64,000 nucleotides of DNA from a virus, in the IMG/VR virus record IMGVR_UViG_3300009080_000001, positions 1-64,000 of that record; one strand, written 5' to 3'. The notes beneath the pieces were generated by a model. It was not told where the DNA came from. It made no database searches and saw only the letters and a program-made list of their open reading frames with translations. This document shows positions 1 to 64,000 of the stretch, piece by piece (within the stretch, counting starts at the first letter, position 1; every line of letters starts with the position of its first letter). Both the position numbers and the translations under genes were made by a program.

Positions 1-1792
1 CAAGTAAATCTTCACCATTAGGTCTGATTGTAACAGGAGTTCCAGAAGGATCTTGAATGATTAATACTTTCATATCTCCATCTGAGTAATTAGCGTCTGA
101 AGCGTCATAGTCAAATGAGATCGTAAGTTTCTTAGCAAGGTCTGCAGAGTCTACAGTAAAGTCAACATAAACTTGTTCACCTGAAGCATCAGCAGCAGCT
201 TTAGCAATTTGTAAAGAACCTAGTCCTCTTAATTGTCCAGAAGTAATTCTAGAAATAACTAGGTTTGTATCTCCAGTATATCCAGAGGTATCAACTTCAA
301 AGTCGCTGTTTTCGATATAGTTAATTGCAGAGCTAGGAGCTTTCGCTGATTCCCAATCCCCAGAACCTGAGTTGTAAGTTAAAACCTCACCTTCGTTTGG
401 TGCGGCAACTGAAACATCCGATAAATCATCTAAAGCAACTGTAGCTGCTTCTAACGTATCTACTCTTCCTTCAACTTCGTCGATTGCTGCTTGAGAATCT
501 GTAGCAGTTAATCCTGAAGTAGAATTGTCGTATGTTATATCAGTAGCACTTGTTGCGATATCTTTAGCTTCCCATCTAGAGTTACCGTTATCGTAAATTA
601 ATGCTTGACCATCTGTAGGAGATGGTGCAGATACATCAGATAATTCATCTAATACTACGTCTTGTCCAACTACTGCAGGTCTATATACTTTAACTTGTAA
701 TGTATTTGCATCCTCTACATAAAATAGTGGATTTGAAAATGAACTTGGTTCAACATTTGTAGCTTGTCCTGCAACAGAATCTGATTGAAAGTAAAACTCT
801 CCAACTGTATATCCATGAGCTGGTACTTCAATTCTTCCAAAGTCAGCAGCAATAAAATTATCTACATCAATTACTTCAACAATTGCGAAGTAAGCTAGAG
901 TATCTGCATCATCAGATTGAGCTTTTACCCAAGTAGTTCCGTTATGGTAAACACCTTCACCGACTGCAAATCCGTGAGCAACTTGTTCTATTTCAAAAGA
1001 AGTAGCTCCGCCTCCACCAATAGCTTGAAGTTCGTTATCTACAATTTGATACATCTTTTGAGTATCAGTAGCAAATACTATTTGACCATCAGCAGCAGAT
1101 CCAGCATATGTTTCTAAGTTAGCTTCTGTATCTTGCTTTACGTCTGATCTAGTAGGAGTCTCAATTGATCCTGATATTGTATTTGTGCTATCTAATGTTT
1201 TATTTTGTAATGTTTCTGTTTTACTTGGTAATGCGTCTATTTCCGTTTGAAGCTCATCTAAAGCTCCTTGTACGTCTGTAGCGATTAAGTTACCAGTTGG
1301 TACGTTAGATATTGCAGAAGCATCGTGAGCGTCTACAGCGTCTGCTAAGTGATCAGAAAGGCCTGTCTCAGCAGTATCTACTCTTCCTTCTACTTCGTCT
1401 ATAGCAGCTTGTACGTCTGTAGCTGTAAGTCCACTAGTAGAGTTATCATAATCTATCTCAGAAGCTTCATTTTGACCGTCTAAAGCCGTTTTAACAGCTA
1501 ATGCTGATGGTAGTTCAGTATCTGAAGTAGCAGTGCTTATATCAGTGATTAGAACGCCAGCTTTAAGATTATCTGTTTCTATATTTGAAATTGTGTTGTT
1601 GTCTGCGTCAATATCTTTATTTGTTACTGTTTGTACTTGATCTTCTGTTACGATTGATCTTTCAGCACTATCTACATACGCTTTAAATTTAAGCGCAGAA
1701 GGGTCTAATCTAATCTCACCTTCTAAAGTAGCTGCATCTGTGGAACCTTTTAACCTGATTCCTTTGGTAAATTTTCTGCTTTTAATTGCCAT
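1..1792 (-). CDS. Tail fibre / large virion structural protein, runs off the window edge
   Basis: ATG at 1792 (MAIKSRKFTKG...); same frame reads as protein at position 2. Internal repeats YDNSTSGLTATDxQAAIDEVEGRVDT and LxxLSDVxxxxPxxGxxLxY..W typical of fibre proteins. Absent from ORF track because it has no stop. Confidence 0.75.
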   Translation of the reverse strand, partial: MAIKSRKFTKGIRLKGSTDAATLEGEIRLDPSALKFKAYVDSAERSIVTEDQVQTVTNKDIDADNNTISNIETDNLKAGVLITDISTATSDTELPSALAVKTALDGQNEASEIDYDNSTSGLTATDVQAAIDEVEGRVDTAETGLSDHLADAVDAHDASAISNVPTGNLIATDVQGALDELQTEIDALPSKTETLQNKTLDSTNTISGSIETPTRSDVKQDTEANLETYAGSAADGQIVFATDTQKMYQIVDNELQAIGGGGATSFEIEQVAHGFAVGEGVYHNGTTWVKAQSDDADTLAYFAIVEVIDVDNFIAADFGRIEVPAHGYTVGEFYFQSDSVAGQATNVEPSSFSNPLFYVEDANTLQVKVYRPAVVGQDVVLDELSDVSAPSPTDGQALIYDNGNSRWEAKDIATSATDITYDNSTSGLTATDSQAAIDEVEGRVDTLEAATVALDDLSDVSVAAPNEGEVLTYNSGSGDWESAKAPSSAINYIENSDFEVDTSGYTGDTNLVISRITSGQLRGLGSLQIAKAAADASGEQVYVDFTVDSADLAKKLTISFDYDASDANYSDGDMKVLIIQDPSGTPVTIRPNGEDLL

Positions 1793-1859
1793 TTTGTTTC
1801 CCCTTAAATCCCCTTGTTCGATTCTCTCACGAAGTCCGGTTTCTAACTTTCGTTAGTTG

Positions 1860-2357
1860 CTAAAGTGCATCTTCATCGATAAGTGCCTTACCTTGAAATT
1901 TGATTTTTAATTCTTGTGTATCTGCTACATTTACTGATGTGAACTTAAATTGTCCTCCAACTGTAAATAATGTTACTTCTGTATCATCTCCAGCCATTTC
2001 TTCTGTAATATTGAATTCTACACCGTTATAAGCCCCTTCTATGACGAAAGACTCAACTTCTCTAGACTTCCCTGAAGCCACTGTATACTCTCTTGTGATA
2101 ATTCCTGTAACTGATATTCTTTGTACGAATGATGTGTCAAACTGAAGTCCTGATACGAATCCTGTAGAAGTTCCGTCCAGATTGTCAGTTCCTGACAGTA
2201 TGGTTTCAGTAGTAGATATATCTCCCGGTCCCTTGATCTCTTTTACAGCTTCAGTTATGGCATCAGCCCAACCAGTAGCCTCTTCTCCATAATTGGAAGA
2301 TCCGGTGACAGGGTAGTCGAAAATATCGTTCCCTACTTGTAATTTTTTACTTGACAT
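1860..2357 (-). CDS. Virion structural protein (hypothetical)
   Basis: 165 aa, downstream of capsid gene, preceded by late motif. Confidence 0.6.
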   Translation of the reverse strand: MSSKKLQVGNDIFDYPVTGSSNYGEEATGWADAITEAVKEIKGPGDISTTETILSGTDNLDGTSTGFVSGLQFDTSFVQRISVTGIITREYTVASGKSREVESFVIEGAYNGVEFNITEEMAGDDTEVTLFTVGGQFKFTSVNVADTQELKIKFQGKALIDEDAL

Positions 2358-2390
2358 TTAATAACCCCTTGAGAGACAGAAGTCCCCTAT

Positions 2391-2405
2391 ATATAGTTGT
2401 TAAAT
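2391..2405 (-). promoter_or_regulatory. Late promoter-like motif ATTTAACAACTATAT, copy 1
   Basis: Exact 15-mer found 6 times; 5 copies precede minus-strand late genes. Confidence 0.75.
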
Positions 2406-2466
2406 TTTTGGACTATCATGGGAATTATTTTGGTTTTTCCAATGATAACAATATGTTATTGAATAT

Positions 2467-2495
2467 AAAAAAAAAGGGAGGCATTGCACCTCCCC
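2467..2495 (-). terminator. Rho-independent terminator after capsid gene
   Basis: GGGAGG/CCTCCC stem followed by T-run on minus strand. Confidence 0.8.
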
Positions 2496-2518
2496 TATTT
2501 AACTTTAATTGCTTAGAA

Positions 2519-3784
2519 TTAAGCTACTTTGATGTTGATAAGAACACAAAGAGATGCTGGTCTAGCAGTAAATAATGCTTGATCAGTGTAACATCTCATT
2601 TCGATACCATGAGCGTTCTCAAGAAGCTCTAAGTACTCTTCACCATCTGGTCTTTTGAATGTTACTTCTTCAGAACCAATTCTCTTAAGATCTTTCTCAC
2701 AAGCTAAGTAAGAGTAACCTTCTTTTACGAAAGTAGAAGCGATTACTTTGATAGATCCGTTTTGTCCGTGGAACATGATTTCTCTTGATCCATTTTCTTG
2801 TTTAGCTGGAGAATATGAGCTATCATATTGTCTCTTAGCGTCGATTTCAGTTAATAGTGAGTTCCATTGCTTAGGGTTAACATAACAAGAAACTTCTTCT
2901 TCCATTAGACCTTTCTCAACCATTGCGGCGATACCTTCTTCGATTTTACCAAAAGAAAGAACAGCAGCGTTAGTAGTTGCATCAGTTCCAACTTCTACGA
3001 TAGACCCTTGAAAAAGAGGCTCTGCAGAGTTGTTGATTCCAAATAGGCTTGATGTTTCAGTTGCGATTCCGTGAATTCCTAAAAATTCATTTCTTACACC
3101 AGCGTTAGCAGCAGCACCTTTGAAAAAGATAACGTCGTCAGCTTGAATTTCAGCAGCACCTAAGTTACCAGCAGCTTTCTTAAGAGTAACTGATCTGTCA
3201 GCTAAAGAGTAACCTTCAACTTCGTAAGAAGCTACTAAAGAACCTGCAGAGAATACTTCAACTTCTGCATTAGATGTACCATTCCAGATACCTGCAGACC
3301 ATTCAGCTTCTTGAATTGAAACTGCTTCAGATGGAGCACCACCAGTAATATCAGTCTTAACTACACCAATTCCAGATTGTCCGTAGAACATTTGTACTTC
3401 TAATCTGTGGTATACTGATTTAAGCATGTTACCTACCATAAGGTCCATTGCTTTTTCGATTGCTTGCTTGTCAGAACCTGAACGAGATAGAGCACCGATA
3501 GAGATAGCAGATCTTAATACTAATTCTCTAGCTTTGATTGAAGCTTTTCTCATTTTGAATTCTTTAACGTCGTTAAGTGTAAAAAGAGATCCATCCTCTC
3601 CACCATAAGTAAATCCTGATTCTAAAGATAGGATAACTGGTTCATTGTAGCTATCTCCTACTTTCTTAGATGTGTCAAATTTTACTGCGTTGTAAAGTTT
3701 AACATGATCAGGTACTAATTGTTGTACTTTGTCAGCGTATCTTTCCTTAAAAAGACCGTTTAGCGTTGATACTTCGTTTGCCAT
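2519..3784 (-). CDS. Major capsid protein
   Basis: 421 aa after scaffold and portal; strong RBS, own promoter motif and terminator; HK97-like C-terminus. Confidence 0.8.
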   Translation of the reverse strand: MANEVSTLNGLFKERYADKVQQLVPDHVKLYNAVKFDTSKKVGDSYNEPVILSLESGFTYGGEDGSLFTLNDVKEFKMRKASIKARELVLRSAISIGALSRSGSDKQAIEKAMDLMVGNMLKSVYHRLEVQMFYGQSGIGVVKTDITGGAPSEAVSIQEAEWSAGIWNGTSNAEVEVFSAGSLVASYEVEGYSLADRSVTLKKAAGNLGAAEIQADDVIFFKGAAANAGVRNEFLGIHGIATETSSLFGINNSAEPLFQGSIVEVGTDATTNAAVLSFGKIEEGIAAMVEKGLMEEEVSCYVNPKQWNSLLTEIDAKRQYDSSYSPAKQENGSREIMFHGQNGSIKVIASTFVKEGYSYLACEKDLKRIGSEEVTFKRPDGEEYLELLENAHGIEMRCYTDQALFTARPASLCVLINIKVA

Positions 3785-3990
3785 TTTATAACTCCTTAAA
3801 AAATAGTTAATTGTGAGAACCGTTGTTGGTTCATGTGTAAAATATTATGATTTTGTCACACTTTTCACTTGACAGGTTTGGTCTTAATTGGTATTCTCTA
3901 CTACAGAGCCTCAATCCGTTTCAGGGTATGAAGATGGTTCAAAAAGCCGACATAAGCCTACTATTGTAAGCTAGAGGGACTTCCTCGTTA

Positions 3991-4005
3991 ATATAGTTGT
4001 TAAAT
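3991..4005 (-). promoter_or_regulatory. Late promoter-like motif, copy 2
   Basis: Exact 15-mer about 205 nt upstream of capsid ATG. Confidence 0.75.
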
Positions 4006-4066
4006 TTTCCACACAACTAGTGGTTTTTTATACAATAAAATTCAATATTTCAATAATATCAATGTC

Positions 4067-5044
4067 TTACATACCCATAAAATCTTTCAAACTCATCTTT
4101 TTAGACGGTTTTTCTTCTTTAGATTCAGGTACAGACCCTTGTTTGATGTTATTTATAGTCTTAACTTGCTTCTGAGCTTGTTGTACTCTTTCTTCTCTTA
4201 AGTTATTAAGAATATCGTCACCTAATAGTGCTTTTAGAGCAGATGTAGACTTTAAAGATCCTGCAATAGTTCTGAACTTATTTTGAAGCTCTTGTTTAAC
4301 AGTCGGAAGTACATCCTTAGCTGTAACATCTTCCCATCCGTTCTGCATAGCCCATAGCATATTATCTGCTACCATAGCAATTACTTCTGGATTAGCTGGA
4401 AGTTCTTTATCACCTTCTAGAGCACCTAAAATATCAGTTTCGATCTCTTTCTCAACTTTAGCCATTTCAGCGTTTCTTGTTCTTTCTTCAGCATCTTTCT
4501 TAAGTCTTTCGTTCTCTTCTCTCATCTTTTGGATTTCAGAAGCTCTTTGCTCTTGTTCAATTTGCTCTGGAGATTTAGCATTTTGAGCTAAATGATTCTC
4601 AATTACTTGAGCTGCAAATGTAACAGGGTCAATATCTAACTCTTGTAATACTGCTGCTGTATCTGATTTAAGACGCTCAATATCGCCTTTATGAGCTTTC
4701 TGAGACTCTGCTAAGTGTTGCATAGCCTGACGACCAGCTAAAGCCATTTGAAGCTCTTTCTGAAGTCCTTCTTCATCATTAAGGTCAATCTGACGCTTAT
4801 ACTCTTTACCGTTTACTTTAAGTGTAAACTCTCTAAGCATTTCTTTAACTTCTTCTTCAGAAGCACCTTCTTCAATTGCTTGTTCTACTTCAGCTTTTAA
4901 CTCTTCTTCAGTTTCAGCTTGAACACCTTCTTCACTAGAAGCTTCTATACTTGATTCTTCTGATGCTTGAATTTCTTCTGATTGATTTTCTTCTGTAGAT
5001 ACTTCTTCTTCAACAGATTCCACTGCTGCGATTTCTTCACTCAT
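4067..5044 (-). CDS. Capsid scaffolding protein
   Basis: Acidic N-terminus, helical/coiled-coil, LKVNGKE motif, between portal and capsid. Confidence 0.7.
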   Translation of the reverse strand: MSEEIAAVESVEEEVSTEENQSEEIQASEESSIEASSEEGVQAETEEELKAEVEQAIEEGASEEEVKEMLREFTLKVNGKEYKRQIDLNDEEGLQKELQMALAGRQAMQHLAESQKAHKGDIERLKSDTAAVLQELDIDPVTFAAQVIENHLAQNAKSPEQIEQEQRASEIQKMREENERLKKDAEERTRNAEMAKVEKEIETDILGALEGDKELPANPEVIAMVADNMLWAMQNGWEDVTAKDVLPTVKQELQNKFRTIAGSLKSTSALKALLGDDILNNLREERVQQAQKQVKTINNIKQGSVPESKEEKPSKKMSLKDFMGM

Positions 5045-5104
5045 AAATGTCTCCTTTACTAGTTTTTATATGTAGTAAAATACTCCGCCTTTATTGGTAG
5101 GAGT

Positions 5105-5425
5105 TTAGTTTTTTTCGTGTTTCTCTTGAGTATAATCTTTAGAGCAGATACCAAAAGTCCTGTCTCTAGATTCTCTTTTTAAATTTACTCCGAAAGATTC
5201 TAACTTAGATCTTGCTGTTCTTTTTAAAACATTTAGATTTGTATATTGTTTACTTTTAAAAACAAATTCTTTTGTTCTTTCGTTTCTGATACCATAGATC
5301 ATCTCTTCAAGGTTAAGTACTATTTTATATTTAGCACCAGTACGTTCTGATACATACTGGTTCAATGAAATAATGCAATTATCTTTAGTCGGATGATCGA
5401 CGTATCTAATCCTGTTTCCAGCCAT
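5105..5425 (-). CDS. Hypothetical protein
   Basis: 106 aa, coupled to portal stop. Confidence 0.6.
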   Translation of the reverse strand: MAGNRIRYVDHPTKDNCIISLNQYVSERTGAKYKIVLNLEEMIYGIRNERTKEFVFKSKQYTNLNVLKRTARSKLESFGVNLKRESRDRTFGICSKDYTQEKHEKN

Positions 5426-7533
5426 TAGCTACCGCCACTGTTCTTAGCCATAAGTTCGGCTGGATTAGTTGGCTGAGGAGGTAGTGTACCATCGCTTACT
5501 CCAGCAGGTTGAGCTGGTTGTGGTAAGTTCTGTGGTCCTAAATTAGGGTCCATCATCTGAGCTGGTCCACCATCAGGCATATTAGTTCCTGCTGGTTGTT
5601 GTGGAGCAGGAGCGTTACCTTGAGGTCCACCCGGCTGTTGCGGAGGTGGAGCTAGTGGTTGCTCTCCTATGATAGATAAAATATTCGGATCAGTAGTCTG
5701 TAATAAATTAATATGTTCTTGAATATGATCTAGTACCGATTGAACTAGTTCCGGATCTCTTCTTAGCATATAGTCAGAAAGTACTGATCTATGTTCTTTA
5801 ATATGTAATGAGTGATGGTCAGAGAATATAGCGATAACTTCTTCATCTCTTACTAGAGCTTCGTTCTCACCTTTAATAGTCATCATCTCGTCCATCTTAC
5901 CTTCAGTTAAGTAGTCAAGATTACCAGTATTCATAACCATTAAATATTTCTCAGGACTATCAATAAGTCCCATCTGTAAAAGGTTCTCTGCTACTTGAGC
6001 ACGACCTGCAGTAGTTTGCATTAATGCGTTTCCAACATCAACAACAACTCTGTTAATAGATTTAATATCGTCTGACTTAAACTCTTTCATTTCGGTCGAG
6101 TTATTTAGTCCGGAAATTGCAGCAATTCTAGGAACATTTGCAAAGTCTTTTAATAAGTTAATTAGTCCAGTTCCAACGCTTTCTAATAATTGAATATAAG
6201 ATTGCTGAAGTCCAGATACAAACTGTAATGCTTGTGACTGTACTAATGCTAATGCGTTACCTGATCTTAATGATTGTTCTGGATTACCTCTTGCAACAGA
6301 GTTTACACCAGAAAGTGTTTCCATAGTTTTCTCAAGAAGTGACATCAGTTGATATACTTCTGGAGATGTCTTTACTAAATCTAGAGGTTCTGGTTTACCC
6401 ATTCCCGGATCGTATTCAATAAAGTTCATACCTTCTGAAACCTGTTCAACAGAAACTCCGTTTCCTCTTGGGTTTAGAATGTTTACAACACCAAATGCGT
6501 TAACATTTGTTGCAGCCGTAGAATAGAGACTATTCAGCATATCTTGAAGTGGTAACAAATCAAACATGTCTGTATAGCCATATGGTGTTCCCATAATTTC
6601 ACTTGGAGTAATTCGATGCACTGGCAAGTCTCTATACGGCATTACGGTATCTTCCATGATAGCATCAGCGTCAGCATAAAGAACATAACGTCCATTAGGC
6701 ATTGACTCTGTTCGCTTATGAAAAAATTCATAAACTGGGATATCTTCGGTTTGTTCAATCGGGTGCGAAAGAACTCTCCTACTTCTTTTTTCTTGTTTAT
6801 CTTTTGTGTCTTGGCTTAACAGTTCTTCTGCAAGTTCTGGGTACTTGGCAGCTAAATCGAACTTGTTAATAAATGATCTACAAAGAACCCAATCGTTCTT
6901 CATATAATCTTCTTTCGTAACATCAAATACTACGTCAAATGGTGAGAGTAATGTAAATTCTACATCTCCTTCATAAATAGGAAAAGGTTTGAGTGTTTCA
7001 CCCTTCTCTCCTAAAGGTTCTCCGTCTTCATCATAGTCGTGGATGTCTTCTTCATCAACGTCAACATAGTCATAAATCTTGCCTTTGGTACTATTCCACT
7101 CTAATTTAATGTATCCTGAACCCAGAACAATGGCGTACTCTACGGCCTTCTTTATGATTGTCTCAAGCTTCATTTCACGCATGTAATAGTCCAGAAGTCC
7201 ATTTCCGAGTTCAGCTTGTAGTAGTGATTTTCTATCTGTATTGATAGCTCTACACTGGAAGCTAGGTCGTGTGCTTGTTACCATAACGTGAATATGTCGT
7301 GCTAAATTTCTATAGTGATTTACGGCTAAGTTTACAAGTTCACCTTGTTCTCCGCCTGTAGATAAGAAATGACCCTTACCATAGTATTGACCGTAATAAG
7401 CTTTCCAAGACCTTTTGATCTTGTCAATATAATCCGTATCCATAACACCTTTAAACCAGTGTTGTGACTTTCCGATCAATGTTTCTACGCATTTATCCGC
7501 TTTCTCAGCAGCGAAGTATTTCTCTCTACTCAT
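5425..7533 (-). CDS. Portal protein (P22-like)
   Basis: 702 aa after terminase; GSGYIKLEW, SPFDVVFD, LSGVNSVARG motifs; Pro/Gln-rich tail. Confidence 0.85.
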   Translation of the reverse strand: MSREKYFAAEKADKCVETLIGKSQHWFKGVMDTDYIDKIKRSWKAYYGQYYGKGHFLSTGGEQGELVNLAVNHYRNLARHIHVMVTSTRPSFQCRAINTDRKSLLQAELGNGLLDYYMREMKLETIIKKAVEYAIVLGSGYIKLEWNSTKGKIYDYVDVDEEDIHDYDEDGEPLGEKGETLKPFPIYEGDVEFTLLSPFDVVFDVTKEDYMKNDWVLCRSFINKFDLAAKYPELAEELLSQDTKDKQEKRSRRVLSHPIEQTEDIPVYEFFHKRTESMPNGRYVLYADADAIMEDTVMPYRDLPVHRITPSEIMGTPYGYTDMFDLLPLQDMLNSLYSTAATNVNAFGVVNILNPRGNGVSVEQVSEGMNFIEYDPGMGKPEPLDLVKTSPEVYQLMSLLEKTMETLSGVNSVARGNPEQSLRSGNALALVQSQALQFVSGLQQSYIQLLESVGTGLINLLKDFANVPRIAAISGLNNSTEMKEFKSDDIKSINRVVVDVGNALMQTTAGRAQVAENLLQMGLIDSPEKYLMVMNTGNLDYLTEGKMDEMMTIKGENEALVRDEEVIAIFSDHHSLHIKEHRSVLSDYMLRRDPELVQSVLDHIQEHINLLQTTDPNILSIIGEQPLAPPPQQPGGPQGNAPAPQQPAGTNMPDGGPAQMMDPNLGPQNLPQPAQPAGVSDGTLPPQPTNPAELMAKNSGGS

Positions 7534-8056
7534 GTCTATTTCCTTTCTTAATATTTAAACTTGCTTCTAACACCTGTAGATTTTCCCAAACGTGGAGCCC
7601 ACAAACATCTTTACCTTGTAGTGGCACTATATGATCTACGTGGTATTTTAAACCAGTTAATTCTTCTAGTTTCCTAGCACCTATGTAAACCTTTTTTATC
7701 TTCTCACATTCAGACCAATCAGGAGTTGCTTTTAATTTTAAAGATCTCCTTTTAGCACAGTTGTTATTTATACTTCCTCTGTTTTGTTTCGACCATTCTT
7801 TGGTCAAATAAGCTTGTTTTTCTTTATTGTTATCTCTCCATTTCTTGCTAGATCTGTTAACAATATCTGGGTTAGTCTTTTGATACTCTAAATTCTTTTT
7901 TATTATAACTTCTTTATTTTTTTGATAATATGCTTTTTTGTCTGCTTTAGAACATTCTTTACATCTAGACTCTCTTCCATATTTACCACTTTTTAGTTTA
8001 TGAAACTCTAATATGCCTTTTTCTTCTTTACAAATACTACATACTTTAGCTTCCAT
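7526..8056 (-). CDS. HNH endonuclease
   Basis: N-terminal CxxC..CxxC; YHVDHIVPLQG..CGLHVWENLQVL..N. Confidence 0.9.
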   Translation of the reverse strand: MEAKVCSICKEEKGILEFHKLKSGKYGRESRCKECSKADKKAYYQKNKEVIIKKNLEYQKTNPDIVNRSSKKWRDNNKEKQAYLTKEWSKQNRGSINNNCAKRRSLKLKATPDWSECEKIKKVYIGARKLEELTGLKYHVDHIVPLQGKDVCGLHVWENLQVLEASLNIKKGNRHE

Positions 8057-8084
8057 AATAATAGTCCTTTTTTAGTACCTTCAT

Positions 8085-8099
8085 ATATAGTTGTTAAAT
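8085..8099 (-). promoter_or_regulatory. Late promoter-like motif, copy 3
   Basis: Exact 15-mer upstream of HNH/portal. Confidence 0.75.
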
Positions 8100-8114
8100 T
8101 TTATACACTTCTAG

Positions 8115-9587
8115 CTATTTTTTTTCAAGTTTTAGCAGTTTCTTAATGAAATCAGCCGCTTGTGAGGCGTTTTTAGTCTTAAATTTAGGACTCATGAAGG
8201 TATTTTTGTTAATATCTAGTCCATAGTTCTCTGGAAACGGGTTTGTACCTAATCTTACGTTCCTAACTAAGTATATAAGCGCATCTAAAGCATCTCCATG
8301 TGATCTTAATAGTCCAGCAGAGTCGTTTCCTTTCAAATGCTTGAATTTACCTGTAAATGTTCCTTGTTTAGTATAGTGCCATTGAGTATATTTAAGATGG
8401 TATATAAGATTCTTACATCTTGGGTGTATTATGATCCTTTCAGATTCTACCCATCTTCTTACAGTATCAACAGCTTGCTCTTTATTATGTTTTTCAGTAG
8501 GCATGAAGTTCATACCATAAAACCTAGATAAATCGTTTATAAGCTTAAGGTCATTATCCATTACTCTTAAATAAGGCTTCTGCTTATCTCCGAGGGCCGT
8601 AACAAACCTCATCTCTTCTTTAACCATTATTTCTTTATGTAATTTGTCCGTTGTTAGTTCTGGACCATTAATAACGTATTCATCTGTAATTACTAGCTTA
8701 TTGAGCTTCTTATCATAGTACGAGAATAAGAATACAGTTAGATCGTGAAATCCAACATCTCCAGAGGTATAGAACTCACAATAATCTGGAACTTCCATAT
8801 CCTTAACTACGGACTCTTCTACGGCCGCAAATTCTGGGACTACGTTGGCTTCAGATACATTTGGAATCTCACACAAATACTCGCATCTAAATTTGACATT
8901 CTTCTCTCCACCCGGATACCTAGCTACAATCCTAGCTCTCTGCTCTTCAGAAACCATAGGCGATGTAGTGTAGTCAAACTTTAAAAGCTTTCCAGCAGCT
9001 TCTAGAGGGTTCACAAAGAACTCATGAAAGTCATGGTTCGGATCTTTGTCGTTTGGTGTGGATGCTAAATATATTTTACCACCAGTTGTATCGGTAGTAG
9101 GGGCAAGTACTGAATATACTACAGTCTCTAGCTCATCCATAAATCCTGCCTCATCACATATACATAAATCAGCCGATCCCCCACGGAGGTTATCGTAGTT
9201 TCCATTATCTGTACCTGCGACTTGTATTTCAGATCCATTAGGAAATAGCCACACCTTCTCTTGAGTCTTCCACTCCGGTTTCATATCCTCCGGACAGTTA
9301 GCTATGATCTCACGTATTCTAGGCTTTATAACCCTCTCAACCATTTTCTGTTGAGGACATGCATATTTTACAATAGCTCCGGGTTTTAGTAAGCAGGTTT
9401 CAATTGCCATAACACATAGAGTATACGACTTACCATACTGTCTGGATATCAGACATGCAGATATATCATCACCAGTATTGTTGAAATGTTTATAGATTTC
9501 TTTTTGATTACCCTTAAGTTTCCAAGAAAGTATACCTTCCCTCCAAAGAGCGTCAATTGCTTCTTCTTCGGTCATTTTCTTAGCCAT
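8115..9587 (-). CDS. terL: Terminase large subunit
   Basis: Walker A SRQYGKS, LRG..DLCICDEA Walker B, ASTP coupling motif, nuclease acidic residues (GDVG, DALDALIY). Confidence 0.92.
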   Translation of the reverse strand: MAKKMTEEEAIDALWREGILSWKLKGNQKEIYKHFNNTGDDISACLISRQYGKSYTLCVMAIETCLLKPGAIVKYACPQQKMVERVIKPRIREIIANCPEDMKPEWKTQEKVWLFPNGSEIQVAGTDNGNYDNLRGGSADLCICDEAGFMDELETVVYSVLAPTTDTTGGKIYLASTPNDKDPNHDFHEFFVNPLEAAGKLLKFDYTTSPMVSEEQRARIVARYPGGEKNVKFRCEYLCEIPNVSEANVVPEFAAVEESVVKDMEVPDYCEFYTSGDVGFHDLTVFLFSYYDKKLNKLVITDEYVINGPELTTDKLHKEIMVKEEMRFVTALGDKQKPYLRVMDNDLKLINDLSRFYGMNFMPTEKHNKEQAVDTVRRWVESERIIIHPRCKNLIYHLKYTQWHYTKQGTFTGKFKHLKGNDSAGLLRSHGDALDALIYLVRNVRLGTNPFPENYGLDINKNTFMSPKFKTKNASQAADFIKKLLKLEKK

Positions 9588-9940
9588 TACTTCTTACCTT
9601 CAACTATCTTCAGTAGATCCTTAACGTCAGCTTTCTTAACTTTCTTTTTAGAATCGTTACTAAAGCCTTTGATCATTCTGAGGTTTCTATGTAGTATGTC
9701 GTAATTCTGTATATCAGTCTTATCAGCTATCTTATTCTTAACAGCATCTAATATCTGTTCAATGCCTAAGATACATATCTCCTCTTCTGGAGTAATACTT
9801 TTAGTCTGACCAATCTCTTCTTCAAGACCGTTCTCTTCGATAACAGCTCTAAGTTCTTTATTTTCTTTCTCCGCTTGAGACAGTTCTTTCCTCAAAGCTT
9901 TAAGTTCCATCTCAAGTTCCATTATAATTAATTCATCCAT
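9587..9940 (-). CDS. Possible terminase small subunit
   Basis: 117 aa helical protein coupled to terL; position only. Confidence 0.4.
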   Translation of the reverse strand: MDELIIMELEMELKALRKELSQAEKENKELRAVIEENGLEEEIGQTKSITPEEEICILGIEQILDAVKNKIADKTDIQNYDILHRNLRMIKGFSNDSKKKVKKADVKDLLKIVEGKK

Positions 9941-10103
9941 CTAAACATTCCTTGATTATTTCATCAGTCCTGTCGAATCCTAGAATTTCACTAGCTTCTA
10001 CGAAACTCTGTGGTATGTCGAATAGGTCGCACTTCTCGAAGTCCTCTCTATTTATAAAATCTCTTATTATCTTCTCACAATCTTCTATCTCCATAACAAC
10101 TCC

Positions 10104-10391
10104 CTAGAAGTGAAATTTACTCTCTTCTTTCTTTTTGTTAATATCGTGGATAGTTAACTTACCGTAGTTTTGGTTAAGTTTAACAATCTCCCTTTCAACA
10201 GCAATGATCTCATTTTTAAAGATCTTAGCATAATCAGGCTTCTCTTGATTAAGTAAGTAATACCTATATCCACATAAAGCAGATACTGCTACTATAATAA
10301 TCGACTGTGCAATGTTTGGGGAATTGTAATAGAAAAATGGTACTAGTGCTAATAACAGCACAAATGGTAGTGCTTCGATAAACTTATTCAT
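10104..10391 (-). CDS. Small membrane protein (2 TM)
   Basis: Two N-terminal hydrophobic segments; RBS present. Confidence 0.55.
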   Translation of the reverse strand: MNKFIEALPFVLLLALVPFFYYNSPNIAQSIIIVAVSALCGYRYYLLNQEKPDYAKIFKNEIIAVEREIVKLNQNYGKLTIHDINKKKEESKFHF

Positions 10392-10581
10392 GTCTCTCCT
10401 TTATAAAGAATATCTAGCAATCCAGTATGGGTATGCTATTATTTCTTGTTGTTCGGTTTTGCTCTTCTTTTTAATGCTTCTCTAATTCTAGAGAACCTCT
10501 CCTTTTTTTGGGTTTTTGTCTGCGATCCATCTTGGACCTTTTTTAATATTGGACTAATAGCTTTAACATCTATTGCTGACA

Positions 10582-11313
10582 TTACTTTCTCCTATTAGCG
10601 TCTCTCATTTGTTTTAATATTTTCATCTGCTCTCTAGGATCTATCTTCTGCATAGCTCTATCTGTAGCAGTATCTTCAGTAAGGTTAGCTTGATCTGCCT
10701 CGTTATCTTTAGCTATGATACTATTAACCTTATCTCTCATGGATTTAACATCGTCCATGTATCCCTTATCTTCTCTTATTCTTTTTCCAGTATCATGTCC
10801 AGCTTTCAATCTTTGTTTCTGCTCTGGAGTATACTCAGTACCTTCAATAATGCTATCTATACTTCCTTCAGCAGGACCAGACTCAGCAGCATCAGCCGCT
10901 TCAGATGCTAACATAAGAGGTCCACCAATAGCTAAACCAGCAGCTCTCTTTAACATACTACCACCAGCTTTAGATCCTAACTTCTTTAGTATATTCCTTT
11001 TTACTTCTTTAGTAGTATCTCCAGCATCTTCTATAGAAGGTAGCCATCTTGTAGTCTTACCTCTAGATAAAGCCTTATCCATTAACTCTTTACCTCTTAA
11101 TGCTTTATTCTTAGCTACATTATCTTGGAAATCAGCTTTAGATATTGTTTTACCAAACTTAGCCTCAGCAGCTTCTCTAGCTATATTATCATCAGCTTCT
11201 CTTCCTAATATATCACTAGAACCCATCATATCTGTTGCATCTGGATCAAGAGCTTCTGACATAGATATCTTTCTAAGTCGTTGCATCATGTCTTTCATAC
11301 TATCGTCTGCCAT
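10582..11313 (-). CDS. Late hypothetical protein (start revised to MADD)
   Basis: GGAGG RBS and late motif just upstream. Confidence 0.6.
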   Translation of the reverse strand: MADDSMKDMMQRLRKISMSEALDPDATDMMGSSDILGREADDNIAREAAEAKFGKTISKADFQDNVAKNKALRGKELMDKALSRGKTTRWLPSIEDAGDTTKEVKRNILKKLGSKAGGSMLKRAAGLAIGGPLMLASEAADAAESGPAEGSIDSIIEGTEYTPEQKQRLKAGHDTGKRIREDKGYMDDVKSMRDKVNSIIAKDNEADQANLTEDTATDRAMQKIDPREQMKILKQMRDANRRK

Positions 11314-11336
11314 CATCCCTCCACGGTAATGTACAT

Positions 11337-11351
11337 ATATAGTTGTTAAAT
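11337..11351 (-). promoter_or_regulatory. Late promoter-like motif, copy 4
   Basis: Exact 15-mer heading the packaging operon. Confidence 0.75.
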
Positions 11352-11451
11352 TTATATGATATTTGTACAGAAAAATGCTATATTTGAATAATATTAATAA
11401 GTTACATATTTGAATAGCTTTCAACTACCCTTATATAATAAGAAGTTAGTT

Positions 11452-11627
11452 AAAAACCATTAGACTTATCTTGAGTTCCTGTCTAAAGGCGATAGATTAT
11501 TAATCCCAATGTATCCTTGTAGTGTAGGCCTTCCGCTGGACTCTTCTGAGTGTCGAGTATCCAGTAAGCGACTTTCCTCACGCTTCCCTTCGGTCTTAAC
11601 CTATTTCACGGTCCTAGACTACAATTA
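11452..11627 (-). ncRNA. Candidate structured ncRNA or leader
   Basis: Follows TTGACA-17-TATATT; closing stem 11517-11528/11613-11624 encloses three hairpins. Confidence 0.5.
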
Positions 11628-11633
11628 CTATTA

Positions 11634-11706
11634 AATATACTGAATAATATTTTATTTGTCAAATACTATTTTAATCCTTGACAGTACTTGTACTAACTGT
11701 TATCTT
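11634..11706. promoter_or_regulatory. Divergent sigma70-type promoters
   Basis: Minus: TTGACA (11662-57)-17-TATATT. Plus: TTGACA (11678-83)-17-TATCTT with ATG at 11712 (likely leaderless). Confidence 0.7.
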
Positions 11707-11711
11707 AGAGT

Positions 11712-11915
11712 ATGGCTAGGAAAAAGAAGAAAAAAATAGTTGAGACTCTGGGTCACGTAGTTGTGGCTCAGATTCCCATGATAATAACATTTGACGAAGA
11801 TCATGTAGAATTTGTTGCAGATTATTTAGAATCGGCTATGAATAGATCCTACGAGATAATAGACATGTTTGGTGATCTAGGGGGAGATTTTGATCCATTT
11901 GACGACGAGGGGTGA
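11712..11915 (+). CDS. Hypothetical protein
   Basis: ORF directly after promoter. Confidence 0.55.
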   Translation: MARKKKKKIVETLGHVVVAQIPMIITFDEDHVEFVADYLESAMNRSYEIIDMFGDLGGDFDPFDDEG

Positions 11916-11983
11916 GAATTTAAGATGGTCCGATATTCAGACAGTACGACTTTAGAACTATATTTTATACCAAAGGAAAAGGT

Positions 11984-12433
11984 GTGACGGATAAACATAA
12001 CAGCTCTTCTTTAAATATAGATCACATTAAGCAAGTGACAGATAAACATAATGACTTCCTTATAGACATCAGAATGACTAGTTTCTACTATCCGGGCTAC
12101 GCTGCGTTCCCAGAAAGCTACGATTACGACTATCAAGAAGAGTTTTCAAAGGTTATTGAGGATTTTGCACTATTCTTTAGGGCAGATATGATGTATCTAA
12201 TGAATGGGAGGTATGAAAGATTTATAGCCGAAAAAGTGGACGAGGACTTCACAGACCTTATGTTAGATCCTAATTTATATCACGACCATTTCATAATTGT
12301 TAAGCCAAATAGACTAGCATATAAATTATTTAAAAAAGATATTCTTTACGTTTACGAAGAGGATGACCACTTTTTAGTGGCTAGTAGTCCGAACGCACAA
12401 CGTAAATTCAGGAAGTTAAGAGGTATAAAATGA
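11984..12433 (+). CDS. Protein with divergent TRLARK box
   Basis: VKPNRLAYKLFKKD near C-terminus. Confidence 0.55.
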   Translation: MTDKHNSSSLNIDHIKQVTDKHNDFLIDIRMTSFYYPGYAAFPESYDYDYQEEFSKVIEDFALFFRADMMYLMNGRYERFIAEKVDEDFTDLMLDPNLYHDHFIIVKPNRLAYKLFKKDILYVYEEDDHFLVASSPNAQRKFRKLRGIK

Positions 12434-12720
12434 AAGCAATAAAAGAATTATTCCTAATCTGCGACATAGAATCTGATGATAATTCAGTAGGTTGGAGACG
12501 TAGAAGAGATGCTATGGAGCAATGGGTAGAGAGGTATTTGTCTACGGTAGAGACTCAGCAAAGTGTATTAAATCCTAATGTTTTCGAATCAGAATTTATG
12601 GATTTTATTAAAGAGTCTATAGCAAAAAAGTTGGCTGAGGACTTGACAACCTCCACCAAATATGAGATAACTGATAAGAAGATAAAAGCTAAACTGGTGG
12701 TGTTAAATGGCAACAAGTAA
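12430..12720 (+). CDS. Hypothetical protein
   Basis: Overlapping start/stop coupling. Confidence 0.6.
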   Translation: MKAIKELFLICDIESDDNSVGWRRRRDAMEQWVERYLSTVETQQSVLNPNVFESEFMDFIKESIAKKLAEDLTTSTKYEITDKKIKAKLVVLNGNK

Positions 12721-12997
12721 TAGATATCCAATAGTTAGGCGTAATAATCTCAACGTAATGATAATTAGAACAGAAGGAAATGGTGACAATTTGGACTTTA
12801 TAAGCTTTGTAGAAACTGACGATGGTATTAAATATGAAGATACAAGTGGTCATAGAATGCCTTTAAAGGATATAATTATAGAATCTAATAGCGGAACTTT
12901 TGGCCTAGAGAGCGTTGTTAAAACTAGACTAGCAGAAAAAATGTGCAAGGTACTAGGGGAAACTGAGAACTATTATATTATTAAGGGAGAGCAGTAG
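12707..12997 (+). CDS. TRLARK-box protein
   Basis: VVKTRLAEKMCK at C-terminus. Confidence 0.7.
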   Translation: MATSNRYPIVRRNNLNVMIIRTEGNGDNLDFISFVETDDGIKYEDTSGHRMPLKDIIIESNSGTFGLESVVKTRLAEKMCKVLGETENYYIIKGEQ

Positions 12998-13203
12998 TGG
13001 GAATGGGAACTATAAGAGTACCTAGAGATGAAGAAATACCTATATACAAAACGGTAAATGATACTAGGCTCGCTCGTAAAATGTTCCCGGATTTTACTGA
13101 TAATAAAGATGGAACCTTAAGAATAATAACTGGTTACGGACCGGAGCCTGTTATAGTAGGTTCAGAAAAGGGATTTACATATATAGGAACGCCAAAAAAA
13201 TGA
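12997..13203 (+). CDS. TRLARK-box protein with capsid-like peptide
   Basis: VNDTRLARKMFPD followed by EPVIVGSEKGFTYIG. Confidence 0.75.
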   Translation: MGMGTIRVPRDEEIPIYKTVNDTRLARKMFPDFTDNKDGTLRIITGYGPEPVIVGSEKGFTYIGTPKK

Positions 13204-13469
13204 GAATACCACCAAGAGCTAAGAAATCACAAGAGATTATAGACCAAATGGTTAACTGGTTGAACTATTATATGGGAACTAGGCCCGAATTTAAGGACTT
13301 TATCAGAAATGATATCAAATACTTAGAAGAATACCTATCAGAAATTAGTGAAGAGCATAAAGTTCACAATATTAGATTTGCTACTAAGTTAAAGAGTCTT
13401 TGGAAGTGGGAATTAGAGGAAAAAGAAAGAGAAATCAAGCAATTAAAGGCGGAATTGGATGAAAAATAA
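13200..13469 (+). CDS. Hypothetical protein
   Basis: Coupled ORF. Confidence 0.6.
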   Translation: MRIPPRAKKSQEIIDQMVNWLNYYMGTRPEFKDFIRNDIKYLEEYLSEISEEHKVHNIRFATKLKSLWKWELEEKEREIKQLKAELDEK

Positions 13470-13950
13470 GAAAATAGGTCAGGGATTAGGGACACAGATC
13501 GATGAAAGGTCAGGAAACGCTAGAGCTTTGGCTATGTCGCAACAATTACAGCAAATGGGAAACCTTTCTGGTCAGACACAATTAGATGTTCTTTACCAAA
13601 AAAGAATGGCTGAGTATGAGAAACAAAAAATGGAATATGAAAATCAAAAAAGACAACATGAGATGGTAAAAGAAGAAGCACTTAGTAGATTAGACGAAGT
13701 ACTAGAAAATTCTGGAATACCACTAAAAGGATCTGATTATTTTAACATATATACCGATATATTCACAGAGGTAGACGCTATAAGATGTTTTGGTAAGAAT
13801 TATAATCCTAAAGAGGTTTTTAATGAAGTATTTACAAAGTATATGAATAATAACTACGATGAAATAACAGATACTAGGCTGGCAAGAAAGATGTATCCAG
13901 ACGCTAGGCCTAATAAAGACGGTAAGTTATACGTGAAAAAGGAAAAATAG
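13459..13950 (+). CDS. TRLARK-box protein with portal-like peptide
   Basis: RSGNARALAMSQQLQ near N-terminus; ITDTRLARKMYPD at C-terminus. Confidence 0.75.
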   Translation: MKNKKIGQGLGTQIDERSGNARALAMSQQLQQMGNLSGQTQLDVLYQKRMAEYEKQKMEYENQKRQHEMVKEEALSRLDEVLENSGIPLKGSDYFNIYTDIFTEVDAIRCFGKNYNPKEVFNEVFTKYMNNNYDEITDTRLARKMYPDARPNKDGKLYVKKEK

Positions 13951-14235
13951 TTGAAAAATAAGCGTAGAATAGAAATATACCCAACAAATAGAATGGCAGA
14001 ACACGTAATACGAGAATTCCACGATAAGAATGCGGAATTCGTATCATTCTTCGACCTTGGAATGAAAACACTATGTTACAAAGGCACATATATAGGATTC
14101 AGAGGTGAAACATACTCCAGAAGACTAGAAGGTTTACAGTTTGATGAGCTATATGTCCACCCAGATTGTAAATATAGGGGAGTTTATATCTCAAGAGCTA
14201 TTGACAACGGTGCAAAGATAGTGTATAAAATATAA
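13951..14235 (+). CDS. Truncated terminase-ATPase-like protein
   Basis: YPTNRMAEHVI ... LEGLQFDELYV ... GAKIVY parallels TerL motifs. Confidence 0.5.
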   Translation: MKNKRRIEIYPTNRMAEHVIREFHDKNAEFVSFFDLGMKTLCYKGTYIGFRGETYSRRLEGLQFDELYVHPDCKYRGVYISRAIDNGAKIVYKI

Positions 14236-14248
14236 AAGGAGTTAAATA

Positions 14249-15055
14249 ATGATAAAAAGAGATATAAATATGTTAGAGTATCTATGTAAAGTTAGCCCAA
14301 AAGAATTTACAAGAAAAACGAGAGAAAGCGGGCCTATAAGAACATATTTCTACAGAAAATGGATATATTCTCCGATGGGAGGTTTCGAAACATGGGACAC
14401 AATGGCAGAAGTTAATCTAGAAAAATATAAAGTTACATACTATAACGGATGGGGGAAGAGGTAAATATGAAAAAATTTAAAGTATTATGGGAAGAGAGAG
14501 TTGAGAAATCTGTGTGGATTGAAGCCTCCTCTGAAAAAGATGCTGTAGAAAAACACAATGAAGGCGAATATAGTAATGACTCAGTAAATGAAGAGTGGTT
14601 AGGATTCGACGACTCTTACGTTGTAGATAGCAAGGATATAGAATAATGTTCGACTATATGGTAAAAGTACTGCCGAACGGTAACTTATTAGTGCGTGACA
14701 GCCATTCTAAGACATCCGAGGCTATTAAGGCAAGTGAGATATCGGATTATTTCCAAAAGGCTTTAAAAGAGCAATTAGAGGCTGAGAAAGAGAATGACCA
14801 GAAACATAAGGATGTTCGAGAGGGAGCCTTTAAATTATGAAAAGAATAGAAAAAATGATGACATACAGGAATGATCCGTATTCTAATAATATAATAGAAG
14901 ACGATTATCAGTTAGTAGGTATAGATTATATAGTCTCTGCTTGGAATTGGGACCACTCTAAATCAAACGACGAATATTACTGTGTAAAATTAGCTCATTT
15001 TGGAAGTATTGTCCACATAAAGAAGGAAGACCTAGATAAAAAGGTAAAAAAATGA
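14249..15055 (+). CDS. Four small hypothetical ORFs (14249-14464, 14467-14646, 14646-14840, 14837-15055)
   Basis: Tightly coupled ORFs with RBSs. Confidence 0.55.
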
Positions 15056-15381
15056 ATAAAACATATACAAGAATGCAAAAACAAGTAGTTAACGACACTA
15101 GGTTAGCTAGGAAGATGTATCCAGACTTCACTGATAATGAGGATGGTACTATCACAATTGAGGTTGAAGTAATCTCAGACGGATTCGGGTCTGGTGGTAT
15201 ATTGACTGCTACAGACGTACAAGATGCAATAAATGATATGCTGACCAAAGGCTTTGCTGCGCCATCAGAAATCATAGTAAACCCTAAACAATACGCAGAG
15301 TTACAGAAGTTAATAGATCCAGATGACATGGATATTAAGGTTAGTAACTACTGTCCTGATGACAAGGTATATATAAAATAG
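15052..15381 (+). CDS. TRLARK-box protein with capsid-like fragment
   Basis: N-terminal VNDTRLARKMYPD; IVNPKQYAELQKLID. Confidence 0.75.
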   Translation: MNKTYTRMQKQVVNDTRLARKMYPDFTDNEDGTITIEVEVISDGFGSGGILTATDVQDAINDMLTKGFAAPSEIIVNPKQYAELQKLIDPDDMDIKVSNYCPDDKVYIK

Positions 15382-15884
15382 GAGAATAAGTAGTGGGAAT
15401 AGCTGTAGGTATATTGTTAATAGTTAATATGTTTTGGATAATGCCGACATTATATAGAATTGAGAAGTTATTGGAGAGAAAATGAAAGGACATTACGAAG
15501 ACGATACTGACGCAAAGAGATTATTATTAACTATATTCTGTGTAGCCGCTATTTCAGGGCTATTAAGCGCATTTATTTATTAGGTGTATTATGATTGAAA
15601 ATGTTATTAAAAATATTTGGATTACAACTAGGATATTAGCTGGAGCCTTGACAATACTGGCGGCTATTAATCTATCAAATCAAGATATAATAGGAACATT
15701 ACCATTTATAAGTATTATTATATGTGGATTCTTTACAATAGCTAAACAACATGATTAGGTGTATTAACATAAATATACCCATATCTGTTTTCTGACACTA
15801 CTTTGACCAATACAACTGACTTAGAACCACATACCCCCCTACCCCCTAAATATATTTTGTTTACATAGAATATACGCACCTATC

Positions 15885-15996
15885 TTGGCATGGATCTTGC
15901 AGTAGCAATCGGAGTGCCACTCTCCACTGTAAATAATATTTATTGTATCGGCTATAAGACTTGGCACGGTACTTGCAGATGCATACCATATGCCAA
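15885..15996. promoter_or_regulatory. Four sigma54 (-24/-12)-like motifs in two convergent pairs
   Basis: TGGCAY-N5-WTGCW at +15886, -15919, +15962, -15995. Confidence 0.65.
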
Positions 15997-16444
15997 CACA
16001 TAGTGCCAACTATATATGGCAGCTCAGAATGCTCTGTGTCTGCGTTTGTGGGTATAGTGCTTATGATTGTATAGGTTAATTTCGGAGGCTTTACAGAGGC
16101 TATTCTGTACGTGTGAGGAGTCAAGGTTATTTATTAGATAGTAACATTGTTTATTAGCGAATTATTATATTGGTAATATGCGGATAGTTAGCGTATACTA
16201 GTATTAGGAAATGACACAACGTATTACGGGAGTTATATATGTTAATAGAGTGGATAGTCGGAGTATTATATGCAGTACTGAGTATGTTTGGTAAGGTTGT
16301 TTATATGATTGAAACGTATGTAAGTAGTGATAATTTAAAGTAATTTATTAATTCATCTAGTTATAGGAGGTGATAAACAGTATCTATTTAATATTTAATA
16401 CATCAAATACAAGTCTTAATTCTAAGCGGTCTAATTTAACCTAG

Positions 16445-16770
16445 TTATAAAGCCCCGATCATGGGGCGATCTACTTCAATAAGTTAATACATTTAAAAGG
16501 TTTGAAACAAGGCATTACTAAACTTTACTAGTATATAAGGACACTAGCCGAAAAGTAATGCTAAATAGATTATGTTTATGCCGATACGATAGTATCACTT
16601 TCTCTATTTGGCTTTTGCTGTAAAGCAATTTAGTTTAGAGGTTGAAGCGTTCCGCTTGAGTCTTTTAACAATCGTTTCTCAAGTACTCGTTATCTTAATC
16701 TGATGTGTTCCGAGCCTAGTCGTCATTCTTTTCGCAAAGCCGTGACATTTTTTAACGGTCTTCATTCTCT
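16445..16770 (-). ncRNA. Candidate late structured ncRNA
   Basis: Late motif upstream, many helices, terminator-like hairpin at 3' end, no substantial ORF. Confidence 0.5.
16447..16467 (-). terminator. Terminator-like hairpin
   Basis: GCCCC-ATGATC-GGGGC followed by TTTAT. Confidence 0.5.
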
Positions 16771-16774
16771 TATT

Positions 16775-16789
16775 ATATAGTTGTTAAAT
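16775..16789 (-). promoter_or_regulatory. Late promoter-like motif, copy 5
   Basis: Exact 15-mer with no convincing CDS downstream. Confidence 0.7.
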
Positions 16790-17170
16790 ATATTGTACGT
16801 ATCTTTTCCGTAACAGGTATTTATTTTCATTATTTCAATGATTACGGTTACTTAGTCTTATTAAAATAGCTACAATAAAATTACATGATGCCTGACTATA
16901 CTCTCCAGTTAGATACAGATATAATCCTAAACCTACATTAAGTAAAAATATTATATATTCAAATTTTTTCATAAATAAAAATTCCTTTATTAAATAGTCC
17001 CCAGAAGTCATCACAAATCGGGGGACTAAATAAGTTTAGTTGATGCGGTAGGCTTTACGCATCTTTGTCCAGTTGCCTACTCTAATAATATATCAAAATT
17101 ATAGGATTCAATCAAGAGCTAAATTAGCAAGTGTAAATATTACAATCGGTAAAAATTACATACTTTCATG

Positions 17171-17349
17171 AGGAATATACGCAACTGCCATAGATAGTTG
17201 GCTGTTCAGATTAGCTCAGGATTCATTTAAAAGTTTTTTGAAGGTGGTTATACACAGAACATTTAAAGAGCTTAGAAGCATGATTCTGTTACGATTAAGC
17301 CTATGAATAGTATTTATTTAGGGATTTTTTACAAGGAATATACGCAACT
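17171..17349 (+). repeat. 16-bp direct repeat AGGAATATACGCAACT (17171-17186, 17334-17349)
   Basis: Exact match; partial third copy near 15868. Confidence 0.7.
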
Positions 17350-17510
17350 AAAGAAAAATTAAGTTGACTAAATAAAATTAGTTGTTGTCAAGCTTTTTCT
17401 TGGGATTGTAAATATTACCTATCTAATTTTTAGATCATAGCTATCTAATTATTATATTTGTGTTTATGACACGATATGTTATTCTAGTATTAGAAAAGGA
17501 GTTAACAAAA

Positions 17511-19440
17511 ATGAAAAAAACAAAACTTAATGGAGTATCACTAAATCTTATTAAAAATGCTATCAAAGATATTGAAAAGAATAACTATTATAACTATTCA
17601 TATTGGGGATATAGATTTAATAAGGTAAGTAATTTTATAACTCATAAACAACATATGGTTGAAATGATATTAAAAAACATTGAAAAAAGAAGGTTATTAA
17701 ATGGAAAATAAAAAAATGAAACAAATGATTAAAGACTTAAACGATATGATTATAAAGTATCATGGTATTAAAGAGCTTGAAAGCGAGCGTGACGATCTTT
17801 GTAATATCCGTTGGGTGTTAGAGAACAAAGTAAGAAAAGCAACGTATAATAGTGAAAAAAGGGAAATTGAATATTATGTGTAAAAATTACACACAGAGTA
17901 AAATAAATATTGAGATAAATTAAAAAGTGTAGTATAATAAATTAAGGAAATAATTAGTCAACGGAATGGCGCAACACAAAATGAGGTAAGAAATGAGCGC
18001 AAAAGGATTCACATTAAATACAACAAAAAAGCAAGGTGTTATAAGAGTATTAGATTTAGGCATGGGATTAAAAGCTGTAGATTATAGAGGTACTCAAGTC
18101 GTGCGAGAATTGAGCTATAAAGCGATTCAATTAAATACTAATGGTTGGTTAACAGTTACAAGTAAAAGGGCTATAAACCGATATTTCGACCTTAGAAGGC
18201 TACCTATGAGATTAGTACAAGAAAAATTCGTTTGGTATGTATATTTAAACGGTAAAAAATTACAGTATGATGATAATATGGTTATTGATTTAGGACTATG
18301 TGCCTAAATTTCCTATACAGTGTGTTAGACTCATGGAGGAGTCAATTTTAAACAAAAATTATTGAGGTGAAAAGATGAGTGATTTAGATATTGTTAAAAG
18401 AGAAAATGTTATTGAAAAATTAGCCCAAAAAAGGACTGATGATGTCGATACTCAAACATTAATGGAAATGTTTCAAGAAAATCAAATATGCTATTTAGAA
18501 AATATGTCAGATAATGAACTGTTAGAACATTTAGAAGATTATGAAGAGTTCGACCTTTTAAAGGAAATCAAGTAAAATTTACATATAGTATTGTTTTAAA
18601 GTAAAAATATGATAATATATAAATAGAAGTTGTTAACACAACGAAAGGAGTTAAGAAAATGATTTATTTAACGTATACAATTGGATTTTTAATGGTAGCA
18701 TTTACAGGGTATCTAATACTAAAATATAACGCTGAATTTAAGGCTGTAAAGGTTCGTACTAGAAAATATATAAGATATATGCGCAAAACAGATAGAAAGC
18801 GTTAGGATTGAAATATGGAGTTATTAGCGGTATTATTATGTATAGGGTTCATCATAGCATGGGTAAGATTAATTAATATAATGAGGTAAAAATGGATTAT
18901 AAAACTGTTTTTAGGTTAACTTTTGATGATTTTGAAAGTGTTTTAGGAAGAGATTTAACCGACGACGAAAAAGATACCGTACTAAACAAATTTAGTTTAG
19001 GAGATTGGTGGGAAGAGGTTGAGTGTTTTTTAGATATTCATAATATTAAAGGAGATAAATAAAATGGAACTGTGGAGTGACAAGAAACAAAAGAAAGGTG
19101 ATAGAATCTCACTAAACAAAAACGGTAAGACTTACATAGTAAAGTCATGTGAGCATACTGGAAAATATGACAATAGAGATCATTATAAACTTAAGGTAAG
19201 ACTTGAAAAAAAGGAAGTAATACAATGATTTTATGGTTTATAGGTGCAGTAGTAACGTCTGTAATAATTACACTAGGTCTAGCCTATGGCGGTTTTATAT
19301 GGTATAATAAAAAGTTAGAAGCTCAAGCTAAAGAAGCTACTGAGGAATTAACAAGAATATTACAAGAACAATTAAGTCAAGAAGAAAACGACTATGTGAA
19401 TAAATTACATAGCGGTAACAGTAAAGGATTTTTACAATAG
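17511..19440 (+). CDS. Cluster of small early hypothetical ORFs (incl. 17701-17883, 17993-18307, 18375-18575, 19225-19440)
   Basis: Short ORFs with strong RBSs. Confidence 0.55.
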
Positions 19441-19453
19441 GAGGAATTTAAGT

Positions 19454-20179
19454 ATGAGTAAATTTAGAAGTTTAGTAGGGGCATTTATTTTGTTTCCGCT
19501 TTTCGTGAGTTGTGGTAAACAAGATTTGTTGACTAATGCTAATAGGGAAGTAAAAAAAGGAATTGTCAACGGTGTGAATACTTTACACAAAGGTTTTAAT
19601 GATGCAGTAAGTACAGGATCAAAGGCAGTTTCAGATTCAAATGAAACTATTAAGAAAGGTTTAACAGATTCAAAACGAGAAACTGATGGTTTTTTAACTA
19701 CCTCAAAAAATACTATTGATAGAGAATCAAGTAATGGTATTTATAACGGTGGCAAATTTATCGAAAGTGTAGGTCAAGTGCCACGAAAAATTGCCAATGA
19801 TATTCTAGGTACAGACGAGGACAGTGATGAAAATTTACACGATTTGCAAAAACAAGTTGACGCTATGTATATCGAATTTTACGAAGCATTAGCAGATTTA
19901 GGTTCTGAAATGGACGAAATGAAAATCGAGTTACAGGGTGATAATCAAGCGTTACAAGACGTTGTAGATAATGTGCATACTTCCCTACTTAGACAGATTA
20001 GAAGAGGCGACAGGCGTAGTTTAAGTAAGATTAGAGCGTTAAAAAATCAGCTTAGAGATTTGAGATATAACGTAAGACAAATTAGACGACACATTAATGA
20101 TTTAGAAGTAGTTTGCGATTATTTTAGACTAGGTTGGCGATATTTTGCAACTTACTGCGAGTTAGAAAGTAACAGGTAA
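19454..20179 (+). CDS. Early lipoprotein, helical/coiled-coil
   Basis: Signal peptide with lipobox-like FVSC. Confidence 0.6.
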   Translation: MSKFRSLVGAFILFPLFVSCGKQDLLTNANREVKKGIVNGVNTLHKGFNDAVSTGSKAVSDSNETIKKGLTDSKRETDGFLTTSKNTIDRESSNGIYNGGKFIESVGQVPRKIANDILGTDEDSDENLHDLQKQVDAMYIEFYEALADLGSEMDEMKIELQGDNQALQDVVDNVHTSLLRQIRRGDRRSLSKIRALKNQLRDLRYNVRQIRRHINDLEVVCDYFRLGWRYFATYCELESNR

Positions 20180-20251
20180 AAATTACATGGTGGGTTGTTT
20201 AGTTTTCAAAGTATGATATTCTATATACAGGAAATAACGGAGGTGTTAAAA

Positions 20252-21086
20252 ATGAAATACGGAAATTACGACGATTGGAAATTAGACAATCCATATGAAA
20301 ATGAGGTTGAAAGTTATGAGAGTGAAAAGTTCGGCTATTGGTCAATGGATGATACTCTAGTAATGAAGTTCAATGATTTAATAGAGGAGTATAAAGGAAA
20401 CGATTTAGAAGAATATGCTGAGAATATTGCAGACGAATTAGGTTTAAGTATAAGTTACGAACGATCATTGGAGGTAGGTTTATAATGAAAAATATTAACG
20501 TATCATTTTTATTTTTTTATTTAGGAGTGGATGAATTTACATCAAATTTAGAAGTAAAAGAAGCTGTAAAATTATTAGCAAGTTTATTAAATAAAGAGCA
20601 AAATATAAATGAAATAGTAGAGAATATAAATGAATATCACATTCAAAGAAAAATAGAAGGGTATAATGAATAATCCATATGCACCAAGTACAAATGATAT
20701 GATTGAAGTATGTAAAAGTTACACAAATGAAGATGATATGTTGAAATATCTAGCTGAATGTGCTAGTCATGATTATAGTTGTCCAGATAAATGCGATCAG
20801 TGGGCAATGGAATTTTTAGAGGAAAATGAGGAGGAAATTAATGGAAATTAATATTATAGACGTTGAACAAACTTTTTACAGAGAATTATTAAGGTTATCT
20901 AAAGAAAAGCTAGAGGATAAAAGGGCAGATTTATTTAATGCAACAAAATATACATTAAGTTCTGATTTTATTGATTATGATAAACTTACTGATGATTTAA
21001 TTACAATAGATAAACAATTGAAAGCCGTTAATCAGGAGATTAAGATACATACTCCAGTTTTTTGTGAAGATGATATCCCATTTTAA
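20252..21086 (+). CDS. Four small early hypothetical ORFs
   Basis: Coupled ORFs. Confidence 0.5.
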
Positions 21087-21192
21087 ATTGTAAAATTTAC
21101 ACAGGCTATTGACGCAAGGTATCAAATAGACTATACTAGTAATAGGAAATAACTTAACAAAGTTGTTAGCACAACAAAAAAAGGAAATAACA

Positions 21193-21771
21193 ATGACTAA
21201 ACTATTCACAAGAAATTCAAAGTTAAAGAAAGCTGAGTATCATACTGTAAATTTTGGTATCCCTGCTTTAAAGACTTGTCCCGAAGCTGATAAGTGTAAG
21301 TCATTCTGTTATGCTAATAAAGGTGCATATACGTGGCCTGTAGTTAAAGCGGCCTATGAATTTAGATACCAAGCAACTAAGCAAACAGATTTTATTGAGG
21401 TTGCTGTTAGTACTTTATCTAAAATGAGAAAACTTGATGCTGTGCGTATACATGATTCTGGGGATTTTTACAACAAAGAGTACCTTTATAAATGGTTCGA
21501 AATAGCTCGAAATATGCCATCTAAGACGTTCTATGCCTACACTAAGAGGGTTAAGTTGCTTAAGGATAACGAGGCTTTAAAACCTAGTAACATGGTTATT
21601 ATATATTCATTAGGTGGTAGAGAAGATAGCTTGATTGACCAAAAAGTAGACAGGCATAGTAAAATTTTCAATAACCTTGAAGAATTAGAAAAATCAGGGT
21701 ATATTGATACTAGTAAGAACGATAGCAATGCTATTAAAGATAATCACAAAGTTGGATTAGTATTACATTAG
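21193..21771 (+). CDS. GP88-like protein (Cys motif, radical-SAM-like)
   Basis: TCPEADKCKSFCYA; VRIHDSGDF; YAYTK. Confidence 0.7.
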   Translation: MTKLFTRNSKLKKAEYHTVNFGIPALKTCPEADKCKSFCYANKGAYTWPVVKAAYEFRYQATKQTDFIEVAVSTLSKMRKLDAVRIHDSGDFYNKEYLYKWFEIARNMPSKTFYAYTKRVKLLKDNEALKPSNMVIIYSLGGREDSLIDQKVDRHSKIFNNLEELEKSGYIDTSKNDSNAIKDNHKVGLVLH

Positions 21772-22094
21772 GAGATAAGAAATGAAAAAAGTACATGATA
21801 CTAAAACAAAAAATATGTTTTAAATGGATATTTAAAAAGAAATAGTATATTTATTATTAAATTTGAAATGAATTATGTTAAAAACGGATATAGTAAAACA
21901 TTCAAACATAGTGTTATTTTATTAGGAGTAGAATATAAGATAGAATTTGCTATATATAACAAGTTTATAGAAGATGGGAAAAAGTATGTTTTAAGTAAAG
22001 GTAGGCAAGTAGAATGTAACTAAGTAAAAATTACACACTAGATTGACGCAACAAGAAAAACATGAGATACTAAATATAGAAAAGGAGTTAAGAA

Positions 22095-22346
22095 ATGAAC
22101 AAACAAGAAATTAGAAAAATGGTAGGCAATCAATTCTTTAGCGCAGTATTTGTAAAAAGAAATGGTGAGGTTAGAACAATGTTATGTAGATTAGGTGTTA
22201 AAAAGCATTTAAAAGGTGGCACAAAGAAATATGACTATGACCATCTAATGACAGTATATGACGTTAAAAAGAAAGGTTATAGGACAATTAACATGGATAC
22301 ACTATTGCAAGTTAAAGCTAATGGTAAAGTGATTAAGGTTAAATAG
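22095..22346 (+). CDS. WYL_2 / Sm-like SH3 beta-barrel protein
   Basis: FVKRNGEVRTM ... VYDVKKKGYRTIN. Confidence 0.65.
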   Translation: MNKQEIRKMVGNQFFSAVFVKRNGEVRTMLCRLGVKKHLKGGTKKYDYDHLMTVYDVKKKGYRTINMDTLLQVKANGKVIKVK

Positions 22347-22627
22347 TGGAAAAGTGCGGAACATATCACAGTGAGGAAAATGTTAGATATTGTAGAGAGG
22401 TATTATTAGAAAAACTTGAGAAAGCTAATAAAGAAATAAAGGAATTAAAAAATGAATAATCAACAAAAACAAATGCAAGAGTTAAGTTATCAGTTAGGAT
22501 TAAAGAAGCTCTCAGAGGCTCTAGAATCGGCTGAGAAAGCTCAGGATAGTAAAAGGGTATCTGAGGTATTGGCTAAAATGGAAAAGCTTATAGACTCAAA
22601 TGAGAAGCTACAAAATACAGAGAAAAT

Positions 22628-22945
22628 ATGGTTACACTAGAATATAAGTTAAAAGGCAATGAATTTAAACTACTCCAGTACTTAAAAACTTTAGATAATA
22701 TTAAATCTCAAGGTGATATGGCACAGGATTTGTATATGAGTATCAGGACTGTAAGAGGTACTTTAAAGACATTAAAAGAGTATAATGTTATCGAAGTAGG
22801 CAAGTCCGGTGTTAAGGTTAATGATATTAGTTTATGGGATTTAGAAGCTTATACTACAAAGAAGTTTAAAACAGAATTGCCTAAATTAATAGCTCAAGAG
22901 GAGTTGGAAAATGGAAATAAAGAAGAGTCGGAAGTTACTAATTAA
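22628..22945 (+). CDS. Winged HTH DNA-binding protein
   Basis: SQGDMAQDLYMSIRTVRGTLKTL..NVIEV. Confidence 0.7.
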   Translation: MVTLEYKLKGNEFKLLQYLKTLDNIKSQGDMAQDLYMSIRTVRGTLKTLKEYNVIEVGKSGVKVNDISLWDLEAYTTKKFKTELPKLIAQEELENGNKEESEVTN

Positions 22946-23347
22946 ATTTGCTAGGCAACAATTTAAAGAGGAACTTAAGTTTATGGACGATAAAATATAT
23001 CATTGTGGTGTAAGATTTTATAGTGATAAGATGGTAAATGATTTAATTGAAAGCGGTAAGTCGGTTGGTGGTGCATTAGCTGAGTTAGCTGAGAAGGATC
23101 ATAGGAGCTTATAATGGACATTGATAATTTAAAAAAAGACTTACATGATTTATTTTGTAAGTATAACATAGACGGTATATTTAGTGAATTTATAGACGAC
23201 GGGGTGATTATAAAAGATAATGATGGAATATTTTACATATTAGATACTAAAGGAAAAATTATTTCTATCGAAATTGATAGGTAAATTTTACACACTACTA
23301 TTGACGCTAGGCATAAAATAAAGTATATTATATATAGGAGGTAAGGG

Positions 23348-23623
23348 ATGTTTTGGTTATATGAATTAAGTGATGAAATGACACAACGTGGTATGTTTGA
23401 AGTTGATGGTAATTATGATGCTGTTGGTTTTTTTCTATCAAGAAAACTTGTCACAAACTCATATATTAAAAACAATAAAATTACTTTAGAGGAAAACGGG
23501 TGGATTAAAAGAGATCTATTAAGTAAAAAGTTTTATTTAGTAGCAAATTGGGACGATAACTTTGAAAACTTTACATATGTAAATGTTACACAGATGGTTG
23601 AAAAAAATAAATGGATAATGTAA
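23348..23623 (+). CDS. Hypothetical protein
   Basis: Own promoter and RBS. Confidence 0.55.
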   Translation: MFWLYELSDEMTQRGMFEVDGNYDAVGFFLSRKLVTNSYIKNNKITLEENGWIKRDLLSKKFYLVANWDDNFENFTYVNVTQMVEKNKWIM

Positions 23624-23656
23624 ACTATATATAGGAATTAACGCAAGGAGCTAAAA

Positions 23657-25558
23657 ATGAAATTGACTACTGATAACAAAACTGAAGACTTTGGACACAA
23701 GAAATTTAAGTTCAAGATCGACGAGAAACATGCCTTTAAAGCTATATGGGCATTGATTAATCTATATAAGTATAAGATCCAAACTCCAGTTCAAGAGGTT
23801 ATATCGAACGCTAGGGATGCCCACAGAGAAGTAGGCAAGCCAGATCATACTTTTGATATAAAGGTAACAGATACAGAGTTTATCGTTAGAGACTACGGTA
23901 GTGGTATTGATCCAGTAAAGGCTGAGAATATTTTTTGCTCTATTGGCGAGAGTACTAAGACAGGCGATAACGGTCAGACAGGCGGATTCGGTATTGGTGC
24001 AAAAAGTCCTCTAGCATACACTAAACAGTTTGAAATGATTAGTTATGTAGACGGTACTAAGTATCATTACTTCATTGCTAAAAATGGTGAAATGTTAGAT
24101 ATGAACTTAATCAGCACAGAGAGTACTAAAGCTAAAAACGGTACTAAGGTTATTATCCCTATTAAACAAAATACAGGATACTACAGAAACGAGTCTGATA
24201 AAAAGAGTTTTATTAAAGCAGTTGATAGGTGTTGTTATTTTTGGGAAAATAGACCTAATTTTAACCACGAAATAGAGCCTCTAAAGCTGTTTAAAATAAA
24301 AGGTAAGTCTAACTATGCGTTTCATAATGCAAACATCGTAGACGGCAATCTCGTAGTTGTGGACGGTATCCCTTATAATGCTAATACTAATCAATGGAAC
24401 TATAGCGGAAGTAGAGTAGCATTTTTCAATACTGGGGACTTAAGGATTCATGAGACTAGAGAAAGATTAGCAGATAATCCAGACGATAGTGCTTATAATA
24501 TGGATAAAGTTAATGAAGCAATGGATTATATTAAAAACCATATGGACGTTAAACTTAATGATTATATTGATAAAGATAGTATCTTTAAAAGTCTTAAAGT
24601 ATTAAGTGATTTTGCTATACCTTTTAATTATAGACATGGTAACTATCGGTTTAAAAACAGATTCATTGAGCTAGAGGGGTATGGTAAAAAATTCACTGTA
24701 TATACTTCTAAATCAGGTGGTAGGTATCCATATAATTATAGATATAGAAAAGAAGATCAAAGTAGACTGAACTATAATGTCGAGGTATTTTATGATAATA
24801 CCGGAGATAGTGTTCAAAAAGTTAGTCGTAGAGTAAAAGGTTACTTAACACAATTTGTTGAGAATAAAGAGAATAAAACTGTATATGTTACTACTAATAA
24901 ACAGATAGCTAATATTTTCGGAGCAAAAGACTTAAGTACTTTAGAAGTGCCGAAAGTTAATAGAACTGGAGTTAAAAAACAAAATGAGCAGATAACTATT
25001 ACAGAATTATATTGTTATGGTCAGAGTAGAATATATAAAAAACTTGATGATATTGTTAGTAAGTATATTTATTTAGGATTTAAAGAAGATATTAGTGAAA
25101 CAATGAGATCTTTTTTAGATAGAAAAGGATATAGAGTCTGTAAACTTTCAAAAGATAATATTGAAAAAGTTACAGGGCATGGAAAATTTACAGAGTATCA
25201 TAATTTTGTTGAAAATTACAAATTGACTCAAGATGAAATAGACGGTATTTATTATTCAAGTATCAGGAGATATAACTTTAATGTAAATTTTACAGAGTTA
25301 CTTGACAGTAAAATAAAAAGATACAAAGAAATTGCAGATCAATATAAAAGATGCGACAGTTATGGTGTGCCAGTTTCTCTTTATACAAAAGAAGTTGAGG
25401 CTACTATAGAAAAAATAAGTGCTGAGAACGCTGAGATTATCCATATAAAGGATTATATTAGCGGAGAGTACCCTATGTTAGGTCACGGCAAAGACGTTAA
25501 TACGGAGTATATCAACGCCATTTACAGCTATAGGAAAAATTTACATGGTGAAAAATAA
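23657..25558 (+). CDS. rIIA-like protein with HSP90/GHKL ATPase domain
   Basis: EVISNARDAH, DYGSGI, GGFGIGAKSP. Confidence 0.8.
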   Translation: MKLTTDNKTEDFGHKKFKFKIDEKHAFKAIWALINLYKYKIQTPVQEVISNARDAHREVGKPDHTFDIKVTDTEFIVRDYGSGIDPVKAENIFCSIGESTKTGDNGQTGGFGIGAKSPLAYTKQFEMISYVDGTKYHYFIAKNGEMLDMNLISTESTKAKNGTKVIIPIKQNTGYYRNESDKKSFIKAVDRCCYFWENRPNFNHEIEPLKLFKIKGKSNYAFHNANIVDGNLVVVDGIPYNANTNQWNYSGSRVAFFNTGDLRIHETRERLADNPDDSAYNMDKVNEAMDYIKNHMDVKLNDYIDKDSIFKSLKVLSDFAIPFNYRHGNYRFKNRFIELEGYGKKFTVYTSKSGGRYPYNYRYRKEDQSRLNYNVEVFYDNTGDSVQKVSRRVKGYLTQFVENKENKTVYVTTNKQIANIFGAKDLSTLEVPKVNRTGVKKQNEQITITELYCYGQSRIYKKLDDIVSKYIYLGFKEDISETMRSFLDRKGYRVCKLSKDNIEKVTGHGKFTEYHNFVENYKLTQDEIDGIYYSSIRRYNFNVNFTELLDSKIKRYKEIADQYKRCDSYGVPVSLYTKEVEATIEKISAENAEIIHIKDYISGEYPMLGHGKDVNTEYINAIYSYRKNLHGEK

Positions 25559-25636
25559 ATGTTGCGTAGAGTTAAAAAGTAGAGTATATTAATTATAGAA
25601 ACTAAGTTGTTCTTAACAAACAGGAGGATAGAACAT

Positions 25637-26818
25637 ATGAAACTAACACAAATACCACAAGCCGCAAAGGTTTGTTTCAAGAGTAAAGCAGCTACATTAT
25701 GCCTAGTAGGAGTATCTGGATCTGGTAAGACAAGTATCTGGGGACAAACTTATAAGGAACTAGGATTTGAAAATTATATTATCCTAAGACCTGCATTACT
25801 AGCTGATGCAGCAGATTTAATCGGTCTACCTGACTTTGAGATTATCGAGAAAGGTGGTAAGGCAGTTAAGACTACTGCATTTATGCGACCTAAATGGCTA
25901 CCTTTTGAAGGTGATAATTGTTTGATTGTTATTGATGAGATTAACAGAGCAACTAAGGACGTATCAAACGCATTGTTTGGACTGATTGAGTCGGAAGCCC
26001 CATTCATTGGTGAGTATAAACTTCCCGAAGGTTGTAAGGTAGTAGCAACGTGTAATCCGCCTACGGATAACTATGCAGGAGTACTAGACTTTGCAGATAG
26101 TGCATGGAGTTCAAGACTTAACTTTGTTAAGGTTGCACCAAGCTTAGAAACGTATACAAACTACGGTAGAGCTTCGGAAACTGTTAGTAACGTGATGTTA
26201 GACTTCCTAAATAAGAATGAAACTTTCTTTGGAACTAGCGGAGACTTTGATACTGATATGTTTTTTACAGACGATAGTGAAGTTAAAGAGACTAATACAA
26301 GATCATTCTCAAAGGCATCGGCTATTCACGATACTGCTAAAGAGTTAGGCGTTGATAGAAATGTTACTTTTGAGTTAATAAAAGGAGTCGTTGGTACGGA
26401 ATTTGCAACAGCATTTTTAAACTTTGCTGATACTTATAGTAATATCGTAACAGTTGATGATCTACTTACAGATCCAGAGGCGCATACTAGATTCGATTAT
26501 ACGGCTCTCAGTGGTATCGCTAAGGTACTTCAAGACCTTAAGCATAAGTTAGGTAAGGGCGAAGTTGAAGAGGCTCAGATCCCGAATATAGCCCCTTTCC
26601 TTAAGCAGATCCCATTAGATACTCTTAAGGGATTTGTAGTGTACTTAGTAAAGGAAAATAAGGACGAGAATGGTGCTTTAATGACGACATTCGCAGAAGC
26701 TTTAATTGACGATGATGAGATTAACGAGAAGTTAGACCTAGTTATGTCAGATGAAAGTACTGAGGAGCTTATTGATTCTGACGAATCTGGAGAGGAGTCT
26801 GAAAATGAAGATAACTAA
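25637..26818 (+). CDS. MoxR-like AAA+ ATPase
   Basis: GVSGSGKT, IVIDEINR, ATCNP, SRL arginine finger. Confidence 0.85.
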   Translation: MKLTQIPQAAKVCFKSKAATLCLVGVSGSGKTSIWGQTYKELGFENYIILRPALLADAADLIGLPDFEIIEKGGKAVKTTAFMRPKWLPFEGDNCLIVIDEINRATKDVSNALFGLIESEAPFIGEYKLPEGCKVVATCNPPTDNYAGVLDFADSAWSSRLNFVKVAPSLETYTNYGRASETVSNVMLDFLNKNETFFGTSGDFDTDMFFTDDSEVKETNTRSFSKASAIHDTAKELGVDRNVTFELIKGVVGTEFATAFLNFADTYSNIVTVDDLLTDPEAHTRFDYTALSGIAKVLQDLKHKLGKGEVEEAQIPNIAPFLKQIPLDTLKGFVVYLVKENKDENGALMTTFAEALIDDDEINEKLDLVMSDESTEELIDSDESGEESENEDN

Positions 26819-27053
26819 GACTGTAAATATTACACGGTATAACCATAATCGAAAGTTATATGCTAAAAAAGGTGAGATAAGTGATAATGGTCATTATGTA
26901 TCATTATCTGACTTAGAAGTTGAGATTAAGAAAGGTAATACAATAAACGTAACAGATGAGTTTGGAAATAATATGACTAACAAAGTACTACAAGGTATTG
27001 TTAGTAAAATGCAATTGAGTGACAGTGAGTTAGTGAAGTTAATTAAAGGTTAA
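26805..27053 (+). CDS. PhaR N-terminal-like DNA-binding protein
   Basis: ITRYNHNRKLY...YVSLSDL...GNNMTNKVLQGIV resembles the PhaR IKKYxNRRLY pattern. Confidence 0.6.
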   Translation: MKITKTVNITRYNHNRKLYAKKGEISDNGHYVSLSDLEVEIKKGNTINVTDEFGNNMTNKVLQGIVSKMQLSDSELVKLIKG

Positions 27054-27191
27054 TTCCTAGACCTAGCACAAGTCTTAAAACTGAATTTAGTCCAGTGACC
27101 AGACCGACGATAAACAGAGGAATTTCTTATGGGAGCTACGTTATTGGTCAATCCTGAGTATGATTTGAAACTGCTCTTTTTGGAGATAAAA

Positions 27192-27647
27192 ATGAAATAT
27201 AACAGCATGAAAAAACAAGCATTTAAAGATTGGAAACGAGGTACTAAAACTCCGCAATGGGCAAAGATAAATAAAAGGAAAAGAATATATGAACCAGAAT
27301 ATTACACAACCCTGAATAATTTACAGGGTACGTTGAATTTCCTTGACCATAAGTTTGATAAATGTAATTTAGAGAATCTTGGTAATTATATTTATGAGAT
27401 AAAAGATATTATAAAACCTAGACATATAGATAAAGAAGATTATTCAATGCAATATCAGATATATAATAGTGGTATATGGAATGTTTTTAGTAGTTACTAT
27501 AAGGACAAGACAGGTTACGGAGTACACTGGAAATTAGAGGAAGTTAACTATTCAAGATTAGCTGAGAAAATGTATAAGATAACAGAGAAAAATAAGTTAA
27601 AATGTTTAGGAGGAGTAAGGTGGTTAGTGTGGGTAAAAATTACATAG
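27192..27647 (+). CDS. TRLARK-box protein (divergent)
   Basis: VNYSRLAEKMYK; start revised by RBS. Confidence 0.6.
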   Translation: MKYNSMKKQAFKDWKRGTKTPQWAKINKRKRIYEPEYYTTLNNLQGTLNFLDHKFDKCNLENLGNYIYEIKDIIKPRHIDKEDYSMQYQIYNSGIWNVFSSYYKDKTGYGVHWKLEEVNYSRLAEKMYKITEKNKLKCLGGVRWLVWVKIT

Positions 27648-27728
27648 TGGTTGACAAATGATTTGCGTTATACTGTTACCTGTGTTATTATTAATTGTAC
27701 TTAAGTTATCGTATGGAGGATAAATAAA

Positions 27729-28976
27729 ATGAGTGAAGAAAAGAAACAACCAACAGCATTAGAAGTAGCACAAGGTAGAACTAGAATCGAGTTATTACTT
27801 ACGAAGTTATATAACCACCCGACAGATAGATTCTATGCACATTTATTCTTCCATGTAGATAGAAGAGTAGATAACGCAACGTGTCCAACAATGGGAGTTG
27901 GCATGAAAGGCGGAAGGATTCAGATGGTATATAATACTGAGTTCATTAAGCAATATAGTGACGAGGTTATTACTGAGATTCTTAAGCATGAATGTATGCA
28001 CCTTATTAACGATCATATTAGTAGAGGTAGAGGTGCTAAAGAGAAGAATATGACTAAGCACAAGATGGAAAATATTGCCCAAGATTGTGCTATTAATCAA
28101 TCGTTAAATGGTGCAATTATCAAGGAAATTGGTGGTGTAGATTTAGATAGCTTTAGGAAGCTCTTAACGCATCAACCAGAGGACTTTATACTTGAGGCAG
28201 GTATGACCTCAGATTATTATTATAAGCTCTTAGAACAGGAAAAGCAGGATCGTGAGGATGCAGGAGAAGGCGACCAAGAGCAAGGTGAAGGATCACTAGG
28301 TCAACAGCTAGGTGACTTAGAAATGGACGATCATGGTCAATTTGGAGAAATGGACGCATTAGATCAAGCTATGTTAGACGAAAAGATTAAGCAAGCTGCT
28401 GAGGACGCTAGAGCTAGTGGAGCAGGAAACCTACCAAGTGAAGTAGAGGAAATGTTAAAGCTTAGAAAGAAACCTAAAGAGAATTGGAAGAGGTTACTTA
28501 GACAATTTATTGGTGGTGGTGTTAGGTCTGATAAAAAGAAAACAAGAAGTAAACGTAATAGACGTTACGGGATTAAGTTTTCAGGAAACAAAAAGGACTA
28601 TGTTGCAAGGATATTAGTAGTACTAGATACATCAGGAAGTATGTACGGTGATAGAACTGACAAGGTACTGAATGAAATTTACGGTATCTGGAAAGCTAAC
28701 CCATCAACTAAGCTCGACATTGTTGAGTGTGATGCTCAGATCCAAGACGTATTTGAGTACGATGGTAAGGACAAATTTGCCATTACAGGGCGTGGAGGAA
28801 CTAACATGACTCCTGCATTAGAGTATGCTGATAAACACAAGTACGACGGTGTTATAATGCTTACAGACGGTGAATTTTGGGAGACTTTCAAGAATCATAA
28901 GACTCCTAGTTTATGGGTAATTGCAGGTAATCCAAGTTATACGTCGCCAATTGGTAAGACGGTACATTTAAAGTAG
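27729..28976 (+). CDS. Metallopeptidase-like + VWA domain protein (DUF2201 type)
   Basis: HECMH zinc motif; DTSGS MIDAS; GRGGT; LTDG. Confidence 0.85.
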   Translation: MSEEKKQPTALEVAQGRTRIELLLTKLYNHPTDRFYAHLFFHVDRRVDNATCPTMGVGMKGGRIQMVYNTEFIKQYSDEVITEILKHECMHLINDHISRGRGAKEKNMTKHKMENIAQDCAINQSLNGAIIKEIGGVDLDSFRKLLTHQPEDFILEAGMTSDYYYKLLEQEKQDREDAGEGDQEQGEGSLGQQLGDLEMDDHGQFGEMDALDQAMLDEKIKQAAEDARASGAGNLPSEVEEMLKLRKKPKENWKRLLRQFIGGGVRSDKKKTRSKRNRRYGIKFSGNKKDYVARILVVLDTSGSMYGDRTDKVLNEIYGIWKANPSTKLDIVECDAQIQDVFEYDGKDKFAITGRGGTNMTPALEYADKHKYDGVIMLTDGEFWETFKNHKTPSLWVIAGNPSYTSPIGKTVHLK

Positions 28977-28985
28977 GAGGTAATT

Positions 28986-29321
28986 ATGGACGATATTAAA
29001 GTAGGAGATTATTTTAAAGACAGTAGTGGGTGTTATTTTGAAATAGCAGGGTATTTCAAAGATAGCGAGGATAAAAATATATACGTAATAAAGTTAGATG
29101 ATTATATTGAAGGGGTTCCTTTAAAAAGACTTATTTCAGACTACGGATTTAAAAAACAAATTAATGCTCTTAATTTAGACGATAAATATAGCTATCATTA
29201 TATGCCAAAACAATCAGATTGGACATTAGCATATGACAAAGTTAAAGATACAAGACTAGCAAGGAAAATGTGTAAGAAAATATACAAAGAAGAGGACGGT
29301 TGGTTATATGTCAAAATTTAA
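28986..29321 (+). CDS. TRLARK-box protein
   Basis: IKVGD...VKDTRLARKMCK..EDGWLYV. Confidence 0.75.
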   Translation: MDDIKVGDYFKDSSGCYFEIAGYFKDSEDKNIYVIKLDDYIEGVPLKRLISDYGFKKQINALNLDDKYSYHYMPKQSDWTLAYDKVKDTRLARKMCKKIYKEEDGWLYVKI

Positions 29322-29607
29322 AGTTGGTGATGTAGTTACTTTACGAAAAGATAGTAAATATTACAAACATAACGATTTGTATGCTCATATATGTGATAAA
29401 GGATCTGGTACTATACTCGAAATCTATGACGATTATACCACACACATTTATGGGATAAAATGGAATAGTATGCCAGAAGGTGAACATGGGTATACTGACT
29501 GTTCGTTAAGAGAAGTTGATATAGAAATAAAATATAAATATACAAGACTAGCAGAGAAAGTCTACCCAAAAGGATATAAAGATGGTAAATGGTGGGTGTT
29601 ATGTTAA
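29308..29607 (+). CDS. TRLARK-box protein
   Basis: FKVGD...YKYTRLAEKVYPKG. Confidence 0.75.
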   Translation: MSKFKVGDVVTLRKDSKYYKHNDLYAHICDKGSGTILEIYDDYTTHIYGIKWNSMPEGEHGYTDCSLREVDIEIKYKYTRLAEKVYPKGYKDGKWWVLC

Positions 29608-29876
29608 AAGTTGAGGATTTAAGAGTTGGTGATATATTAGTAAACTCCTCTATTAAATATAGGATAGAAAGTATATCTGAAAAAGGATTTGTGCTATATT
29701 CGTATAGATATTCAGCTAGTCTTGAAAATGAGATATCTGTAAGTCATATGGGAAGGACTATGAGAAACGGACACACTATATTACTATTTACAATAGTAAA
29801 TAACACTAAACTAGCCCGTAAACTATACCCAAAAGCAGAGGTACTTGAAAACGGTAAATTAAGGATTAGAGGATGA
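29601..29876 (+). CDS. TRLARK-box protein
   Basis: LRVGD...VNNTKLARKLYP. Confidence 0.75.
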   Translation: MLKVEDLRVGDILVNSSIKYRIESISEKGFVLYSYRYSASLENEISVSHMGRTMRNGHTILLFTIVNNTKLARKLYPKAEVLENGKLRIRG

Positions 29877-30688
29877 GTTGGTTATTAATGTTAGTATTAC
29901 TAGCTTCGATATTTTCTTGGGTATTAACACATAGATATCAAGAAGAAATAGACGAGCTTAAAAAGAAACATAATTCAGAGATTGACGATTATCAGGATCA
30001 GATATATGATACTATGAATGAGATTGTTGAACTTGAGACTAAGATTAAAGATTTAAAAAGGAGGAAGTATTGAAAAAAGTATATTACTATTGTACTTGTA
30101 ATAAACAGGCTAAAGGAAACGGTGCAGAGGGCTTTAGAGAGGTTTTAGTAGACAATGAAGGCATATGCTTAGACTGTGGGTACTACGCTATGGTACTGCC
30201 TAGAACGGCTAGGAATAGGATGGAAATGTACTCTATATTAAGAATTGATAAACAAAGTGAGGAGAATCATTATCTAGGTGAGAGTTTGGTAGAGACTATT
30301 AGAGGTAAACAAGAGAATTTAGAGTATAAAGGAATAAAGCCCAACAGTAAAAACTTATAGGGGAGAATGTGTCACAAAAAGAAAAGATAAAGTTTGCTAT
30401 CTGGTTACACAACAAGTTAATTGATAGGTACCCAGAGATATTTAAAAACATGAAAAAACAATATGAAAAGGAGAAAAAATGAAGCAGATATTACTAGTAC
30501 TAATGATGATAGGATTTACAGCGTGTTCAGGATTACCTGTAAAGCGTGGTGGTAGTACCTCTATAGACCGCACAGAGCGTTGTGTGTTAAGGTTGGTAGA
30601 GAATAATGGGATTAGTGCGTCAGAGGCAGAGAAGGTATGTTCTAGGATATTTAGACGTAATTATGATACAATTGGGATTAAGAGGTAA
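29873..30688 (+). CDS. Small ORFs: TM + coiled coil (29873-30073), Zn-finger-like (30070-30360), lipoprotein (30479-30688)
   Basis: Hydrophobic N-terminus; CxC/CxxC; FTAC lipobox. Confidence 0.5.
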
Positions 30689-30930
30689 TGTTAAAAGTCG
30701 GAGATTATGTTTCTATTAAACAGGGTAAAAATCTAAAAGGCGATAAAGTTGGTGTATTTAGAAAAGTTACTGAATATATTGGTAAGTATGATTTATATAA
30801 AATAGAAGGTACTGAAGGTTATCCTTATTTTGAAGACGAGTTAGACGTTTATACTAGAGTTAAGAATACAAGACTTGCAAGGAAAATGTATCCAAAAGCA
30901 GTTGAAGAAAATGGTTGGTTGTATATATGA
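30688..30930 (+). CDS. TRLARK-box protein
   Basis: LKVGD...VKNTRLARKMYP. Confidence 0.75.
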   Translation: MLKVGDYVSIKQGKNLKGDKVGVFRKVTEYIGKYDLYKIEGTEGYPYFEDELDVYTRVKNTRLARKMYPKAVEENGWLYI

Positions 30931-31370
30931 AGTACTATAAACTACAAAACTATATGAAACAAGCTGAGGTAATAGCTAAGAACTCTCCAGATACACAGAA
31001 ACAAGTAGGAGCAGTACTAGTTAAGATAGATGGCGGAGAAGTTATAGCACAAGGTTATAACGGATACGTAAGGAATACTATGACAGCATTGCCTACGACT
31101 AGACCAAAGAAGTATGAGTACATGATACATGCGGAAGAGAACGTGATATTAAACTGTGCTAGAAATGGCATTAGTACTAAAGACTGTTATTTAGTTTGCA
31201 CTTTAAGTCCATGTAAATCATGTATGAGGAGAATGAAGCAAGCAGGAATTTCAACTATTTACTTTAAAGAGAAGTACAAAGACTTCGAAGATCAGCTAAC
31301 TATGAAAGATTTACAAATAGAGTTGACGCAGGTGAAGGATTACTATAGAATAAAGTTGGAGGTTAAATGA
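30927..31370 (+). CDS. dCMP deaminase family protein
   Basis: VGAVLV, GYNG, HAEEN, PCKSC. Confidence 0.88.
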   Translation: MKYYKLQNYMKQAEVIAKNSPDTQKQVGAVLVKIDGGEVIAQGYNGYVRNTMTALPTTRPKKYEYMIHAEENVILNCARNGISTKDCYLVCTLSPCKSCMRRMKQAGISTIYFKEKYKDFEDQLTMKDLQIELTQVKDYYRIKLEVK

Positions 31371-31663
31371 AATTTAAAGTTGGTGATAAGGTTAAGTTTA
31401 AAGACAAACCGTATTTATTTAAAATACTAATGGAAGATACTTATGGATTTTTACTAGAGGATCTTGATGTTTCACCAGATTGTTGGAAGTTATCGAATAG
31501 TTCTGTATGGACACATGAACATAGTATAAAAGCAGGAACTATGATATATAATGAGTACGGACAATCCAGTGATCTAGAACTAGCAAAATACAAATATACA
31601 AGATTAGCAGAGAAGTTATTCCCGAAAGGACATAAAGAAGGTGATTGGTGGATATTAGATTAA
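31367..31663 (+). CDS. TRLARK-box protein
   Basis: FKVGD...YKYTRLAEKLFPKG. Confidence 0.75.
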   Translation: MKFKVGDKVKFKDKPYLFKILMEDTYGFLLEDLDVSPDCWKLSNSSVWTHEHSIKAGTMIYNEYGQSSDLELAKYKYTRLAEKLFPKGHKEGDWWILD

Positions 31664-31754
31664 GCAAGAGTACAGAATATAACAAAGACTATGGTATTAT
31701 AGTACATAATCACTTTAGAGAGTTTGTGGTTAGAGTTAGCTTTGGTGTTTATAA

Positions 31755-32099
31755 TTGGAGAATAGTGTGGAAGAAGTAAGTAGATTTAAAGTTGGTGATA
31801 TTGTTATTGGTAACGAGGATAATCACTACGGTATTACGAATAGAGAGAATATATGTAAGGTTGTTGGGTTTATTTCAGAAAATGAATATCCTCCGATAAA
31901 TACACAAGGTACGGTTGAAGTCGGCGACGATATGTACGTTGAAGTTATTGAATCTAAAGATTTCGAATATGATGTTGGAAAAATATTTCCAGTAGATTCT
32001 AGTAGGTTCAAACATTGTAGAGTAGTTAACACAAGGTTAGCAAAGAAGTTATATCCAAAAGCTAATGAGTCAGAAGATGGGAAGTGGTTATATGTCTAA
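31755..32099 (+). CDS. TRLARK-box protein
   Basis: FKVGD...VNTRLAKKLYP. Confidence 0.75.
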   Translation: MENSVEEVSRFKVGDIVIGNEDNHYGITNRENICKVVGFISENEYPPINTQGTVEVGDDMYVEVIESKDFEYDVGKIFPVDSSRFKHCRVVNTRLAKKLYPKANESEDGKWLYV

Positions 32100-32457
32100 G
32101 TTTAAAGTTGGTGATATCGTTACTAGACATGGTTGGGTGTTAGAAATAGCATGTGTTTCAAATTGGGAAGATGCTAAATCTGATGCTAAAGATTGGTATG
32201 TAGCTAGAATTTTAAGTGGTAATGCTAGTTTAGGAAATGTTATTGCTGAAGAATTTGAAGGGTACTTTAGAGATAATATCAATATTGAAAGTATAATGGA
32301 ATCGTTGAATAAATATCCTGTTGGTGTTAAATTCAATTGGGGATTTGAACATTCTTTTGAATCAGTAGAGCCAATTAAAAAAACAAGATTAGCATTGAAA
32401 GTGATACCAAAAGAAGATATATTAAAAGAAACTGAGGAATGGTTATGGGTAAAATAA
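32092..32457 (+). CDS. TRLARK-box protein
   Basis: FKVGD...KKTRLALKVIP. Confidence 0.7.
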   Translation: MSKFKVGDIVTRHGWVLEIACVSNWEDAKSDAKDWYVARILSGNASLGNVIAEEFEGYFRDNINIESIMESLNKYPVGVKFNWGFEHSFESVEPIKKTRLALKVIPKEDILKETEEWLWVK

Positions 32458-33458
32458 AACTAAGTAATACTAAACGTGGAAAGTACCATGAATGTCCAGC
32501 TAGGTATAACTTCCATTATAATTATAAGTACAGAACTAAAGTATATGGTAGCCCGCTTTTCTTTGGAGTAGCAGTAGATGAGGCTTTAAACAGAATGTTA
32601 CTGGATAAGAAAAAGAATCATAATAAGCTTGAGAAAGAGTTGATGGAATTAACTTCAGTTGAAACATTCATTAAGTACATGACTGATGTTGAATATAACA
32701 AGCAGAATGTCTATATACCGACGTTTAAAGACTGTGCATACAGTAAGGCAGACTATGATGCTACGATGCTCTCAGAGGAAGATTTGGAGGTCATAGGGCA
32801 TGATTTAGATTACTGTTCAGCTCATGTTGAATGGTATCACGCTGAGAAGAAGAAAAAGACTCCAGAAATATCAGAAGCAGATACACTTAGCTTTAACCTG
32901 ATGAACTGGTACAGCCTTAGAAAAAAAGGACTGATGATTCTTGAGTTATATGAGAAGGATATTATGCCTCAAATTCATGAGGTATTTAGTATACAAGAGA
33001 GAGTTAACTTACCTAATGGATCAGGTGACTCTATAGATGGTGTTATTGACTTCGTAGCAAGCTTTGTAGATGATCCTAGTGCTAAGTATGTAGTTGACAA
33101 TAAGACTGCAAGTAAAGCTTATAAGGCTAAGGATTTGGACGAATCAGATCAATTACATTTATATGCTTATTATAAGGAAATTGAGAATATTGCGTATATT
33201 GTTTGTGAGAAGAATATTAGGAAAAGAGATCCGAGAGTTAGGATTAATATATTGAAAGGTAGTACATGTGAAGACTTTACAGAGAATCTACTTGACGATT
33301 ATGAGGAAGTACTGTATAACATTAGAGAGGAGAAGTTCAATCCAGATTTAAAAGGTGGTTGTATTTTCTGGGGCAAAAAATGCGAGTACTATAGTTTATG
33401 TCATTATGATAAGTTTGATGATAATATATTGGTTGATTTAAAGAAGGTTAAGAAATGA
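32445..33458 (+). CDS. PD-(D/E)XK (RecB/Cas4-like) exonuclease
   Basis: ECP near N-terminus, GVIDF, VVDNKT, QLHLY, C-terminal cysteines. Confidence 0.85.
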   Translation: MGKIKLSNTKRGKYHECPARYNFHYNYKYRTKVYGSPLFFGVAVDEALNRMLLDKKKNHNKLEKELMELTSVETFIKYMTDVEYNKQNVYIPTFKDCAYSKADYDATMLSEEDLEVIGHDLDYCSAHVEWYHAEKKKKTPEISEADTLSFNLMNWYSLRKKGLMILELYEKDIMPQIHEVFSIQERVNLPNGSGDSIDGVIDFVASFVDDPSAKYVVDNKTASKAYKAKDLDESDQLHLYAYYKEIENIAYIVCEKNIRKRDPRVRINILKGSTCEDFTENLLDDYEEVLYNIREEKFNPDLKGGCIFWGKKCEYYSLCHYDKFDDNILVDLKKVKK

Positions 33459-33757
33459 GTAGAGTTTCAGACATTAGTGCGATAACTGAAGGATGTAAAA
33501 TTAAATGGAAAGGTAAACCCTTTACTGATTTGATCTACACAATAGAGAAGGTTAATCATAAAACTGGAATTGTTTTTATAAGTTGGATAAGTGAAAGAGG
33601 TTATGACTTTGTTGATAAATACAATCTAAAGGACGCAATAGAAAGCGGTCCTATATATTTAGTAACAATAGACGTAAAAGATACAAGATTAGCAAGAAAG
33701 TTATACCCAAATGCAGAAGTATTAGATAACGGAATGTTACGGATAAAGGAGAAATAA
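33455..33757 (+). CDS. TRLARK-box protein
   Basis: VKDTRLARKLYPNA. Confidence 0.75.
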   Translation: MSRVSDISAITEGCKIKWKGKPFTDLIYTIEKVNHKTGIVFISWISERGYDFVDKYNLKDAIESGPIYLVTIDVKDTRLARKLYPNAEVLDNGMLRIKEK

Positions 33758-34459
33758 TGGAAAGTTTAGAAGAAGTACTGAGTATCGATACAGATTCTCA
33801 AAAAGCAGGAGAGAATAAAGCTTTGTTAAAAGAAATCAAACAATTCTTAAAGAAACAAACTAAGAAGGAAGTTAACTTAGAGAAGAAAGCGGAGGATATG
33901 CCTTATGAGGCTGTATCAGTTGTTGGGAATAGGTTCGTATCCATTAAGTTTAGTTTAGAAACAAGGGAAGCAGTTGTTGTTGACATTGAAGTAGATTCAA
34001 GAGATAATGGTAAACAGAATTATATGGCTTTTGGTAGAGCTGATAATAAATTAAGAACAATGACTAGAGACTCAAAAGGAGATAATGGCGATGAGTAAAA
34101 TTAACAAAACAGCTTTAGAAGCTAAAGAACAAGACGTACAGTTAAAGATTAGAGAAGCACAATGGTTAGAAGACTTACGTGGTAAAGGTAGAAGTCCAGA
34201 GGATGTAGAGAGTGTTGCAAGAGACATTCTAGGTATTGACGAGAATGGAAGTGTAATTGCTACAGCATCAGAAGTACTACCTAAGTTTAATAGTGCAAAA
34301 ATGGCACTAATTCAAATTAACGGGTTGACAGAGAAGTTAGTAGATGGTAACTTAATATCTCAGGAAGAAGAGATTCTACTGAATAGTATTGAAAGAAGGT
34401 TAGCAGATAAAGTATCTAAATTTTACGGTATTGACAGTATTTACGAAGGAGAACAATAG
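33757..34459 (+). CDS. Two hypothetical proteins (33757-34098, 34085-34459)
   Basis: Coupled ORFs. Confidence 0.55.
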
Positions 34460-34613
34460 TGAATGACTACTTTTTAGAGACATTAGGGTTTGTATTTCTA
34501 GTATTAACAAGTGTGGGGATACTTTTATTTTTATCATATGTAATAGCTATTATTTTTGAAATAAGAGATGAAGTGTATACTATAAAAAATAAACTAAGGA
34601 AAGGGAAGAAAAA

Positions 34614-35114
34614 ATGAGTAAAGAATTAACAAAGAAACTAGCAAAGATTCAGAGTACATTACATGCACCAAAGAATCAACGCAATAGTTTTGGAAACTAC
34701 AACTACCGAAGCTGTGAGGATATCTTAGAGGCTGTTAAACCGCTTCTGGGAGACTTAACACTAGTAATTGATGATGAGATACTACCTGCTTTAGATAGGG
34801 TTTATATCAAGGCTACAGCGACGATTTCAGATGGTGAGCATAATATATCAGTATCATCATATGCTAGAGAGTCAGACTCTAAGAAAGGTATGGATTCAGC
34901 ACAGTTAACAGGAGCTACAAGTTCATATGCTAGGAAGTACGCACTTAACGGATTGTTCTTGATTGACGATAATAAAGATGCAGATACTGATGAAGCTAAA
35001 GGTGGCAAGAAAGCTGCACCAAAGAAACCAGTAGCAGCAAGTTCAAGTAAAGATAGTTTTAGAAGACCAAAAAAGAAACAAGAGCCAACACAGGAGGCAT
35101 TTGATGACATCTAG
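34614..35114 (+). CDS. ERF-family ssDNA annealing protein
   Basis: APKNQRNSFGNYNYRSCEDI; GATSSYARKYALNGLF. Confidence 0.9.
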   Translation: MSKELTKKLAKIQSTLHAPKNQRNSFGNYNYRSCEDILEAVKPLLGDLTLVIDDEILPALDRVYIKATATISDGEHNISVSSYARESDSKKGMDSAQLTGATSSYARKYALNGLFLIDDNKDADTDEAKGGKKAAPKKPVAASSSKDSFRRPKKKQEPTQEAFDDI

Positions 35115-35945
35115 TTATCAAAAGAACAAGAAGGCTATATTAAAGTACCAGAAGAATAATCCGTACTATAGGGAATATAAGAGGATTTATGAAGCTAAGT
35201 ACAGAGAAGAGAATAAGATTCTATGGAACTTAAAGTCTTGGAAAGCAACACAAAGAAAAAAAGGTAAACGTATAACGCCTGAGAAAGAAATGTTATATTT
35301 AATGTATAGATTAGCAGGGGAGAATGTCCATGTCTAAAGAAAAAGAAGCGTATAGCATTGAACAAGCGTACGAAGATTTGCAAAGAGGAATTGAACTTGG
35401 AATTAATGACTTGACAAGTAAGTTACATTCAAGTATAAAAGAACTAAGCAAATCTGAACTGGAAAGATCGATTAAAGCAATTATCGATTATCCAAATGCA
35501 GTAAATGTTTACAGTAAAAAAGAAGAATTGTTTGTTAAAGATTTAGTTGCCTTAAGGGGATTACATCTACAAGCAGAATTACAATCAATAGCCGAACTAC
35601 AAAAACAAGGAGACGAAAATGGCGAAGAAGCAAAAGACAGTACAATTGGGTAGCATTAGAAAGGGACAATACGGACCATTCTTAAGTTTTGATTCAAGTA
35701 TTAAAGAAATTCAAGTAACAAGAGAGTATGTATCTAATGGTGATACTGTAACTGAAGTACTTAAAGTTCCAGTGAATGAGAAAGGTTATTTAGGTGCTGC
35801 AAATATTCAAAAGATTGAGGATTCATTTGCGTTTAAAATTGAGCAAGGATGGGTTACAGAAGAAAAAGCAGAAGAAACTATTGGTAAGTTAAAAGCCGGA
35901 ACAACTCCGACTAGTAGCTTCGTTTCTGTTAAAATGGAAAGCTAA
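35101..35945 (+). CDS. Three hypothetical proteins (35101-35337, 35324-35653, 35619-35945)
   Basis: Coupled ORFs followed by hairpins. Confidence 0.5.
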
Positions 35946-35989
35946 TACCTACCTTTCAACTAAATTGTTGAGAGCTAGAGTCAAACAAT

Positions 35990-36020
35990 GCAGGGGGTTC
36001 CTCCACTCCCTGCTTCTTAT
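35990..36020 (+). terminator. Terminator-like hairpin
   Basis: GCAGGG/CCCTGC followed by TTCTT. Confidence 0.5.
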
Positions 36021-36704
36021 CTAATGGAGGAACTTGGAGGAGTTATGAATATTAAAGTAACATGTAGCGGTTGGGAAGATCATTATTGGGAATTGGAGAC
36101 TATTCCTAGAGTAGGTGATATTATAATATATAGAAACCGTATTGATACCGTTTATCCTCCCTTTAAAGTAGATCAAGTTATCCATATGCCCTCAGTTGAT
36201 TTAGACGGAAAATGGAGTTATTCATATGAGATTAATTGTGAAGAATTGGAGGAGTTATGAAAGATATTTTAATAAATGCAATAATGTTTCCTTTAATAGT
36301 AGTAGGAGGTATGCTATTACTAGTAGGGTTTATAATATTATCAGTTTTACCTCTATTTATACTGATTATGGTATATCCACATACTCCGCCAGATTGGTTA
36401 GCAATGTCTACCGTTGTATTTAATTTAATATGGTTAGGGTTACTTTCACAATCCGGTGAAATATTTGAGGTGTTATCATCAAAAAGAAACTAAGCCAAAG
36501 CGTAGGTTTATACAAACGCAGGGAAAAAGATATATTAAGACACTTCTCAAAAGTTGGATACAGCCAAGAAGCTGTTACAGATTACGGTGCATCTTGTATG
36601 ATTCCATTAATAGTTGTATATTACTACTTATGGAAGAACGGAGAAGAGGAAGCAAAAGAGCATATCGATAGGTTAGGTGCTTATTATGAAATTGAGGTAG
36701 ATGT

Positions 36705-36959
36705 ATGAAAAAGTATATGTATGTTGGATATGAATACGAAGGTGACTGGGCAACAAAAGAGTCGGCGTTTGGAGGTGTCTATTACGGAGAGCCTTGGCAC
36801 GATAAGTTAAATCTATTTTATTATCCTAGCGGAGAGTACTTTGTAACAGTTGAATTAAACGAGGTTGTTGAAGAAACTAAACCAACGAGATTAGCAAGAA
36901 AGATGTTTCCAAATGCTATTAATCATTTTGGTAGTATGTTTATATTGGAGGGTAGGTGA
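36705..36959 (+). CDS. TRLARK-box protein
   Basis: KPTRLARKMFP. Confidence 0.75.
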   Translation: MKKYMYVGYEYEGDWATKESAFGGVYYGEPWHDKLNLFYYPSGEYFVTVELNEVVEETKPTRLARKMFPNAINHFGSMFILEGR

Positions 36960-37450
36960 TAAAACTTTACACACAATTTGGAGAATTAATAGTTTGTAAT
37001 AAAGCTGAGTTTTTAGGAATGGTTCCACATGAGACTGTTGGTCCGAAAGTTGACTTACCATATATTACAGGACTTAATGAAGAAATTGGAAGTTTCAATA
37101 TGATTAATAAAAAATTAGATATTAATAGTAATTTACAGTTCTTTTCTAATAAACATTTTCCGAAAAAGAGAATGATGGACGTTGTTATGGAACTTGGAAC
37201 TAATTATATGTTCCCAGAAACATTACATTGTGTTATTGTAGGTAAGAATTTCTATTTATATAGTGATCCAGTAGTATATGAGTTTGCAGGAAAATATCAG
37301 GTTATTTCTAAAAAATACCAAGACGTTTATAGTTGCAGTATTGAACATTCTGGGATTATGGATAAGATACAGAGATTTAAAGCTACTAGATTAGCAAAAA
37401 AGATGTTTCCAGATGTTTTAGAAGTTGACGGGTGGTTGTATTCATGTTAG
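36956..37450 (+). CDS. TRLARK-box protein
   Basis: KATRLAKKMFPD..DGWL. Confidence 0.75.
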   Translation: MIKLYTQFGELIVCNKAEFLGMVPHETVGPKVDLPYITGLNEEIGSFNMINKKLDINSNLQFFSNKHFPKKRMMDVVMELGTNYMFPETLHCVIVGKNFYLYSDPVVYEFAGKYQVISKKYQDVYSCSIEHSGIMDKIQRFKATRLAKKMFPDVLEVDGWLYSC

Positions 37451-37468
37451 ATTGGTTTTGGAGGTAGT

Positions 37469-37723
37469 ATGGAATTTAAAGTTGGAGATTTAGTTAGATG
37501 TGTAGATGTTTCAGGATCAATACCTTTGCCACTGAAATTACATAATATTTATACAATAGAGGGCGAAGAATTCGGTAAATATATACGAGTAGTTGGAGTA
37601 AATAGATGGTTTACAAACGGAAGGTTTAAAAAACTGGAGAAAGTAAATAACACACGACTAGCTAGAAAAATGTATCCAAAAGCAGAGGTTGACGAAGACG
37701 GTATGTTGGTTATAGAATGTTAG
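37469..37723 (+). CDS. TRLARK-box protein
   Basis: FKVGD...VNNTRLARKMYP. Confidence 0.75.
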   Translation: MEFKVGDLVRCVDVSGSIPLPLKLHNIYTIEGEEFGKYIRVVGVNRWFTNGRFKKLEKVNNTRLARKMYPKAEVDEDGMLVIEC

Positions 37724-38250
37724 ATACTATATTGTACGTATTTTTAACAATTACGAACTCACCAACTTATGTACCACCATATGATGTATGTAAGAAAGAT
37801 ATAAGTCATTTAAGTACAAGCAACCAAATTACATTTACAATTGGTTGTAGTGAAAATAAAGGAATAAGAGTATATCCAGATAGAATATTAGAAGATATAT
37901 ATAACGGAAAAGAATATGGCTACTAGGAGGAAAAGTGACCGATAATGAAGTGAATAAGATTATAGCCGAGTATATAGGCGATCCTATCGAAGTAGAGATC
38001 GATGGTACGACTAAAATAATGGACGATATGGGGTATATGGAAAAAGACTTATACACAAAATCTCTAGACGCACTTGTGCCTGTTTGGGAGAAGTTAAAAA
38101 AAGACTTCACTATGGATAGAGATGAGTGGGGAATACACATGGCTTTTTATAAAGGAACAGATGTTATAGTTAAAGAACAGAATGTTGGATCAATTCAACA
38201 AACAATGGCACACGCAACAGCAAAAGCAATAATAAATATGGAGGAAGAAA

Positions 38251-40173
38251 ATGATGGCTAAATACCACAGAGTATGTACGAGTTTAAAAGACAAAGGAAC
38301 ATTAATCCCAGAAGGGGCTGATTTAGACAAATATAAAGCAGGAGAAGCTTATATTTCAGCATATCAGTACAATGAAGATCACAAGAAGTTATTTGATAAA
38401 AACAAGTCAGTAGCGGGAATTACAGACGTTACTACAGATATAATCTACTTCGATTTAGATAATGAAGATATTGAAGTTGCAAGAAAAGATACTATTGAGG
38501 TTGTGAACCGATTGGCAAACTATGAGATTACCTCCAATCAAATCAAAACGTGCCTTTCAGGAAATAAGGGTTTTCACTTAGCCCTACACACAACTGAAAC
38601 ATTCACTCCAGAAGAAGCTAGGTCGTTAGCTATTAAATTAGCTGGCGATCTGGACTCTTTTGACTCAAGTATTTACAATGCTAACAGAATTATCAGGATT
38701 GAAGGAAGTGTCCATCCAAAGACCCAATTACGTAAAACAGAGCTTACATTTAAGGAGCTTCAGACGCTCAGTATTGGCGATATAAAGGACTTAGCTAAAG
38801 ACGAGTACGATTACCTTAAACCGTCTAAAATAGAGCCTATAGAGTCGTTTATGAAGCTTACAGAGAGTGTTATAAAGAAGGATAAAGCCGAGAATATTGA
38901 GACTACGGAAACGCTTGATTATTTGTCTAATCCGTACAAGTTACAGCCTTGGAAATTAGCATTATCTCAAGGATTCTTTCCAAATGGAAATAGAAGTAAT
39001 TCATTGATGATTTTAGGAGCTACTTTAAAGAATAAAGGGTTACTGAAAGAACAGTGTTATTATGCCCTGAAAGCAGCCGCTGATTTACAGTCAGATAGAT
39101 ATGGTAAAGATAAATTTAAGAAAGAGGAGATTTGGGAAAAGGTTATTGAGCAAATTTACAAAGCTACTTGGAATAATGGTAGTTACTCAGAAGATCACTT
39201 TCCAACTCAGTTACAAGCTTATTTTGAAGAGTTAGGGATACCTAGAAAGGAATATGCTGAGATAGCTAGTGATGTAGTTAGTATCGATGATAAGTTCGAT
39301 GATTTCGTTAATTATGCAACTAATATTGATGAACATACTATGACGTTTGGTATTCCAAGTTTAGATAATGCTTTAAAAGTTAGAAAGGGTCATTTAATCG
39401 GACTACTAGCCGGACCGGGAATTGGTAAGACTAGTTTCGCTATTACATTCTTAAATAACTGTTCTAAGCAAGGTTCTAAGTGCTTTTTCGGTTCATACGA
39501 TATGTATTCACTAAATGTTTACCAGAAACTAATACAAAGACATACAGGTTATACTGAAGATGAAATGTTCCAATTTTTCAAAGATAAAGATAAAAAGAAG
39601 ATTGAGGAATTTAGAGGAATCTTAAATACCGAGTATGAGAATGTATCATTCTGTTTTAAATCTGGACAATCAATTAGTGACCTTAAGAAGTCAATTGAGA
39701 TGAAAGAAGAAGAGATGGGTGAGAAGATGGGACTAGTTGTAATTGATTATTTAGAGCTAGTACAAGTTGATGTTGCAGATGCTACAGCTAAAAGTTTAGA
39801 AGCTGTTAACGGACTTAGAGAGATTGCTAATGAAGGAAGGGTAGTTGTAGTACTATTACAACCTAATAAGATTAGCTCTAAGCCAGATCAGCCGCTATTA
39901 AGCTATAATGCAGCAAAAGGTTCATCAATGGTAGCACAAGCAGTTACAGCTATGTTAACGTGTCATAGACCGGGCTATAGCTCAGAGAATCCAGAGAATG
40001 ATCTGTATTTCAGCGTTAATTGTGTTAAGAATCGTAATGGTGCTTTATTTCAAAGAGACTTCGGCTGGATAGGTAAGACCCAGACTATTTTCGAGATGGG
40101 AGATGATGAGAGATTTGCCTTGAATTTATTAAGAGATACTAAAAGGGACGCTGATGATGACGATGGTTATTAG
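38251..40173 (+). CDS. Primase (AEP/PrimPol-type)-DnaB-like helicase fusion
   Basis: YFDLD and SGNKGFH (AEP); AGPGIGKTS, VIDYL, VKNRNG (SF4 helicase). Confidence 0.85.
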   Translation: MMAKYHRVCTSLKDKGTLIPEGADLDKYKAGEAYISAYQYNEDHKKLFDKNKSVAGITDVTTDIIYFDLDNEDIEVARKDTIEVVNRLANYEITSNQIKTCLSGNKGFHLALHTTETFTPEEARSLAIKLAGDLDSFDSSIYNANRIIRIEGSVHPKTQLRKTELTFKELQTLSIGDIKDLAKDEYDYLKPSKIEPIESFMKLTESVIKKDKAENIETTETLDYLSNPYKLQPWKLALSQGFFPNGNRSNSLMILGATLKNKGLLKEQCYYALKAAADLQSDRYGKDKFKKEEIWEKVIEQIYKATWNNGSYSEDHFPTQLQAYFEELGIPRKEYAEIASDVVSIDDKFDDFVNYATNIDEHTMTFGIPSLDNALKVRKGHLIGLLAGPGIGKTSFAITFLNNCSKQGSKCFFGSYDMYSLNVYQKLIQRHTGYTEDEMFQFFKDKDKKKIEEFRGILNTEYENVSFCFKSGQSISDLKKSIEMKEEEMGEKMGLVVIDYLELVQVDVADATAKSLEAVNGLREIANEGRVVVVLLQPNKISSKPDQPLLSYNAAKGSSMVAQAVTAMLTCHRPGYSSENPENDLYFSVNCVKNRNGALFQRDFGWIGKTQTIFEMGDDERFALNLLRDTKRDADDDDGY

Positions 40174-40654
40174 ATATATTAGAGCAGGACTAATAGGTAT
40201 TGTTTGCGGAATACTCTATTCAGGCTGTTCACATGGGGTTATCAAAAGCAAACCTATACACACTAAACTTACTCCAGAATTGGAGAAGTATCGTGGGTAT
40301 GTTCAAAAGATATCAAAAGGGAAGCTTGGTAATAAAGAGATAACCATTGGATATAGAAAGTTTAATGATAAAGATCCGAATTTATTAGGAGTATGTACAT
40401 TTACTTTAGAAAACTTAGGAAAAGAGATTGACATAGTAGAAGAAGCATGGCAGTATCTAAATCATGGTGAGAAGCTTTTATTAGTAGCTCATGAATTTAG
40501 ACATTGTGAATGTAATGAACTTGGTCACGAAGAAAGGTATTTTAAAGATAAGTGTTCAAAAACTATTATGCATAAATACTTACCAGATAGAGGTTGTATT
40601 AAAAAACATATGAATGATTATTTGGAAGAGATTAGGAGAGGTTGTGGAGATTAA
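40154..40654 (+). CDS. Putative lipoprotein zinc metallopeptidase
   Basis: YSGC lipobox-like; AHEFRHC. Confidence 0.55.
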   Translation: MMTMVIRYIRAGLIGIVCGILYSGCSHGVIKSKPIHTKLTPELEKYRGYVQKISKGKLGNKEITIGYRKFNDKDPNLLGVCTFTLENLGKEIDIVEEAWQYLNHGEKLLLVAHEFRHCECNELGHEERYFKDKCSKTIMHKYLPDRGCIKKHMNDYLEEIRRGCGD

Positions 40655-40898
40655 AGTTGGGTGGAAATATGCTATTGAAGTAATTAGTGATAATTATACG
40701 TTTACCGTCACTAATTATGACGAAGTAGAAGGAAGAGTCTTCGGGATAGATGGATGCGGTATTGAAGACATTTGGAGCGTATCTACATTTCAAAAATACG
40801 CTACTCCTCTATATATAGAAGTTAAAGCAACAAGATTAGCACGTAAAATGTTCCCGAATGCTGAAGAAGAAAACGGAATGTTGATACTGGAGGAATAA
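40644..40898 (+). CDS. TRLARK-box protein
   Basis: VKATRLARKMFP. Confidence 0.75.
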   Translation: MEIKVGWKYAIEVISDNYTFTVTNYDEVEGRVFGIDGCGIEDIWSVSTFQKYATPLYIEVKATRLARKMFPNAEEENGMLILEE

Positions 40899-41307
40899 TG
40901 GATCTATTTAATGAAATGATGTTAACGTACACAGATATTAATTTAGATATCAGTAGGTTGAAAAAAGATGTTGAGAAATTAGATGATGATAGTCTAGTTG
41001 ATGAAGTTGGTTCATTAAGATATGCTATTGACGGTAAAGAGGCAGAAAAGATCGAGCATATTCTTTTCAAGAATTACTCAGAAGAAGTGTTAGATGAAGA
41101 GGATCTTAATTTCCTTAGAGATGTATATGTACTATATTATGCTGAATTTGCAATATTAATTGATACAGATGAAGATGACGAGTAGACATAAGGTTTATTT
41201 CGTTGTAGTAATACTGTCAGCAATTTACAGATTATATGAAAATGATATTGACGGATTTATACTTAGTATGTTAGTATTGAGTATATTTTGCTTAATACCA
41301 AGGAGGA

Positions 41308-41580
41308 ATGGTGAGTGAAAGTTGGGTTGGCAGGAAAGTAAGGTTTAAGAATTGGCCAGAGTGTATGTATTGGTATATAGAAAAGGAAGATTCTGGTAAT
41401 TATATCGGAACTGTATTTGCTCATAATAAAGTACAGGAAACTGAATTCAATATTACCAAGAGGTTTACACATAAACGATATTTTTTAATTGACACAAAAG
41501 TAAAGGACACCAGACTTGCACGTAAAATGTATCCAGATTTTAAGGAAACTGAAGATGGTTATTTATTAATAATGAGGTAA
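41308..41580 (+). CDS. TRLARK-box protein
   Basis: VKDTRLARKMYPDF. Confidence 0.75.
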   Translation: MVSESWVGRKVRFKNWPECMYWYIEKEDSGNYIGTVFAHNKVQETEFNITKRFTHKRYFLIDTKVKDTRLARKMYPDFKETEDGYLLIMR

Positions 41581-41582
41581 TA

Positions 41583-43955
41583 GTGAAAGAACGTAAACTA
41601 GTAATAGTTGATAATATAAAGAAATTAGCAGAAGCTATAACACATATAAATACTTACGATATATTAGCATACGATATAGAAACTACTGGACTTATTCCTA
41701 CTAAGGAAAAGGTTATAGGGTTCTCAGTATGCGGTAAAGTAGGTGAAGCATATTATATTCCACATTTAACTTGGGATACTACCAAAAATAAACTAGTCGA
41801 AGTATTCAGCTTCAGTAAAATATCCTCCATTTTAAATTCGTTAAAAGGTAAAGAGTTACTGATGTGGAACGGTAGTTTCGACGTTAGATTCACCAGAGAT
41901 TATTTCGATATAGACCTTACAGAAGAATTATTCGCAGATATTATGTTAATGAAACATACAGTAGAAGAAGAGGGTCAATTTAGCTTAAAAGGCTGTGCAA
42001 TCCAGTACCAAGAAGAGATTGGACTAGATGTAGCAGAAGACGCTAACAAAGAGCAGATAGCCTTAAAAGAGAACGTAGCTAAGAATGGCGGTACAACTAC
42101 TAGAGCTAAGTACGAGATGTATAAGGCTGATCTAGACGTTATGGGTGTGTATGCCGCAGCCGATGCAGACCTTACATTAAGACTTGCAAACCTATTCAGA
42201 GAAAAGCTTGAAAAAGAGGAATTAGAGGACTTCTTTTATGATGAAGAAGTTATGCCTTTATATAAGTATGTAACAATGACAATGGAATCTAATCCAGTAC
42301 AATTAGATATTGATAAACTTAAATACTACAAACATAAGATAGAGCAAGATATAGTTAAATTACATGATGCTATTGTTGCAGACTTATTAACAAGCGTTAA
42401 AGTACAAGCATGGTTAGAAGAAGTAGCTAAGACTAAATATCCGCCAAAACCTACTGGAAACTACGCTCAAAGAGTGGTAGAGAAATTCGGACTAGATTTA
42501 CCAAAATCAGCATCAGGGAAGTACAGTATTTCCAGAAAGAATGTTGAGAAATTACCAGATAGTGACGCTAAAAGCTTCTTATTAAAAGAGAGTAATATAG
42601 AGCCGGAATTTAAGGTAAAAGATACAAGGTTAGCACGTAAGATGTATCCGGGCTGTGTAGAGAAAGATGGTTGGTTAGTACCTGCTCAAGATATGTCAAG
42701 TATTTCAGTTGAATTATGGGAAGAACATAATGGTGGTAAAATCAATATCTCATCTAAAAAGCAAATGGGTGAAATAGTATTTAATTACATGAAAGTTAAG
42801 CCTTTAACTAAGACCTTAAAAGGTGCGCCACAATTTAACGATGCTTTAATTCAATATTTAGCTGATAATCAGTTTTCTTGGGCTAATGACCTTAGTGACT
42901 ACAATAAGCTAATTAAGATCAAGTCAGCATATATCGATAGATTCTTGGATAATAACCAAGATGGTAATTATTACTTTTATTACAAACAACATGGAACATT
43001 ATCAGGACGATATAGTTCTGACGCACAGCAGCTACCAAGACCTAAAGAAGATGGAGAACTATCACCATTAGTACTTGAATATAACAATGCTATTAGGTCG
43101 TTCTTTGTCGCTGGTGAAGGTCGTAAGTTTATTGATGCCGATTATGAGTCGTTAGAGCCACATGTATTTGCACATGTATCAGGTGATGATGGGTTGAGAA
43201 ATATCTTCCGTAAAGGTCATGATTTTTATAGTACTATTGCTATTCAAACAGAGAAGCTTGGGGAATTTAGTGCGGATAAGAAGTCCGAAAGTTACCTTGG
43301 GAAATTAAACAAACCATTACGCCAGAAGGCTAAGGCTTATAGTCTAGGCGTTCCATATGGCATGACACCTTATGCCCTAGCTAAGACATTAGAAGTGGAT
43401 GAGAAGGAAGCTAAGAAGCTATATGATGGGTATTTAGACGGGTTTCCAGAGCTTAAGAAGTGGATGCAGAAGAGTAAGAGAGATGCACAGTACAAAGGAT
43501 TCGTTAAGACGCAAACTGGACGTATTAGGCACTTAGATAGGGTTAAAGAGCTACATGCTGAACATGGTGAGAAATTACTTAATTTTAAATACCGTAAAAA
43601 GCTTGAAAAACAAGTAGCTAAGAAACTTGGTGGATTTGAAGCATCTAAAGAAGTTAAAGGTATGTACCTTGATTATAAGAATGGTATAAATAATAGCCGC
43701 AACTTTCAGATTCAAGGATTATCGGCTAGTATTGTAAATAAATCCATGATACTGATTATGCAGGATTTTAGGGACGAGAATATAGACGGTTACGTATGTG
43801 CAACAGTACATGATCAGATTATTGTTAACGTATCTGATTTAGATCTTGACAGAGCTATAGAAATAGTGCAATATAGAATGACAACGGTTGTTGAGCTATC
43901 AGTTGATCTGAAAGCTCCGCCAGAAATTAGCGATAATTTTAGAGATGGACATTAA
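41583..43955 (+). CDS. polA: DNA polymerase family A with 3'-5' exonuclease and internal TRLARK box
   Basis: DIETTG exo I; SGRYSS; DADYESLE motif A; KAKAYSLGVPYG motif B; HDQ motif C. Confidence 0.95.
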   Translation: MKERKLVIVDNIKKLAEAITHINTYDILAYDIETTGLIPTKEKVIGFSVCGKVGEAYYIPHLTWDTTKNKLVEVFSFSKISSILNSLKGKELLMWNGSFDVRFTRDYFDIDLTEELFADIMLMKHTVEEEGQFSLKGCAIQYQEEIGLDVAEDANKEQIALKENVAKNGGTTTRAKYEMYKADLDVMGVYAAADADLTLRLANLFREKLEKEELEDFFYDEEVMPLYKYVTMTMESNPVQLDIDKLKYYKHKIEQDIVKLHDAIVADLLTSVKVQAWLEEVAKTKYPPKPTGNYAQRVVEKFGLDLPKSASGKYSISRKNVEKLPDSDAKSFLLKESNIEPEFKVKDTRLARKMYPGCVEKDGWLVPAQDMSSISVELWEEHNGGKINISSKKQMGEIVFNYMKVKPLTKTLKGAPQFNDALIQYLADNQFSWANDLSDYNKLIKIKSAYIDRFLDNNQDGNYYFYYKQHGTLSGRYSSDAQQLPRPKEDGELSPLVLEYNNAIRSFFVAGEGRKFIDADYESLEPHVFAHVSGDDGLRNIFRKGHDFYSTIAIQTEKLGEFSADKKSESYLGKLNKPLRQKAKAYSLGVPYGMTPYALAKTLEVDEKEAKKLYDGYLDGFPELKKWMQKSKRDAQYKGFVKTQTGRIRHLDRVKELHAEHGEKLLNFKYRKKLEKQVAKKLGGFEASKEVKGMYLDYKNGINNSRNFQIQGLSASIVNKSMILIMQDFRDENIDGYVCATVHDQIIVNVSDLDLDRAIEIVQYRMTTVVELSVDLKAPPEISDNFRDGH

Positions 43956-43956
43956 T

Positions 43957-44511
43957 ATGGGTAAATTTTCAAGAAAAGAACAATGGAGTCTTATAGAGAA
44001 AGGTAAAAAAGGTTGTTCTGTTTGTGGTGATATTTTAGAATTAGATTGTTTTAGAAAAACTGGAAAAGTAAATAAACAAGGAATTGTAGGTTACAGAAGC
44101 AATTGCAGGTACTGTAAACACGTAGATCAGATGAGTAGAAAAGGACACAATCCTAGGAATAAAGATGATTTTTGGCATAGACATGGACTAAGAGATGAAG
44201 GGTTCATAGATAAAGCAGGAAAAGCAAGGAACTACGAAAGAGATAGAGTTAATTTTATAAGGAGAGTTTATAATGTTGACTTTAAAGAAGCTTTAGATTT
44301 ACATAAAAGATCACTACATGATACTTGTGAGATATGTGGAAAAGGGTTTGAAGACAACGGTAAAGCTCTAGCTGTAGATCACTGTCACAGTAACGGGCAT
44401 GTTAGAGGTATATTATGTGAAGTATGTAATAAAGGATTAGGACACTTTAAAGATAACGTAGATGTTATGAAAAATGCTATCAAATATTTAGAAGAAAAAA
44501 GGGAGAAATAA
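43957..44511 (+). CDS. Endonuclease VII-like HNH nuclease
   Basis: CEICG..LAVDHCH..VRGILCEVCNKGLG. Confidence 0.85.
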   Translation: MGKFSRKEQWSLIEKGKKGCSVCGDILELDCFRKTGKVNKQGIVGYRSNCRYCKHVDQMSRKGHNPRNKDDFWHRHGLRDEGFIDKAGKARNYERDRVNFIRRVYNVDFKEALDLHKRSLHDTCEICGKGFEDNGKALAVDHCHSNGHVRGILCEVCNKGLGHFKDNVDVMKNAIKYLEEKREK

Positions 44512-45178
44512 TGAAATATGAGTCTGAATTTAGAATAAAAGAAAAAGAGTTTTACCCAAGAGAAAAGCACAGTCATAAGAAAGTGATTGATGAGTTAGCA
44601 AATATCGTTAAAAGAGCTGATTTAGAGATTGATGAACTTGAAATATCTAGAGAAGTGGCGTTTGAACTACATCAAACTAGATTTAAAGAGCTATTAGAAG
44701 CTCATTCCGAAATAAGAACTTATCAAGCAATTTCGACTATTTTAGCATTAGGAGTAATATTGTTAGGATTAATAGTACTAGTATAACAGAATAGGACATT
44801 GGTATGAGCTACATTAGAAGAATACTTAACTGGTTATTATCATTTTTTCAAACATCAGAAACACCTGAATTAGACGAGAAAATAAACCAGAAAAAGAAAG
44901 AGATTAAAGAAATTGACAAAGAACTCGAAAAAGAGTACGATAATGTTAAAGATTCTATGGAGGAATGGAAGTGATTATTTTTGTTATAGCTTGGATTATA
45001 TGCGGATTATTTGGGTCTTATTTGTATTTTAGACAATTTAGTGATAAGAACGGATATATGGAAGTTAAGGTAGATGATATAATTATAATGTTTTTATTAG
45101 CTGCGCTTGGTTTTGGAGGCTTAATAGTAGGGTTACTTAATAATAACGATAAGGTGTTATTTACAATAGGAAGGAAGG

Positions 45179-45550
45179 ATGATTAAACTAATAAAGACAT
45201 TACTGCTTCTAGCAGCTCTTGTATACGCTTCTAACGGCATTGGATGCGATTACCCTACACAAGTATCAGCTAATGATACAGTGGCTTGTGAGGGCGTTAT
45301 ATTGACGAATAAGCAGTTTGTAGATACAAGTAATAACAAGAAAGAGTTACGTTTAAAAGACCTTAAAATAGCTAAATTAGAAGGTACTGTAGAATTAATG
45401 GATATTAGACATTCAGTATATAGAAAAGAGTTAGATAAAACTAGGGATGCTTTGTCAGATTTAGAGATCAAGAGTACTATTGGTTACGTTATAAGCTTCA
45501 GTTTTGGAGCTGTATTAACTGGTTATATTGCTAAGGAAGTTTTGAAGTGA
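45179..45550 (+). CDS. Envelope protein (signal peptide, coiled coil, C-terminal TM); spanin-like candidate
   Basis: Topology only. Confidence 0.4.
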   Translation: MIKLIKTLLLLAALVYASNGIGCDYPTQVSANDTVACEGVILTNKQFVDTSNNKKELRLKDLKIAKLEGTVELMDIRHSVYRKELDKTRDALSDLEIKSTIGYVISFSFGAVLTGYIAKEVLK

Positions 45551-45849
45551 AGAAAGCGATGTGGATAAGTTATTCGTCCGATGAACATGAACCTAATTTT
45601 CCTTTTAATATTAATGATGTAATTAATGTTGAAGAGGATTTTGAAGCAGGATGGGCTAATGGTCTATGGGAGATTCTTGACGATGAAGGATTTAGTATTA
45701 GCTACGAGTATTCCGGAGAACTTCTAAACCAGTGTTACTTATATAAAGAACAATTACTTTTCGGAGTAAAATCAACACGACTAGCAAAGAAACTATATCC
45801 AAATGCTCCAGAAAAAGAGGGTATGTTATGGATCAAAGACGATGAGTAA
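45547..45849 (+). CDS. TRLARK-box protein
   Basis: VKSTRLAKKLYP. Confidence 0.75.
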   Translation: MKKAMWISYSSDEHEPNFPFNINDVINVEEDFEAGWANGLWEILDDEGFSISYEYSGELLNQCYLYKEQLLFGVKSTRLAKKLYPNAPEKEGMLWIKDDE

Positions 45850-46153
45850 ACCAGTATATTTCAAACTAGGTTCAACTGGTAAGATTTACCAAGCAGATAT
45901 CTGTAGAGATTACACAGTTGGCGTAGATTGGTCAGCTATGATCCAAGTAGTAGAATTTGACGACATATCTCAAGTACATCAAGACATATTTTCACATACA
46001 TATTTCAACAGAAATTACGCTAATGTTCGAGCAAGTTTATATCTTATATTAAAAGGTGACTTACTGTACGAATCTATCAAAGATACTAGATTAGCACGTA
46101 AGATGTATCCAGATGCTATCGAACATGAAGGTTGGTTGTTAATTGAAAGTTAG
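45842..46153 (+). CDS. TRLARK-box protein
   Basis: IKDTRLARKMYPD. Confidence 0.75.
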   Translation: MSKPVYFKLGSTGKIYQADICRDYTVGVDWSAMIQVVEFDDISQVHQDIFSHTYFNRNYANVRASLYLILKGDLLYESIKDTRLARKMYPDAIEHEGWLLIES

Positions 46154-46364
46154 TAAAAATACCCAAGAAATTGAATTTGAAGCTAAAGTATTATATCCAA
46201 CTTTTGGGATAAATACAGAGGTACAGACATTTGATGGTGTTGAAAAAACAACATTTTTAAGTGTGCCATGCATATTTAGCTTGACAGTACAAAAAAATCT
46301 ATTTATAATCAAAATTAGTTTAGTAATCGGATTAAGCATAAAGCTTAAACTATTGGAGAATTAG

Positions 46365-47345
46365 ATGAGTAAGAAACTGAAACAGATTAAACAAAGATTC
46401 GTAGATACTATGAATCAAGTAGGAGAGGTACTAGATGTATGCCCTACTGAACTTAGGAGAGACGACTATGTTAGAATCTCAGTTGATACTGATATAGAAG
46501 ATAGACTTAATAAGGAAGAATTAAACCTTATTGGTGGATTTAAAAGTGCTAAGAAGTCGTTTATTAAAGGCAAGAAAGCAGGTCCAAAGATTCTATTATT
46601 TGACTTAGAGACTACGCCTATTGAAGCATATGTTTGGGGTCTATGGGATCAAAATATTGGCTTAAGTATGGTTAAAGAAGAATCATCACTATTATCTTGG
46701 TCAGCTAAATGGCTTGGAGATGATAAAGTCATGTATGACGATGTTTCCGGTCAAAAGAACTTAAGAGACGATAAAAGGATAGTACAATCATTACTTAAAT
46801 TAGTAGATGAAGCTGATATTATCGTTGGTCATAATTCTGACTCATTTGACGTTAAAGTTATGAACGCTAGAGTTATTAAGAACGGCTTAAAGCCACCAAG
46901 TTCATATAAACGTATGGATACTAAAAAGATGGCTAAGAAACACTTCAGATTCCTTTCTAACAAGCTTCAGTACTTAACTGATTCATTATGTACGGAATTT
47001 AAGAAGTCGTCACATGGTAAGTTTCCGGGCTTCTCAATGTGGAAAGAATGTCTTAAAGGAAACAAAGAAGCATTCCAAGAGATGAAAGAATATAACATTC
47101 TAGATGTAACTTCATTAGAGGAATTATTTGTACAAATGTTGCCTTGGGAATCAGCTAGAATATTCAATACCTACAAAGATAACGATTCATGTACTTGTGG
47201 ACATAATAAGTTCAAAAAGAGTGGGTTTGCTTATACTCCTAGCGCAAAGTATCAAAAATACAAATGTAAGAAATGTGGAGCAGAATCTAGAGGTACTGAG
47301 AATCTTAATCTTAGAAAATCAACTAAGAAAAATACGGTTAGGTAA
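46365..47345 (+). CDS. DnaQ/RNase H-like exonuclease with C-terminal Zn ribbon
   Basis: FDLET, GHNSDSFD, YNILDV, CTCG..CKKC. Confidence 0.8.
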   Translation: MSKKLKQIKQRFVDTMNQVGEVLDVCPTELRRDDYVRISVDTDIEDRLNKEELNLIGGFKSAKKSFIKGKKAGPKILLFDLETTPIEAYVWGLWDQNIGLSMVKEESSLLSWSAKWLGDDKVMYDDVSGQKNLRDDKRIVQSLLKLVDEADIIVGHNSDSFDVKVMNARVIKNGLKPPSSYKRMDTKKMAKKHFRFLSNKLQYLTDSLCTEFKKSSHGKFPGFSMWKECLKGNKEAFQEMKEYNILDVTSLEELFVQMLPWESARIFNTYKDNDSCTCGHNKFKKSGFAYTPSAKYQKYKCKKCGAESRGTENLNLRKSTKKNTVR

Positions 47346-47629
47346 TGTCAGGTATAGATCACCTATACGCTAGAATTAAGAATAGGCTCGTTGAATTTGA
47401 CTTCGAGCCTACTTCAAAAAGAGCAGATGGTATATTCTATACTATAATGTGGGAATTTTCATATTCAATGAATAATATTTCTAACGATGTTATTGACAGC
47501 TATATAAAAGATGTATATAATTTTGACAGGTATAGAAATACCAGACTAGCACAAAAGATGTTTAAAAACGATATTATTAAGAAAACAGATAAATGGATAT
47601 ATGTGAGAGATTATGGTAACAAAAAATAG
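47345..47629 (+). CDS. TRLARK-box protein
   Basis: YRNTRLAQKMFK. Confidence 0.7.
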   Translation: MSGIDHLYARIKNRLVEFDFEPTSKRADGIFYTIMWEFSYSMNNISNDVIDSYIKDVYNFDRYRNTRLAQKMFKNDIIKKTDKWIYVRDYGNKK

Positions 47630-47836
47630 GAAGATGTTTAATGCTTTGAAGGATGCTGGATATTCTGACAAAGATATTGGTAGTTTTTGTGAGGCTTATT
47701 TAGAACTAGTAGCAGAGGCTATGATTGACGGTTTAGTTAGAGAAACTAAAGGTATTAATGAAACTGAGTTAGCAGAGAAGATACTTAAAGATAAGTTGAT
47801 ATATAAACGTAACGGTAAGTTATATGTGGAGAAATA

Positions 47837-48112
47837 GTGCAAGAAATATTTGAATTTAACGGTTGGATTGGAAGTATATTGCTCGCAATTTGTGCAGTAC
47901 CTTTAGCATGGAGATCGTTAAGAGATAAACATAGTAATGGAGTTGATGGATTATTTCTGATAATCTGGGGATTAGGCGAGATACTTACGTTAACATATGT
48001 ACTATATAAATGGGATTTACCGTTAATATTAAACTATGGGTTGAATCTAGTGTTTATTGGCATTGTTGTTTATTATAAGCTAAAGCCGGAGGTTGTTAAT
48101 GAAAAGAAGTGA
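47837..48112 (+). CDS. PQ-loop / SemiSWEET-like 3-TM protein
   Basis: GWIGSILLAICAVPLAWRS..K...G pattern; three TM helices. Confidence 0.6.
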   Translation: MQEIFEFNGWIGSILLAICAVPLAWRSLRDKHSNGVDGLFLIIWGLGEILTLTYVLYKWDLPLILNYGLNLVFIGIVVYYKLKPEVVNEKK

Positions 48113-48303
48113 TATGTTATTGTCTATACGGGACGATATCTATACTTACAGTAATTGTCCCGAAGAAGAAATAGATAAATTAGCCAACATTATACTTAAA
48201 AATATCGAGGATTATGGGATGAAACCTCCCGGAAGATGGTCCTCAGTACTAAGAGGGAATACTGCTAAAAGAGAGATAGCGAGATGTTCGTGGGAGGATG
48301 AAG

Positions 48304-48870
48304 ATGAGTAAAGATACTTTTAAAGAAAACTTGGAAATGTTCCACTCTAGTAATATACATATACCTTCAAGAAGTATATTATTATCTGGAGAAATTACAG
48401 TAGAAAAAAGAGATGAGTTTCTAAAGAATATATTAACACTTGATGAAAAGGGTCACGATATTATAGTATACCTATCTAGTGAAGGTGGTTACACAGATCA
48501 AGGTAAGTCGATATATGACTTGATTAAAACTAGAGATTCTAATATAAAAGGTATAGTACTAGATGAAGCTAGTTCAAGTGCAAGTTTTATACTCCAAGCT
48601 TGTGACGAAAGGATTATGTTTCCAAATAGTTACTTAATGGTACATATTGGAGAAGAGGCTACAGGTGGACATCCTAACACTAAGAAAGCTTGGGATAAGA
48701 AGTATGAAGAAGATACAAAGATAATGGAAGATATGTATTTAAAGAGGATTAAAGAAAAAAAACCAAGATATACAAGAAAACAGTTGCAAAACATGTTAAC
48801 TTTTGATACTATCTTGAATCCTAAGAAAGCAATTGAGCTTGGATTAGCAGATAAGGTATATGGTGATTAA
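48304..48870 (+). CDS. ClpP-like protease
   Basis: LSSEGG, ASSSAS (Ser), LMVH (His), AIELGLAD. Confidence 0.85.
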   Translation: MSKDTFKENLEMFHSSNIHIPSRSILLSGEITVEKRDEFLKNILTLDEKGHDIIVYLSSEGGYTDQGKSIYDLIKTRDSNIKGIVLDEASSSASFILQACDERIMFPNSYLMVHIGEEATGGHPNTKKAWDKKYEEDTKIMEDMYLKRIKEKKPRYTRKQLQNMLTFDTILNPKKAIELGLADKVYGD

Positions 48871-49111
48871 TATTAATATAGGAGACAATTTTTATGGTAA
48901 ATACGGTAGAATACTCATAACGAATATAGTACATAGAGGTTGTGAAACGATTATAACATACAAGTACGATGATGGTGATGATGTACAAGGAAGATGTTTT
49001 CTACCTAGATTCCAAAATATGTTTAAAAGACAAGTAAAAAATACAAGATTAGCAAAGAAGATGTTCCCAAATGCTGAGGAATCTGAAGATGGAGAATGGT
49101 TATATGTATAA
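48860..49111 (+). CDS. TRLARK-box protein
   Basis: INIGD...VKNTRLAKKMFP. Confidence 0.75.
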   Translation: MVININIGDNFYGKYGRILITNIVHRGCETIITYKYDDGDDVQGRCFLPRFQNMFKRQVKNTRLAKKMFPNAEESEDGEWLYV

Positions 49112-49485
49112 AGAAAATGAGAAACTAAGATTACTTGGAAATATCGGAAAAGAAGGCGATAAAGGATTCGTTCCAAAAGGAACAGAAGTTACTTTCGTAA
49201 AGGCTATTGACCAAGGATTAGCATCATTTGTAGTAGTACAACTAGATGATAGGATATTCACAATCAAAGAGATAGCAGTAGAGCCTCTTGAGACGAACAC
49301 ATTAGCTGTTTTAAAGGACTTTAACCGTGAACTTATAGCTGAGAACCCTGAATTAGCTAAGTACCACCACAACGTATTTATGAGACTATTTCACCGTATT
49401 AAGGATTTCTTTAAAAACTTATTGACAAGGAAACCTAAAGAGATTAAGATAGAGGAAGATCTTAGTGGTCTTAAAGATTTAATCA

Positions 49486-49824
49486 ATGATGGAGGAGAAA
49501 TTGAGTAAGTTAATATTAGGAGGAAGGTATGTCTTTAATGTAAAAAAGCGTTGCACTTTAGTTGGTTTTGATGATGATGGTGATATTTTAGTACTTTTCG
49601 ATGACGTTAACTATAATACTCCTTTTGGTACTACAACATATAGCGAGTCTGTAGGTAGCTGGGATAATCTTATTGAATTTAAAGGAGATGCGGTTGGGTA
49701 TTCAGAATGTCCATTAATGTTAGAACCGTTAGAAATTAAAGTAAATGACACAAGATTAGCACGTAAATTATATCCAAATGCTAGATTACAAGCAGACGGT
49801 ATGTTATTAATAGAGGTGAAATAA
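49486..49824 (+). CDS. TRLARK-box protein
   Basis: VNDTRLARKLYP. Confidence 0.75.
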   Translation: MMEEKLSKLILGGRYVFNVKKRCTLVGFDDDGDILVLFDDVNYNTPFGTTTYSESVGSWDNLIEFKGDAVGYSECPLMLEPLEIKVNDTRLARKLYPNARLQADGMLLIEVK

Positions 49825-50037
49825 TGGATATTTTATTGTATTTATTTTTAGGAGTAGTATTATTTGCTGTTGGTAGTGTAATTATTATGTTTAGGTCAAT
49901 AAACAAAGTTGTTTATTTCTTTAAATGTAATCCAAATGGTTTACCAAGTAAATTACCAGAAGAAGTGCAAGAGTTTAAAGATCATGTCGGAGAAGAACAG
50001 TTCCAAGAATTATACGATAAATTTCAAAAGGAAAACA

Positions 50038-50718
50038 ATGAGTAAATATAAATGTAAATACGGACTATATCACGATAAACCAGTAGTACAGAATCAGCCT
50101 AGTAGTAATAATGGTTGGATTTATACTGCATATTCTAAGTATTTAGCTCCCGGAAATATAGACTCAACTAGAGTTAGATTAACATTTCAAAGCTGTAGAA
50201 AGAGTTATACTCCTTTAATTATAAATAGACTACCTAATAAGCCAAAACCTCCGCTTTCTAAAGATGAGGTTATTGGACAAGTATCTCTAGGTTTACTACA
50301 TAATGAGGAACTTGAAAGAAGTCACTATAATTTCTGTAATATTGATAAGAGTTTTGACAGGAAGTTATCATTTAAAAGTCTGATAAAAGCTATCAAAGTA
50401 CTATATAAAGCTAAAGATGAACATAGAAATTACATCTGGGAAAATGAGGTTGTGGAAGCTTATCCATTAGCATTCAGATTACCACCTGAAGACATTTATT
50501 ACGTTAAAGAGTATAGTGGTGTGAGAGCCTCTATTTTCGAGTCTGTAGCGTTCTATTTAAACGCAGCCATGACTATACATAATGGAGATAAAAGCTCCAG
50601 AATGCTGTTATTCCTTAAATTAGAGGATATGAATCATTGGTTGAAGAGGTTTGTTGATAAAGATAAATGGGTTAGAGATTATTTCGAAGAGAATCACGAT
50701 TTTGTGAAGAATCTGTGA
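50038..50718 (+). CDS. Hypothetical protein
   Basis: Start revised by RBS. Confidence 0.6.
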   Translation: MSKYKCKYGLYHDKPVVQNQPSSNNGWIYTAYSKYLAPGNIDSTRVRLTFQSCRKSYTPLIINRLPNKPKPPLSKDEVIGQVSLGLLHNEELERSHYNFCNIDKSFDRKLSFKSLIKAIKVLYKAKDEHRNYIWENEVVEAYPLAFRLPPEDIYYVKEYSGVRASIFESVAFYLNAAMTIHNGDKSSRMLLFLKLEDMNHWLKRFVDKDKWVRDYFEENHDFVKNL

Positions 50719-51053
50719 AAGGTTATATAAAGATAAAAGTACCAATGTATCGACAGAAAGGACTAGTTCCTGATATGTGGACATGTACTTATTATGAGAA
50801 ATTCCCGTACATTTATATGTCAGAAGACTTAACTCACTATTTAAGTAAATGGTTAGAAATTAAAGGTGTTAGATGTTCAGTAGGTGGTATGGTACATAGA
50901 GGATTTAGAACTCACTATATTATAGATAGAGATAAGATGATAACTAGAGTACGTGATACTAGATTAGCTAGGAAGGTATTAAAAGAGGACGAGATACTTA
51001 AAATTAAAGATGGTTGGATATATATGTTTAATGAGGAGGTTAGACTTGGCTAA
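50715..51053 (+). CDS. TRLARK-box protein
   Basis: VRDTRLARKVLK..DGWIY. Confidence 0.75.
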   Translation: MKGYIKIKVPMYRQKGLVPDMWTCTYYEKFPYIYMSEDLTHYLSKWLEIKGVRCSVGGMVHRGFRTHYIIDRDKMITRVRDTRLARKVLKEDEILKIKDGWIYMFNEEVRLG

Positions 51054-51438
51054 GAAACTAGATAAAGGTAAACCTAGAATGGATTTAATTAATCCAAGGT
51101 TTTTAGAGGAATTAGGAGAAGGATTAGGTTTCGGAGCTAGTAAGTACTCTGATTATAATTACAGAGAAGGTGAAGGTCTGGATAGATCGAGACTGTATGC
51201 ATCGGCAATGAGACATCTCTTAAAATATGCTAAAGGTGAAAAAATAGATGAAGAAAGTGACATTTCGCACTTGACCGCAGTAGCAATTAATTGTATGATG
51301 ATTTATACCCTTGAAGAAGAAAACAAGGGGACTGAGTATGACGCTTGGGTTATGGAGGAAACTGATGACACAAAAGAAAATCCCTCAAAAGAAGGATCTC
51401 AAAGACGAAAGGTTAAACAAGTTACAAAGAAGAGTTAA
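51046..51438 (+). CDS. dATP/dGTP diphosphohydrolase-like (DUF5664)
   Basis: KLDKGKPRMDL, GASKYSDYNY, AMRHL, DEESDISHL. Confidence 0.8.
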   Translation: MAKKLDKGKPRMDLINPRFLEELGEGLGFGASKYSDYNYREGEGLDRSRLYASAMRHLLKYAKGEKIDEESDISHLTAVAINCMMIYTLEEENKGTEYDAWVMEETDDTKENPSKEGSQRRKVKQVTKKS

Positions 51439-51966
51439 AAGATTAGAGAAAGAAAATTCATTATTAAGAAGTGAAATTAAGACATTAGAAGCGTATAGAT
51501 TAAAAACAAATACTTATATTGACGAAGAACTAGATGGTGTACCAGTAGAAGATGTTATTAAAAGTGTTGAGAAAAAGCTTACGTTGAAGAAAGTTAAGGA
51601 AAAAGATAAACATAAATGTAATGCTTGCGGAAATATGAGCTTAAAGATTATGCCTATATTAAACGGAGAGTTAAACTTATGTGGAGATTGTGGATTTAGA
51701 AAGGTGATTAAAGATGAACAATAAATTAATGAGTTACGAAGAAGCTAAGGAACAGTTGAAGGAAGTCGAGACAAAACAAAGGTATATGAAAGGTGAAAGA
51801 AAAGACGATGAAAAAGGCGATTTTACTATTAGAATGGCTCAAATACATGTGAGCATGTATAAGAAGGAGATTAATAAATTACTAACTATCATACATATAC
51901 ATAAACAGAGTCGAAAGTTATGGTCTGAGAAAGAATATTGGAAAGCTAAATACATAGGAGTACCTT

Positions 51967-52401
51967 GTGAGTAAAAAAATATACAATAAATTAGTTAGAA
52001 GTGAAATACCGACTATTATCAGAGAAAGCGGTAAAGAGTGTATGTACGGTAAATTAAATTTAGAAAATAATAAAGATGAGATTATAAAATTACTAAAAGA
52101 GAAGTTAGTTGAAGAAGCTAGAGAAGTAATAGAAACATTACATAAAGGCGATTTACTAGAGGAATTAGGTGATTTAGAAAATGTAATATATAGTCTAAAA
52201 AAAGTGTTACGTGTAGAAAATGATGAGGTAAGAACCTTATCTAATGCTAAAACTATAAAAAAAGGTAATCTTGGTTCAATAATGTTAGATTCAAAAGGTC
52301 AATATATTCCTTTAAAAAATGCTAAAAGTAGACATGATGTTAATTACGAATTTATTAAACTAATATCGGTAGAGGACAATGGACAAGAAACTAAGGACTA
52401 G
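51967..52401 (+). CDS. MazG-like / PRA-PH nucleotide pyrophosphohydrolase
   Basis: YNKLVR..IP.II; KLVEEA.E; EELGDL. Confidence 0.8.
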   Translation: MSKKIYNKLVRSEIPTIIRESGKECMYGKLNLENNKDEIIKLLKEKLVEEAREVIETLHKGDLLEELGDLENVIYSLKKVLRVENDEVRTLSNAKTIKKGNLGSIMLDSKGQYIPLKNAKSRHDVNYEFIKLISVEDNGQETKD

Positions 52402-52792
52402 AGTTACTAATTTAATGCGTAGAGACTTGAAAAAGACTACCATGTATAGTAATGCTAAAAAGAGACATTTCAAAGGTAAGACTGTGTATTACTGTCCTAT
52501 CTGTACTAAACACTTCTACACAGGAGCTTCTGAGAAGAACTTTGAAGCACTTAAAGAAACATACGAGGATTTAGTTAGGTGTAAGGAGAAAGAGTTCCAC
52601 ATGGATCATGTAGAGCCTCTGACACCATATGACAAAGAGTTCCATGATATGAATTTAGATGAAATAGCTGATAGAAATTACTGTAAAGAAGATAATCTAC
52701 AGTACATATGTCATGTTTGTCATAAAGAGAAAACATCTAAAGAGAGTACTATTAGAAGTAAATATAAGAAGTTAAAGAAAATGGAGGAATAA
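52379..52792 (+). CDS. HNH endonuclease-like protein
   Basis: CPIC; MDHVEP; NLQYICHVCHKEKT. Confidence 0.75.
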   Translation: MDKKLRTRVTNLMRRDLKKTTMYSNAKKRHFKGKTVYYCPICTKHFYTGASEKNFEALKETYEDLVRCKEKEFHMDHVEPLTPYDKEFHDMNLDEIADRNYCKEDNLQYICHVCHKEKTSKESTIRSKYKKLKKMEE

Positions 52793-53018
52793 TGGATACT
52801 ACGTTATTAATATATTGTGTTATATCATTCATAGGTACAGTGTTGCACGGTTTTTATACTGAATATTTTAAATATGATAAAGCAACTTTAACTATTTTAG
52901 AAATTATACAGATATTTGTTTGTGGTTTTATGGGGCCTGTAATTTTTCCGATTATGTTATTTTTTTGGATAATAAATAGGGACTTTTGGAATAAAGAAGT
53001 ATTCAAAAAAGGTGAAGA

Positions 53019-53243
53019 ATGATCGGTTGGAAAAACGTAAAAGATACAAGATTAGCTAGAAAGATGTTCCCTGACTTTAAAGAGTCCGAAAAAGACGGGT
53101 ATATTATGATCCCAGAACCTATAGATTTAACTAATACTACGTTTGCTGAAAGAGCACATATAGCTGAACAATTGTTACAATACGGACTTATTACTACAAA
53201 AGAAGAATATTTAAAAATAATTGATAATATCCAACAAAAGTAG
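53019..53243 (+). CDS. TRLARK-box protein with portal-like fragment
   Basis: N-terminal VKDTRLARKMFPDF; AERAHIAEQLLQYGLI. Confidence 0.75.
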   Translation: MIGWKNVKDTRLARKMFPDFKESEKDGYIMIPEPIDLTNTTFAERAHIAEQLLQYGLITTKEEYLKIIDNIQQK

Positions 53244-53299
53244 TTGACAGGGTTTTCTAAATAGATTATATTTAAGACTAATCTATTAAAGGAGAATTA

Positions 53300-54064
53300 A
53301 TGAAGAAACTACTTTTAGCAATTATGCTACTACCAACACTGGCATTCGCCAATCTAAACACAATCAAACTTACTGATAAAAACACTATCAGTTTCAACGA
53401 ACAATTCAATGCAATGACTGTTGCAGCAAAACAAGCACAATTATTCGAATTAGCATCTAGTTCACAAGAAAAGGACTTATATATAGTTATGTATACTCCC
53501 GGTGGCTCAGTATCTGCTGGAGCTTTATTTATCGATACAGCAAGAGCATTAGGTAAGAACATTCACACAATCACTATTTTCAGCGCATCTATGGGCTACC
53601 ACACCGTTCAAGGACTTGGCAAGAGGTATATTCTACCATCTGGGGTTCTAATGTCTCACAGAGCTTATGTAAGCGGATTACAGGGTCAATTTCCGGGTGA
53701 ACTAAATCAAAGAGTTGAGATGCTTATGAAGTCTACTGAAGACCTTGATAAGATTGCTGCTGCTAGAGTTGGTTTAAGTCTTAAGGAATACAAATCTACT
53801 ATTCACGATGAACTATGGTTAACTGGTGCTGATGCTGTTAAAAGAGGTCATGCTGATGAAGTTGTACAAGCTATCTGTGGAGAAAGTCTAAGTGGATTAT
53901 ACGAGAAAGTATTTAACACATTCTTTGGACCAGTTATTGTTGAATTTGCTAATTGTCCATTAATTGTAGGACCAGTTAATATCAAAGGATCAAACGAAGC
54001 AATTATGGAAGTTAAAAAGAACATCCTAGACGATGTAACTAAAAAGGTTAAAACACTACTATAA
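53300..54064 (+). CDS. ClpP-like protease with signal peptide
   Basis: MKKLLLAIMLLPTLAFA; TPGGSV, SASMG, LMSH; TTGACA at 53245. Confidence 0.8.
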   Translation: MKKLLLAIMLLPTLAFANLNTIKLTDKNTISFNEQFNAMTVAAKQAQLFELASSSQEKDLYIVMYTPGGSVSAGALFIDTARALGKNIHTITIFSASMGYHTVQGLGKRYILPSGVLMSHRAYVSGLQGQFPGELNQRVEMLMKSTEDLDKIAAARVGLSLKEYKSTIHDELWLTGADAVKRGHADEVVQAICGESLSGLYEKVFNTFFGPVIVEFANCPLIVGPVNIKGSNEAIMEVKKNILDDVTKKVKTLL

Positions 54065-55048
54065 TGGCTGATTTAGACGAATTACTAGAATTATTAGAAA
54101 AGAAAGTACAGGAGAAGGAGGCTGAAAAGTCTCCTAAACCTGAACAAAAAGAGTCCACTAGAAGGTTCATAGAGAAATCTAATATCCGAAAAGGACTAGA
54201 CAGAGTACCAAATTATGTTATATTCTTTACATACATGAAGAAGTACCGAGCAAGAGTTGGAGAAGAGAAATGGTCAAAAGTACATTTCTTTAGGTTATTT
54301 AACAGACAATTCGATCAAGCTAGAGTTGGTAAACAAAGATACTACGTACTAGATGGAAGCTCATTTGATCTAACAAGGGAAGGAAGAATTGAAGCGAAAG
54401 CATACGACAAAGAATACAGGCGACAAGTCGGCATCAAAACAGGCAAAATCAAGCTTAGAAAGCGACGTAAAGCCGTTAAAAACGAAGAGGGATAGTCACC
54501 AATACCCTAACCTTAAGAAGTCGTTAAACACGAAACTAAGGCGTGATTACTTGGATAACCTGTACTATGTAGATGGTGTTAAAAACAAGAAAGATGGTGA
54601 AGATGTAATACGCCCTTTAAATGACTCTGAAAAAGAGTGGCTTAATAAGTTTAATGGTGAATACTACGGAGCAAGTTTTGATAAGAACGATGATAATAAT
54701 CTACACAGTAATCGTGCCGATGATGTTACTATATATAATGTTAGGCAAGACATAAGTAGAATTAGAAAGGAAGCTGCGGCAGCATCTAAAGAAGATGACT
54801 CGGAATTAGCTAAAGAGCTGTATTTAGAATTAGAAGAGCAACTAGAGTACTTAAGAGACATCTACCCGAAAAAGAAGTGTCAGGATGATAATAACTCTAG
54901 GAATAGATGTTTATTGAATACTGGTAAAGCTACTAATGAGGTTAAATTTATACCTTGGGAAACAATGGATCAAAATATCTTAGGTGATATGGATATAGAA
55001 TTACTATATATTTTAAATGATATGATTGCGGAGGAAGAAGGTGAGTAA
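54064..55048 (+). CDS. Two hypothetical proteins (54064-54495; about 54389-55048)
   Basis: Long ORFs; start of the second is uncertain. Confidence 0.55.
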
Positions 55049-55325
55049 ATTTAAGGTTGGAGACAAGGTTTTGGTTGTTGGGTCTGATAGTTTAACTAGA
55101 TATTACTTAAATTTTGGTTTGTTTGATAGAACAGGGTTAGTTGGAGTAGTAAAATTCGTTCGCAATCGAGAACGTAATATGTACTTAATACAGTTTAACG
55201 ATGAAATAGATGGTATGAAGTTTGCAGAAAGTGAACTGGAGTTTGCAAGATATAAATATACTAGACTTGCTGAGAAGATGTTCCCAAAAGGTCACAGAGA
55301 AGGTGATTGGTGGGTATTAGAGTAA
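55041..55325 (+). CDS. TRLARK-box protein
   Basis: FKVGD...YKYTRLAEKMFPKG. Confidence 0.75.
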   Translation: MSKFKVGDKVLVVGSDSLTRYYLNFGLFDRTGLVGVVKFVRNRERNMYLIQFNDEIDGMKFAESELEFARYKYTRLAEKMFPKGHREGDWWVLE

Positions 55326-55604
55326 AGATAATACTTTAACTACACTGTACACTGCTCCTGCAATCGCACCTAAACCTGTAGCAACAGATATAGATAACTT
55401 TAAAAGATAAGATATAGACAACCTATCTTCTATAATTTTAACATGTTTTTCAAGTAAATCAGTTCTACGAATATGATGGTCCAAAGAGTCGGTGTTTCTA
55501 GCAACATTCAAATTGATCTTATTAACGTGATCTTGCACGTTATCTACCGCTTCTTTAACATCTTCAATTCTATCAATTACTAAATCTAACTTATCCTTAG
55601 CCAT
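55317..55604 (-). CDS. Coiled coil + C-terminal TM protein (holin-like candidate)
   Basis: Topology; last gene of late operon. Confidence 0.45.
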   Translation of the reverse strand: MAKDKLDLVIDRIEDVKEAVDNVQDHVNKINLNVARNTDSLDHHIRRTDLLEKHVKIIEDRLSISYLLKLSISVATGLGAIAGAVYSVVKVLSLL

Positions 55605-55608
55605 AACA

Positions 55609-58600
55609 TTACCCCACTATTCCTTTGTATTGGTCTATTAATTCTTGTAATTTACTCATATCGCCACCAAAAGCAGCTTCTTCCATTTCAGCTTTATCAG
55701 CTTCATCAACATCTAATCCTTGTAGTTTACCCATAAGGTCATCAAGAGATGATCTCTCAGTTCCCGGAAGTGCTCCTGAACCAAGTTGCTTAGATTCTCT
55801 ATCTTTAGCTTTTTGAAGTTCTTCTAGTTTTTGTTCTAAATATTTACCTTCTTCTTGTCTTCTAGTGTTTGTAGAGCTTTTTAGTACATCTACAACGTCC
55901 GAGTAATCCTCATCATTAGAAGCAGCGTTTATAAGGTTATTACCTAGTTTACCAGTTTGAAATTGCTTACTATATAATACAGTCTTTACCGGATCTGGTA
56001 GATCTTCGAACTCTTTATCATGTTTATTGTTTTTGTTAAAGTTACTTTGAACTTTATCATAATAAGCACCTGCTGTAGCATTTTCAACTTCTTCAGCATC
56101 TACTATTCCATTCTCATTAATATCTCCACTTAGATCTAATGGATTTTCAGCAAGAAATTCATCAGCTTCTTGTTTCTTTTTACCAAGATACGGAGTCAAC
56201 TTTTCCTTAATAGCTGGATCTAAGTCTAAATCATTAAGATTATCTCTTTGTCCTAAGTCTAATGCATTAGCAATAGTAACTCCAGATTTTCCTAGAACTT
56301 TCCCACTTCTTGATTTTGGTATATAACCTTGTTCTTTGAATCCTTCAAGTCTGTGCATTAAGTCTTTATCTATATTATCAGAATAATCTCCACTTTCTTC
56401 AACGCTATCAGGCTGTCTTTCAGGTACAATAGTTCCTTTGTAGCTGTCTAATAAATCATTTAATTCATTTTCTGGAAGACCTATATCAGATGACATTTGA
56501 TCATCCATTTCTTTAATAAACTTACCAAGTGACTTTCTAAATGCTGGTGCTTGTGAAAGTGAGAACATTATTTTATCTCTACTTTCAGGATCAGAATTAA
56601 CAAGCCTCTCAAGCTCATCAGCGTACATCTGAAGCCCTTTATTCTCGCTCTTCACCATACTACTTCTAAATTGATTAATCTTCTCAGGAGACATCTTAGA
56701 CAGTAACTTAGACGACATGTCAGATACAGCAGATACAGGCTTAGTTAACATTTTAGATAATCTCTCACCTTTACCGTATAAACTTCCCATCCCTTCCGAT
56801 AATATACCAGTAGCTTTTTGCATAACACCAGCTCTTGTAAATTCCCCAGTATGGCTTATAGATCCTTCTAGGATATTATCTACATCAGCAGTTAATTCAA
56901 GTCTATCTAAACCTTTAGATATATCATCACCTTCTTTAACTATATGTCTCTGTAAGTAATCTTTCTCTGTTCCTAATTTACTAGGTATACCTTTAATTAA
57001 CTTAACCATATCTGGATGAGACAGGTTTTTACTTAATACGCTTTTATCAATGTTCATTATATCCATTAACTGATATAATTTAGCTTGACCAGCTTTCTTT
57101 TCTGATAGTAACGGAAGTAGTTCAGTAATCTTATCTCTTCCTAATTTCCATAATTCAATGTACATATCTTTTTCAGGGTCATTCCTATCGAAAGCTTTAC
57201 CACCAACAGTTTTTACCCATTTTTGAAGAGTATCTATGTCCATTTTCTCGAAGTTTAATCCTTTAGGAGGCAAAGCTCCATACTTATTAAATACTTCTCC
57301 AGTAGCTTCGTTCATATATTGTGCTACTATCTTATCTCCGTCTTTTCCTACTTTAATACTAGAAGGACTAAACGGTGTTGTATCGTCTATAAATTGTTTC
57401 TGATAACTTTGTTTAATTGGTTCACCAGCTTCATCTAATACTTCTTCAGTAAATTTAGCTCTGCTTCTACTTAGATTACCGCCTTTAGTATCCCAAGGTA
57501 TTTCAGCAAGGTCATCAAATTGGAATTGACCTTCTTGTATATTTTCTAACTCGTCCCCAGATTTAAGGATATGTTTAGCTATTTTAGATTCAGCTTTAAT
57601 TGGAGCCATTGTTTCTTTTCTAGTACTAGCGTCCATTTTTTTCTGTATCTCATCTTTAGTTTTTTCAACTAATTTTTGAGCAGCTTTAGTTTGATTCCCA
57701 ACAGCCATAGTTTCTACTTGGTCAGCCATTTTCATAATCTTATTACTAGCAGATCCTGTAAGCATCCCAGCTTCTTCTTTTAAGCCGTTTGCGATAGCCT
57801 GTAAGTCACCAGTAAGGTTTAGAGTTTCCTCGGCTCTAGCAGCCTTCTGAGCAGCTAATTTATCGTCCATACCAATGTCTTTAAATGCTTTCTTTATATC
57901 ATCAACAAGAGATTTAACCTCTTTTTCCATTATCTTACTACGTTCTTTATTACTAGTCATCCCATGTTCTTTAGCGAACTTAAATGGCTTAGATATTGTT
58001 GGAAATTTCTCCGCTAAATCAGATAAACCTTCTCCTACTTTCTTAACTCCTTTAACTCCAGCTTTTAGTCCTAATGACATTGCTGGTGCAGCTAATGCTC
58101 CAGTTGTAGCACCTACCGCAGTATCTTGAGCTAGTTCTGGAAGTGTTTCACCTTCACTTTCTCCGAATCCATATGCTCCACCAAACTTAGCACCTTCTTT
58201 AGCTAGTCCACTTAAGCTTTTAACCATAGGAGCTTTTCCAGCTAATGCAGCACCTGTCTTTGCAGCGGCAGCTCCGCCACCAGTAAATGCAGCAGGTATT
58301 ATTCCACCTAAAGCTTCTGCTGTTATTGCTGTTCCGGGATTTTCTTTTTTAGCTGCTTTAATATGTTCTCTAGCTACATCTCTTTCTTTTACGTAGCTTT
58401 CCATCATTTCTTTTTCTTTAGCGGCAGAACCTTCTGGATCTTGTATCATTTGTCTAGGACTAGCTCCGCCTTTAGCAGCGAACATCCCGTACAATTCATC
58501 TAACATTCCCATAGTTAAACCTTGACCACCAGCTAAAGCTGCTGTTTCAGTCATAGATATTTCATCATCTACTGGAGCAAAATCAAGATCGTCAAAGTTA

Positions 58601-58659
58601 TCTTGTTCTTCTACAGCAGAGAAATCTAAATCATCAAAGTTATCTTCTTTTTTAGCCAT
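55609..58659 (-). CDS. Internal virion/ejection protein with pesticin-like muramidase domain
   Basis: LEGF..QGYIP...KSGVTIANALDLGQ; Ala/Gly-rich helical N-terminus. Confidence 0.7.
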   Translation of the reverse strand: MAKKEDNFDDLDFSAVEEQDNFDDLDFAPVDDEISMTETAALAGGQGLTMGMLDELYGMFAAKGGASPRQMIQDPEGSAAKEKEMMESYVKERDVAREHIKAAKKENPGTAITAEALGGIIPAAFTGGGAAAAKTGAALAGKAPMVKSLSGLAKEGAKFGGAYGFGESEGETLPELAQDTAVGATTGALAAPAMSLGLKAGVKGVKKVGEGLSDLAEKFPTISKPFKFAKEHGMTSNKERSKIMEKEVKSLVDDIKKAFKDIGMDDKLAAQKAARAEETLNLTGDLQAIANGLKEEAGMLTGSASNKIMKMADQVETMAVGNQTKAAQKLVEKTKDEIQKKMDASTRKETMAPIKAESKIAKHILKSGDELENIQEGQFQFDDLAEIPWDTKGGNLSRSRAKFTEEVLDEAGEPIKQSYQKQFIDDTTPFSPSSIKVGKDGDKIVAQYMNEATGEVFNKYGALPPKGLNFEKMDIDTLQKWVKTVGGKAFDRNDPEKDMYIELWKLGRDKITELLPLLSEKKAGQAKLYQLMDIMNIDKSVLSKNLSHPDMVKLIKGIPSKLGTEKDYLQRHIVKEGDDISKGLDRLELTADVDNILEGSISHTGEFTRAGVMQKATGILSEGMGSLYGKGERLSKMLTKPVSAVSDMSSKLLSKMSPEKINQFRSSMVKSENKGLQMYADELERLVNSDPESRDKIMFSLSQAPAFRKSLGKFIKEMDDQMSSDIGLPENELNDLLDSYKGTIVPERQPDSVEESGDYSDNIDKDLMHRLEGFKEQGYIPKSRSGKVLGKSGVTIANALDLGQRDNLNDLDLDPAIKEKLTPYLGKKKQEADEFLAENPLDLSGDINENGIVDAEEVENATAGAYYDKVQSNFNKNNKHDKEFEDLPDPVKTVLYSKQFQTGKLGNNLINAASNDEDYSDVVDVLKSSTNTRRQEEGKYLEQKLEELQKAKDRESKQLGSGALPGTERSSLDDLMGKLQGLDVDEADKAEMEEAAFGGDMSKLQELIDQYKGIVG

Positions 58660-59981
58660 TACATAAGTCCTTTAGCTCTTAATCCTTTTATAATCCTTTC
58701 TCTTGAAGCGTTAGGATTCTTTTCTTGCATCTTTTGAATTAACATTTCTGGATCAGCTTTGGTAGATTCTTTCTTACCTTTTAACAGATCTGATGCGTAC
58801 TTATCTAAGTCTCTAAACCCAGCTTTCTTCAAGTTTGGTATTTGTGTTTTATCTACAATTTGTAATTCACCTTTAGGGTCAACTATAGTAGTTTGTTCAC
58901 CTCTTAATATAGGATGATCAAATCTATCTAAGTTTCCGTATTTATCAACATAATCAGCTTTAGCTTGTGATACTATCCTATCTTTTAATAGTGAACTTTT
59001 AGATCCTAATAGTATTTGTACGTTAGTTTCGTCATCATTTGAAACAGAAGCCTGAGTTGATTTCCATGCTCTACGTTCAGCATCTGAATCTACAGCCTTA
59101 CTCATACCAGCAAATGTACTAACCATGTTCTTTAGGTCAATATCTTTAAACTTAGCATCTAATGACTCGGTATCTTGACTTACATATTTAGTTAGTCCAC
59201 CTAATGTAGCAATAGGACCAGTTCCTAAAGTTTCATCTTTACTATATTGTAATTGAGCGTTCATAGCTTCGTCAACTTTTGACATATTGTTTGCATTTGT
59301 TTGTAATGCTTTCTGAGACTCAGCGAAATCAGCAGCTTGTTTCTTATGTACTGCTTTGCCGAATTCAGTTTCTTTTGGTTTCTTACCTTCTGATTTAAGT
59401 TTCTTTTCAGCTAACTCTACTTGCTTCTTTTGGTAAGGAGTCATCTCATCTTTCTTACCCATAGCCATATAATTCTGATACATCTTTTGAAGGTTTTGCA
59501 TACCAGATAACTCTTCTTTTTTCTTAGAAGATCTTTCTTTTTTTAAGTTTTGAGCATGATTTGATTTTATATCTTTAAATTGACTTCCTTGAGCATAGTT
59601 TAGTAAATTATGTGCAGATGCTAGTACGTCTGGTAAATGATCCTTCCAACCTAACTCTTTTTCAGGTTCAGCTAGTTTAGCTTTATACTGATCGATTAGC
59701 TTAGAGTATTCCTCTTTAGCTTTAGGTTCCATATAAGGAGATCTAGCATCTTCATTAGTCTGTTCTATATCTCTTTTAGTTTGATCTGGGTTTTGTTCAG
59801 AAGAGGCAATTCCCCTAGCAACTCCAGCAACATCTTGAACAGTTTCTCTTTGAGTTTCAGCAGTAGCCGTAGCTTCCTGAGCCATATCCTCTTCTAACGG
59901 AGTAGTTACATACTCTTCTCTTTCTGGAGATCCTCCCATCATAGCAGCTTGTAACTTTTTTAAGTAATCCATATCTTCCAT
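58659..59981 (-). CDS. Internal virion/ejection protein
   Basis: Helical protein in podovirus-type ejection cluster. Confidence 0.55.
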   Translation of the reverse strand: MEDMDYLKKLQAAMMGGSPEREEYVTTPLEEDMAQEATATAETQRETVQDVAGVARGIASSEQNPDQTKRDIEQTNEDARSPYMEPKAKEEYSKLIDQYKAKLAEPEKELGWKDHLPDVLASAHNLLNYAQGSQFKDIKSNHAQNLKKERSSKKKEELSGMQNLQKMYQNYMAMGKKDEMTPYQKKQVELAEKKLKSEGKKPKETEFGKAVHKKQAADFAESQKALQTNANNMSKVDEAMNAQLQYSKDETLGTGPIATLGGLTKYVSQDTESLDAKFKDIDLKNMVSTFAGMSKAVDSDAERRAWKSTQASVSNDDETNVQILLGSKSSLLKDRIVSQAKADYVDKYGNLDRFDHPILRGEQTTIVDPKGELQIVDKTQIPNLKKAGFRDLDKYASDLLKGKKESTKADPEMLIQKMQEKNPNASRERIIKGLRAKGLM

Positions 59982-59983
59982 TA

Positions 59984-61879
59984 TTATTCCCCTAGTGCTG
60001 AAAGTAGTTTTTTAAGTCCACTTACTTTCATGTCTTCACCATTGTCAATTTCTTCTGTTAATTCCTCTTGATATCCTGAAGGCACACCTTCCACTATATC
60101 ATCTTCTCCTAAGCTGTCAACACTTTCTTCACCTCTTAATATATCCATTAAGCGTTGTTGTTGAGCAACATTTAGTACTGCTTCTCCAGAGTTTAGTCTT
60201 GCATCAACTCTATCTCTTTCAAAAGAATCTCCACCAACTACAGCACCTTCGCCTTCAGAATCGAACATTAAGTCTCCGTCTTCAGCTTGTTTAGTTCCTG
60301 AATGTATTCCTCCACATTCGTATGTAGGTTGTCTCATTCTAGCCATTTCTGATATTGGACTAACTCCACCGTCTTCAAATTGAGCACCTTGAAATGCGTT
60401 ACCAAACTGTTGAGATTGTACGGGTGTCATTACGTTTTCAGCTTTTTCTAGTTTAAATGTATCTTCAAAAGCTTCACCTTGTTTTGGCTCTAAAGCTCCC
60501 ATTAATTGGTTAGCAGCTTTAAGTCCCTTAGCAATATTTGCTCCAGACATTCCAGAATCATCGCCTTTAATTAATTCTTGAGCTTGTTCATTTGTTTGTA
60601 TATCAGCAGATGTTTTATCATTACCTTGTCCTAGCAATGCTATGTCTTTTACTTCTTCTCCAGCTATTGCTTTTTTCATATCTTGTTGCATCTTACCTTG
60701 ATCAAAAAATGGGTTTTTTTCTGCAGCTCCAAACCCTTCTCTTAACTCAACTGGCATTTCTGAAACTGGTTCTTTAGCTAAATCAGTTGTATATTGTTTA
60801 CCTTGCCAATCAAAAGATCCGCCATCGCCTTGTTGTGATCTTGCTTGTTTAAATGCGTCTCCAAAAGCAACTCCACCATTTTCTAGTCCAGTTACTTCTT
60901 CTCTAGCTTCTTTTTGAGGAACAAGTTCTCCACGAACTCTCTTCATATAGTCACTTTTAAATTTCTCATGTTGTTTAGATTCTTGAGCTTGCGCTTTGGC
61001 AATACCACCGTCTTCCATTTGAGTTGCTAATGCTCCTGCACCAGCTCCAATAGCAGCTCCCCAAGGACCGAAAGATGCTCCAGCAGATCCACCAGCTAAT
61101 GCACCTTGCATTGCACTTGGTTTCTGAGGTCCAGCAGGTCCAGCACTTATAGAGTTCTGAGATCCGGCTTTTGCCATCTGATTATTAAACTGTTGTTGAT
61201 TAAGCTGGTTTCTAACCTGAGATTGTTGGTTAGCAATATTTGCTCTTGAGTTTTCATTTTGTTGTCTAGCAGATAGATTCATTGCGTTAACATTTTGTCT
61301 ATTCATTGCATTAGCTTTAGCAATTGCATCTTTAGCACTAGCTTGTTGAGATTGTCTTTGGAAATCAGCTCCTTCCATTTGTCCAGCCATTTGTCCCATA
61401 CCTTGAAGGGCAGCCATTCTTTGTTGTTGACCTTGAGCAGCCATTTGCATAGCCTTCTGACGAGCAGAATTAGCTCCTCCCTGACTTCCTTGCAACTTAG
61501 CCATAAGTGATGCACCAGAATCTCCCATACCCTTACGAGCCATTTCTGATTCAATAGCAGCACGTTGAGACTTTTCTTGAGCACCTACTTGTCCCATCAT
61601 CTCTTCCATAGCGAACTTATCTTGAGCTGTTAACCCTTGGTCAGCACGTTCTTGCATTCCAGATAATGCTTGCATCTGTTGCTCTTTCAATCTAGGGTCA
61701 GTACTAATGTCTCCCATAGCAGATTGACCTAATTGTTCGGCATCTAATAATCCAACTAATTCAGGATTCTGAAGTACATATTCTTCAAGTTCTGGAGTAT
61801 CTATAAGCTCCATTCTTTTCATTTTATCCCTTTGAGCCTCTCTCGCTGCTTTATTTGGATCTGCTGCTTTACCACCCAT
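59984..61879 (-). CDS. Internal virion / DNA pilot-like protein
   Basis: Gln/Ala-rich; GPWGAAIGAG; EDGG repeats; DARLNSGEAVLN. Confidence 0.6.
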   Translation of the reverse strand: MGGKAADPNKAAREAQRDKMKRMELIDTPELEEYVLQNPELVGLLDAEQLGQSAMGDISTDPRLKEQQMQALSGMQERADQGLTAQDKFAMEEMMGQVGAQEKSQRAAIESEMARKGMGDSGASLMAKLQGSQGGANSARQKAMQMAAQGQQQRMAALQGMGQMAGQMEGADFQRQSQQASAKDAIAKANAMNRQNVNAMNLSARQQNENSRANIANQQSQVRNQLNQQQFNNQMAKAGSQNSISAGPAGPQKPSAMQGALAGGSAGASFGPWGAAIGAGAGALATQMEDGGIAKAQAQESKQHEKFKSDYMKRVRGELVPQKEAREEVTGLENGGVAFGDAFKQARSQQGDGGSFDWQGKQYTTDLAKEPVSEMPVELREGFGAAEKNPFFDQGKMQQDMKKAIAGEEVKDIALLGQGNDKTSADIQTNEQAQELIKGDDSGMSGANIAKGLKAANQLMGALEPKQGEAFEDTFKLEKAENVMTPVQSQQFGNAFQGAQFEDGGVSPISEMARMRQPTYECGGIHSGTKQAEDGDLMFDSEGEGAVVGGDSFERDRVDARLNSGEAVLNVAQQQRLMDILRGEESVDSLGEDDIVEGVPSGYQEELTEEIDNGEDMKVSGLKKLLSALGE

Positions 61880-61888
61880 CGTTATCTC

Positions 61889-62230
61889 CTATAGGTCTTT
61901 GTAGTAATTATTTCTATGTTTATCATCTGGATCTTTTCCACAATACTCAAATCCAAACTTTAGCATCAATCTATGACTTCTTTTCCATCCGTTTGTTCTT
62001 TCGTCTGTAAAGCCGTAAACTGTTTCTATATCTTTTTTCTTAAACTCTTCTATTAATTCTTCAATAAATTTCTTCATTACTTGTTGACCACGTACTTCCG
62101 GTCTTGAGTATATATCTATTATTGACGCTGAGTTATCCTCTTCATATATTTTGTACGTTATAAAACAATCGTCGTTATGTATTAATTCTACCTCGTCTCT
62201 TTCCTTAAGGTATTGCTTGTATAATTCCAT
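61889..62230 (-). CDS. GNAT acetyltransferase-like protein
   Basis: IYSRPEVRGQQV; LKFGF. Confidence 0.6.
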   Translation of the reverse strand: MELYKQYLKERDEVELIHNDDCFITYKIYEEDNSASIIDIYSRPEVRGQQVMKKFIEELIEEFKKKDIETVYGFTDERTNGWKRSHRLMLKFGFEYCGKDPDDKHRNNYYKDL

Positions 62231-63760
62231 CTACTTTAACCCTCTTCCTCCGCCTGAACCACCTTCTCTTGTTGGAACCTGTTCTGGAGCTAGTTCTAAG
62301 TCTCCAATAGAGTCTAAACTTCTAACATCTTCTTGTCCTAATAGACCTTTTAGTTTTTGGAATCTAGAAAGGTTTTCTTGTGTTTGAGGTAACATTCCTG
62401 ATATCTCATTTGACAGTAAACCTTTAGTGCTATTATATGCTTCTTGTTGTTCTTGTTGACTTTGCATTTGGTCCCAAGCTTTCTTTGCTAGTATTTGTTG
62501 ATGATTTCTATCACTACTAAAATGTGTTTTACTACCAAATGGGTCCATATATTTTTTTTCTAATTCTAATAAAGCTTCTGGGTTTTGGAGATTAGCAATA
62601 TCAGCGTTGAATTTATCTCCTAAAGTTTTCCATCCTGATTTATGTATAGGAACTGAATACTTCCCTGCTCCTGCTCTAGAATCTGCGGCTTTCATTTCAG
62701 CTTTAATTCTACCTAGTAAAGCAGATTTAGCGTTATCGAAACTTCCTTGACTTCCACTTATAAGACTCTCGTAATCTTTATCCATAGTTTGGTTCTGAGC
62801 ATAGTCAGCTTCTAAACCTTTTAACTTACTATAATTATCTTCTAAATTAGCAAATTGATCTGATCCCATTTGATCAGTAGCAAGTCCTGTTACATAATCA
62901 CCAAATTGATCTCTTTCTCTTTGAAATTGTCCAACATTTGATGTAAATTGTTGACTCATATCAGATATATTTTTATCTAAAGCATTAGCTTCGTCTTGAA
63001 CACCTTGCGTTATTTGTTGTCTAGCTTGATCGTCACCTGAAGTAATTAATTGATCTAGACCACCCATACCTTGAGTATATGCACCTTGTTTACTAAATGT
63101 ATCTTGAAGAAGGTTTCTACGACCTTGTTCAGTTCCAGCTTGTCCAGCCATTTGCTGTAAAGCTCTTGCTTTTTGAGATTGTTCAGCTAAACTAACATTA
63201 CCAACATCTATCATTCCTTTTGGTCCTGCAGATAATTCTTGGAACCTAGAGGCTTGATCTTCTTGAGTAGGTTGAGGTGTTACTGGTGCTTCAGTAGCCG
63301 CTGGTTGTTGAGGTTGATTTGTCCCCATTACGTTTCCAACAATGTTCTCAGCTTCTTGTTTCTGACTAGCAAGTGATGCTTGGTTTGAGTCCAAAGCAGC
63401 CTTCATATCAGCTTGTTTCTTTTCTGCTTGTGCAGCAATATCAGATGCTTGTGATCCAACATTCTCTGTAACTGCTCCTGCCATCTTCTGTGCTTGAGGT
63501 TTGTTCTTTTGAACATACTTCTGGATATTTGTAAACATTCCAGAAGAGGCTGGTTTACTTGACTGTTGCGGCTGTTGAGCTGCTCCAGCTTGAGTTGATG
63601 ACATTCCGGCTTGTACTGTTGATGGTTGAGATGGTGCGGCTTGGGAAGCCTGAGAGTCCTGACCTTGAGGTTGTGCAGCAGGTTGCTGACCACCCGTAAG
63701 GGGAGTAGAAGAAACTACTTGATTTTGATCTGGTTTGTTGTTTGACGCATCGTATGCCAT
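62231..63760 (-). CDS. Virion-associated Gln-rich protein
   Basis: Preceded by late motif; heads the ejection cluster. Confidence 0.55.
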   Translation of the reverse strand: MAYDASNNKPDQNQVVSSTPLTGGQQPAAQPQGQDSQASQAAPSQPSTVQAGMSSTQAGAAQQPQQSSKPASSGMFTNIQKYVQKNKPQAQKMAGAVTENVGSQASDIAAQAEKKQADMKAALDSNQASLASQKQEAENIVGNVMGTNQPQQPAATEAPVTPQPTQEDQASRFQELSAGPKGMIDVGNVSLAEQSQKARALQQMAGQAGTEQGRRNLLQDTFSKQGAYTQGMGGLDQLITSGDDQARQQITQGVQDEANALDKNISDMSQQFTSNVGQFQRERDQFGDYVTGLATDQMGSDQFANLEDNYSKLKGLEADYAQNQTMDKDYESLISGSQGSFDNAKSALLGRIKAEMKAADSRAGAGKYSVPIHKSGWKTLGDKFNADIANLQNPEALLELEKKYMDPFGSKTHFSSDRNHQQILAKKAWDQMQSQQEQQEAYNSTKGLLSNEISGMLPQTQENLSRFQKLKGLLGQEDVRSLDSIGDLELAPEQVPTREGGSGGGRGLK

Positions 63761-63788
63761 AAATGTCCTGTTTTATTTATATCTCTAT

Positions 63789-63803
63789 ATATAGTTGTTA
63801 AAT
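63789..63803 (-). promoter_or_regulatory. Late promoter-like motif, copy 6
   Basis: Exact 15-mer 28 nt upstream of ATG. Confidence 0.75.
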
Positions 63804-64000
63804 TTATACGAAATTCGTACAATAAAATTAAAAAAATGAACAATTCTAGTATATTACAAGTGTTATTTGGAACTTATTATTAGCTGGAAGACCTGTAATA
63901 CTGTGTATTTTTATTAGATCTCCTCCAATTGGGCTAAAATTGACAAAGGGTTGTGAAGTTGGATAAATACTTGAATTCGTTAGATTATAAGCTCTTATTA

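Follow-up and report, generated by a model that had tools for sequence, protein, structure and literature searches.

Sigma-54-type sites in a marine phage genome

An uncultured tailed phage from marine metagenomes, with a complete genome of 84,758 bp, carries four sites closely resembling the binding sequence of the bacterial sigma factor RpoN (sigma-54). The sites are packed as two facing pairs, each pair a 34-bp palindrome, at the very start of the ORF-poor gap that follows the first rightward gene block. Judging from sequence and context, we tentatively favor the reading that host sigma-54 polymerase would dock at these palindromes and stay closed there; the cluster would then serve as a boundary or to occlude transcription, and not as a promoter.

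We call 'the window' the whole stretch of DNA that was analysed, 64,000 nt long (positions 1 to 64,000 of IMG/VR record IMGVR_UViG_3300009080_000001). The RpoN consensus is TGGCAC-N5-TTGCW, as seen at the -24/-12 promoters glnAp2, pspA and nifH. A scan of the window with the pattern TGGCAYN5WTGCW gave exactly 4 matches against 0.16 expected by chance, a number that was reached in 0 of 100 shuffles; the whole genome has the same four TGGCAY-N5-WTGCW matches and no others. All four fall within 111 bp, on the strands and at the positions that a first-pass annotation of this DNA had assigned to them.

Site 1 (TTGGCATGGATCTTGCA, parsed as TTGGCAT-GGATC-TTGCA) occupies positions 15885-15901 of the + strand, with the core match at 15886-15901; it is faced across a 2-bp gap by site 2 (TGGCACTCCGATTGCT, TGGCAC-TCCGA-TTGCT) at 15904-15919 of the - strand. 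Site 3 (TTGGCACGGTACTTGCA, TTGGCAC-GGTAC-TTGCA; + strand, 15961-15977, core match 15962-15977) has a perfect core and is faced, again across 2 bp, by site 4 (TTGGCATATGGTATGCA, TTGGCAT-ATGGT-ATGCA; - strand, 15980-15996, core match 15980-15995). Perfect TGGCAC-N5-TTGCW cores were seen in two of the four sites, and a T precedes TGG in three of the four.

The coordinates bear out both 2-bp gaps and the start-to-start distance of 76 bp between the two palindrome units, as annotated. What had been described as a 76-bp period holds as an offset but not as a repeat unit, as the two units are identical at 24 of 35 palindrome positions and at 13 of 41 spacer positions. With the spacers unrelated and the motif positions kept, the motif appears to be maintained by selection and not to be the trace of a recent duplication; the same spacer identity ruled out a tandem duplication as the origin of the 76-bp spacing. 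Over the site, the contigs of four marine metagenomes agreed with each other and showed no variants, and so are uninformative on conservation.

Transcription starts were predicted by taking the C of the GC doublet as -12. The predicted positions are near 15912 for site 1 and 15893 for site 2, and near 15988 for site 3 and 15969 for site 4. Each palindrome has a divergent pair of predicted starts, separated by about 19 bp; the promoters interleave and their predicted melted regions abut. The earlier description of convergent sites with overlapping melted regions was thus right about sites facing each other at close distance, but not about the direction of the promoters or the overlap of the melts. 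As a holoenzyme bound at one site would cover the recognition elements of the other, one palindrome is expected to hold one holoenzyme, in either orientation.

Position of the cluster in the genome

The large terminase gene (8115-9587) and the portal gene (5425-7533) are on the - strand, and the leftward packaging and structural operon begins near 11.4 kb. On the other side of the divergent junction at ~11.5 kb, a rightward block of small ORFs extends from 11712 to a stop at 15758. The genes for rIIA, primase-helicase and a family A DNA polymerase are all on the + strand. The GC skew turns at ~12 kb, where the gene strands switch, and not at the cluster.

At 11657-11714 we observed a TTGTCA followed by a consensus TTGACA-17-TATCTT that stops 5 bp short of the ATG (11712). 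This places what may be a strong sigma-70-type promoter so close to the first early ORF that the mRNA of this ORF could be leaderless or nearly so. A Shine-Dalgarno core was found in 51% of ORFs against a background of 12%. The use of Shine-Dalgarno sequences, together with the TTGACA early promoter, suggests a host outside Bacteroidota and points to no specific host. Protein similarities give conflicting host clues: the DNA polymerase shares 45% identity with a Flavobacterium phage enzyme, and the terminase distantly resembles (~24% identity) the terminases of T5-like phages, which infect Gammaproteobacteria.

The ORF-poor gap (15760-17460) is AT-rich, with 29% GC. The remark that no clear gene follows the sites was confirmed: there is no + strand ORF of at least 40 aa from 15758 to 17460. 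The + strand sites of the cluster are followed by 1.46 kb without such an ORF, and the - strand sites face antisense into the early genes. The cluster and the gap behind it had no Rfam family match and no tRNA, and blastn of the region against GenBank phages gave no match. Pfam searches with ten flanking ORFs (eight early ORFs, one just past the gap and one beside the large terminase gene) were uninformative; no DNA-binding domain was seen in the early ORFs.

Directly after the stop of the last early ORF at 15758, the + strand has a C-rich, G-poor tract (15757-15860), a rut-like 'C>G bubble'. C minus G, which has a background of -7 +/- 5.5 on the + strand, rises here up to +23 per 80 nt; positions 15780-15859, with 25 C and 6 G, make the strongest such stretch of the 44-kb rightward block (11.5-55.5 kb). 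A rut site of a Rho-dependent terminator is an untranslated, C-rich and G-poor stretch of ~80 nt; 15780-15859 is a stretch of this kind and a putative rut site. Such a tract also stands directly upstream of the sigma-54-like cluster in three relatives (L142, L141 and L011).

Between the C-rich tract and the first palindrome there is a lineage-specific conserved box on the + strand (box 1, 15857-15882) with the core GAATATACGCA at 15868-15878. This core has three exact copies in the window, all of them on the + strand and inside the 15.8-17.4 kb gap; box 2 (17173-17183) is followed by a TGCCA-N8-TTGGC element that extends to 17202, and box 3 (17336-17346) is ~115 bp ahead of the next + strand gene block. 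The box is conserved in relatives L141, L142 and L336, and it adjoins the sites in the first two. Its sequence does not match a -35/-10 arrangement for sigma-70; it could be a promoter or an operator specific to the lineage.

A further half-site annotated at 16003-16009 turned out to be part of a TGCCA-N8-TTGGCA element on the - strand (16004/16005-16022), made of two -24-like pentamers placed tail to tail. As an 18-nt unit (16005-16022) it is an inverted copy of 17185-17202, with 94% complementarity; the element is also found after the box in L141 and L336. Farther into the gap, two conserved non-coding blocks (+ strand, 16521-16845 and 16991-17242) are 75-78% identical to L141 and contain no + strand ORF longer than 36 aa. 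With their hairpins (16645-16657, 16990-17033 and 17046-17064) and a conserved sigma-70-like TTAACG-18-TATAGT, these blocks are candidates for small RNA genes or a replication origin.

Conservation among relatives

Counting sites inside the cluster out of all sites of a genome, we saw 4 of 4 in this phage (G000), 6 of 7 in relative G005 and 5 of 5 in relative G006, the five sites of the latter (locus L220) lying within 150 bp. A complete 78.8-kb relative, G001 (locus L142), with a GP88-like protein 69% identical, has three syntenic sites in the order -, +, -; a palindrome among them, with a gap of 1 bp, borders on a C-rich tract and has the same box after it. In the closer fragment L141 (81%) there is one site, adjoining the C-rich tract and the box. 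More distant relatives (L023, L011 and L027, terminase 39% identical) have a leftward packaging operon, a short rightward ORF block and a ~1.07-kb gap, and in this gap six sites stand behind a C-rich tract. Conservation in relatives had been proposed as a check on the annotation; the cluster is indeed kept at the syntenic place in these relatives, but fragments G003 and G004, the latter with boxes, have no strict site.

Four additional sites were observed in G001 at 9775, 13776, 14838 and 17872, all on the gene strand and inside early or middle ORFs, far above chance. Their counterparts in the window are one-mismatch versions only, at 22719 and 26392.

By sequence comparison, the cluster at the head of the gap is conserved across deep divergence, while the number, order and exact position of its sites turn over. 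Such turnover fits selection for occupancy and not for a fixed promoter geometry. The sites are upstream of the box in L141 and L142 and downstream of it in this phage; this difference in order argues against one fixed occlusion geometry. Used as a probe, an exact 22-mer from the gap recovered the contig of L141 only; a box-plus-TGCC pattern had 23 matches, about the chance level, with L336 as the sole true relative.

Distribution of the palindrome class

A scan of IMG/VR for the exact 34-bp palindrome found at least 119 stretches; by a hand estimate, the number expected by chance in a collection of this size is below one. Palindromes with a variable gap, often forming arrays, were present at no fewer than ~280 IMG/VR loci (L005-L306). 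In 596 Gb of bacterial and archaeal genomes there were 15 palindrome matches, and several of these were on short contigs in metagenome bins that had whole arrays and resembled phage DNA. A literature search found no paper on these sigma-54-site palindromes or arrays.

One could think of the window cluster as a product of chance or as a set of decaying, functionless remnants; turnover of site number and position among the relatives, as well as the boxes without a strict site in the G004 fragment, would agree with that. We give this explanation hardly any weight, as four sites in 111 bp stand against 0.16 expected per 64 kb, the motif was kept while the inter-palindrome spacer is unrelated, and the palindrome recurs at viral loci in numbers (at least ~280) to be set against a hand-computed chance value below one.

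Among the matches listed, inner gaps of 2, 3, 4, 5 and 1 bp were seen in roughly 33, 22, 14, 17 and 5 of the 119 contigs, respectively, a gap of 0 bp in none, and each gap length from 6 to 24 bp in one to four contigs. Clusters reach ten half-sites (over the ~280 loci, among the matches listed). Half-sites are preferentially spaced by 2 bp when head to head, by 10 or 20 bp when tail to tail and by 10-12 bp when in tandem; centre-to-centre packing is 18-28 bp, and some arrays have a period of 26-28 bp. The palindrome-bearing contigs range from 22 to 66% GC, and their large terminases fall into at least 30 clusters at 40% identity. No protein family common to most of the ~280 loci was found beyond terminase and portal, the next best being present in at most 51 of 280.

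A GP88-family protein (PF17338) is encoded near arrays in 30 loci and also in the window, at 21163-21771. In 27 of 280 loci a phage-encoded sigma-70-like factor (weak PF04542 match, phrog_1740) was seen a few kb from the arrays, e.g. L012:9884-10540 on the - strand. Two loci, L126 and L135, are short contigs of a Leptospira yanagawae isolate assembly that have the 34-bp palindrome plus further sites; their source may be a phage or plasmid-prophage whose host can be cultivated. Leptospira has rpoN. The C-rich tract was considered as a general companion of arrays and dropped: class-wide, z>2 was observed in 15% of upstream flanks versus 5% of downstream flanks, a weak trend only.

A large terminase gene was within the fetched flank in 129 of 280 loci (among the matches listed). 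The array is upstream of this gene in 124 of the 126 scorable loci, at a median distance of 1.3 kb, and in one lineage it is directly before the small terminase gene. In 80 of 115 arrays, the site closest to the terminase gene is directed away from this gene; on this ground a late promoter for the terminase operon was rejected. Furthermore, in 16 of 34 whole-contig loci the palindrome is no more than 750 bp from a contig end (hand count, among the matches listed), more than a uniform spread would give.

Closeness to terminase genes and to contig ends could be taken as a sign of a cis site for DNA handling (a pac or cos array, an injection-stop signal or a replication origin), with RpoN or a phage protein in the role of an architectural factor. 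One cluster per genome in the lineage, the AT-rich gap after the cluster and the consensus sites inside terminal repeats of cultured Vibrio T5-like phages (see below) go in the same direction. Still, this role seems quite improbable to us. Terminase recognition arrays such as lambda cosB are situated beside terminase genes, but the window cluster is 6.3 kb from the terminase gene, beyond the divergent junction, and different terminase families are unlikely to share one recognition motif. As to an origin, no initiator gene or DnaA-box array was seen beside the cluster, and the GC-skew turn is elsewhere. For other lineages, the class-wide position of the arrays makes a role in packaging or at termini more plausible. 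A marker of the border between transcription units would fit the terminase-adjacent and the boundary settings alike.

The putative reader of the sites

In 246 half-sites of other phages we considered the positions left free by the search pattern: T precedes TGGCA in 66% of them, G or A follows in 98%, then comes a purine in 74%, and the spacer is T-rich. These preferences agree with the extended RpoN consensus reportedly described by Barrios and co-workers in 1999. In array zones the N5 spacing was observed 1115 times, N4 0 times and N6 5 times; outside arrays, sites with N5 are about twentyfold commoner than sites with other spacings. Both marks of a sigma-54 element, the GG-N10-GC doublet spacing and the extended flanks, are thus present.

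The N5 spacers of the two halves are 31% complementary. As the spacers do not pair, the element should be read as duplex DNA by a protein and not as a hairpin. Three other kinds of element were tried and rejected: a hairpin or RNA element (spacers not complementary, no Rfam match or tRNA), sigma-70 promoter mimicry (TAnnnT at a 17-bp spacer in 4%, no fixed -10/-35 in the flanks) and a PeSL-type stem-loop cassette (31% spacer symmetry, no -10/-35 at a fixed offset).

The motif shows no drift over the whole range of GC content and terminase clusters given above, which fits a universal host factor and not a co-evolving phage protein. The reader of the sites is probably RpoN, most likely in the form of holoenzyme, as the motif statistics suggest. 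In the phage genome, Sigma54_DBD had no match even at E<=1, and Sigma54_activat (PF00158) had no match; a phage-encoded sigma-54 or activator was rejected for lack of these domains. An activator could possibly be supplied by the host. On general inspection, no conserved activator dyad was recognised at 80-150 bp.

It is conceivable that the likeness to RpoN sites is incidental and that the palindrome is an operator of a phage-encoded dimeric DNA-binding protein (a repressor, a partition-type protein or another binder of a cis site), or is bound by a small protein with a sigma-54-like fold. The dyad unit, the phage-specific arrangement and the dense packing are in line with such a protein; the 26-28 bp period of some arrays suits a smaller protein better than the 450-kDa holoenzyme. 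In addition, TGGCA pentamers are also present in the lineage-specific tail-to-tail element beside the conserved box, and gp2 of Pectobacterium phage Q19 has a weak HHpred likeness to sigma-54 (PMC7693777). However, the inner gap varies between 1 and 5 bp, more than one would expect of a rigid dimer, and the agreement with an RpoN site extends over eleven core positions, three free ones and the exact N5. The motif does not drift across GC contents and terminases though the loci share no candidate binder, and in this phage neither the Sigma54_DBD search (E<=1) nor the early ORFs, in which Pfam showed no DNA-binding domain, offer one. An operator of this kind is, in our opinion, unlikely.

Closed complex or promoter

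No bacterial sigma factor other than sigma-54 is known to keep RNA polymerase locked on DNA. Each palindrome would offer the sigma-54 enzyme a near-consensus -24/-12 site in either orientation, the two orientations being mutually exclusive. As the holoenzyme binds without melting and the phage supplies no activator, we infer that sigma-54 holoenzyme would sit on the palindrome as a closed, parked complex. The cluster is the sole one, it stands at the exact end of the first rightward block, after the rut-like tract and beside the box; from this setting one could deduce a role in cis, in which the cluster possibly limits or times how transcription leaves the early block for the gene-poor gap and the replication genes.

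Inactive occupancy of this kind is known: in vivo, sigma-54 holoenzyme is found on its sites without being active there (Bonocora et al. 2015, PMC4591121). In E. coli, single intragenic sigma-54 sites had no roadblock effect, and expression of the genes that contain them was not lowered (PMC4591121). This weakens a simple roadblock model; blocking would need a double site or help from Rho. Sigma-54 holoenzyme also represses sigma-70 transcription by competition at overlapping promoters, with C at -12 acting as the locking base (Schaefer et al. 2015, PMC4551910).

Several features argue against ordinary promoters: no gene is downstream, the lineage has one cluster per genome and not a site ahead of every operon, orientation is near random, packing is dense, and the palindrome is rare in bacteria. 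Also, the half-sites are too close for simultaneous productive complexes. The view of the first-pass annotation that the sites form an RpoN-type binding device rather than ordinary promoters fits the exact core with N5, the extended consensus, the missing downstream gene, the single cluster and the phage specificity; the sponge, the roadblock and the packaging signal that it proposed stand as candidate functions.

The palindromes might nevertheless be genuine bidirectional sigma-54 promoters, opened by a host enhancer-binding protein and acting as an early-to-middle switch; rightward transcripts would then enter the gap and the replication genes, and leftward transcripts would be antisense to the early genes. 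The near-perfect -24/-12 cores are what such promoters would have, and the predicted divergent starts ~19 bp apart follow the logic of symmetric sigma-70 promoters (PMC12825309, PMC10268837). Elsewhere, 21 of 64 palindromes are between divergent ORFs (by crude ORF calls), the four further + strand sites of G001 are co-oriented with genes, and for phage YuA a sigma-54-like promoter with experimental support is on record (PMC10914365).

We find this explanation doubtful. In the window, neither the gene nor the RNA expected downstream of a sigma-54-dependent promoter was seen: rightward there is no ORF of at least 40 aa within 1.46 kb, and the left side is antisense to genes. A symmetric bidirectional promoter would have divergent genes on both sides, but the flanks here carry + strand genes or none. 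The phage encodes no activator, and the upstream dyad of an activator was not recognised on general inspection. Two to ten such promoters in tandem at 18-55 bp spacing make little sense, and class-wide orientation is near random; even for lone sites of the 280 loci, co-orientation with genes is only weak (52 versus 36). Finally, sigma-54 promoters are in wide use among bacteria, yet the palindrome is all but missing there (15 matches in 596 Gb).

The parked complexes of the favored reading could have a further consequence in that arrays may titrate scarce host sigma-54, as a DNA-based sigma-factor sponge and copy-number timer; we see this as a rather remote prospect. There are only about a hundred sigma-54 molecules per E. 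coli cell. Early on, parked sigma-54 polymerase would be present on all phage copies, and transcription across the boundary would be blocked or occluded. As replication proceeded, sites would outnumber the factor, occupancy per genome would drop and downstream genes would be released in step; meanwhile, the host sigma-54 regulon (phage-shock, RNA-repair, nitrogen and flagellar genes) would be starved. We know of no precedent for a sigma-factor sponge or copy-number timer on DNA.

If it is true that many phage lineages evolved dense, orientation-free arrays, then the sigma-54 lock is exploited beyond classical gene activation. Possible uses would be insulation of temporal gene classes, sequestration of a host factor in control of stress responses and marking of a unique cis-acting locus; each would amount to a novel form of interplay between phage and host in transcription.

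Comparison with known systems

Among cultured phages, the 7,769-bp terminal repeat of Vibrio phage phi 3 (KP280063.1) contains consensus sites at 4415 (+) and 7336 (-), and Vibrio phage Bennett (MN958086.1) has sites at 141 and 3331 in the terminal repeat, both against the local genes. As in the window, near-perfect sites are concentrated in the first-expressed (pre-early) region of a lytic phage; unlike the cluster described here, the sites of phi 3 and Bennett are single and not palindromic. The terminal repeat of T5 has no sigma-54-type site. No site was found in Pelagibacter phages HTVC115P and HTVC103P, which are related to one array-bearing lineage; a single lone site was seen in each of CRP-1, CRP-9, HTVC033P, HMO-2011 and Flavobacterium phage immuto, likewise isolates with relatives among array-bearing lineages.

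Use of a host sigma-54 sequence by a phage is also described for P015 of Pseudomonas phage YuA (Ceyssens et al. 2008, as cited in PMC10914365). P015 is one directional promoter with a mapped start, whereas the element considered here is a gene-less palindromic cluster.

Symmetric sigma-70 promoters (PMC12825309, PMC10268837) are likewise pseudo-symmetric, with mutually exclusive orientations and divergent starts ~18-19 bp apart; in contrast, the sites described here correspond to a different, activator-requiring sigma factor, and they are not placed between divergent genes in the window. The promoter-early stem-loop (PeSL) cassettes of T4-type phages are, like the palindromes, repeated intergenic elements of early regions; unlike them, the palindrome forms no stem-loop and has no sigma-70 promoter at a fixed offset.

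Bacterial -24/-12 promoters (glnAp2, pspA, nifH) share with the phage sites the same core, the GG-N10-GC spacing and the flanking preferences. The phage sites differ from them in forming facing 34-bp palindromes with no downstream gene and no recognisable enhancer or activator gene. The inactive or repressive sigma-54 sites of E. coli also match the consensus; there, bound non-transcribing holoenzyme was demonstrated, while here binding is predicted. The inactive sites of E. coli are single and scattered, many of them intragenic, whereas the phage sites are palindromic and come in arrays.

Follow-up and report, generated by a model that had tools for sequence, protein, structure and literature searches.

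Thumb-tip insertions are the means by which several family A DNA polymerases gain partners, the known cases being T7 polymerase with thioredoxin and Pol gamma with its accessory subunit. In the replicative polymerase of phage T7 (and T3), gp5, the thioredoxin-binding domain interrupts the thumb tip between helices H and H1 (PMC11339088, PMC10201439), where it is placed toward the exiting duplex and the replisome partners. The thumb-tip insertions of phiKMV-like phages and the accessory-interacting determinant of Pol gamma are likewise lineage-specific, ordered thumb insertions with contacts that are thought or known to exist (PMC10201439), the phiKMV insertion differing in that it follows helix H1 and forms a beta-rich arm of ~100 residues. 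Small elements shared among proteins are represented by the clamp-binding motif or PIP box and by the motifs of SSB C-terminal tail partners, which are found at the C terminus or internally on polymerases, glycosylases, and other proteins and which link their carriers to one hub. In SspB with its ClpX-binding tail and in the poxvirus ankyrin proteins with a PRANC or F-box module, an adaptor tag connects binding domains that vary to a single machine.

At the locus described here, the thumb tip of a family A polymerase holds an accessory insertion, which is unusual in that the inserted unit, the TRLARK box, is a tag distributed over the early proteome of the phage. Like the T7 domain, it is an H-H1 thumb insertion of a phage family A replicative polymerase, placed toward the exiting duplex and replisome partners. 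Unlike the T7 domain, the insertion is composite, consisting of an older helical part of ~88 residues and of a 26-residue box, and shows no sequence similarity to it; moreover, some 25 further proteins of this phage carry the box, whereas the T7 domain is not shared, and reuse across a proteome is a feature of neither the phiKMV insertion nor the Pol gamma determinant. As in the SspB tail and the PRANC/F-box adaptors, a constant small module is joined to many unrelated variable domains in one genome. In contrast to the linear peptides of 5 to 8 residues that make up the PIP box and SSB-tail motifs, the TRLARK box is a predicted folded unit of 24 to 28 residues.

The window, i.e., the whole stretch of 64,000 nucleotides analyzed here, covers the opening 64 kb of a virus record that is complete at 84,758 bp, bears direct terminal repeats, and has a G+C content of 34%. 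A gene search of this genome for PurZ was negative. The gene under study (41583 to 43955, + strand, GTG start) encodes a 790-aa protein of PHROG 17 with intact 3'-5' exonuclease and polymerase domains. Its residues 369 to 787 match Pfam DNA_pol_A (PF00476) with an E value of 1e-61 (209 bits for a cut-off of 34.3), and residues 7 to 210 match the 3'-5' exonuclease family DNA_pol_A_exo1 (PF01612) with an E value of 2e-9 (38 bits for a cut-off of 23.6). An AlphaFold2 model built with 24 homologues reached a mean pLDDT of 90.2, and Foldseek matched it to Klenow, Bst, and phage G20c Pol I (E ~1e-30; TM scores of 0.75 to 0.86 by target). The exonuclease motifs Exo I to III (DIETTG, NGSFD, and YAAADAD) and the polymerase motifs A, B, and C (DADYESLEP, RQKAKAYSLGVPYG, and VHDQ) can be read in the translation and are invariant in the polymerase alignment. 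Given the scores above the Pfam cut-offs, the Klenow-like fold, and the catalytic motifs, this gene encodes a family A DNA polymerase with a proofreading exonuclease. It is flanked directly 5' by a 90-aa ORF with a C-terminal TRLARK box (41308 to 41580, + strand; ORF list, motif and profile match), with which a search of the ESM Atlas found no named relatives, and directly 3' by an endonuclease VII-like gene (43945 to 44511, + strand; Pfam PF02945, E 4e-20).

A previous sequence-only reading had placed a consensus TRLARK box, in frame, in the thumb of this polymerase, and its observation is confirmed: positions 42615 to 42680 (+ strand) encode V345 to V366 of the 790-aa ORF, the D that it had marked being residue 347. 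The box profile matches over slightly more, residues 343 to 367 (42609 to 42683, + strand), with 58.3 bits and an E value of 5e-17. By DSSP on the AlphaFold2 model, thumb helix H spans residues 243 to 268 (42309 to 42386, + strand), helix H1 residues 392 to 402 (42756 to 42788, + strand; 'SSKKQMGEIVF'), and helix I, which closes the thumb hairpin, residues 432 to 456 (42876 to 42950, + strand), so that in the model the whole H-to-I stretch forms the far end of the thumb hairpin. We take the sequence of helix H to be collinear with 'GVKID...KKAHEIAG' of Klenow (E. coli Pol I sequence), and the phmmer alignments to Klenow and Bst resume at query residues 370 to 381. From the polymerase alignment, the polymerase of phage immuto, and the secondary structure, the thumb-tip insertion was delimited to residues 269 to 387 (42387 to 42743, + strand) and is mostly helical. 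The box does lie, as had been noted, between the 'MESNPVQLD' helix and the 'INISSKKQ' motif, but it makes up only ~26 of the ~119 inserted residues; ~88 residues of the insertion are common to the entire polymerase subfamily, including the polymerase of Flavobacterium phage immuto.

The likeness to T7 that had been drawn from this position stands at the level of topology, as the model places the insertion between H (243 to 268) and H1 (392 to 402), where T7 carries its thioredoxin-binding domain (PMC11339088, PMC10201439). When residues 269 to 387 were compared by phmmer to all Protein Data Bank chain sequences, which we assume to include T7 gp5, there was no match at E <= 10. By sequence, the insertion is thus without detectable homology to the T7/T3 thioredoxin-binding domain, which it resembles in position only.

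The presence or absence of the box among related polymerases, the comparison called for by the sequence-only reading, gave a clean split. In an alignment of 24 polymerases from a collection of 5.8 billion proteins, each of the nine closest ones (73 to 91% overall identity) has the box, always in the same position, and all the more distant ones keep the ~88-residue insertion and lack precisely the ~26 box residues; this distant group includes the cultured Flavobacterium phage immuto (45% identical) and many metagenomic loci. In a maximum-likelihood tree, the box-bearing polymerases and one box-less polymerase, L012, form a clade with 100/100 support, and the 27 other polymerases all (27/27) retain the surrounding insertion without the box. 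This single clade points to one gain of the box. Near-identical DNA is present in several marine metagenome runs with the box intact, no RNA run being listed among those that have it, and the contigs of four marine runs span it without indels, no box-less variant being found among them.

A first explanation is that of a tolerated passenger, namely, a small unit able to fold by itself that became inserted on one occasion in a permissive loop of the thumb surface, contributes nothing to the polymerase, and has been kept because it does no structural harm. The box does sit in an already variable insertion, varied thumb-tip insertions are common in family A polymerases (PMC10201439), and a natural recombinant polymerase of the same clade, discussed below, is box-less. 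Against it, the family-defining residues are kept in the nine diverged polymerases: K344, T348, L350, P356, L365, and D370 are invariant and A351 and G363 are conserved in 8 of 9, and in these proteins, which are 76% identical overall, the core of the box reaches 73% pairwise identity compared with 57 to 63% for its flanks. This pattern shows purifying selection on the polymerase box at the peptide level. Furthermore, one polymerase copy, that of P0005, follows a lineage-specific change at two positions of the box (see below), for which a neutral passenger would have no reason. Altogether, we consider a mere passenger unlikely.

The L012 polymerase, encoded on a 39.5-kb marine metagenome contig, provides a case of natural box loss. 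It is sister to the box-bearing P0005 polymerase with 100/100 support, to which it is 92 to 100% identical outside alignment columns ~240 to 420 and only 52 to 67% identical inside; within these columns, it is closest (62 to 74%) to the box-less outgroup polymerases P0010 and L013. The simplest reading is a recombinational swap of the entire thumb cassette, and an assembly chimera is possible. The L012 phage has at least 10 boxes on small ORFs, and its polymerase is nonetheless without one, which indicates that the polymerase box is dispensable in that background. Because this natural recombinant polymerase does without the box, the role of the box in the polymerase would be accessory rather than catalytic.

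Genome-wide, the six-frame translation of the 84,758 bp contains 19 occurrences of the strict motif T-R-[LIVM]-A-[RK]-K, all on the + strand, for a chance expectation of 0.05 on average and of 1 at most in 100 dinucleotide-preserving shuffles. The box profile finds 26 copies at E <= 0.01, all on the + strand and between 12.9 and 55.3 kb, i.e., in the early/replication arm, where about 25 small early genes carry a box. Most copies are located 20 to 25 residues ahead of the stop codon. The box is, however, not confined to the C terminus, as the sequence-only reading had argued from the polymerase: it is near N terminal in three genes (13063, 15097, and 53046) and internal in the polymerase, whose copy is the sole one deep within a long protein in this genome.

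The same reading had proposed, as an alternative, a mobile coding module tolerated in a surface loop. What holds of this proposal is one ancient insertion; there is neither a DNA-level repeat nor any sign of recent movement. Over the 19 strict copies, codon positions 1 and 2 of the core are invariant and position 3 is variable, with AGG, AGA, CGA, and CGT used for Arg and CTC, CTG, TTA, CTA, and CTT for Leu. First and second positions being fixed and third positions free, selection acts on the peptide and the box is not a DNA repeat. Its variable third positions and the insert size of 26 residues also set it apart from mobile in-frame DNA elements such as those of the Rickettsia palindromic element type, MITE-encoded peptides, and inteins.

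In the polymerase model, the box is predicted to form a strand (345 to 346), a helix (349 to 354), and a hairpin (359 to 361/364 to 366), with pLDDT values of 67 to 78. The same strand-helix-hairpin was obtained at the C terminus of an 80-aa box protein (57 to 59, 62 to 67, 72 to 74, and 77 to 79), with pLDDT values of 91 to 95, following a common KOW/SH3/Tudor-like barrel in residues 1 to 56 (VIA-align structure search, Z <= 7.5). The polymerase box possesses the family-invariant T, L, A, P, and G as T348, L350, A351, P356, and G363. The box is a lineage-specific mini-module of ~26 residues with a predicted strand-helix-hairpin fold. Pfam and PHROGs gave no family for any of the box-bearing small ORFs, and a Pfam search with 24 box segments at E <= 10 returned only two single weak matches. 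A likeness to the helix-plus-wing of lambda Xis-type excisionases was considered and found no support in this Pfam search.

A profile search of 1.84 billion cluster representatives retrieved 246 clusters at E <= 0.001. Among the best 149 of the 246 representatives, 148 profile matches place the box at the C terminus (136), at the N terminus (9), or internally in small proteins (3), and the polymerase cluster is the only genuine long carrier, one other long match being an unrelated Ig-repeat protein. Restricting the search to longer proteins added T4 endonuclease V-like glycosylases, in which the box follows a barrel at the C terminus; polymerases and these glycosylases are the only long proteins with a box that were found. 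When the box was removed from 163 box-bearing small proteins (the 149 database cluster representatives and the own box ORFs of this genome), the remaining parts fell into 88 groups without BLAST links. Three complete genomes with box-less polymerases have no box at all in the search that gave 26 in this genome. A back-translated box pattern had one match in IMG/VR, in a giant-virus bin, which we took as due to chance; tblastn of a segment with the box yielded no match below E = 5 in 50,697 GenBank phage records; and the TRLARK motif was not found in any relevant context in the literature.

The strongest indication that the polymerase box shares the functional constraint of the other boxes came from positions 2 and 6. 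In the L012 phage, 10 of 10 boxes carry an acidic residue (E or D) at position 2 and an aromatic one (F or Y) at position 6 (T-E-L-A-R-F versus T-R-L-A-R-K), with mixed codons (GAA/GAT at position 2 and TTT/TTC/TAT at position 6), and at least six of them belong to genes that are syntenic with box genes of the window having R2/K6. In the window genome, neither the 19 strict copies nor the divergent copies read have F or Y at position 6. Among the best 149 of the 246 cluster representatives, F at position 6 was seen only together with E at position 2 (9/9), and three E/K forms look like intermediates. The polymerase follows the same rule: the box of P0005, a polymerase assigned to the L012 lineage by its near-identity to that of L012, reads T-D-L-S-K-F, compared with T-R-L-A-[RK]-[KR] in the other eight box-bearing polymerases. 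Positions 2 and 6 are separated by one turn of the helix and lie on the side away from the conserved L, M, and Y. Hence, a single predicted surface patch changed in concert in every copy seen, the polymerase copy included, which argues for an interface as the constraint rather than folding alone. Gene conversion among the copies could be the source of this concerted change instead of coevolution with a partner.

These substitutions also bear on direct contact with DNA, in which a basic thumb-tip helix would touch the emerging duplex and act as a processivity element without any partner. The position is the same as that of the T7 thioredoxin-binding domain, the surface of the consensus box is basic (K at -2, R2, R5, and K6), the other box-bearing enzyme, the glycosylase, also acts on DNA, and gene searches found neither thioredoxin nor a beta clamp in the phage genome. 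However, the replacement of R2 by E/D and of K6 by F/Y in 10/10 copies and in the sister polymerase amounts to the loss of two positive charges, and the small-barrel carriers of the box have no evident link to DNA. DNA binding, which the sequence-only reading had put forward as one role for the box, is made less likely by a sub-lineage that swapped these exposed basic residues in every copy, and we regard it as improbable. Self-association of the boxes, by which the polymerase and the small proteins would form one network or compartment, would agree with the covariation, as copies that bind one another through a shared surface would have to change it together; nothing else that was observed suggests oligomers, though, and we hold this explanation to be very unlikely.

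The box could also be a turnover or delivery tag, recognized by a host or phage protease system that would time the removal of early proteins or have bound cargo brought to it for degradation, the polymerase being a client. The tag is restricted to the early arm, which encodes two ClpP-like proteins (48298 to 48870 and 53300 to 54064), a MoxR-type AAA+ protein, and a VWA/putative metallopeptidase protein. Box genes directly flank the first ClpP-like gene (48298 to 48870), whose product, at 52% identity, ranks with the most divergent enzymes when the two box lineages are compared. Nevertheless, both ClpP-like genes are also present in box-free relatives, a degradation tag inside a replicative polymerase is hard to rationalize, and the box is predicted to be folded, not a disordered degron. 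There is, in our view, only a small chance that the box acts as such a tag.

We propose instead that the box is a surface docking module for a common partner. The box was inserted once, in frame, into the older helical insertion at the thumb tip between H and H1, before a small clade of uncultured marine phages diversified, and the polymerase copy is held by the same peptide-level constraint as the copies on ~25 small early proteins. It would constitute a putative exposed docking unit through which the polymerase and these small proteins would all bind a single partner, either phage or host encoded. On the polymerase, the putative binding site would correspond in position to the T7 polymerase site that receives thioredoxin, the acidic helicase tail, and the acidic tail of the single-strand-binding protein; in T7, the thioredoxin-binding domain binds the acidic tails of gp4 and gp2.5. 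Drawn from the conservation, the mini-fold, the reuse, and the covariation of the box, this whole reading is the one we favor, tentatively and at somewhat short of even chances, and the interpretation first attached to the polymerase box is partly supported, namely, in the T7-like position and in the use of the box away from a C terminus, the recruitment of a processivity or localization partner being a putative role. As counterpoints, docking of the polymerase is not required in the L012 lineage, whose polymerase is box-less, and the box is modeled with only moderate pLDDT values in the polymerase.

An extended form of the docking proposal would make the box an address label linking a quarter of the early proteome, the repair glycosylase, and the replicative polymerase to one hub, for instance, a compartment for replication, a scaffold, or a protease. 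At the thumb tip, the label would stand in for the usual domain that binds a processivity factor, and the R2/K6 to E/F switch would be the trace of coevolution with that hub. We consider this extension conceivable but doubtful. Genes present in the window and in L012 and absent from box-less loci comprised only small unannotated ORFs, with no clear candidate for a hub. Binding of the box to the tail of the helicase-primase (DADDDDGY) or of the ERF protein (FDDI) was set aside, as these tails hardly differ in the E2/F6 lineage and so show no covariation with the box.

The polymerase does not have the inserted piece to itself, since it occurs on ~25 early proteins of the same phage and on a repair glycosylase in relatives. 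If the tag has one partner, this phage would be a simple and genetically tractable example of how a virus connects its polymerase to a docking network that spans the proteome. Two natural controls are at hand, the box-less cassette in the otherwise ~98% identical L012 polymerase and the sub-lineage with two altered tag residues in every copy seen, and they make the question of the partner directly testable.

In the L012 contig, the polymerase is not followed by an endonuclease VII-like gene, a box-bearing 116-aa ORF being present there instead. The ORF after the L012 polymerase was considered as a possible rescued polymerase box and set aside, since it has a relative of the R2/K6 type (P0159) and is, therefore, an old gene.

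The polymerase of L012, a 39.5-kb marine metagenome contig, is a mosaic (L012:10001-12286): it shares 92 to 100% identity with the box-bearing polymerase P0005 outside a stretch of about 170 thumb residues, for which the nearest relative is another, box-less polymerase group. Such a pattern points to one of two origins, a cassette exchange in nature or a chimeric assembly. Immediately 3' of the window polymerase lies an endonuclease VII-like gene (43945-44511), a slot that in L012 is occupied by a 116-aa ORF with an internal TRLARK box (L012:12271-12621), and P0159 is an R2/K6-type relative (Arg at position 2 and Lys at position 6 of the box) of this ORF. The presence of a nuclease gene adjoining a cassette-swapped polymerase may have a bearing on the origin of the swap. 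Within the window, the box core DNA of the polymerase (42618-42649) differs at 2 of 32 bases from that (46079-46110) of the ORF at 45803-46153, a near identity that makes metagenome contigs derived from the paralogue cross-map to the polymerase. The likeness of the two cores was judged compatible with a codon preference common to both, as opposed to a recent gene conversion.

The primase-helicase has an acidic C-terminal tail whose last residue is aromatic (DADDDDGY; 40120-40173), and FDDI forms the C-terminus of the ERF-family annealing protein (35060-35114). These ends recall the tails of T7 gp4, T7 gp2.5, and SSB, and each is also conserved in the L012 counterpart. A very acidic protein of 95 aa, encoded two genes ahead of the polymerase (40898-41185), has conserved counterparts in L012 (54% identity) and L033; none turned up in the loci that lack boxes. 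Of two further genes, one encodes a dCMP deaminase (30915-31370) and the other (51010-51438) matches the dATP/dGTP diphosphohydrolase N-terminal domain (PF18909), a family known from phages that carry 2-aminoadenine in their genomes; a gene search of the phage genome gave no PurZ-like adenylosuccinate synthetase.

Two ClpP-like protease genes (48298-48870 and 53300-54064) are sited in the early/replication arm and not in the head module. The immediate neighbors of the first are box-bearing ORFs, and relatives without boxes also have both ClpP-like genes. The L012 homologue of the second protein carries a signal-peptide-like N-terminal stretch. Elsewhere, a gene block (23657-28976) encodes a GHKL-type ATPase (633 aa; HATPase_c_3) and a MoxR-like AAA+ protein (AAA_5). 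The block also contains a box ORF of divergent sequence (27129-27647) and a gene whose product joins a putative metallopeptidase domain to a VWA domain (DUF2201_N and DUF2201).

Outside the window, the box was also encountered in the relatives P0048 and P0195, each a protein of 219 aa in which a T4 endonuclease V-like pyrimidine-dimer glycosylase is fused to an SH3-like barrel and a TRLARK box at the C-terminus. L012 has a stand-alone ORF (315-785; 156 aa), glycosylase-like by eye, and a barrel-plus-box ORF follows it.

Follow-up and report, generated by a model that had tools for sequence, protein, structure and literature searches.

The genome analysed here, of an uncultured marine phage, encodes a 74-aa protein that joins a box, found in many other small proteins of the same phage, to a tail resembling a short and highly conserved segment of its own portal protein. 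The likeness of the tail to the portal is kept at the protein level, and small proteins in which the same box is followed by a fragment of a virion protein recur in this phage and its relatives. On sequence grounds, the 74-aa protein seems to be a molecular mimic, of a type so far undescribed in phages.

Genome setting and anatomy of the gene

The source record is 84,758 bp long, with 123-bp terminal repeats and a GC content of 34%, and its first 64 kb (64,000 nucleotides) form the window analysed here. Virion genes, including a scaffold gene, are encoded on the minus strand at both flanks of the record, and replication genes, together with many small genes, occupy a central plus-strand arm (11.7-55.3 kb). 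The 74-aa gene sits among small genes at the end of this arm, adjoining the virion arm. The features concerned are as follows.

2519-3784, minus strand: major capsid protein (MCP)
8115-9587, minus strand: large terminase
52379-52792, plus strand: HNH endonuclease gene, two genes upstream of the 74-aa gene
52792-53022, plus strand: 76-aa protein with two hydrophobic spans, its stop overlapping the start of the 74-aa gene
53019-53243, plus strand: gene of the two-module 74-aa protein, stop codon included (open reading frame, translation signals, orthologues)
53019-53117, plus strand: TRLARK box module of the N-terminal subtype, residues 1-33 (BLASTP, AF2, signature)
53118-53138, plus strand: linker PIDLTNT, residues 34-40 (weakly like portal residues 497-506, with a 3-residue gap, by BLASTP)
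53139-53225, plus strand: portal-like helix-turn-helix, residues 41-69 (BLASTP, profile, shuffle, AF2)
53244-53272, plus strand: sigma-70-like promoter site TTGACA-17-TATATT (11/12, the best site in 51.5-55.5 kb)
53300-54064, plus strand: protease of the ClpP family, N-terminal Sec-type signal MKKLLLAIMLLPTLAFA/N (Pfam CLP_protease 5e-19, NCBIfam ClpP)

The open reading frame of 74 aa is present on the plus strand as the first-pass annotation had claimed, and it is a real gene. A GGTG Shine-Dalgarno-like motif lies 5 nt 5' of the start codon, which shares an ATGA overlap with the stop of the preceding gene. Both halves of the protein are kept in nine other lineages, with identities falling to about 40%: six orthologues (69-93% identity) and three that are more divergent (P0018, P0040 and P0130). 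The latter retain the box and a portal-like hairpin, the best match of which is the same portal segment. No polymorphism was seen in the open reading frame, contigs from four marine runs being identical across it, and DNA near-identical to this phage occurs in several marine metagenomes. Longer or fused forms of the protein were searched for and none was found.

The AF2 model of the protein (pLDDT 76) predicts a box made up of a strand (residues 3-8), a helix (11-16) and a second strand (28-33), and a tail made up of two helices (42-54 and 61-69). Foldseek searches of this model against PDB and BFVD gave no significant match; the BFVD row of highest probability was a podovirus portal, but at E 0.43 it is not counted as evidence. 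The full portal architecture of clip, stem, wing and crown (about 600-700 aa) is absent from the protein, as is any Pfam portal domain. No match to an anti-defence or defence family was found in PADLOC, Pfam, PHROG or NCBIfam, a weak negative as PADLOC holds defence proteins only.

Among the neighbours, the 76-aa upstream protein has no family match in Pfam, PHROG or NCBIfam. A 315-nt contig from one marine run departs from the window at 48 positions within the HNH gene (52473-52787), and the contigs on either side of it are identical to the window, which suggests that this population includes a divergent HNH allele. The ClpP-like gene lies 56 nt downstream, so the adjacency reported earlier stands, but a functional tie is doubtful because the gene has its own promoter-like site and export signal, and the proximity is probably incidental. 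Its Sec signal ends in AFA/N. A second ClpP-family gene (48298-48870, plus strand), apparently cytosolic with no obvious signal, lies among box genes, and both ClpP-family genes are outside the head module. A cluster at 23657-28976 (plus strand) encodes an HSP90/GHKL-type ATPase (633 aa), a MoxR-like AAA_5 ATPase (403 aa) and a DUF2201 VWA and metallopeptidase protein (415 aa), and the first run of C-terminal-box genes begins directly after it, at 28986.

Similarity of the tail to the portal protein

The portal gene and the segment that is resembled by the tail are located as follows.

5425-7533, minus strand: portal gene, 702 aa, P22-like (Pfam P22_portal 2e-13, PHROG 156 2.5e-26)
5929-6042, minus strand: copied portal segment, residues 498-535 (BLASTP, hhalign)

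The earlier report of 15 identical residues out of 25, without gaps, between the tail and the portal from residue 507 (6015..5941, minus strand) is exact in both count and placement. BLASTP widens the match to 17/38, aligning residues 35-69 with portal residues 498-535 at a pairwise E of 1e-7, and when the 74-aa protein was compared with all 315 open reading frames of the window the portal was matched at E 5e-6. The Smith-Waterman score of the tail against the portal is 73, and none of 400 shuffles reached it (mean 37.9 ± 3.5, maximum 55), the null being the best score over all 73 proteins of at least 100 aa. Alignment of a seven-orthologue profile with the portal-family profile by hhalign gave a probability of 94.5% and an E of 8e-8, over 29 columns only. 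Searched against six-frame translations of five related phage records, the orthologue profile matched portals solely, at the same segment and with E about 2e-6 each, and residues 41-69 match the portals of this phage and of more than 100 family members. The best matches are thus portals and not other helical domains, SHOCT_2 reaching 14 bits and the portals of five genomes 23-24 bits each. Judged from these comparisons, the likeness is of homology grade, far above chance and specific to portals, and the description of the protein as a box plus a portal-derived segment is supported.

The first-pass annotation called this the second portal fragment of the phage. Its portal likeness is upheld, but the supposed first fragment, in the product of 13459-13950 (plus strand), is borderline. 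Residues 16-45 of that protein, with RSGNARALAMSQQLQ, resemble the invariant portal motif RSGNALALVQSQALQ (portal residues 422-436, within a compared region of 422-450), and 14 of 400 shuffles did as well.

At the DNA level the tail and the portal segment share 51 of 87 nucleotides (59%). The same codon is used for only 6 of the 15 identical residues, arginine for example being AGA in one and CGT in the other, and leucine TTG and CTT. The likeness is therefore old and maintained on the protein, since codons have diverged while residues stay; it is kept at the protein level and not the DNA level, and it is not a recent DNA duplication. A recombination cassette or a DGR template for the portal gene was rejected on the same low DNA identity (51/87 nt, 6/15 codons). 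The tail differs from the portal at T508F, G510E, N517Q and M521Y, positions that are invariant or nearly so in the portal family, and so it is not a faithful copy of an epitope. The polar portal residues R511 and Q520 are also kept in the tail orthologues.

The copied portal segment

The nearest named relative of the portal is that of a Silvanigrella phage (28.5% identity), and searches of the portal against PDB with phmmer and hmmsearch gave no match. The copied segment is the most invariant stretch of the portal, nearly unchanged among 98 distinct variants. The AF2 model of the portal is too poor for mapping of the fold (pLDDT 37); its secondary structure places helices at 508-520 and 527-536 directly after a long helix (425-465), and tail helices 42-54 and 61-69 correspond to these two.

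The position of the segment within the portal was interpolated from Pfam PF16510 coordinates. Residues 71-503 of the phage's own portal align with model positions 48-495, family member P0249 reaches residue 519 on position 514, and P22 gp1 aligns over residues 13-625 with positions 2-594. By this approximate mapping, the copied segment would correspond to about residues 528-556 of P22 gp1, where the crown (525-600) begins. The P22 crown has a flexible hinge to the wing, and in the procapsid state the hammer loop grips it (PMC5290284).

Four sister portals (P0175, P0176, P0244 and P0255) contain inteins of roughly 340-420 aa with homing-endonuclease domains. These portals are 1026-1040 aa in length, apart from P0244, which is a 582-aa partial sequence. 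P0244 provides the single fully resolved N-terminal junction, with the intein lying between Q506 and T507 (...GNALMQ/CLAKGT...THN/TTAGRAQ..., slashes marking the junctions), and the C-terminal junction ...THN/[TS]TAGRAQ is common to all four. The helix that the tail copies has its first residue at this insertion point.

The TRLARK box family

The box reported earlier is confirmed, at residues 4-33 of the 74-aa protein, by the profile V-[KN]-[DN]-T-R-L-A-R-K-M-[YF]-P ... D-G-x-L-x-I. It is 80% identical to the C-terminal box of ORF 41308 (BLASTP E 4e-10), and the divergent relative P0018 scores 56 bits with the box profile. The phage has 27 in-frame copies between 12.9 and 55.3 kb, all in one frame and on the plus strand. 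An exhaustive profile search gave 239 clusters at E<=1e-3, and the shared box thus defines a large uncharacterised family of protein tags in marine phages. IMG/VR yielded no further box-bearing contig, a metagenome scan gave one box-only locus, and the one match in a GTDB scan, on a Rhodobacteraceae chromosome, was in the wrong frame and spurious.

In most members the box is C-terminal. Among the matches listed, 142 representatives contain TRLARK; 13-23 residues follow the motif in 130 of them and at least 35 residues in the other 12, ten of which are small proteins with the box at the N-terminus. The 74-aa protein has 59 residues after the motif and hence falls outside the extreme C-terminal type. 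The signature P[DENK][FH]..DG[TYF] is found in 11 of 16 N-type boxes compared with 17 of 153 C-type boxes, and the 74-aa box carries it as PDF..DGY. This shared signature suggests one scaffold with exchanged tails and not repeated invention. The earlier proposal that the architecture arose or moved more than once is thus only partly retained: repeated origin is unlikely, while movement fits a single scaffold.

Third codon positions of the box vary freely, so it is a peptide module; a DNA-level repeat or promoter was rejected on this ground and because the 27 copies share one frame and one strand. Many box proteins are paralogous over 50-110 residues (for example 29308/31367/55026, 29589/33455 and 45547/48860, all within 28986-55325 on the plus strand), so the box is the best-conserved end of a larger multi-copy family of small proteins. 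The box proteins can accordingly be described as such a family rather than as unrelated proteins bearing a tag. No relatives of the box were found in Pfam. Its net charge is about +1.4 and the pI of box proteins ranges from 4.4 to 9.8, and there is hence no clear DNA-binding signature.

The box is also found inside the family-A DNA polymerase (41583-43955, plus strand) at residues 339-367. It ends two residues before the Pfam DNA_pol_A match (residue 369 on model position 13), and thus lies at the junction of exonuclease and polymerase or at the very start of the thumb. The N-terminus of the 219-aa protein P0024, from a relative, resembles T4 endonuclease V (pyrimidine-dimer glycosylase), by eye only; an SH3-like stretch comes next, and a TRLARK box closes the protein. 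DNA-repair enzymes may thus carry the box as well.

Phages with portals 58-90% identical to that of this phage have no box, no homologue of the 74-aa protein and no related polymerase. The 74-aa gene is therefore accessory, and is tied to this plus-strand arm.

Other box proteins with virion-like tails

The combination of an N-type box with a virion-protein fragment, as proposed from the first reading of the sequence, is real and recurrent, as seen from shuffle tests and from relatives found by profile. Two siblings of the 74-aa protein are encoded in the window.

12997-13203, plus strand: N-type box protein with a capsid E-loop-like tail (Smith-Waterman 50, null 34 ± 3.3, 0/100)
15052-15381, plus strand: N-type box protein with a capsid A-domain-like tail, VNPKQ (Smith-Waterman 58, null 43.8 ± 4.1, 1/100)

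Relatives of the first type (P0054 and P0057) are 65-78% identical to capsid residues 43-62, which we take, from our reading of the HK97 fold, to be the E-loop strand. For the second type, P0023 matches capsid residues 263-315 at E 0.003. The ten N-type representatives among the matches listed comprise three with portal-like tails, three that copy MCP residues 43-62, two that copy the VNPKQ region of the MCP, and two whose tails we group with a domain found in a pair of large virion proteins; one of these tails matches it at E 0.006-0.02, and for the other no match was significant. A virion-protein match at E<0.05 was obtained for 7 of the 10.

Residues 53-89 of the 15052-15381 product also match weakly the family-1 encapsulin shell (NF041155, E 0.019), which is consistent with copying of an HK97-fold A-domain motif. 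The two large virion-arm proteins are encoded outside the window on the minus strand (81077-83179 and 83206-84708 of the record), are paralogous (39% identical over 509 aa) and both carry the phrog_15750 domain, which the N-type tail of P0136 weakly resembles (E 0.006-0.02).

Possible functions of the 74-aa protein

We tentatively favour, at low confidence, a role for the 74-aa protein as a trans-acting bait or decoy for a non-self factor that recognises the invariant portal element. The TRLARK box of 33 residues, predicted to be beta-alpha-beta, is a module common to about 27 proteins of the phage, and the C-terminal 30-35 residues are an old copy, under protein-level selection, of what would be the first two crown helices of the phage's own portal. 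The hairpin would show a portal surface (R45/R511, Q54/Q520, E62/E528, Y64/Y530 and the hydrophobic core) to the recognising factor, most probably a host immunity protein that senses portals, or else a factor of a competitor, and the box would link this factor, once captured, to any partner common to the box proteins. A motif that the phage cannot alter to escape would be a plausible target for such a sensor.

We prefer this explanation because the gene is accessory in its distribution, because the motif copied is the least mutable one, and because capsid and fibre have been copied in parallel. In this phage and its relatives, N-type boxes of the same kind carry copies of two capsid motifs and a fibre-like domain, and the 74-aa gene lies in the non-structural plus-strand arm among small genes. 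Sensors triggered by virion proteins include Avs4 (portal), CapRel and Lit, which responds to the Gol peptide of T4 gp23. PMC13017515 describes the portal as a trigger of RAZR, a bacterial immune sensor. A peptide of T4 gp20 (288-311) binds the terminase gp17 and inhibits packaging (cited in PMC4493910), so short portal peptides can act in trans. Against a bait, the tail departs from the portal at the four invariant or nearly invariant positions given above, one made early could equally trigger the sensor as block it, and no published phage precedent was found in the literature. The presence of the box in the DNA polymerase and on a putative repair enzyme of a relative also fits a general docking tag and not an anti-defence device.

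An extended form of the bait proposal, which we think rather improbable, would make the N-type TRLARK proteins a set of baits with tags. Their invariant epitopes (portal crown hairpin, capsid E-loop strand, capsid A-domain motif and fibre domain) would each capture the matching pattern-recognition sensor of the host before the late proteins appear, and the box would hand the sensor to a common phage machine, for which the phage's own cytosolic ClpP or the HSP90-like/MoxR/VWA-metallopeptidase cluster are candidates.

A regulator directed at the phage itself is possible, at low probability. The hairpin would dock on the phage's own portal subunits, or on a phage protein that contacts the wing-crown hinge, and so modulate assembly or packaging; its partners might be neighbouring crown subunits, an equivalent of the hammer loop or internal core proteins, and it could act by holding, capping or timing either the assembly of the portal or the packaging switch, with the capsid- and fibre-fragment siblings acting likewise on their parent proteins. 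The copied elements would be contact-forming parts of the particle, if the assignments hold (portal 508-536 being in the crown by the Pfam mapping, and capsid 43-62 an E-loop strand by our reading of the HK97 fold), the P22 crown is gripped in the procapsid state (PMC5290284), and the T4 peptide that binds terminase blocks packaging (PMC4493910). The 74-aa gene also borders the virion arm, and its translation is coupled to that of a small membrane protein. Phages of the same portal family, however, assemble without the 74-aa gene, so its product is not a core assembly factor, and a common tag for portal, capsid and fibre assembly is hard to see. It is also possible, at a similarly low probability, that the tail came from a portal, or converged on one, and now serves as a generic SHOCT-type element for oligomerisation or stability with no role at the portal. 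The SHOCT pattern is present in its second half, where Pfam SHOCT_2 matches weakly (E 0.059), a SHOCT protein is among the weak BFVD structure matches, and the residues common to tail and portal are mostly those of the hydrophobic core. The SHOCT_2 score is nevertheless below threshold (14 compared with 24 bits), most of the score comes from a first helix that is specific to portals (T-x-A-x-R-A-x-[IV]-A-E-x-L-L-Q-x-G), the polar residues R511 and Q520 are kept as well, and the capsid and fibre copies on the same box subtype are left unexplained by a generic hairpin.

Two further origins are less likely. Repeated box sequences could promote rearrangements and related phages lack the gene, as might be expected of a non-functional relic of illegitimate recombination between a portal gene and a box gene, but we regard this as very unlikely: the frame is intact, both halves are conserved to about 40% identity across lineages, an identical sequence occurs in several marine samples, and the divergence of codons while residues stay points to long purifying selection. 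Least probable of all, and largely refuted, is a product of intein homing, in which the N-terminal 39 residues would be the C-fragment of a split intein, or the gene a by-product of homing between Q506 and T507. The copy does begin where sister portals have their intein inserted, the sequence ...LTN/TT... at its start is like an intein end with a +1 Thr, and an HNH endonuclease gene lies two genes upstream. The would-be terminal Asn at position 39 varies, however, being N, G, D, A or K in orthologues and distant members, the DNA identity to the portal is only 59%, and the same box forms the very C-terminus of about 90% of family members. Pfam finds no intein blocks, and with residue 39 variable a split-intein C-fragment was rejected.

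If the N-type mini-proteins are baits, they would form a new class of phage counter-defence, and because each copied motif marks an epitope they would give a sequence-based read-out of the portal and capsid epitopes recognised by bacterial sensors. If they act on the phage itself, they would be natural regulators that control the assembly of portal and capsid in trans. On either reading, the peptides that were copied indicate which surfaces of virion proteins are functionally critical.

Comparison with known systems

We know of no phage-encoded free copy of a virion segment that is recognised by a sensor, and the published analogues (the Bodo saltans virus fusions and the T4 gp20 peptide) are conceptual only. 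The crown of P22-like portals (P22 gp1 525-600; PF16510) has the same helix-turn-helix secondary structure as residues 41-69 of the 74-aa protein. The copy, however, is a piece of 30-35 residues, lacks clip, stem and wing and cannot be a portal, and it is joined to an unrelated module and encoded in a non-structural arm. The SHOCT domain (PF20612/PF09851) is, like the tail, a short helix-turn-helix with G-[LI]-I-T-x-x-E-[YF], and matches weakly at residues 47-74, but the match is below the gathering score, and the portal is favoured by the first helix as well as by the score overall.

The likeness to immunity triggers such as RAZR with portal rings is conceptual: conserved pieces of portal or capsid are recognised by sensors (for RAZR, PMC13017515), but those systems consist of host sensors and full-length phage proteins. 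T4 gp20 288-311 offers a parallel in that a partner of the portal can be bound in trans by a fragment of about 24 residues (cited in PMC4493910). It differs in being a laboratory peptide with no natural gene, and it derives from the clip domain, a different portal region with a different partner.

Bodo saltans virus encodes ankyrin-repeat ORFs carrying 5' fragments of essential viral genes, which have been proposed to be decoys that trap host antiviral factors (Deeg et al. 2018, PMC5871332). Both viruses attach a module of a multi-copy family to pieces of their own essential proteins. Bodo saltans virus is a giant virus of a eukaryote, its module is the ankyrin repeat, and its fragments are of catalytic domains (polymerase, MutS) and arose from recent DNA duplications. 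In the phage, by contrast, the module is a 30-residue beta-alpha-beta tag and the fragments are old, protein-level copies of virion proteins, the function being putative in both.
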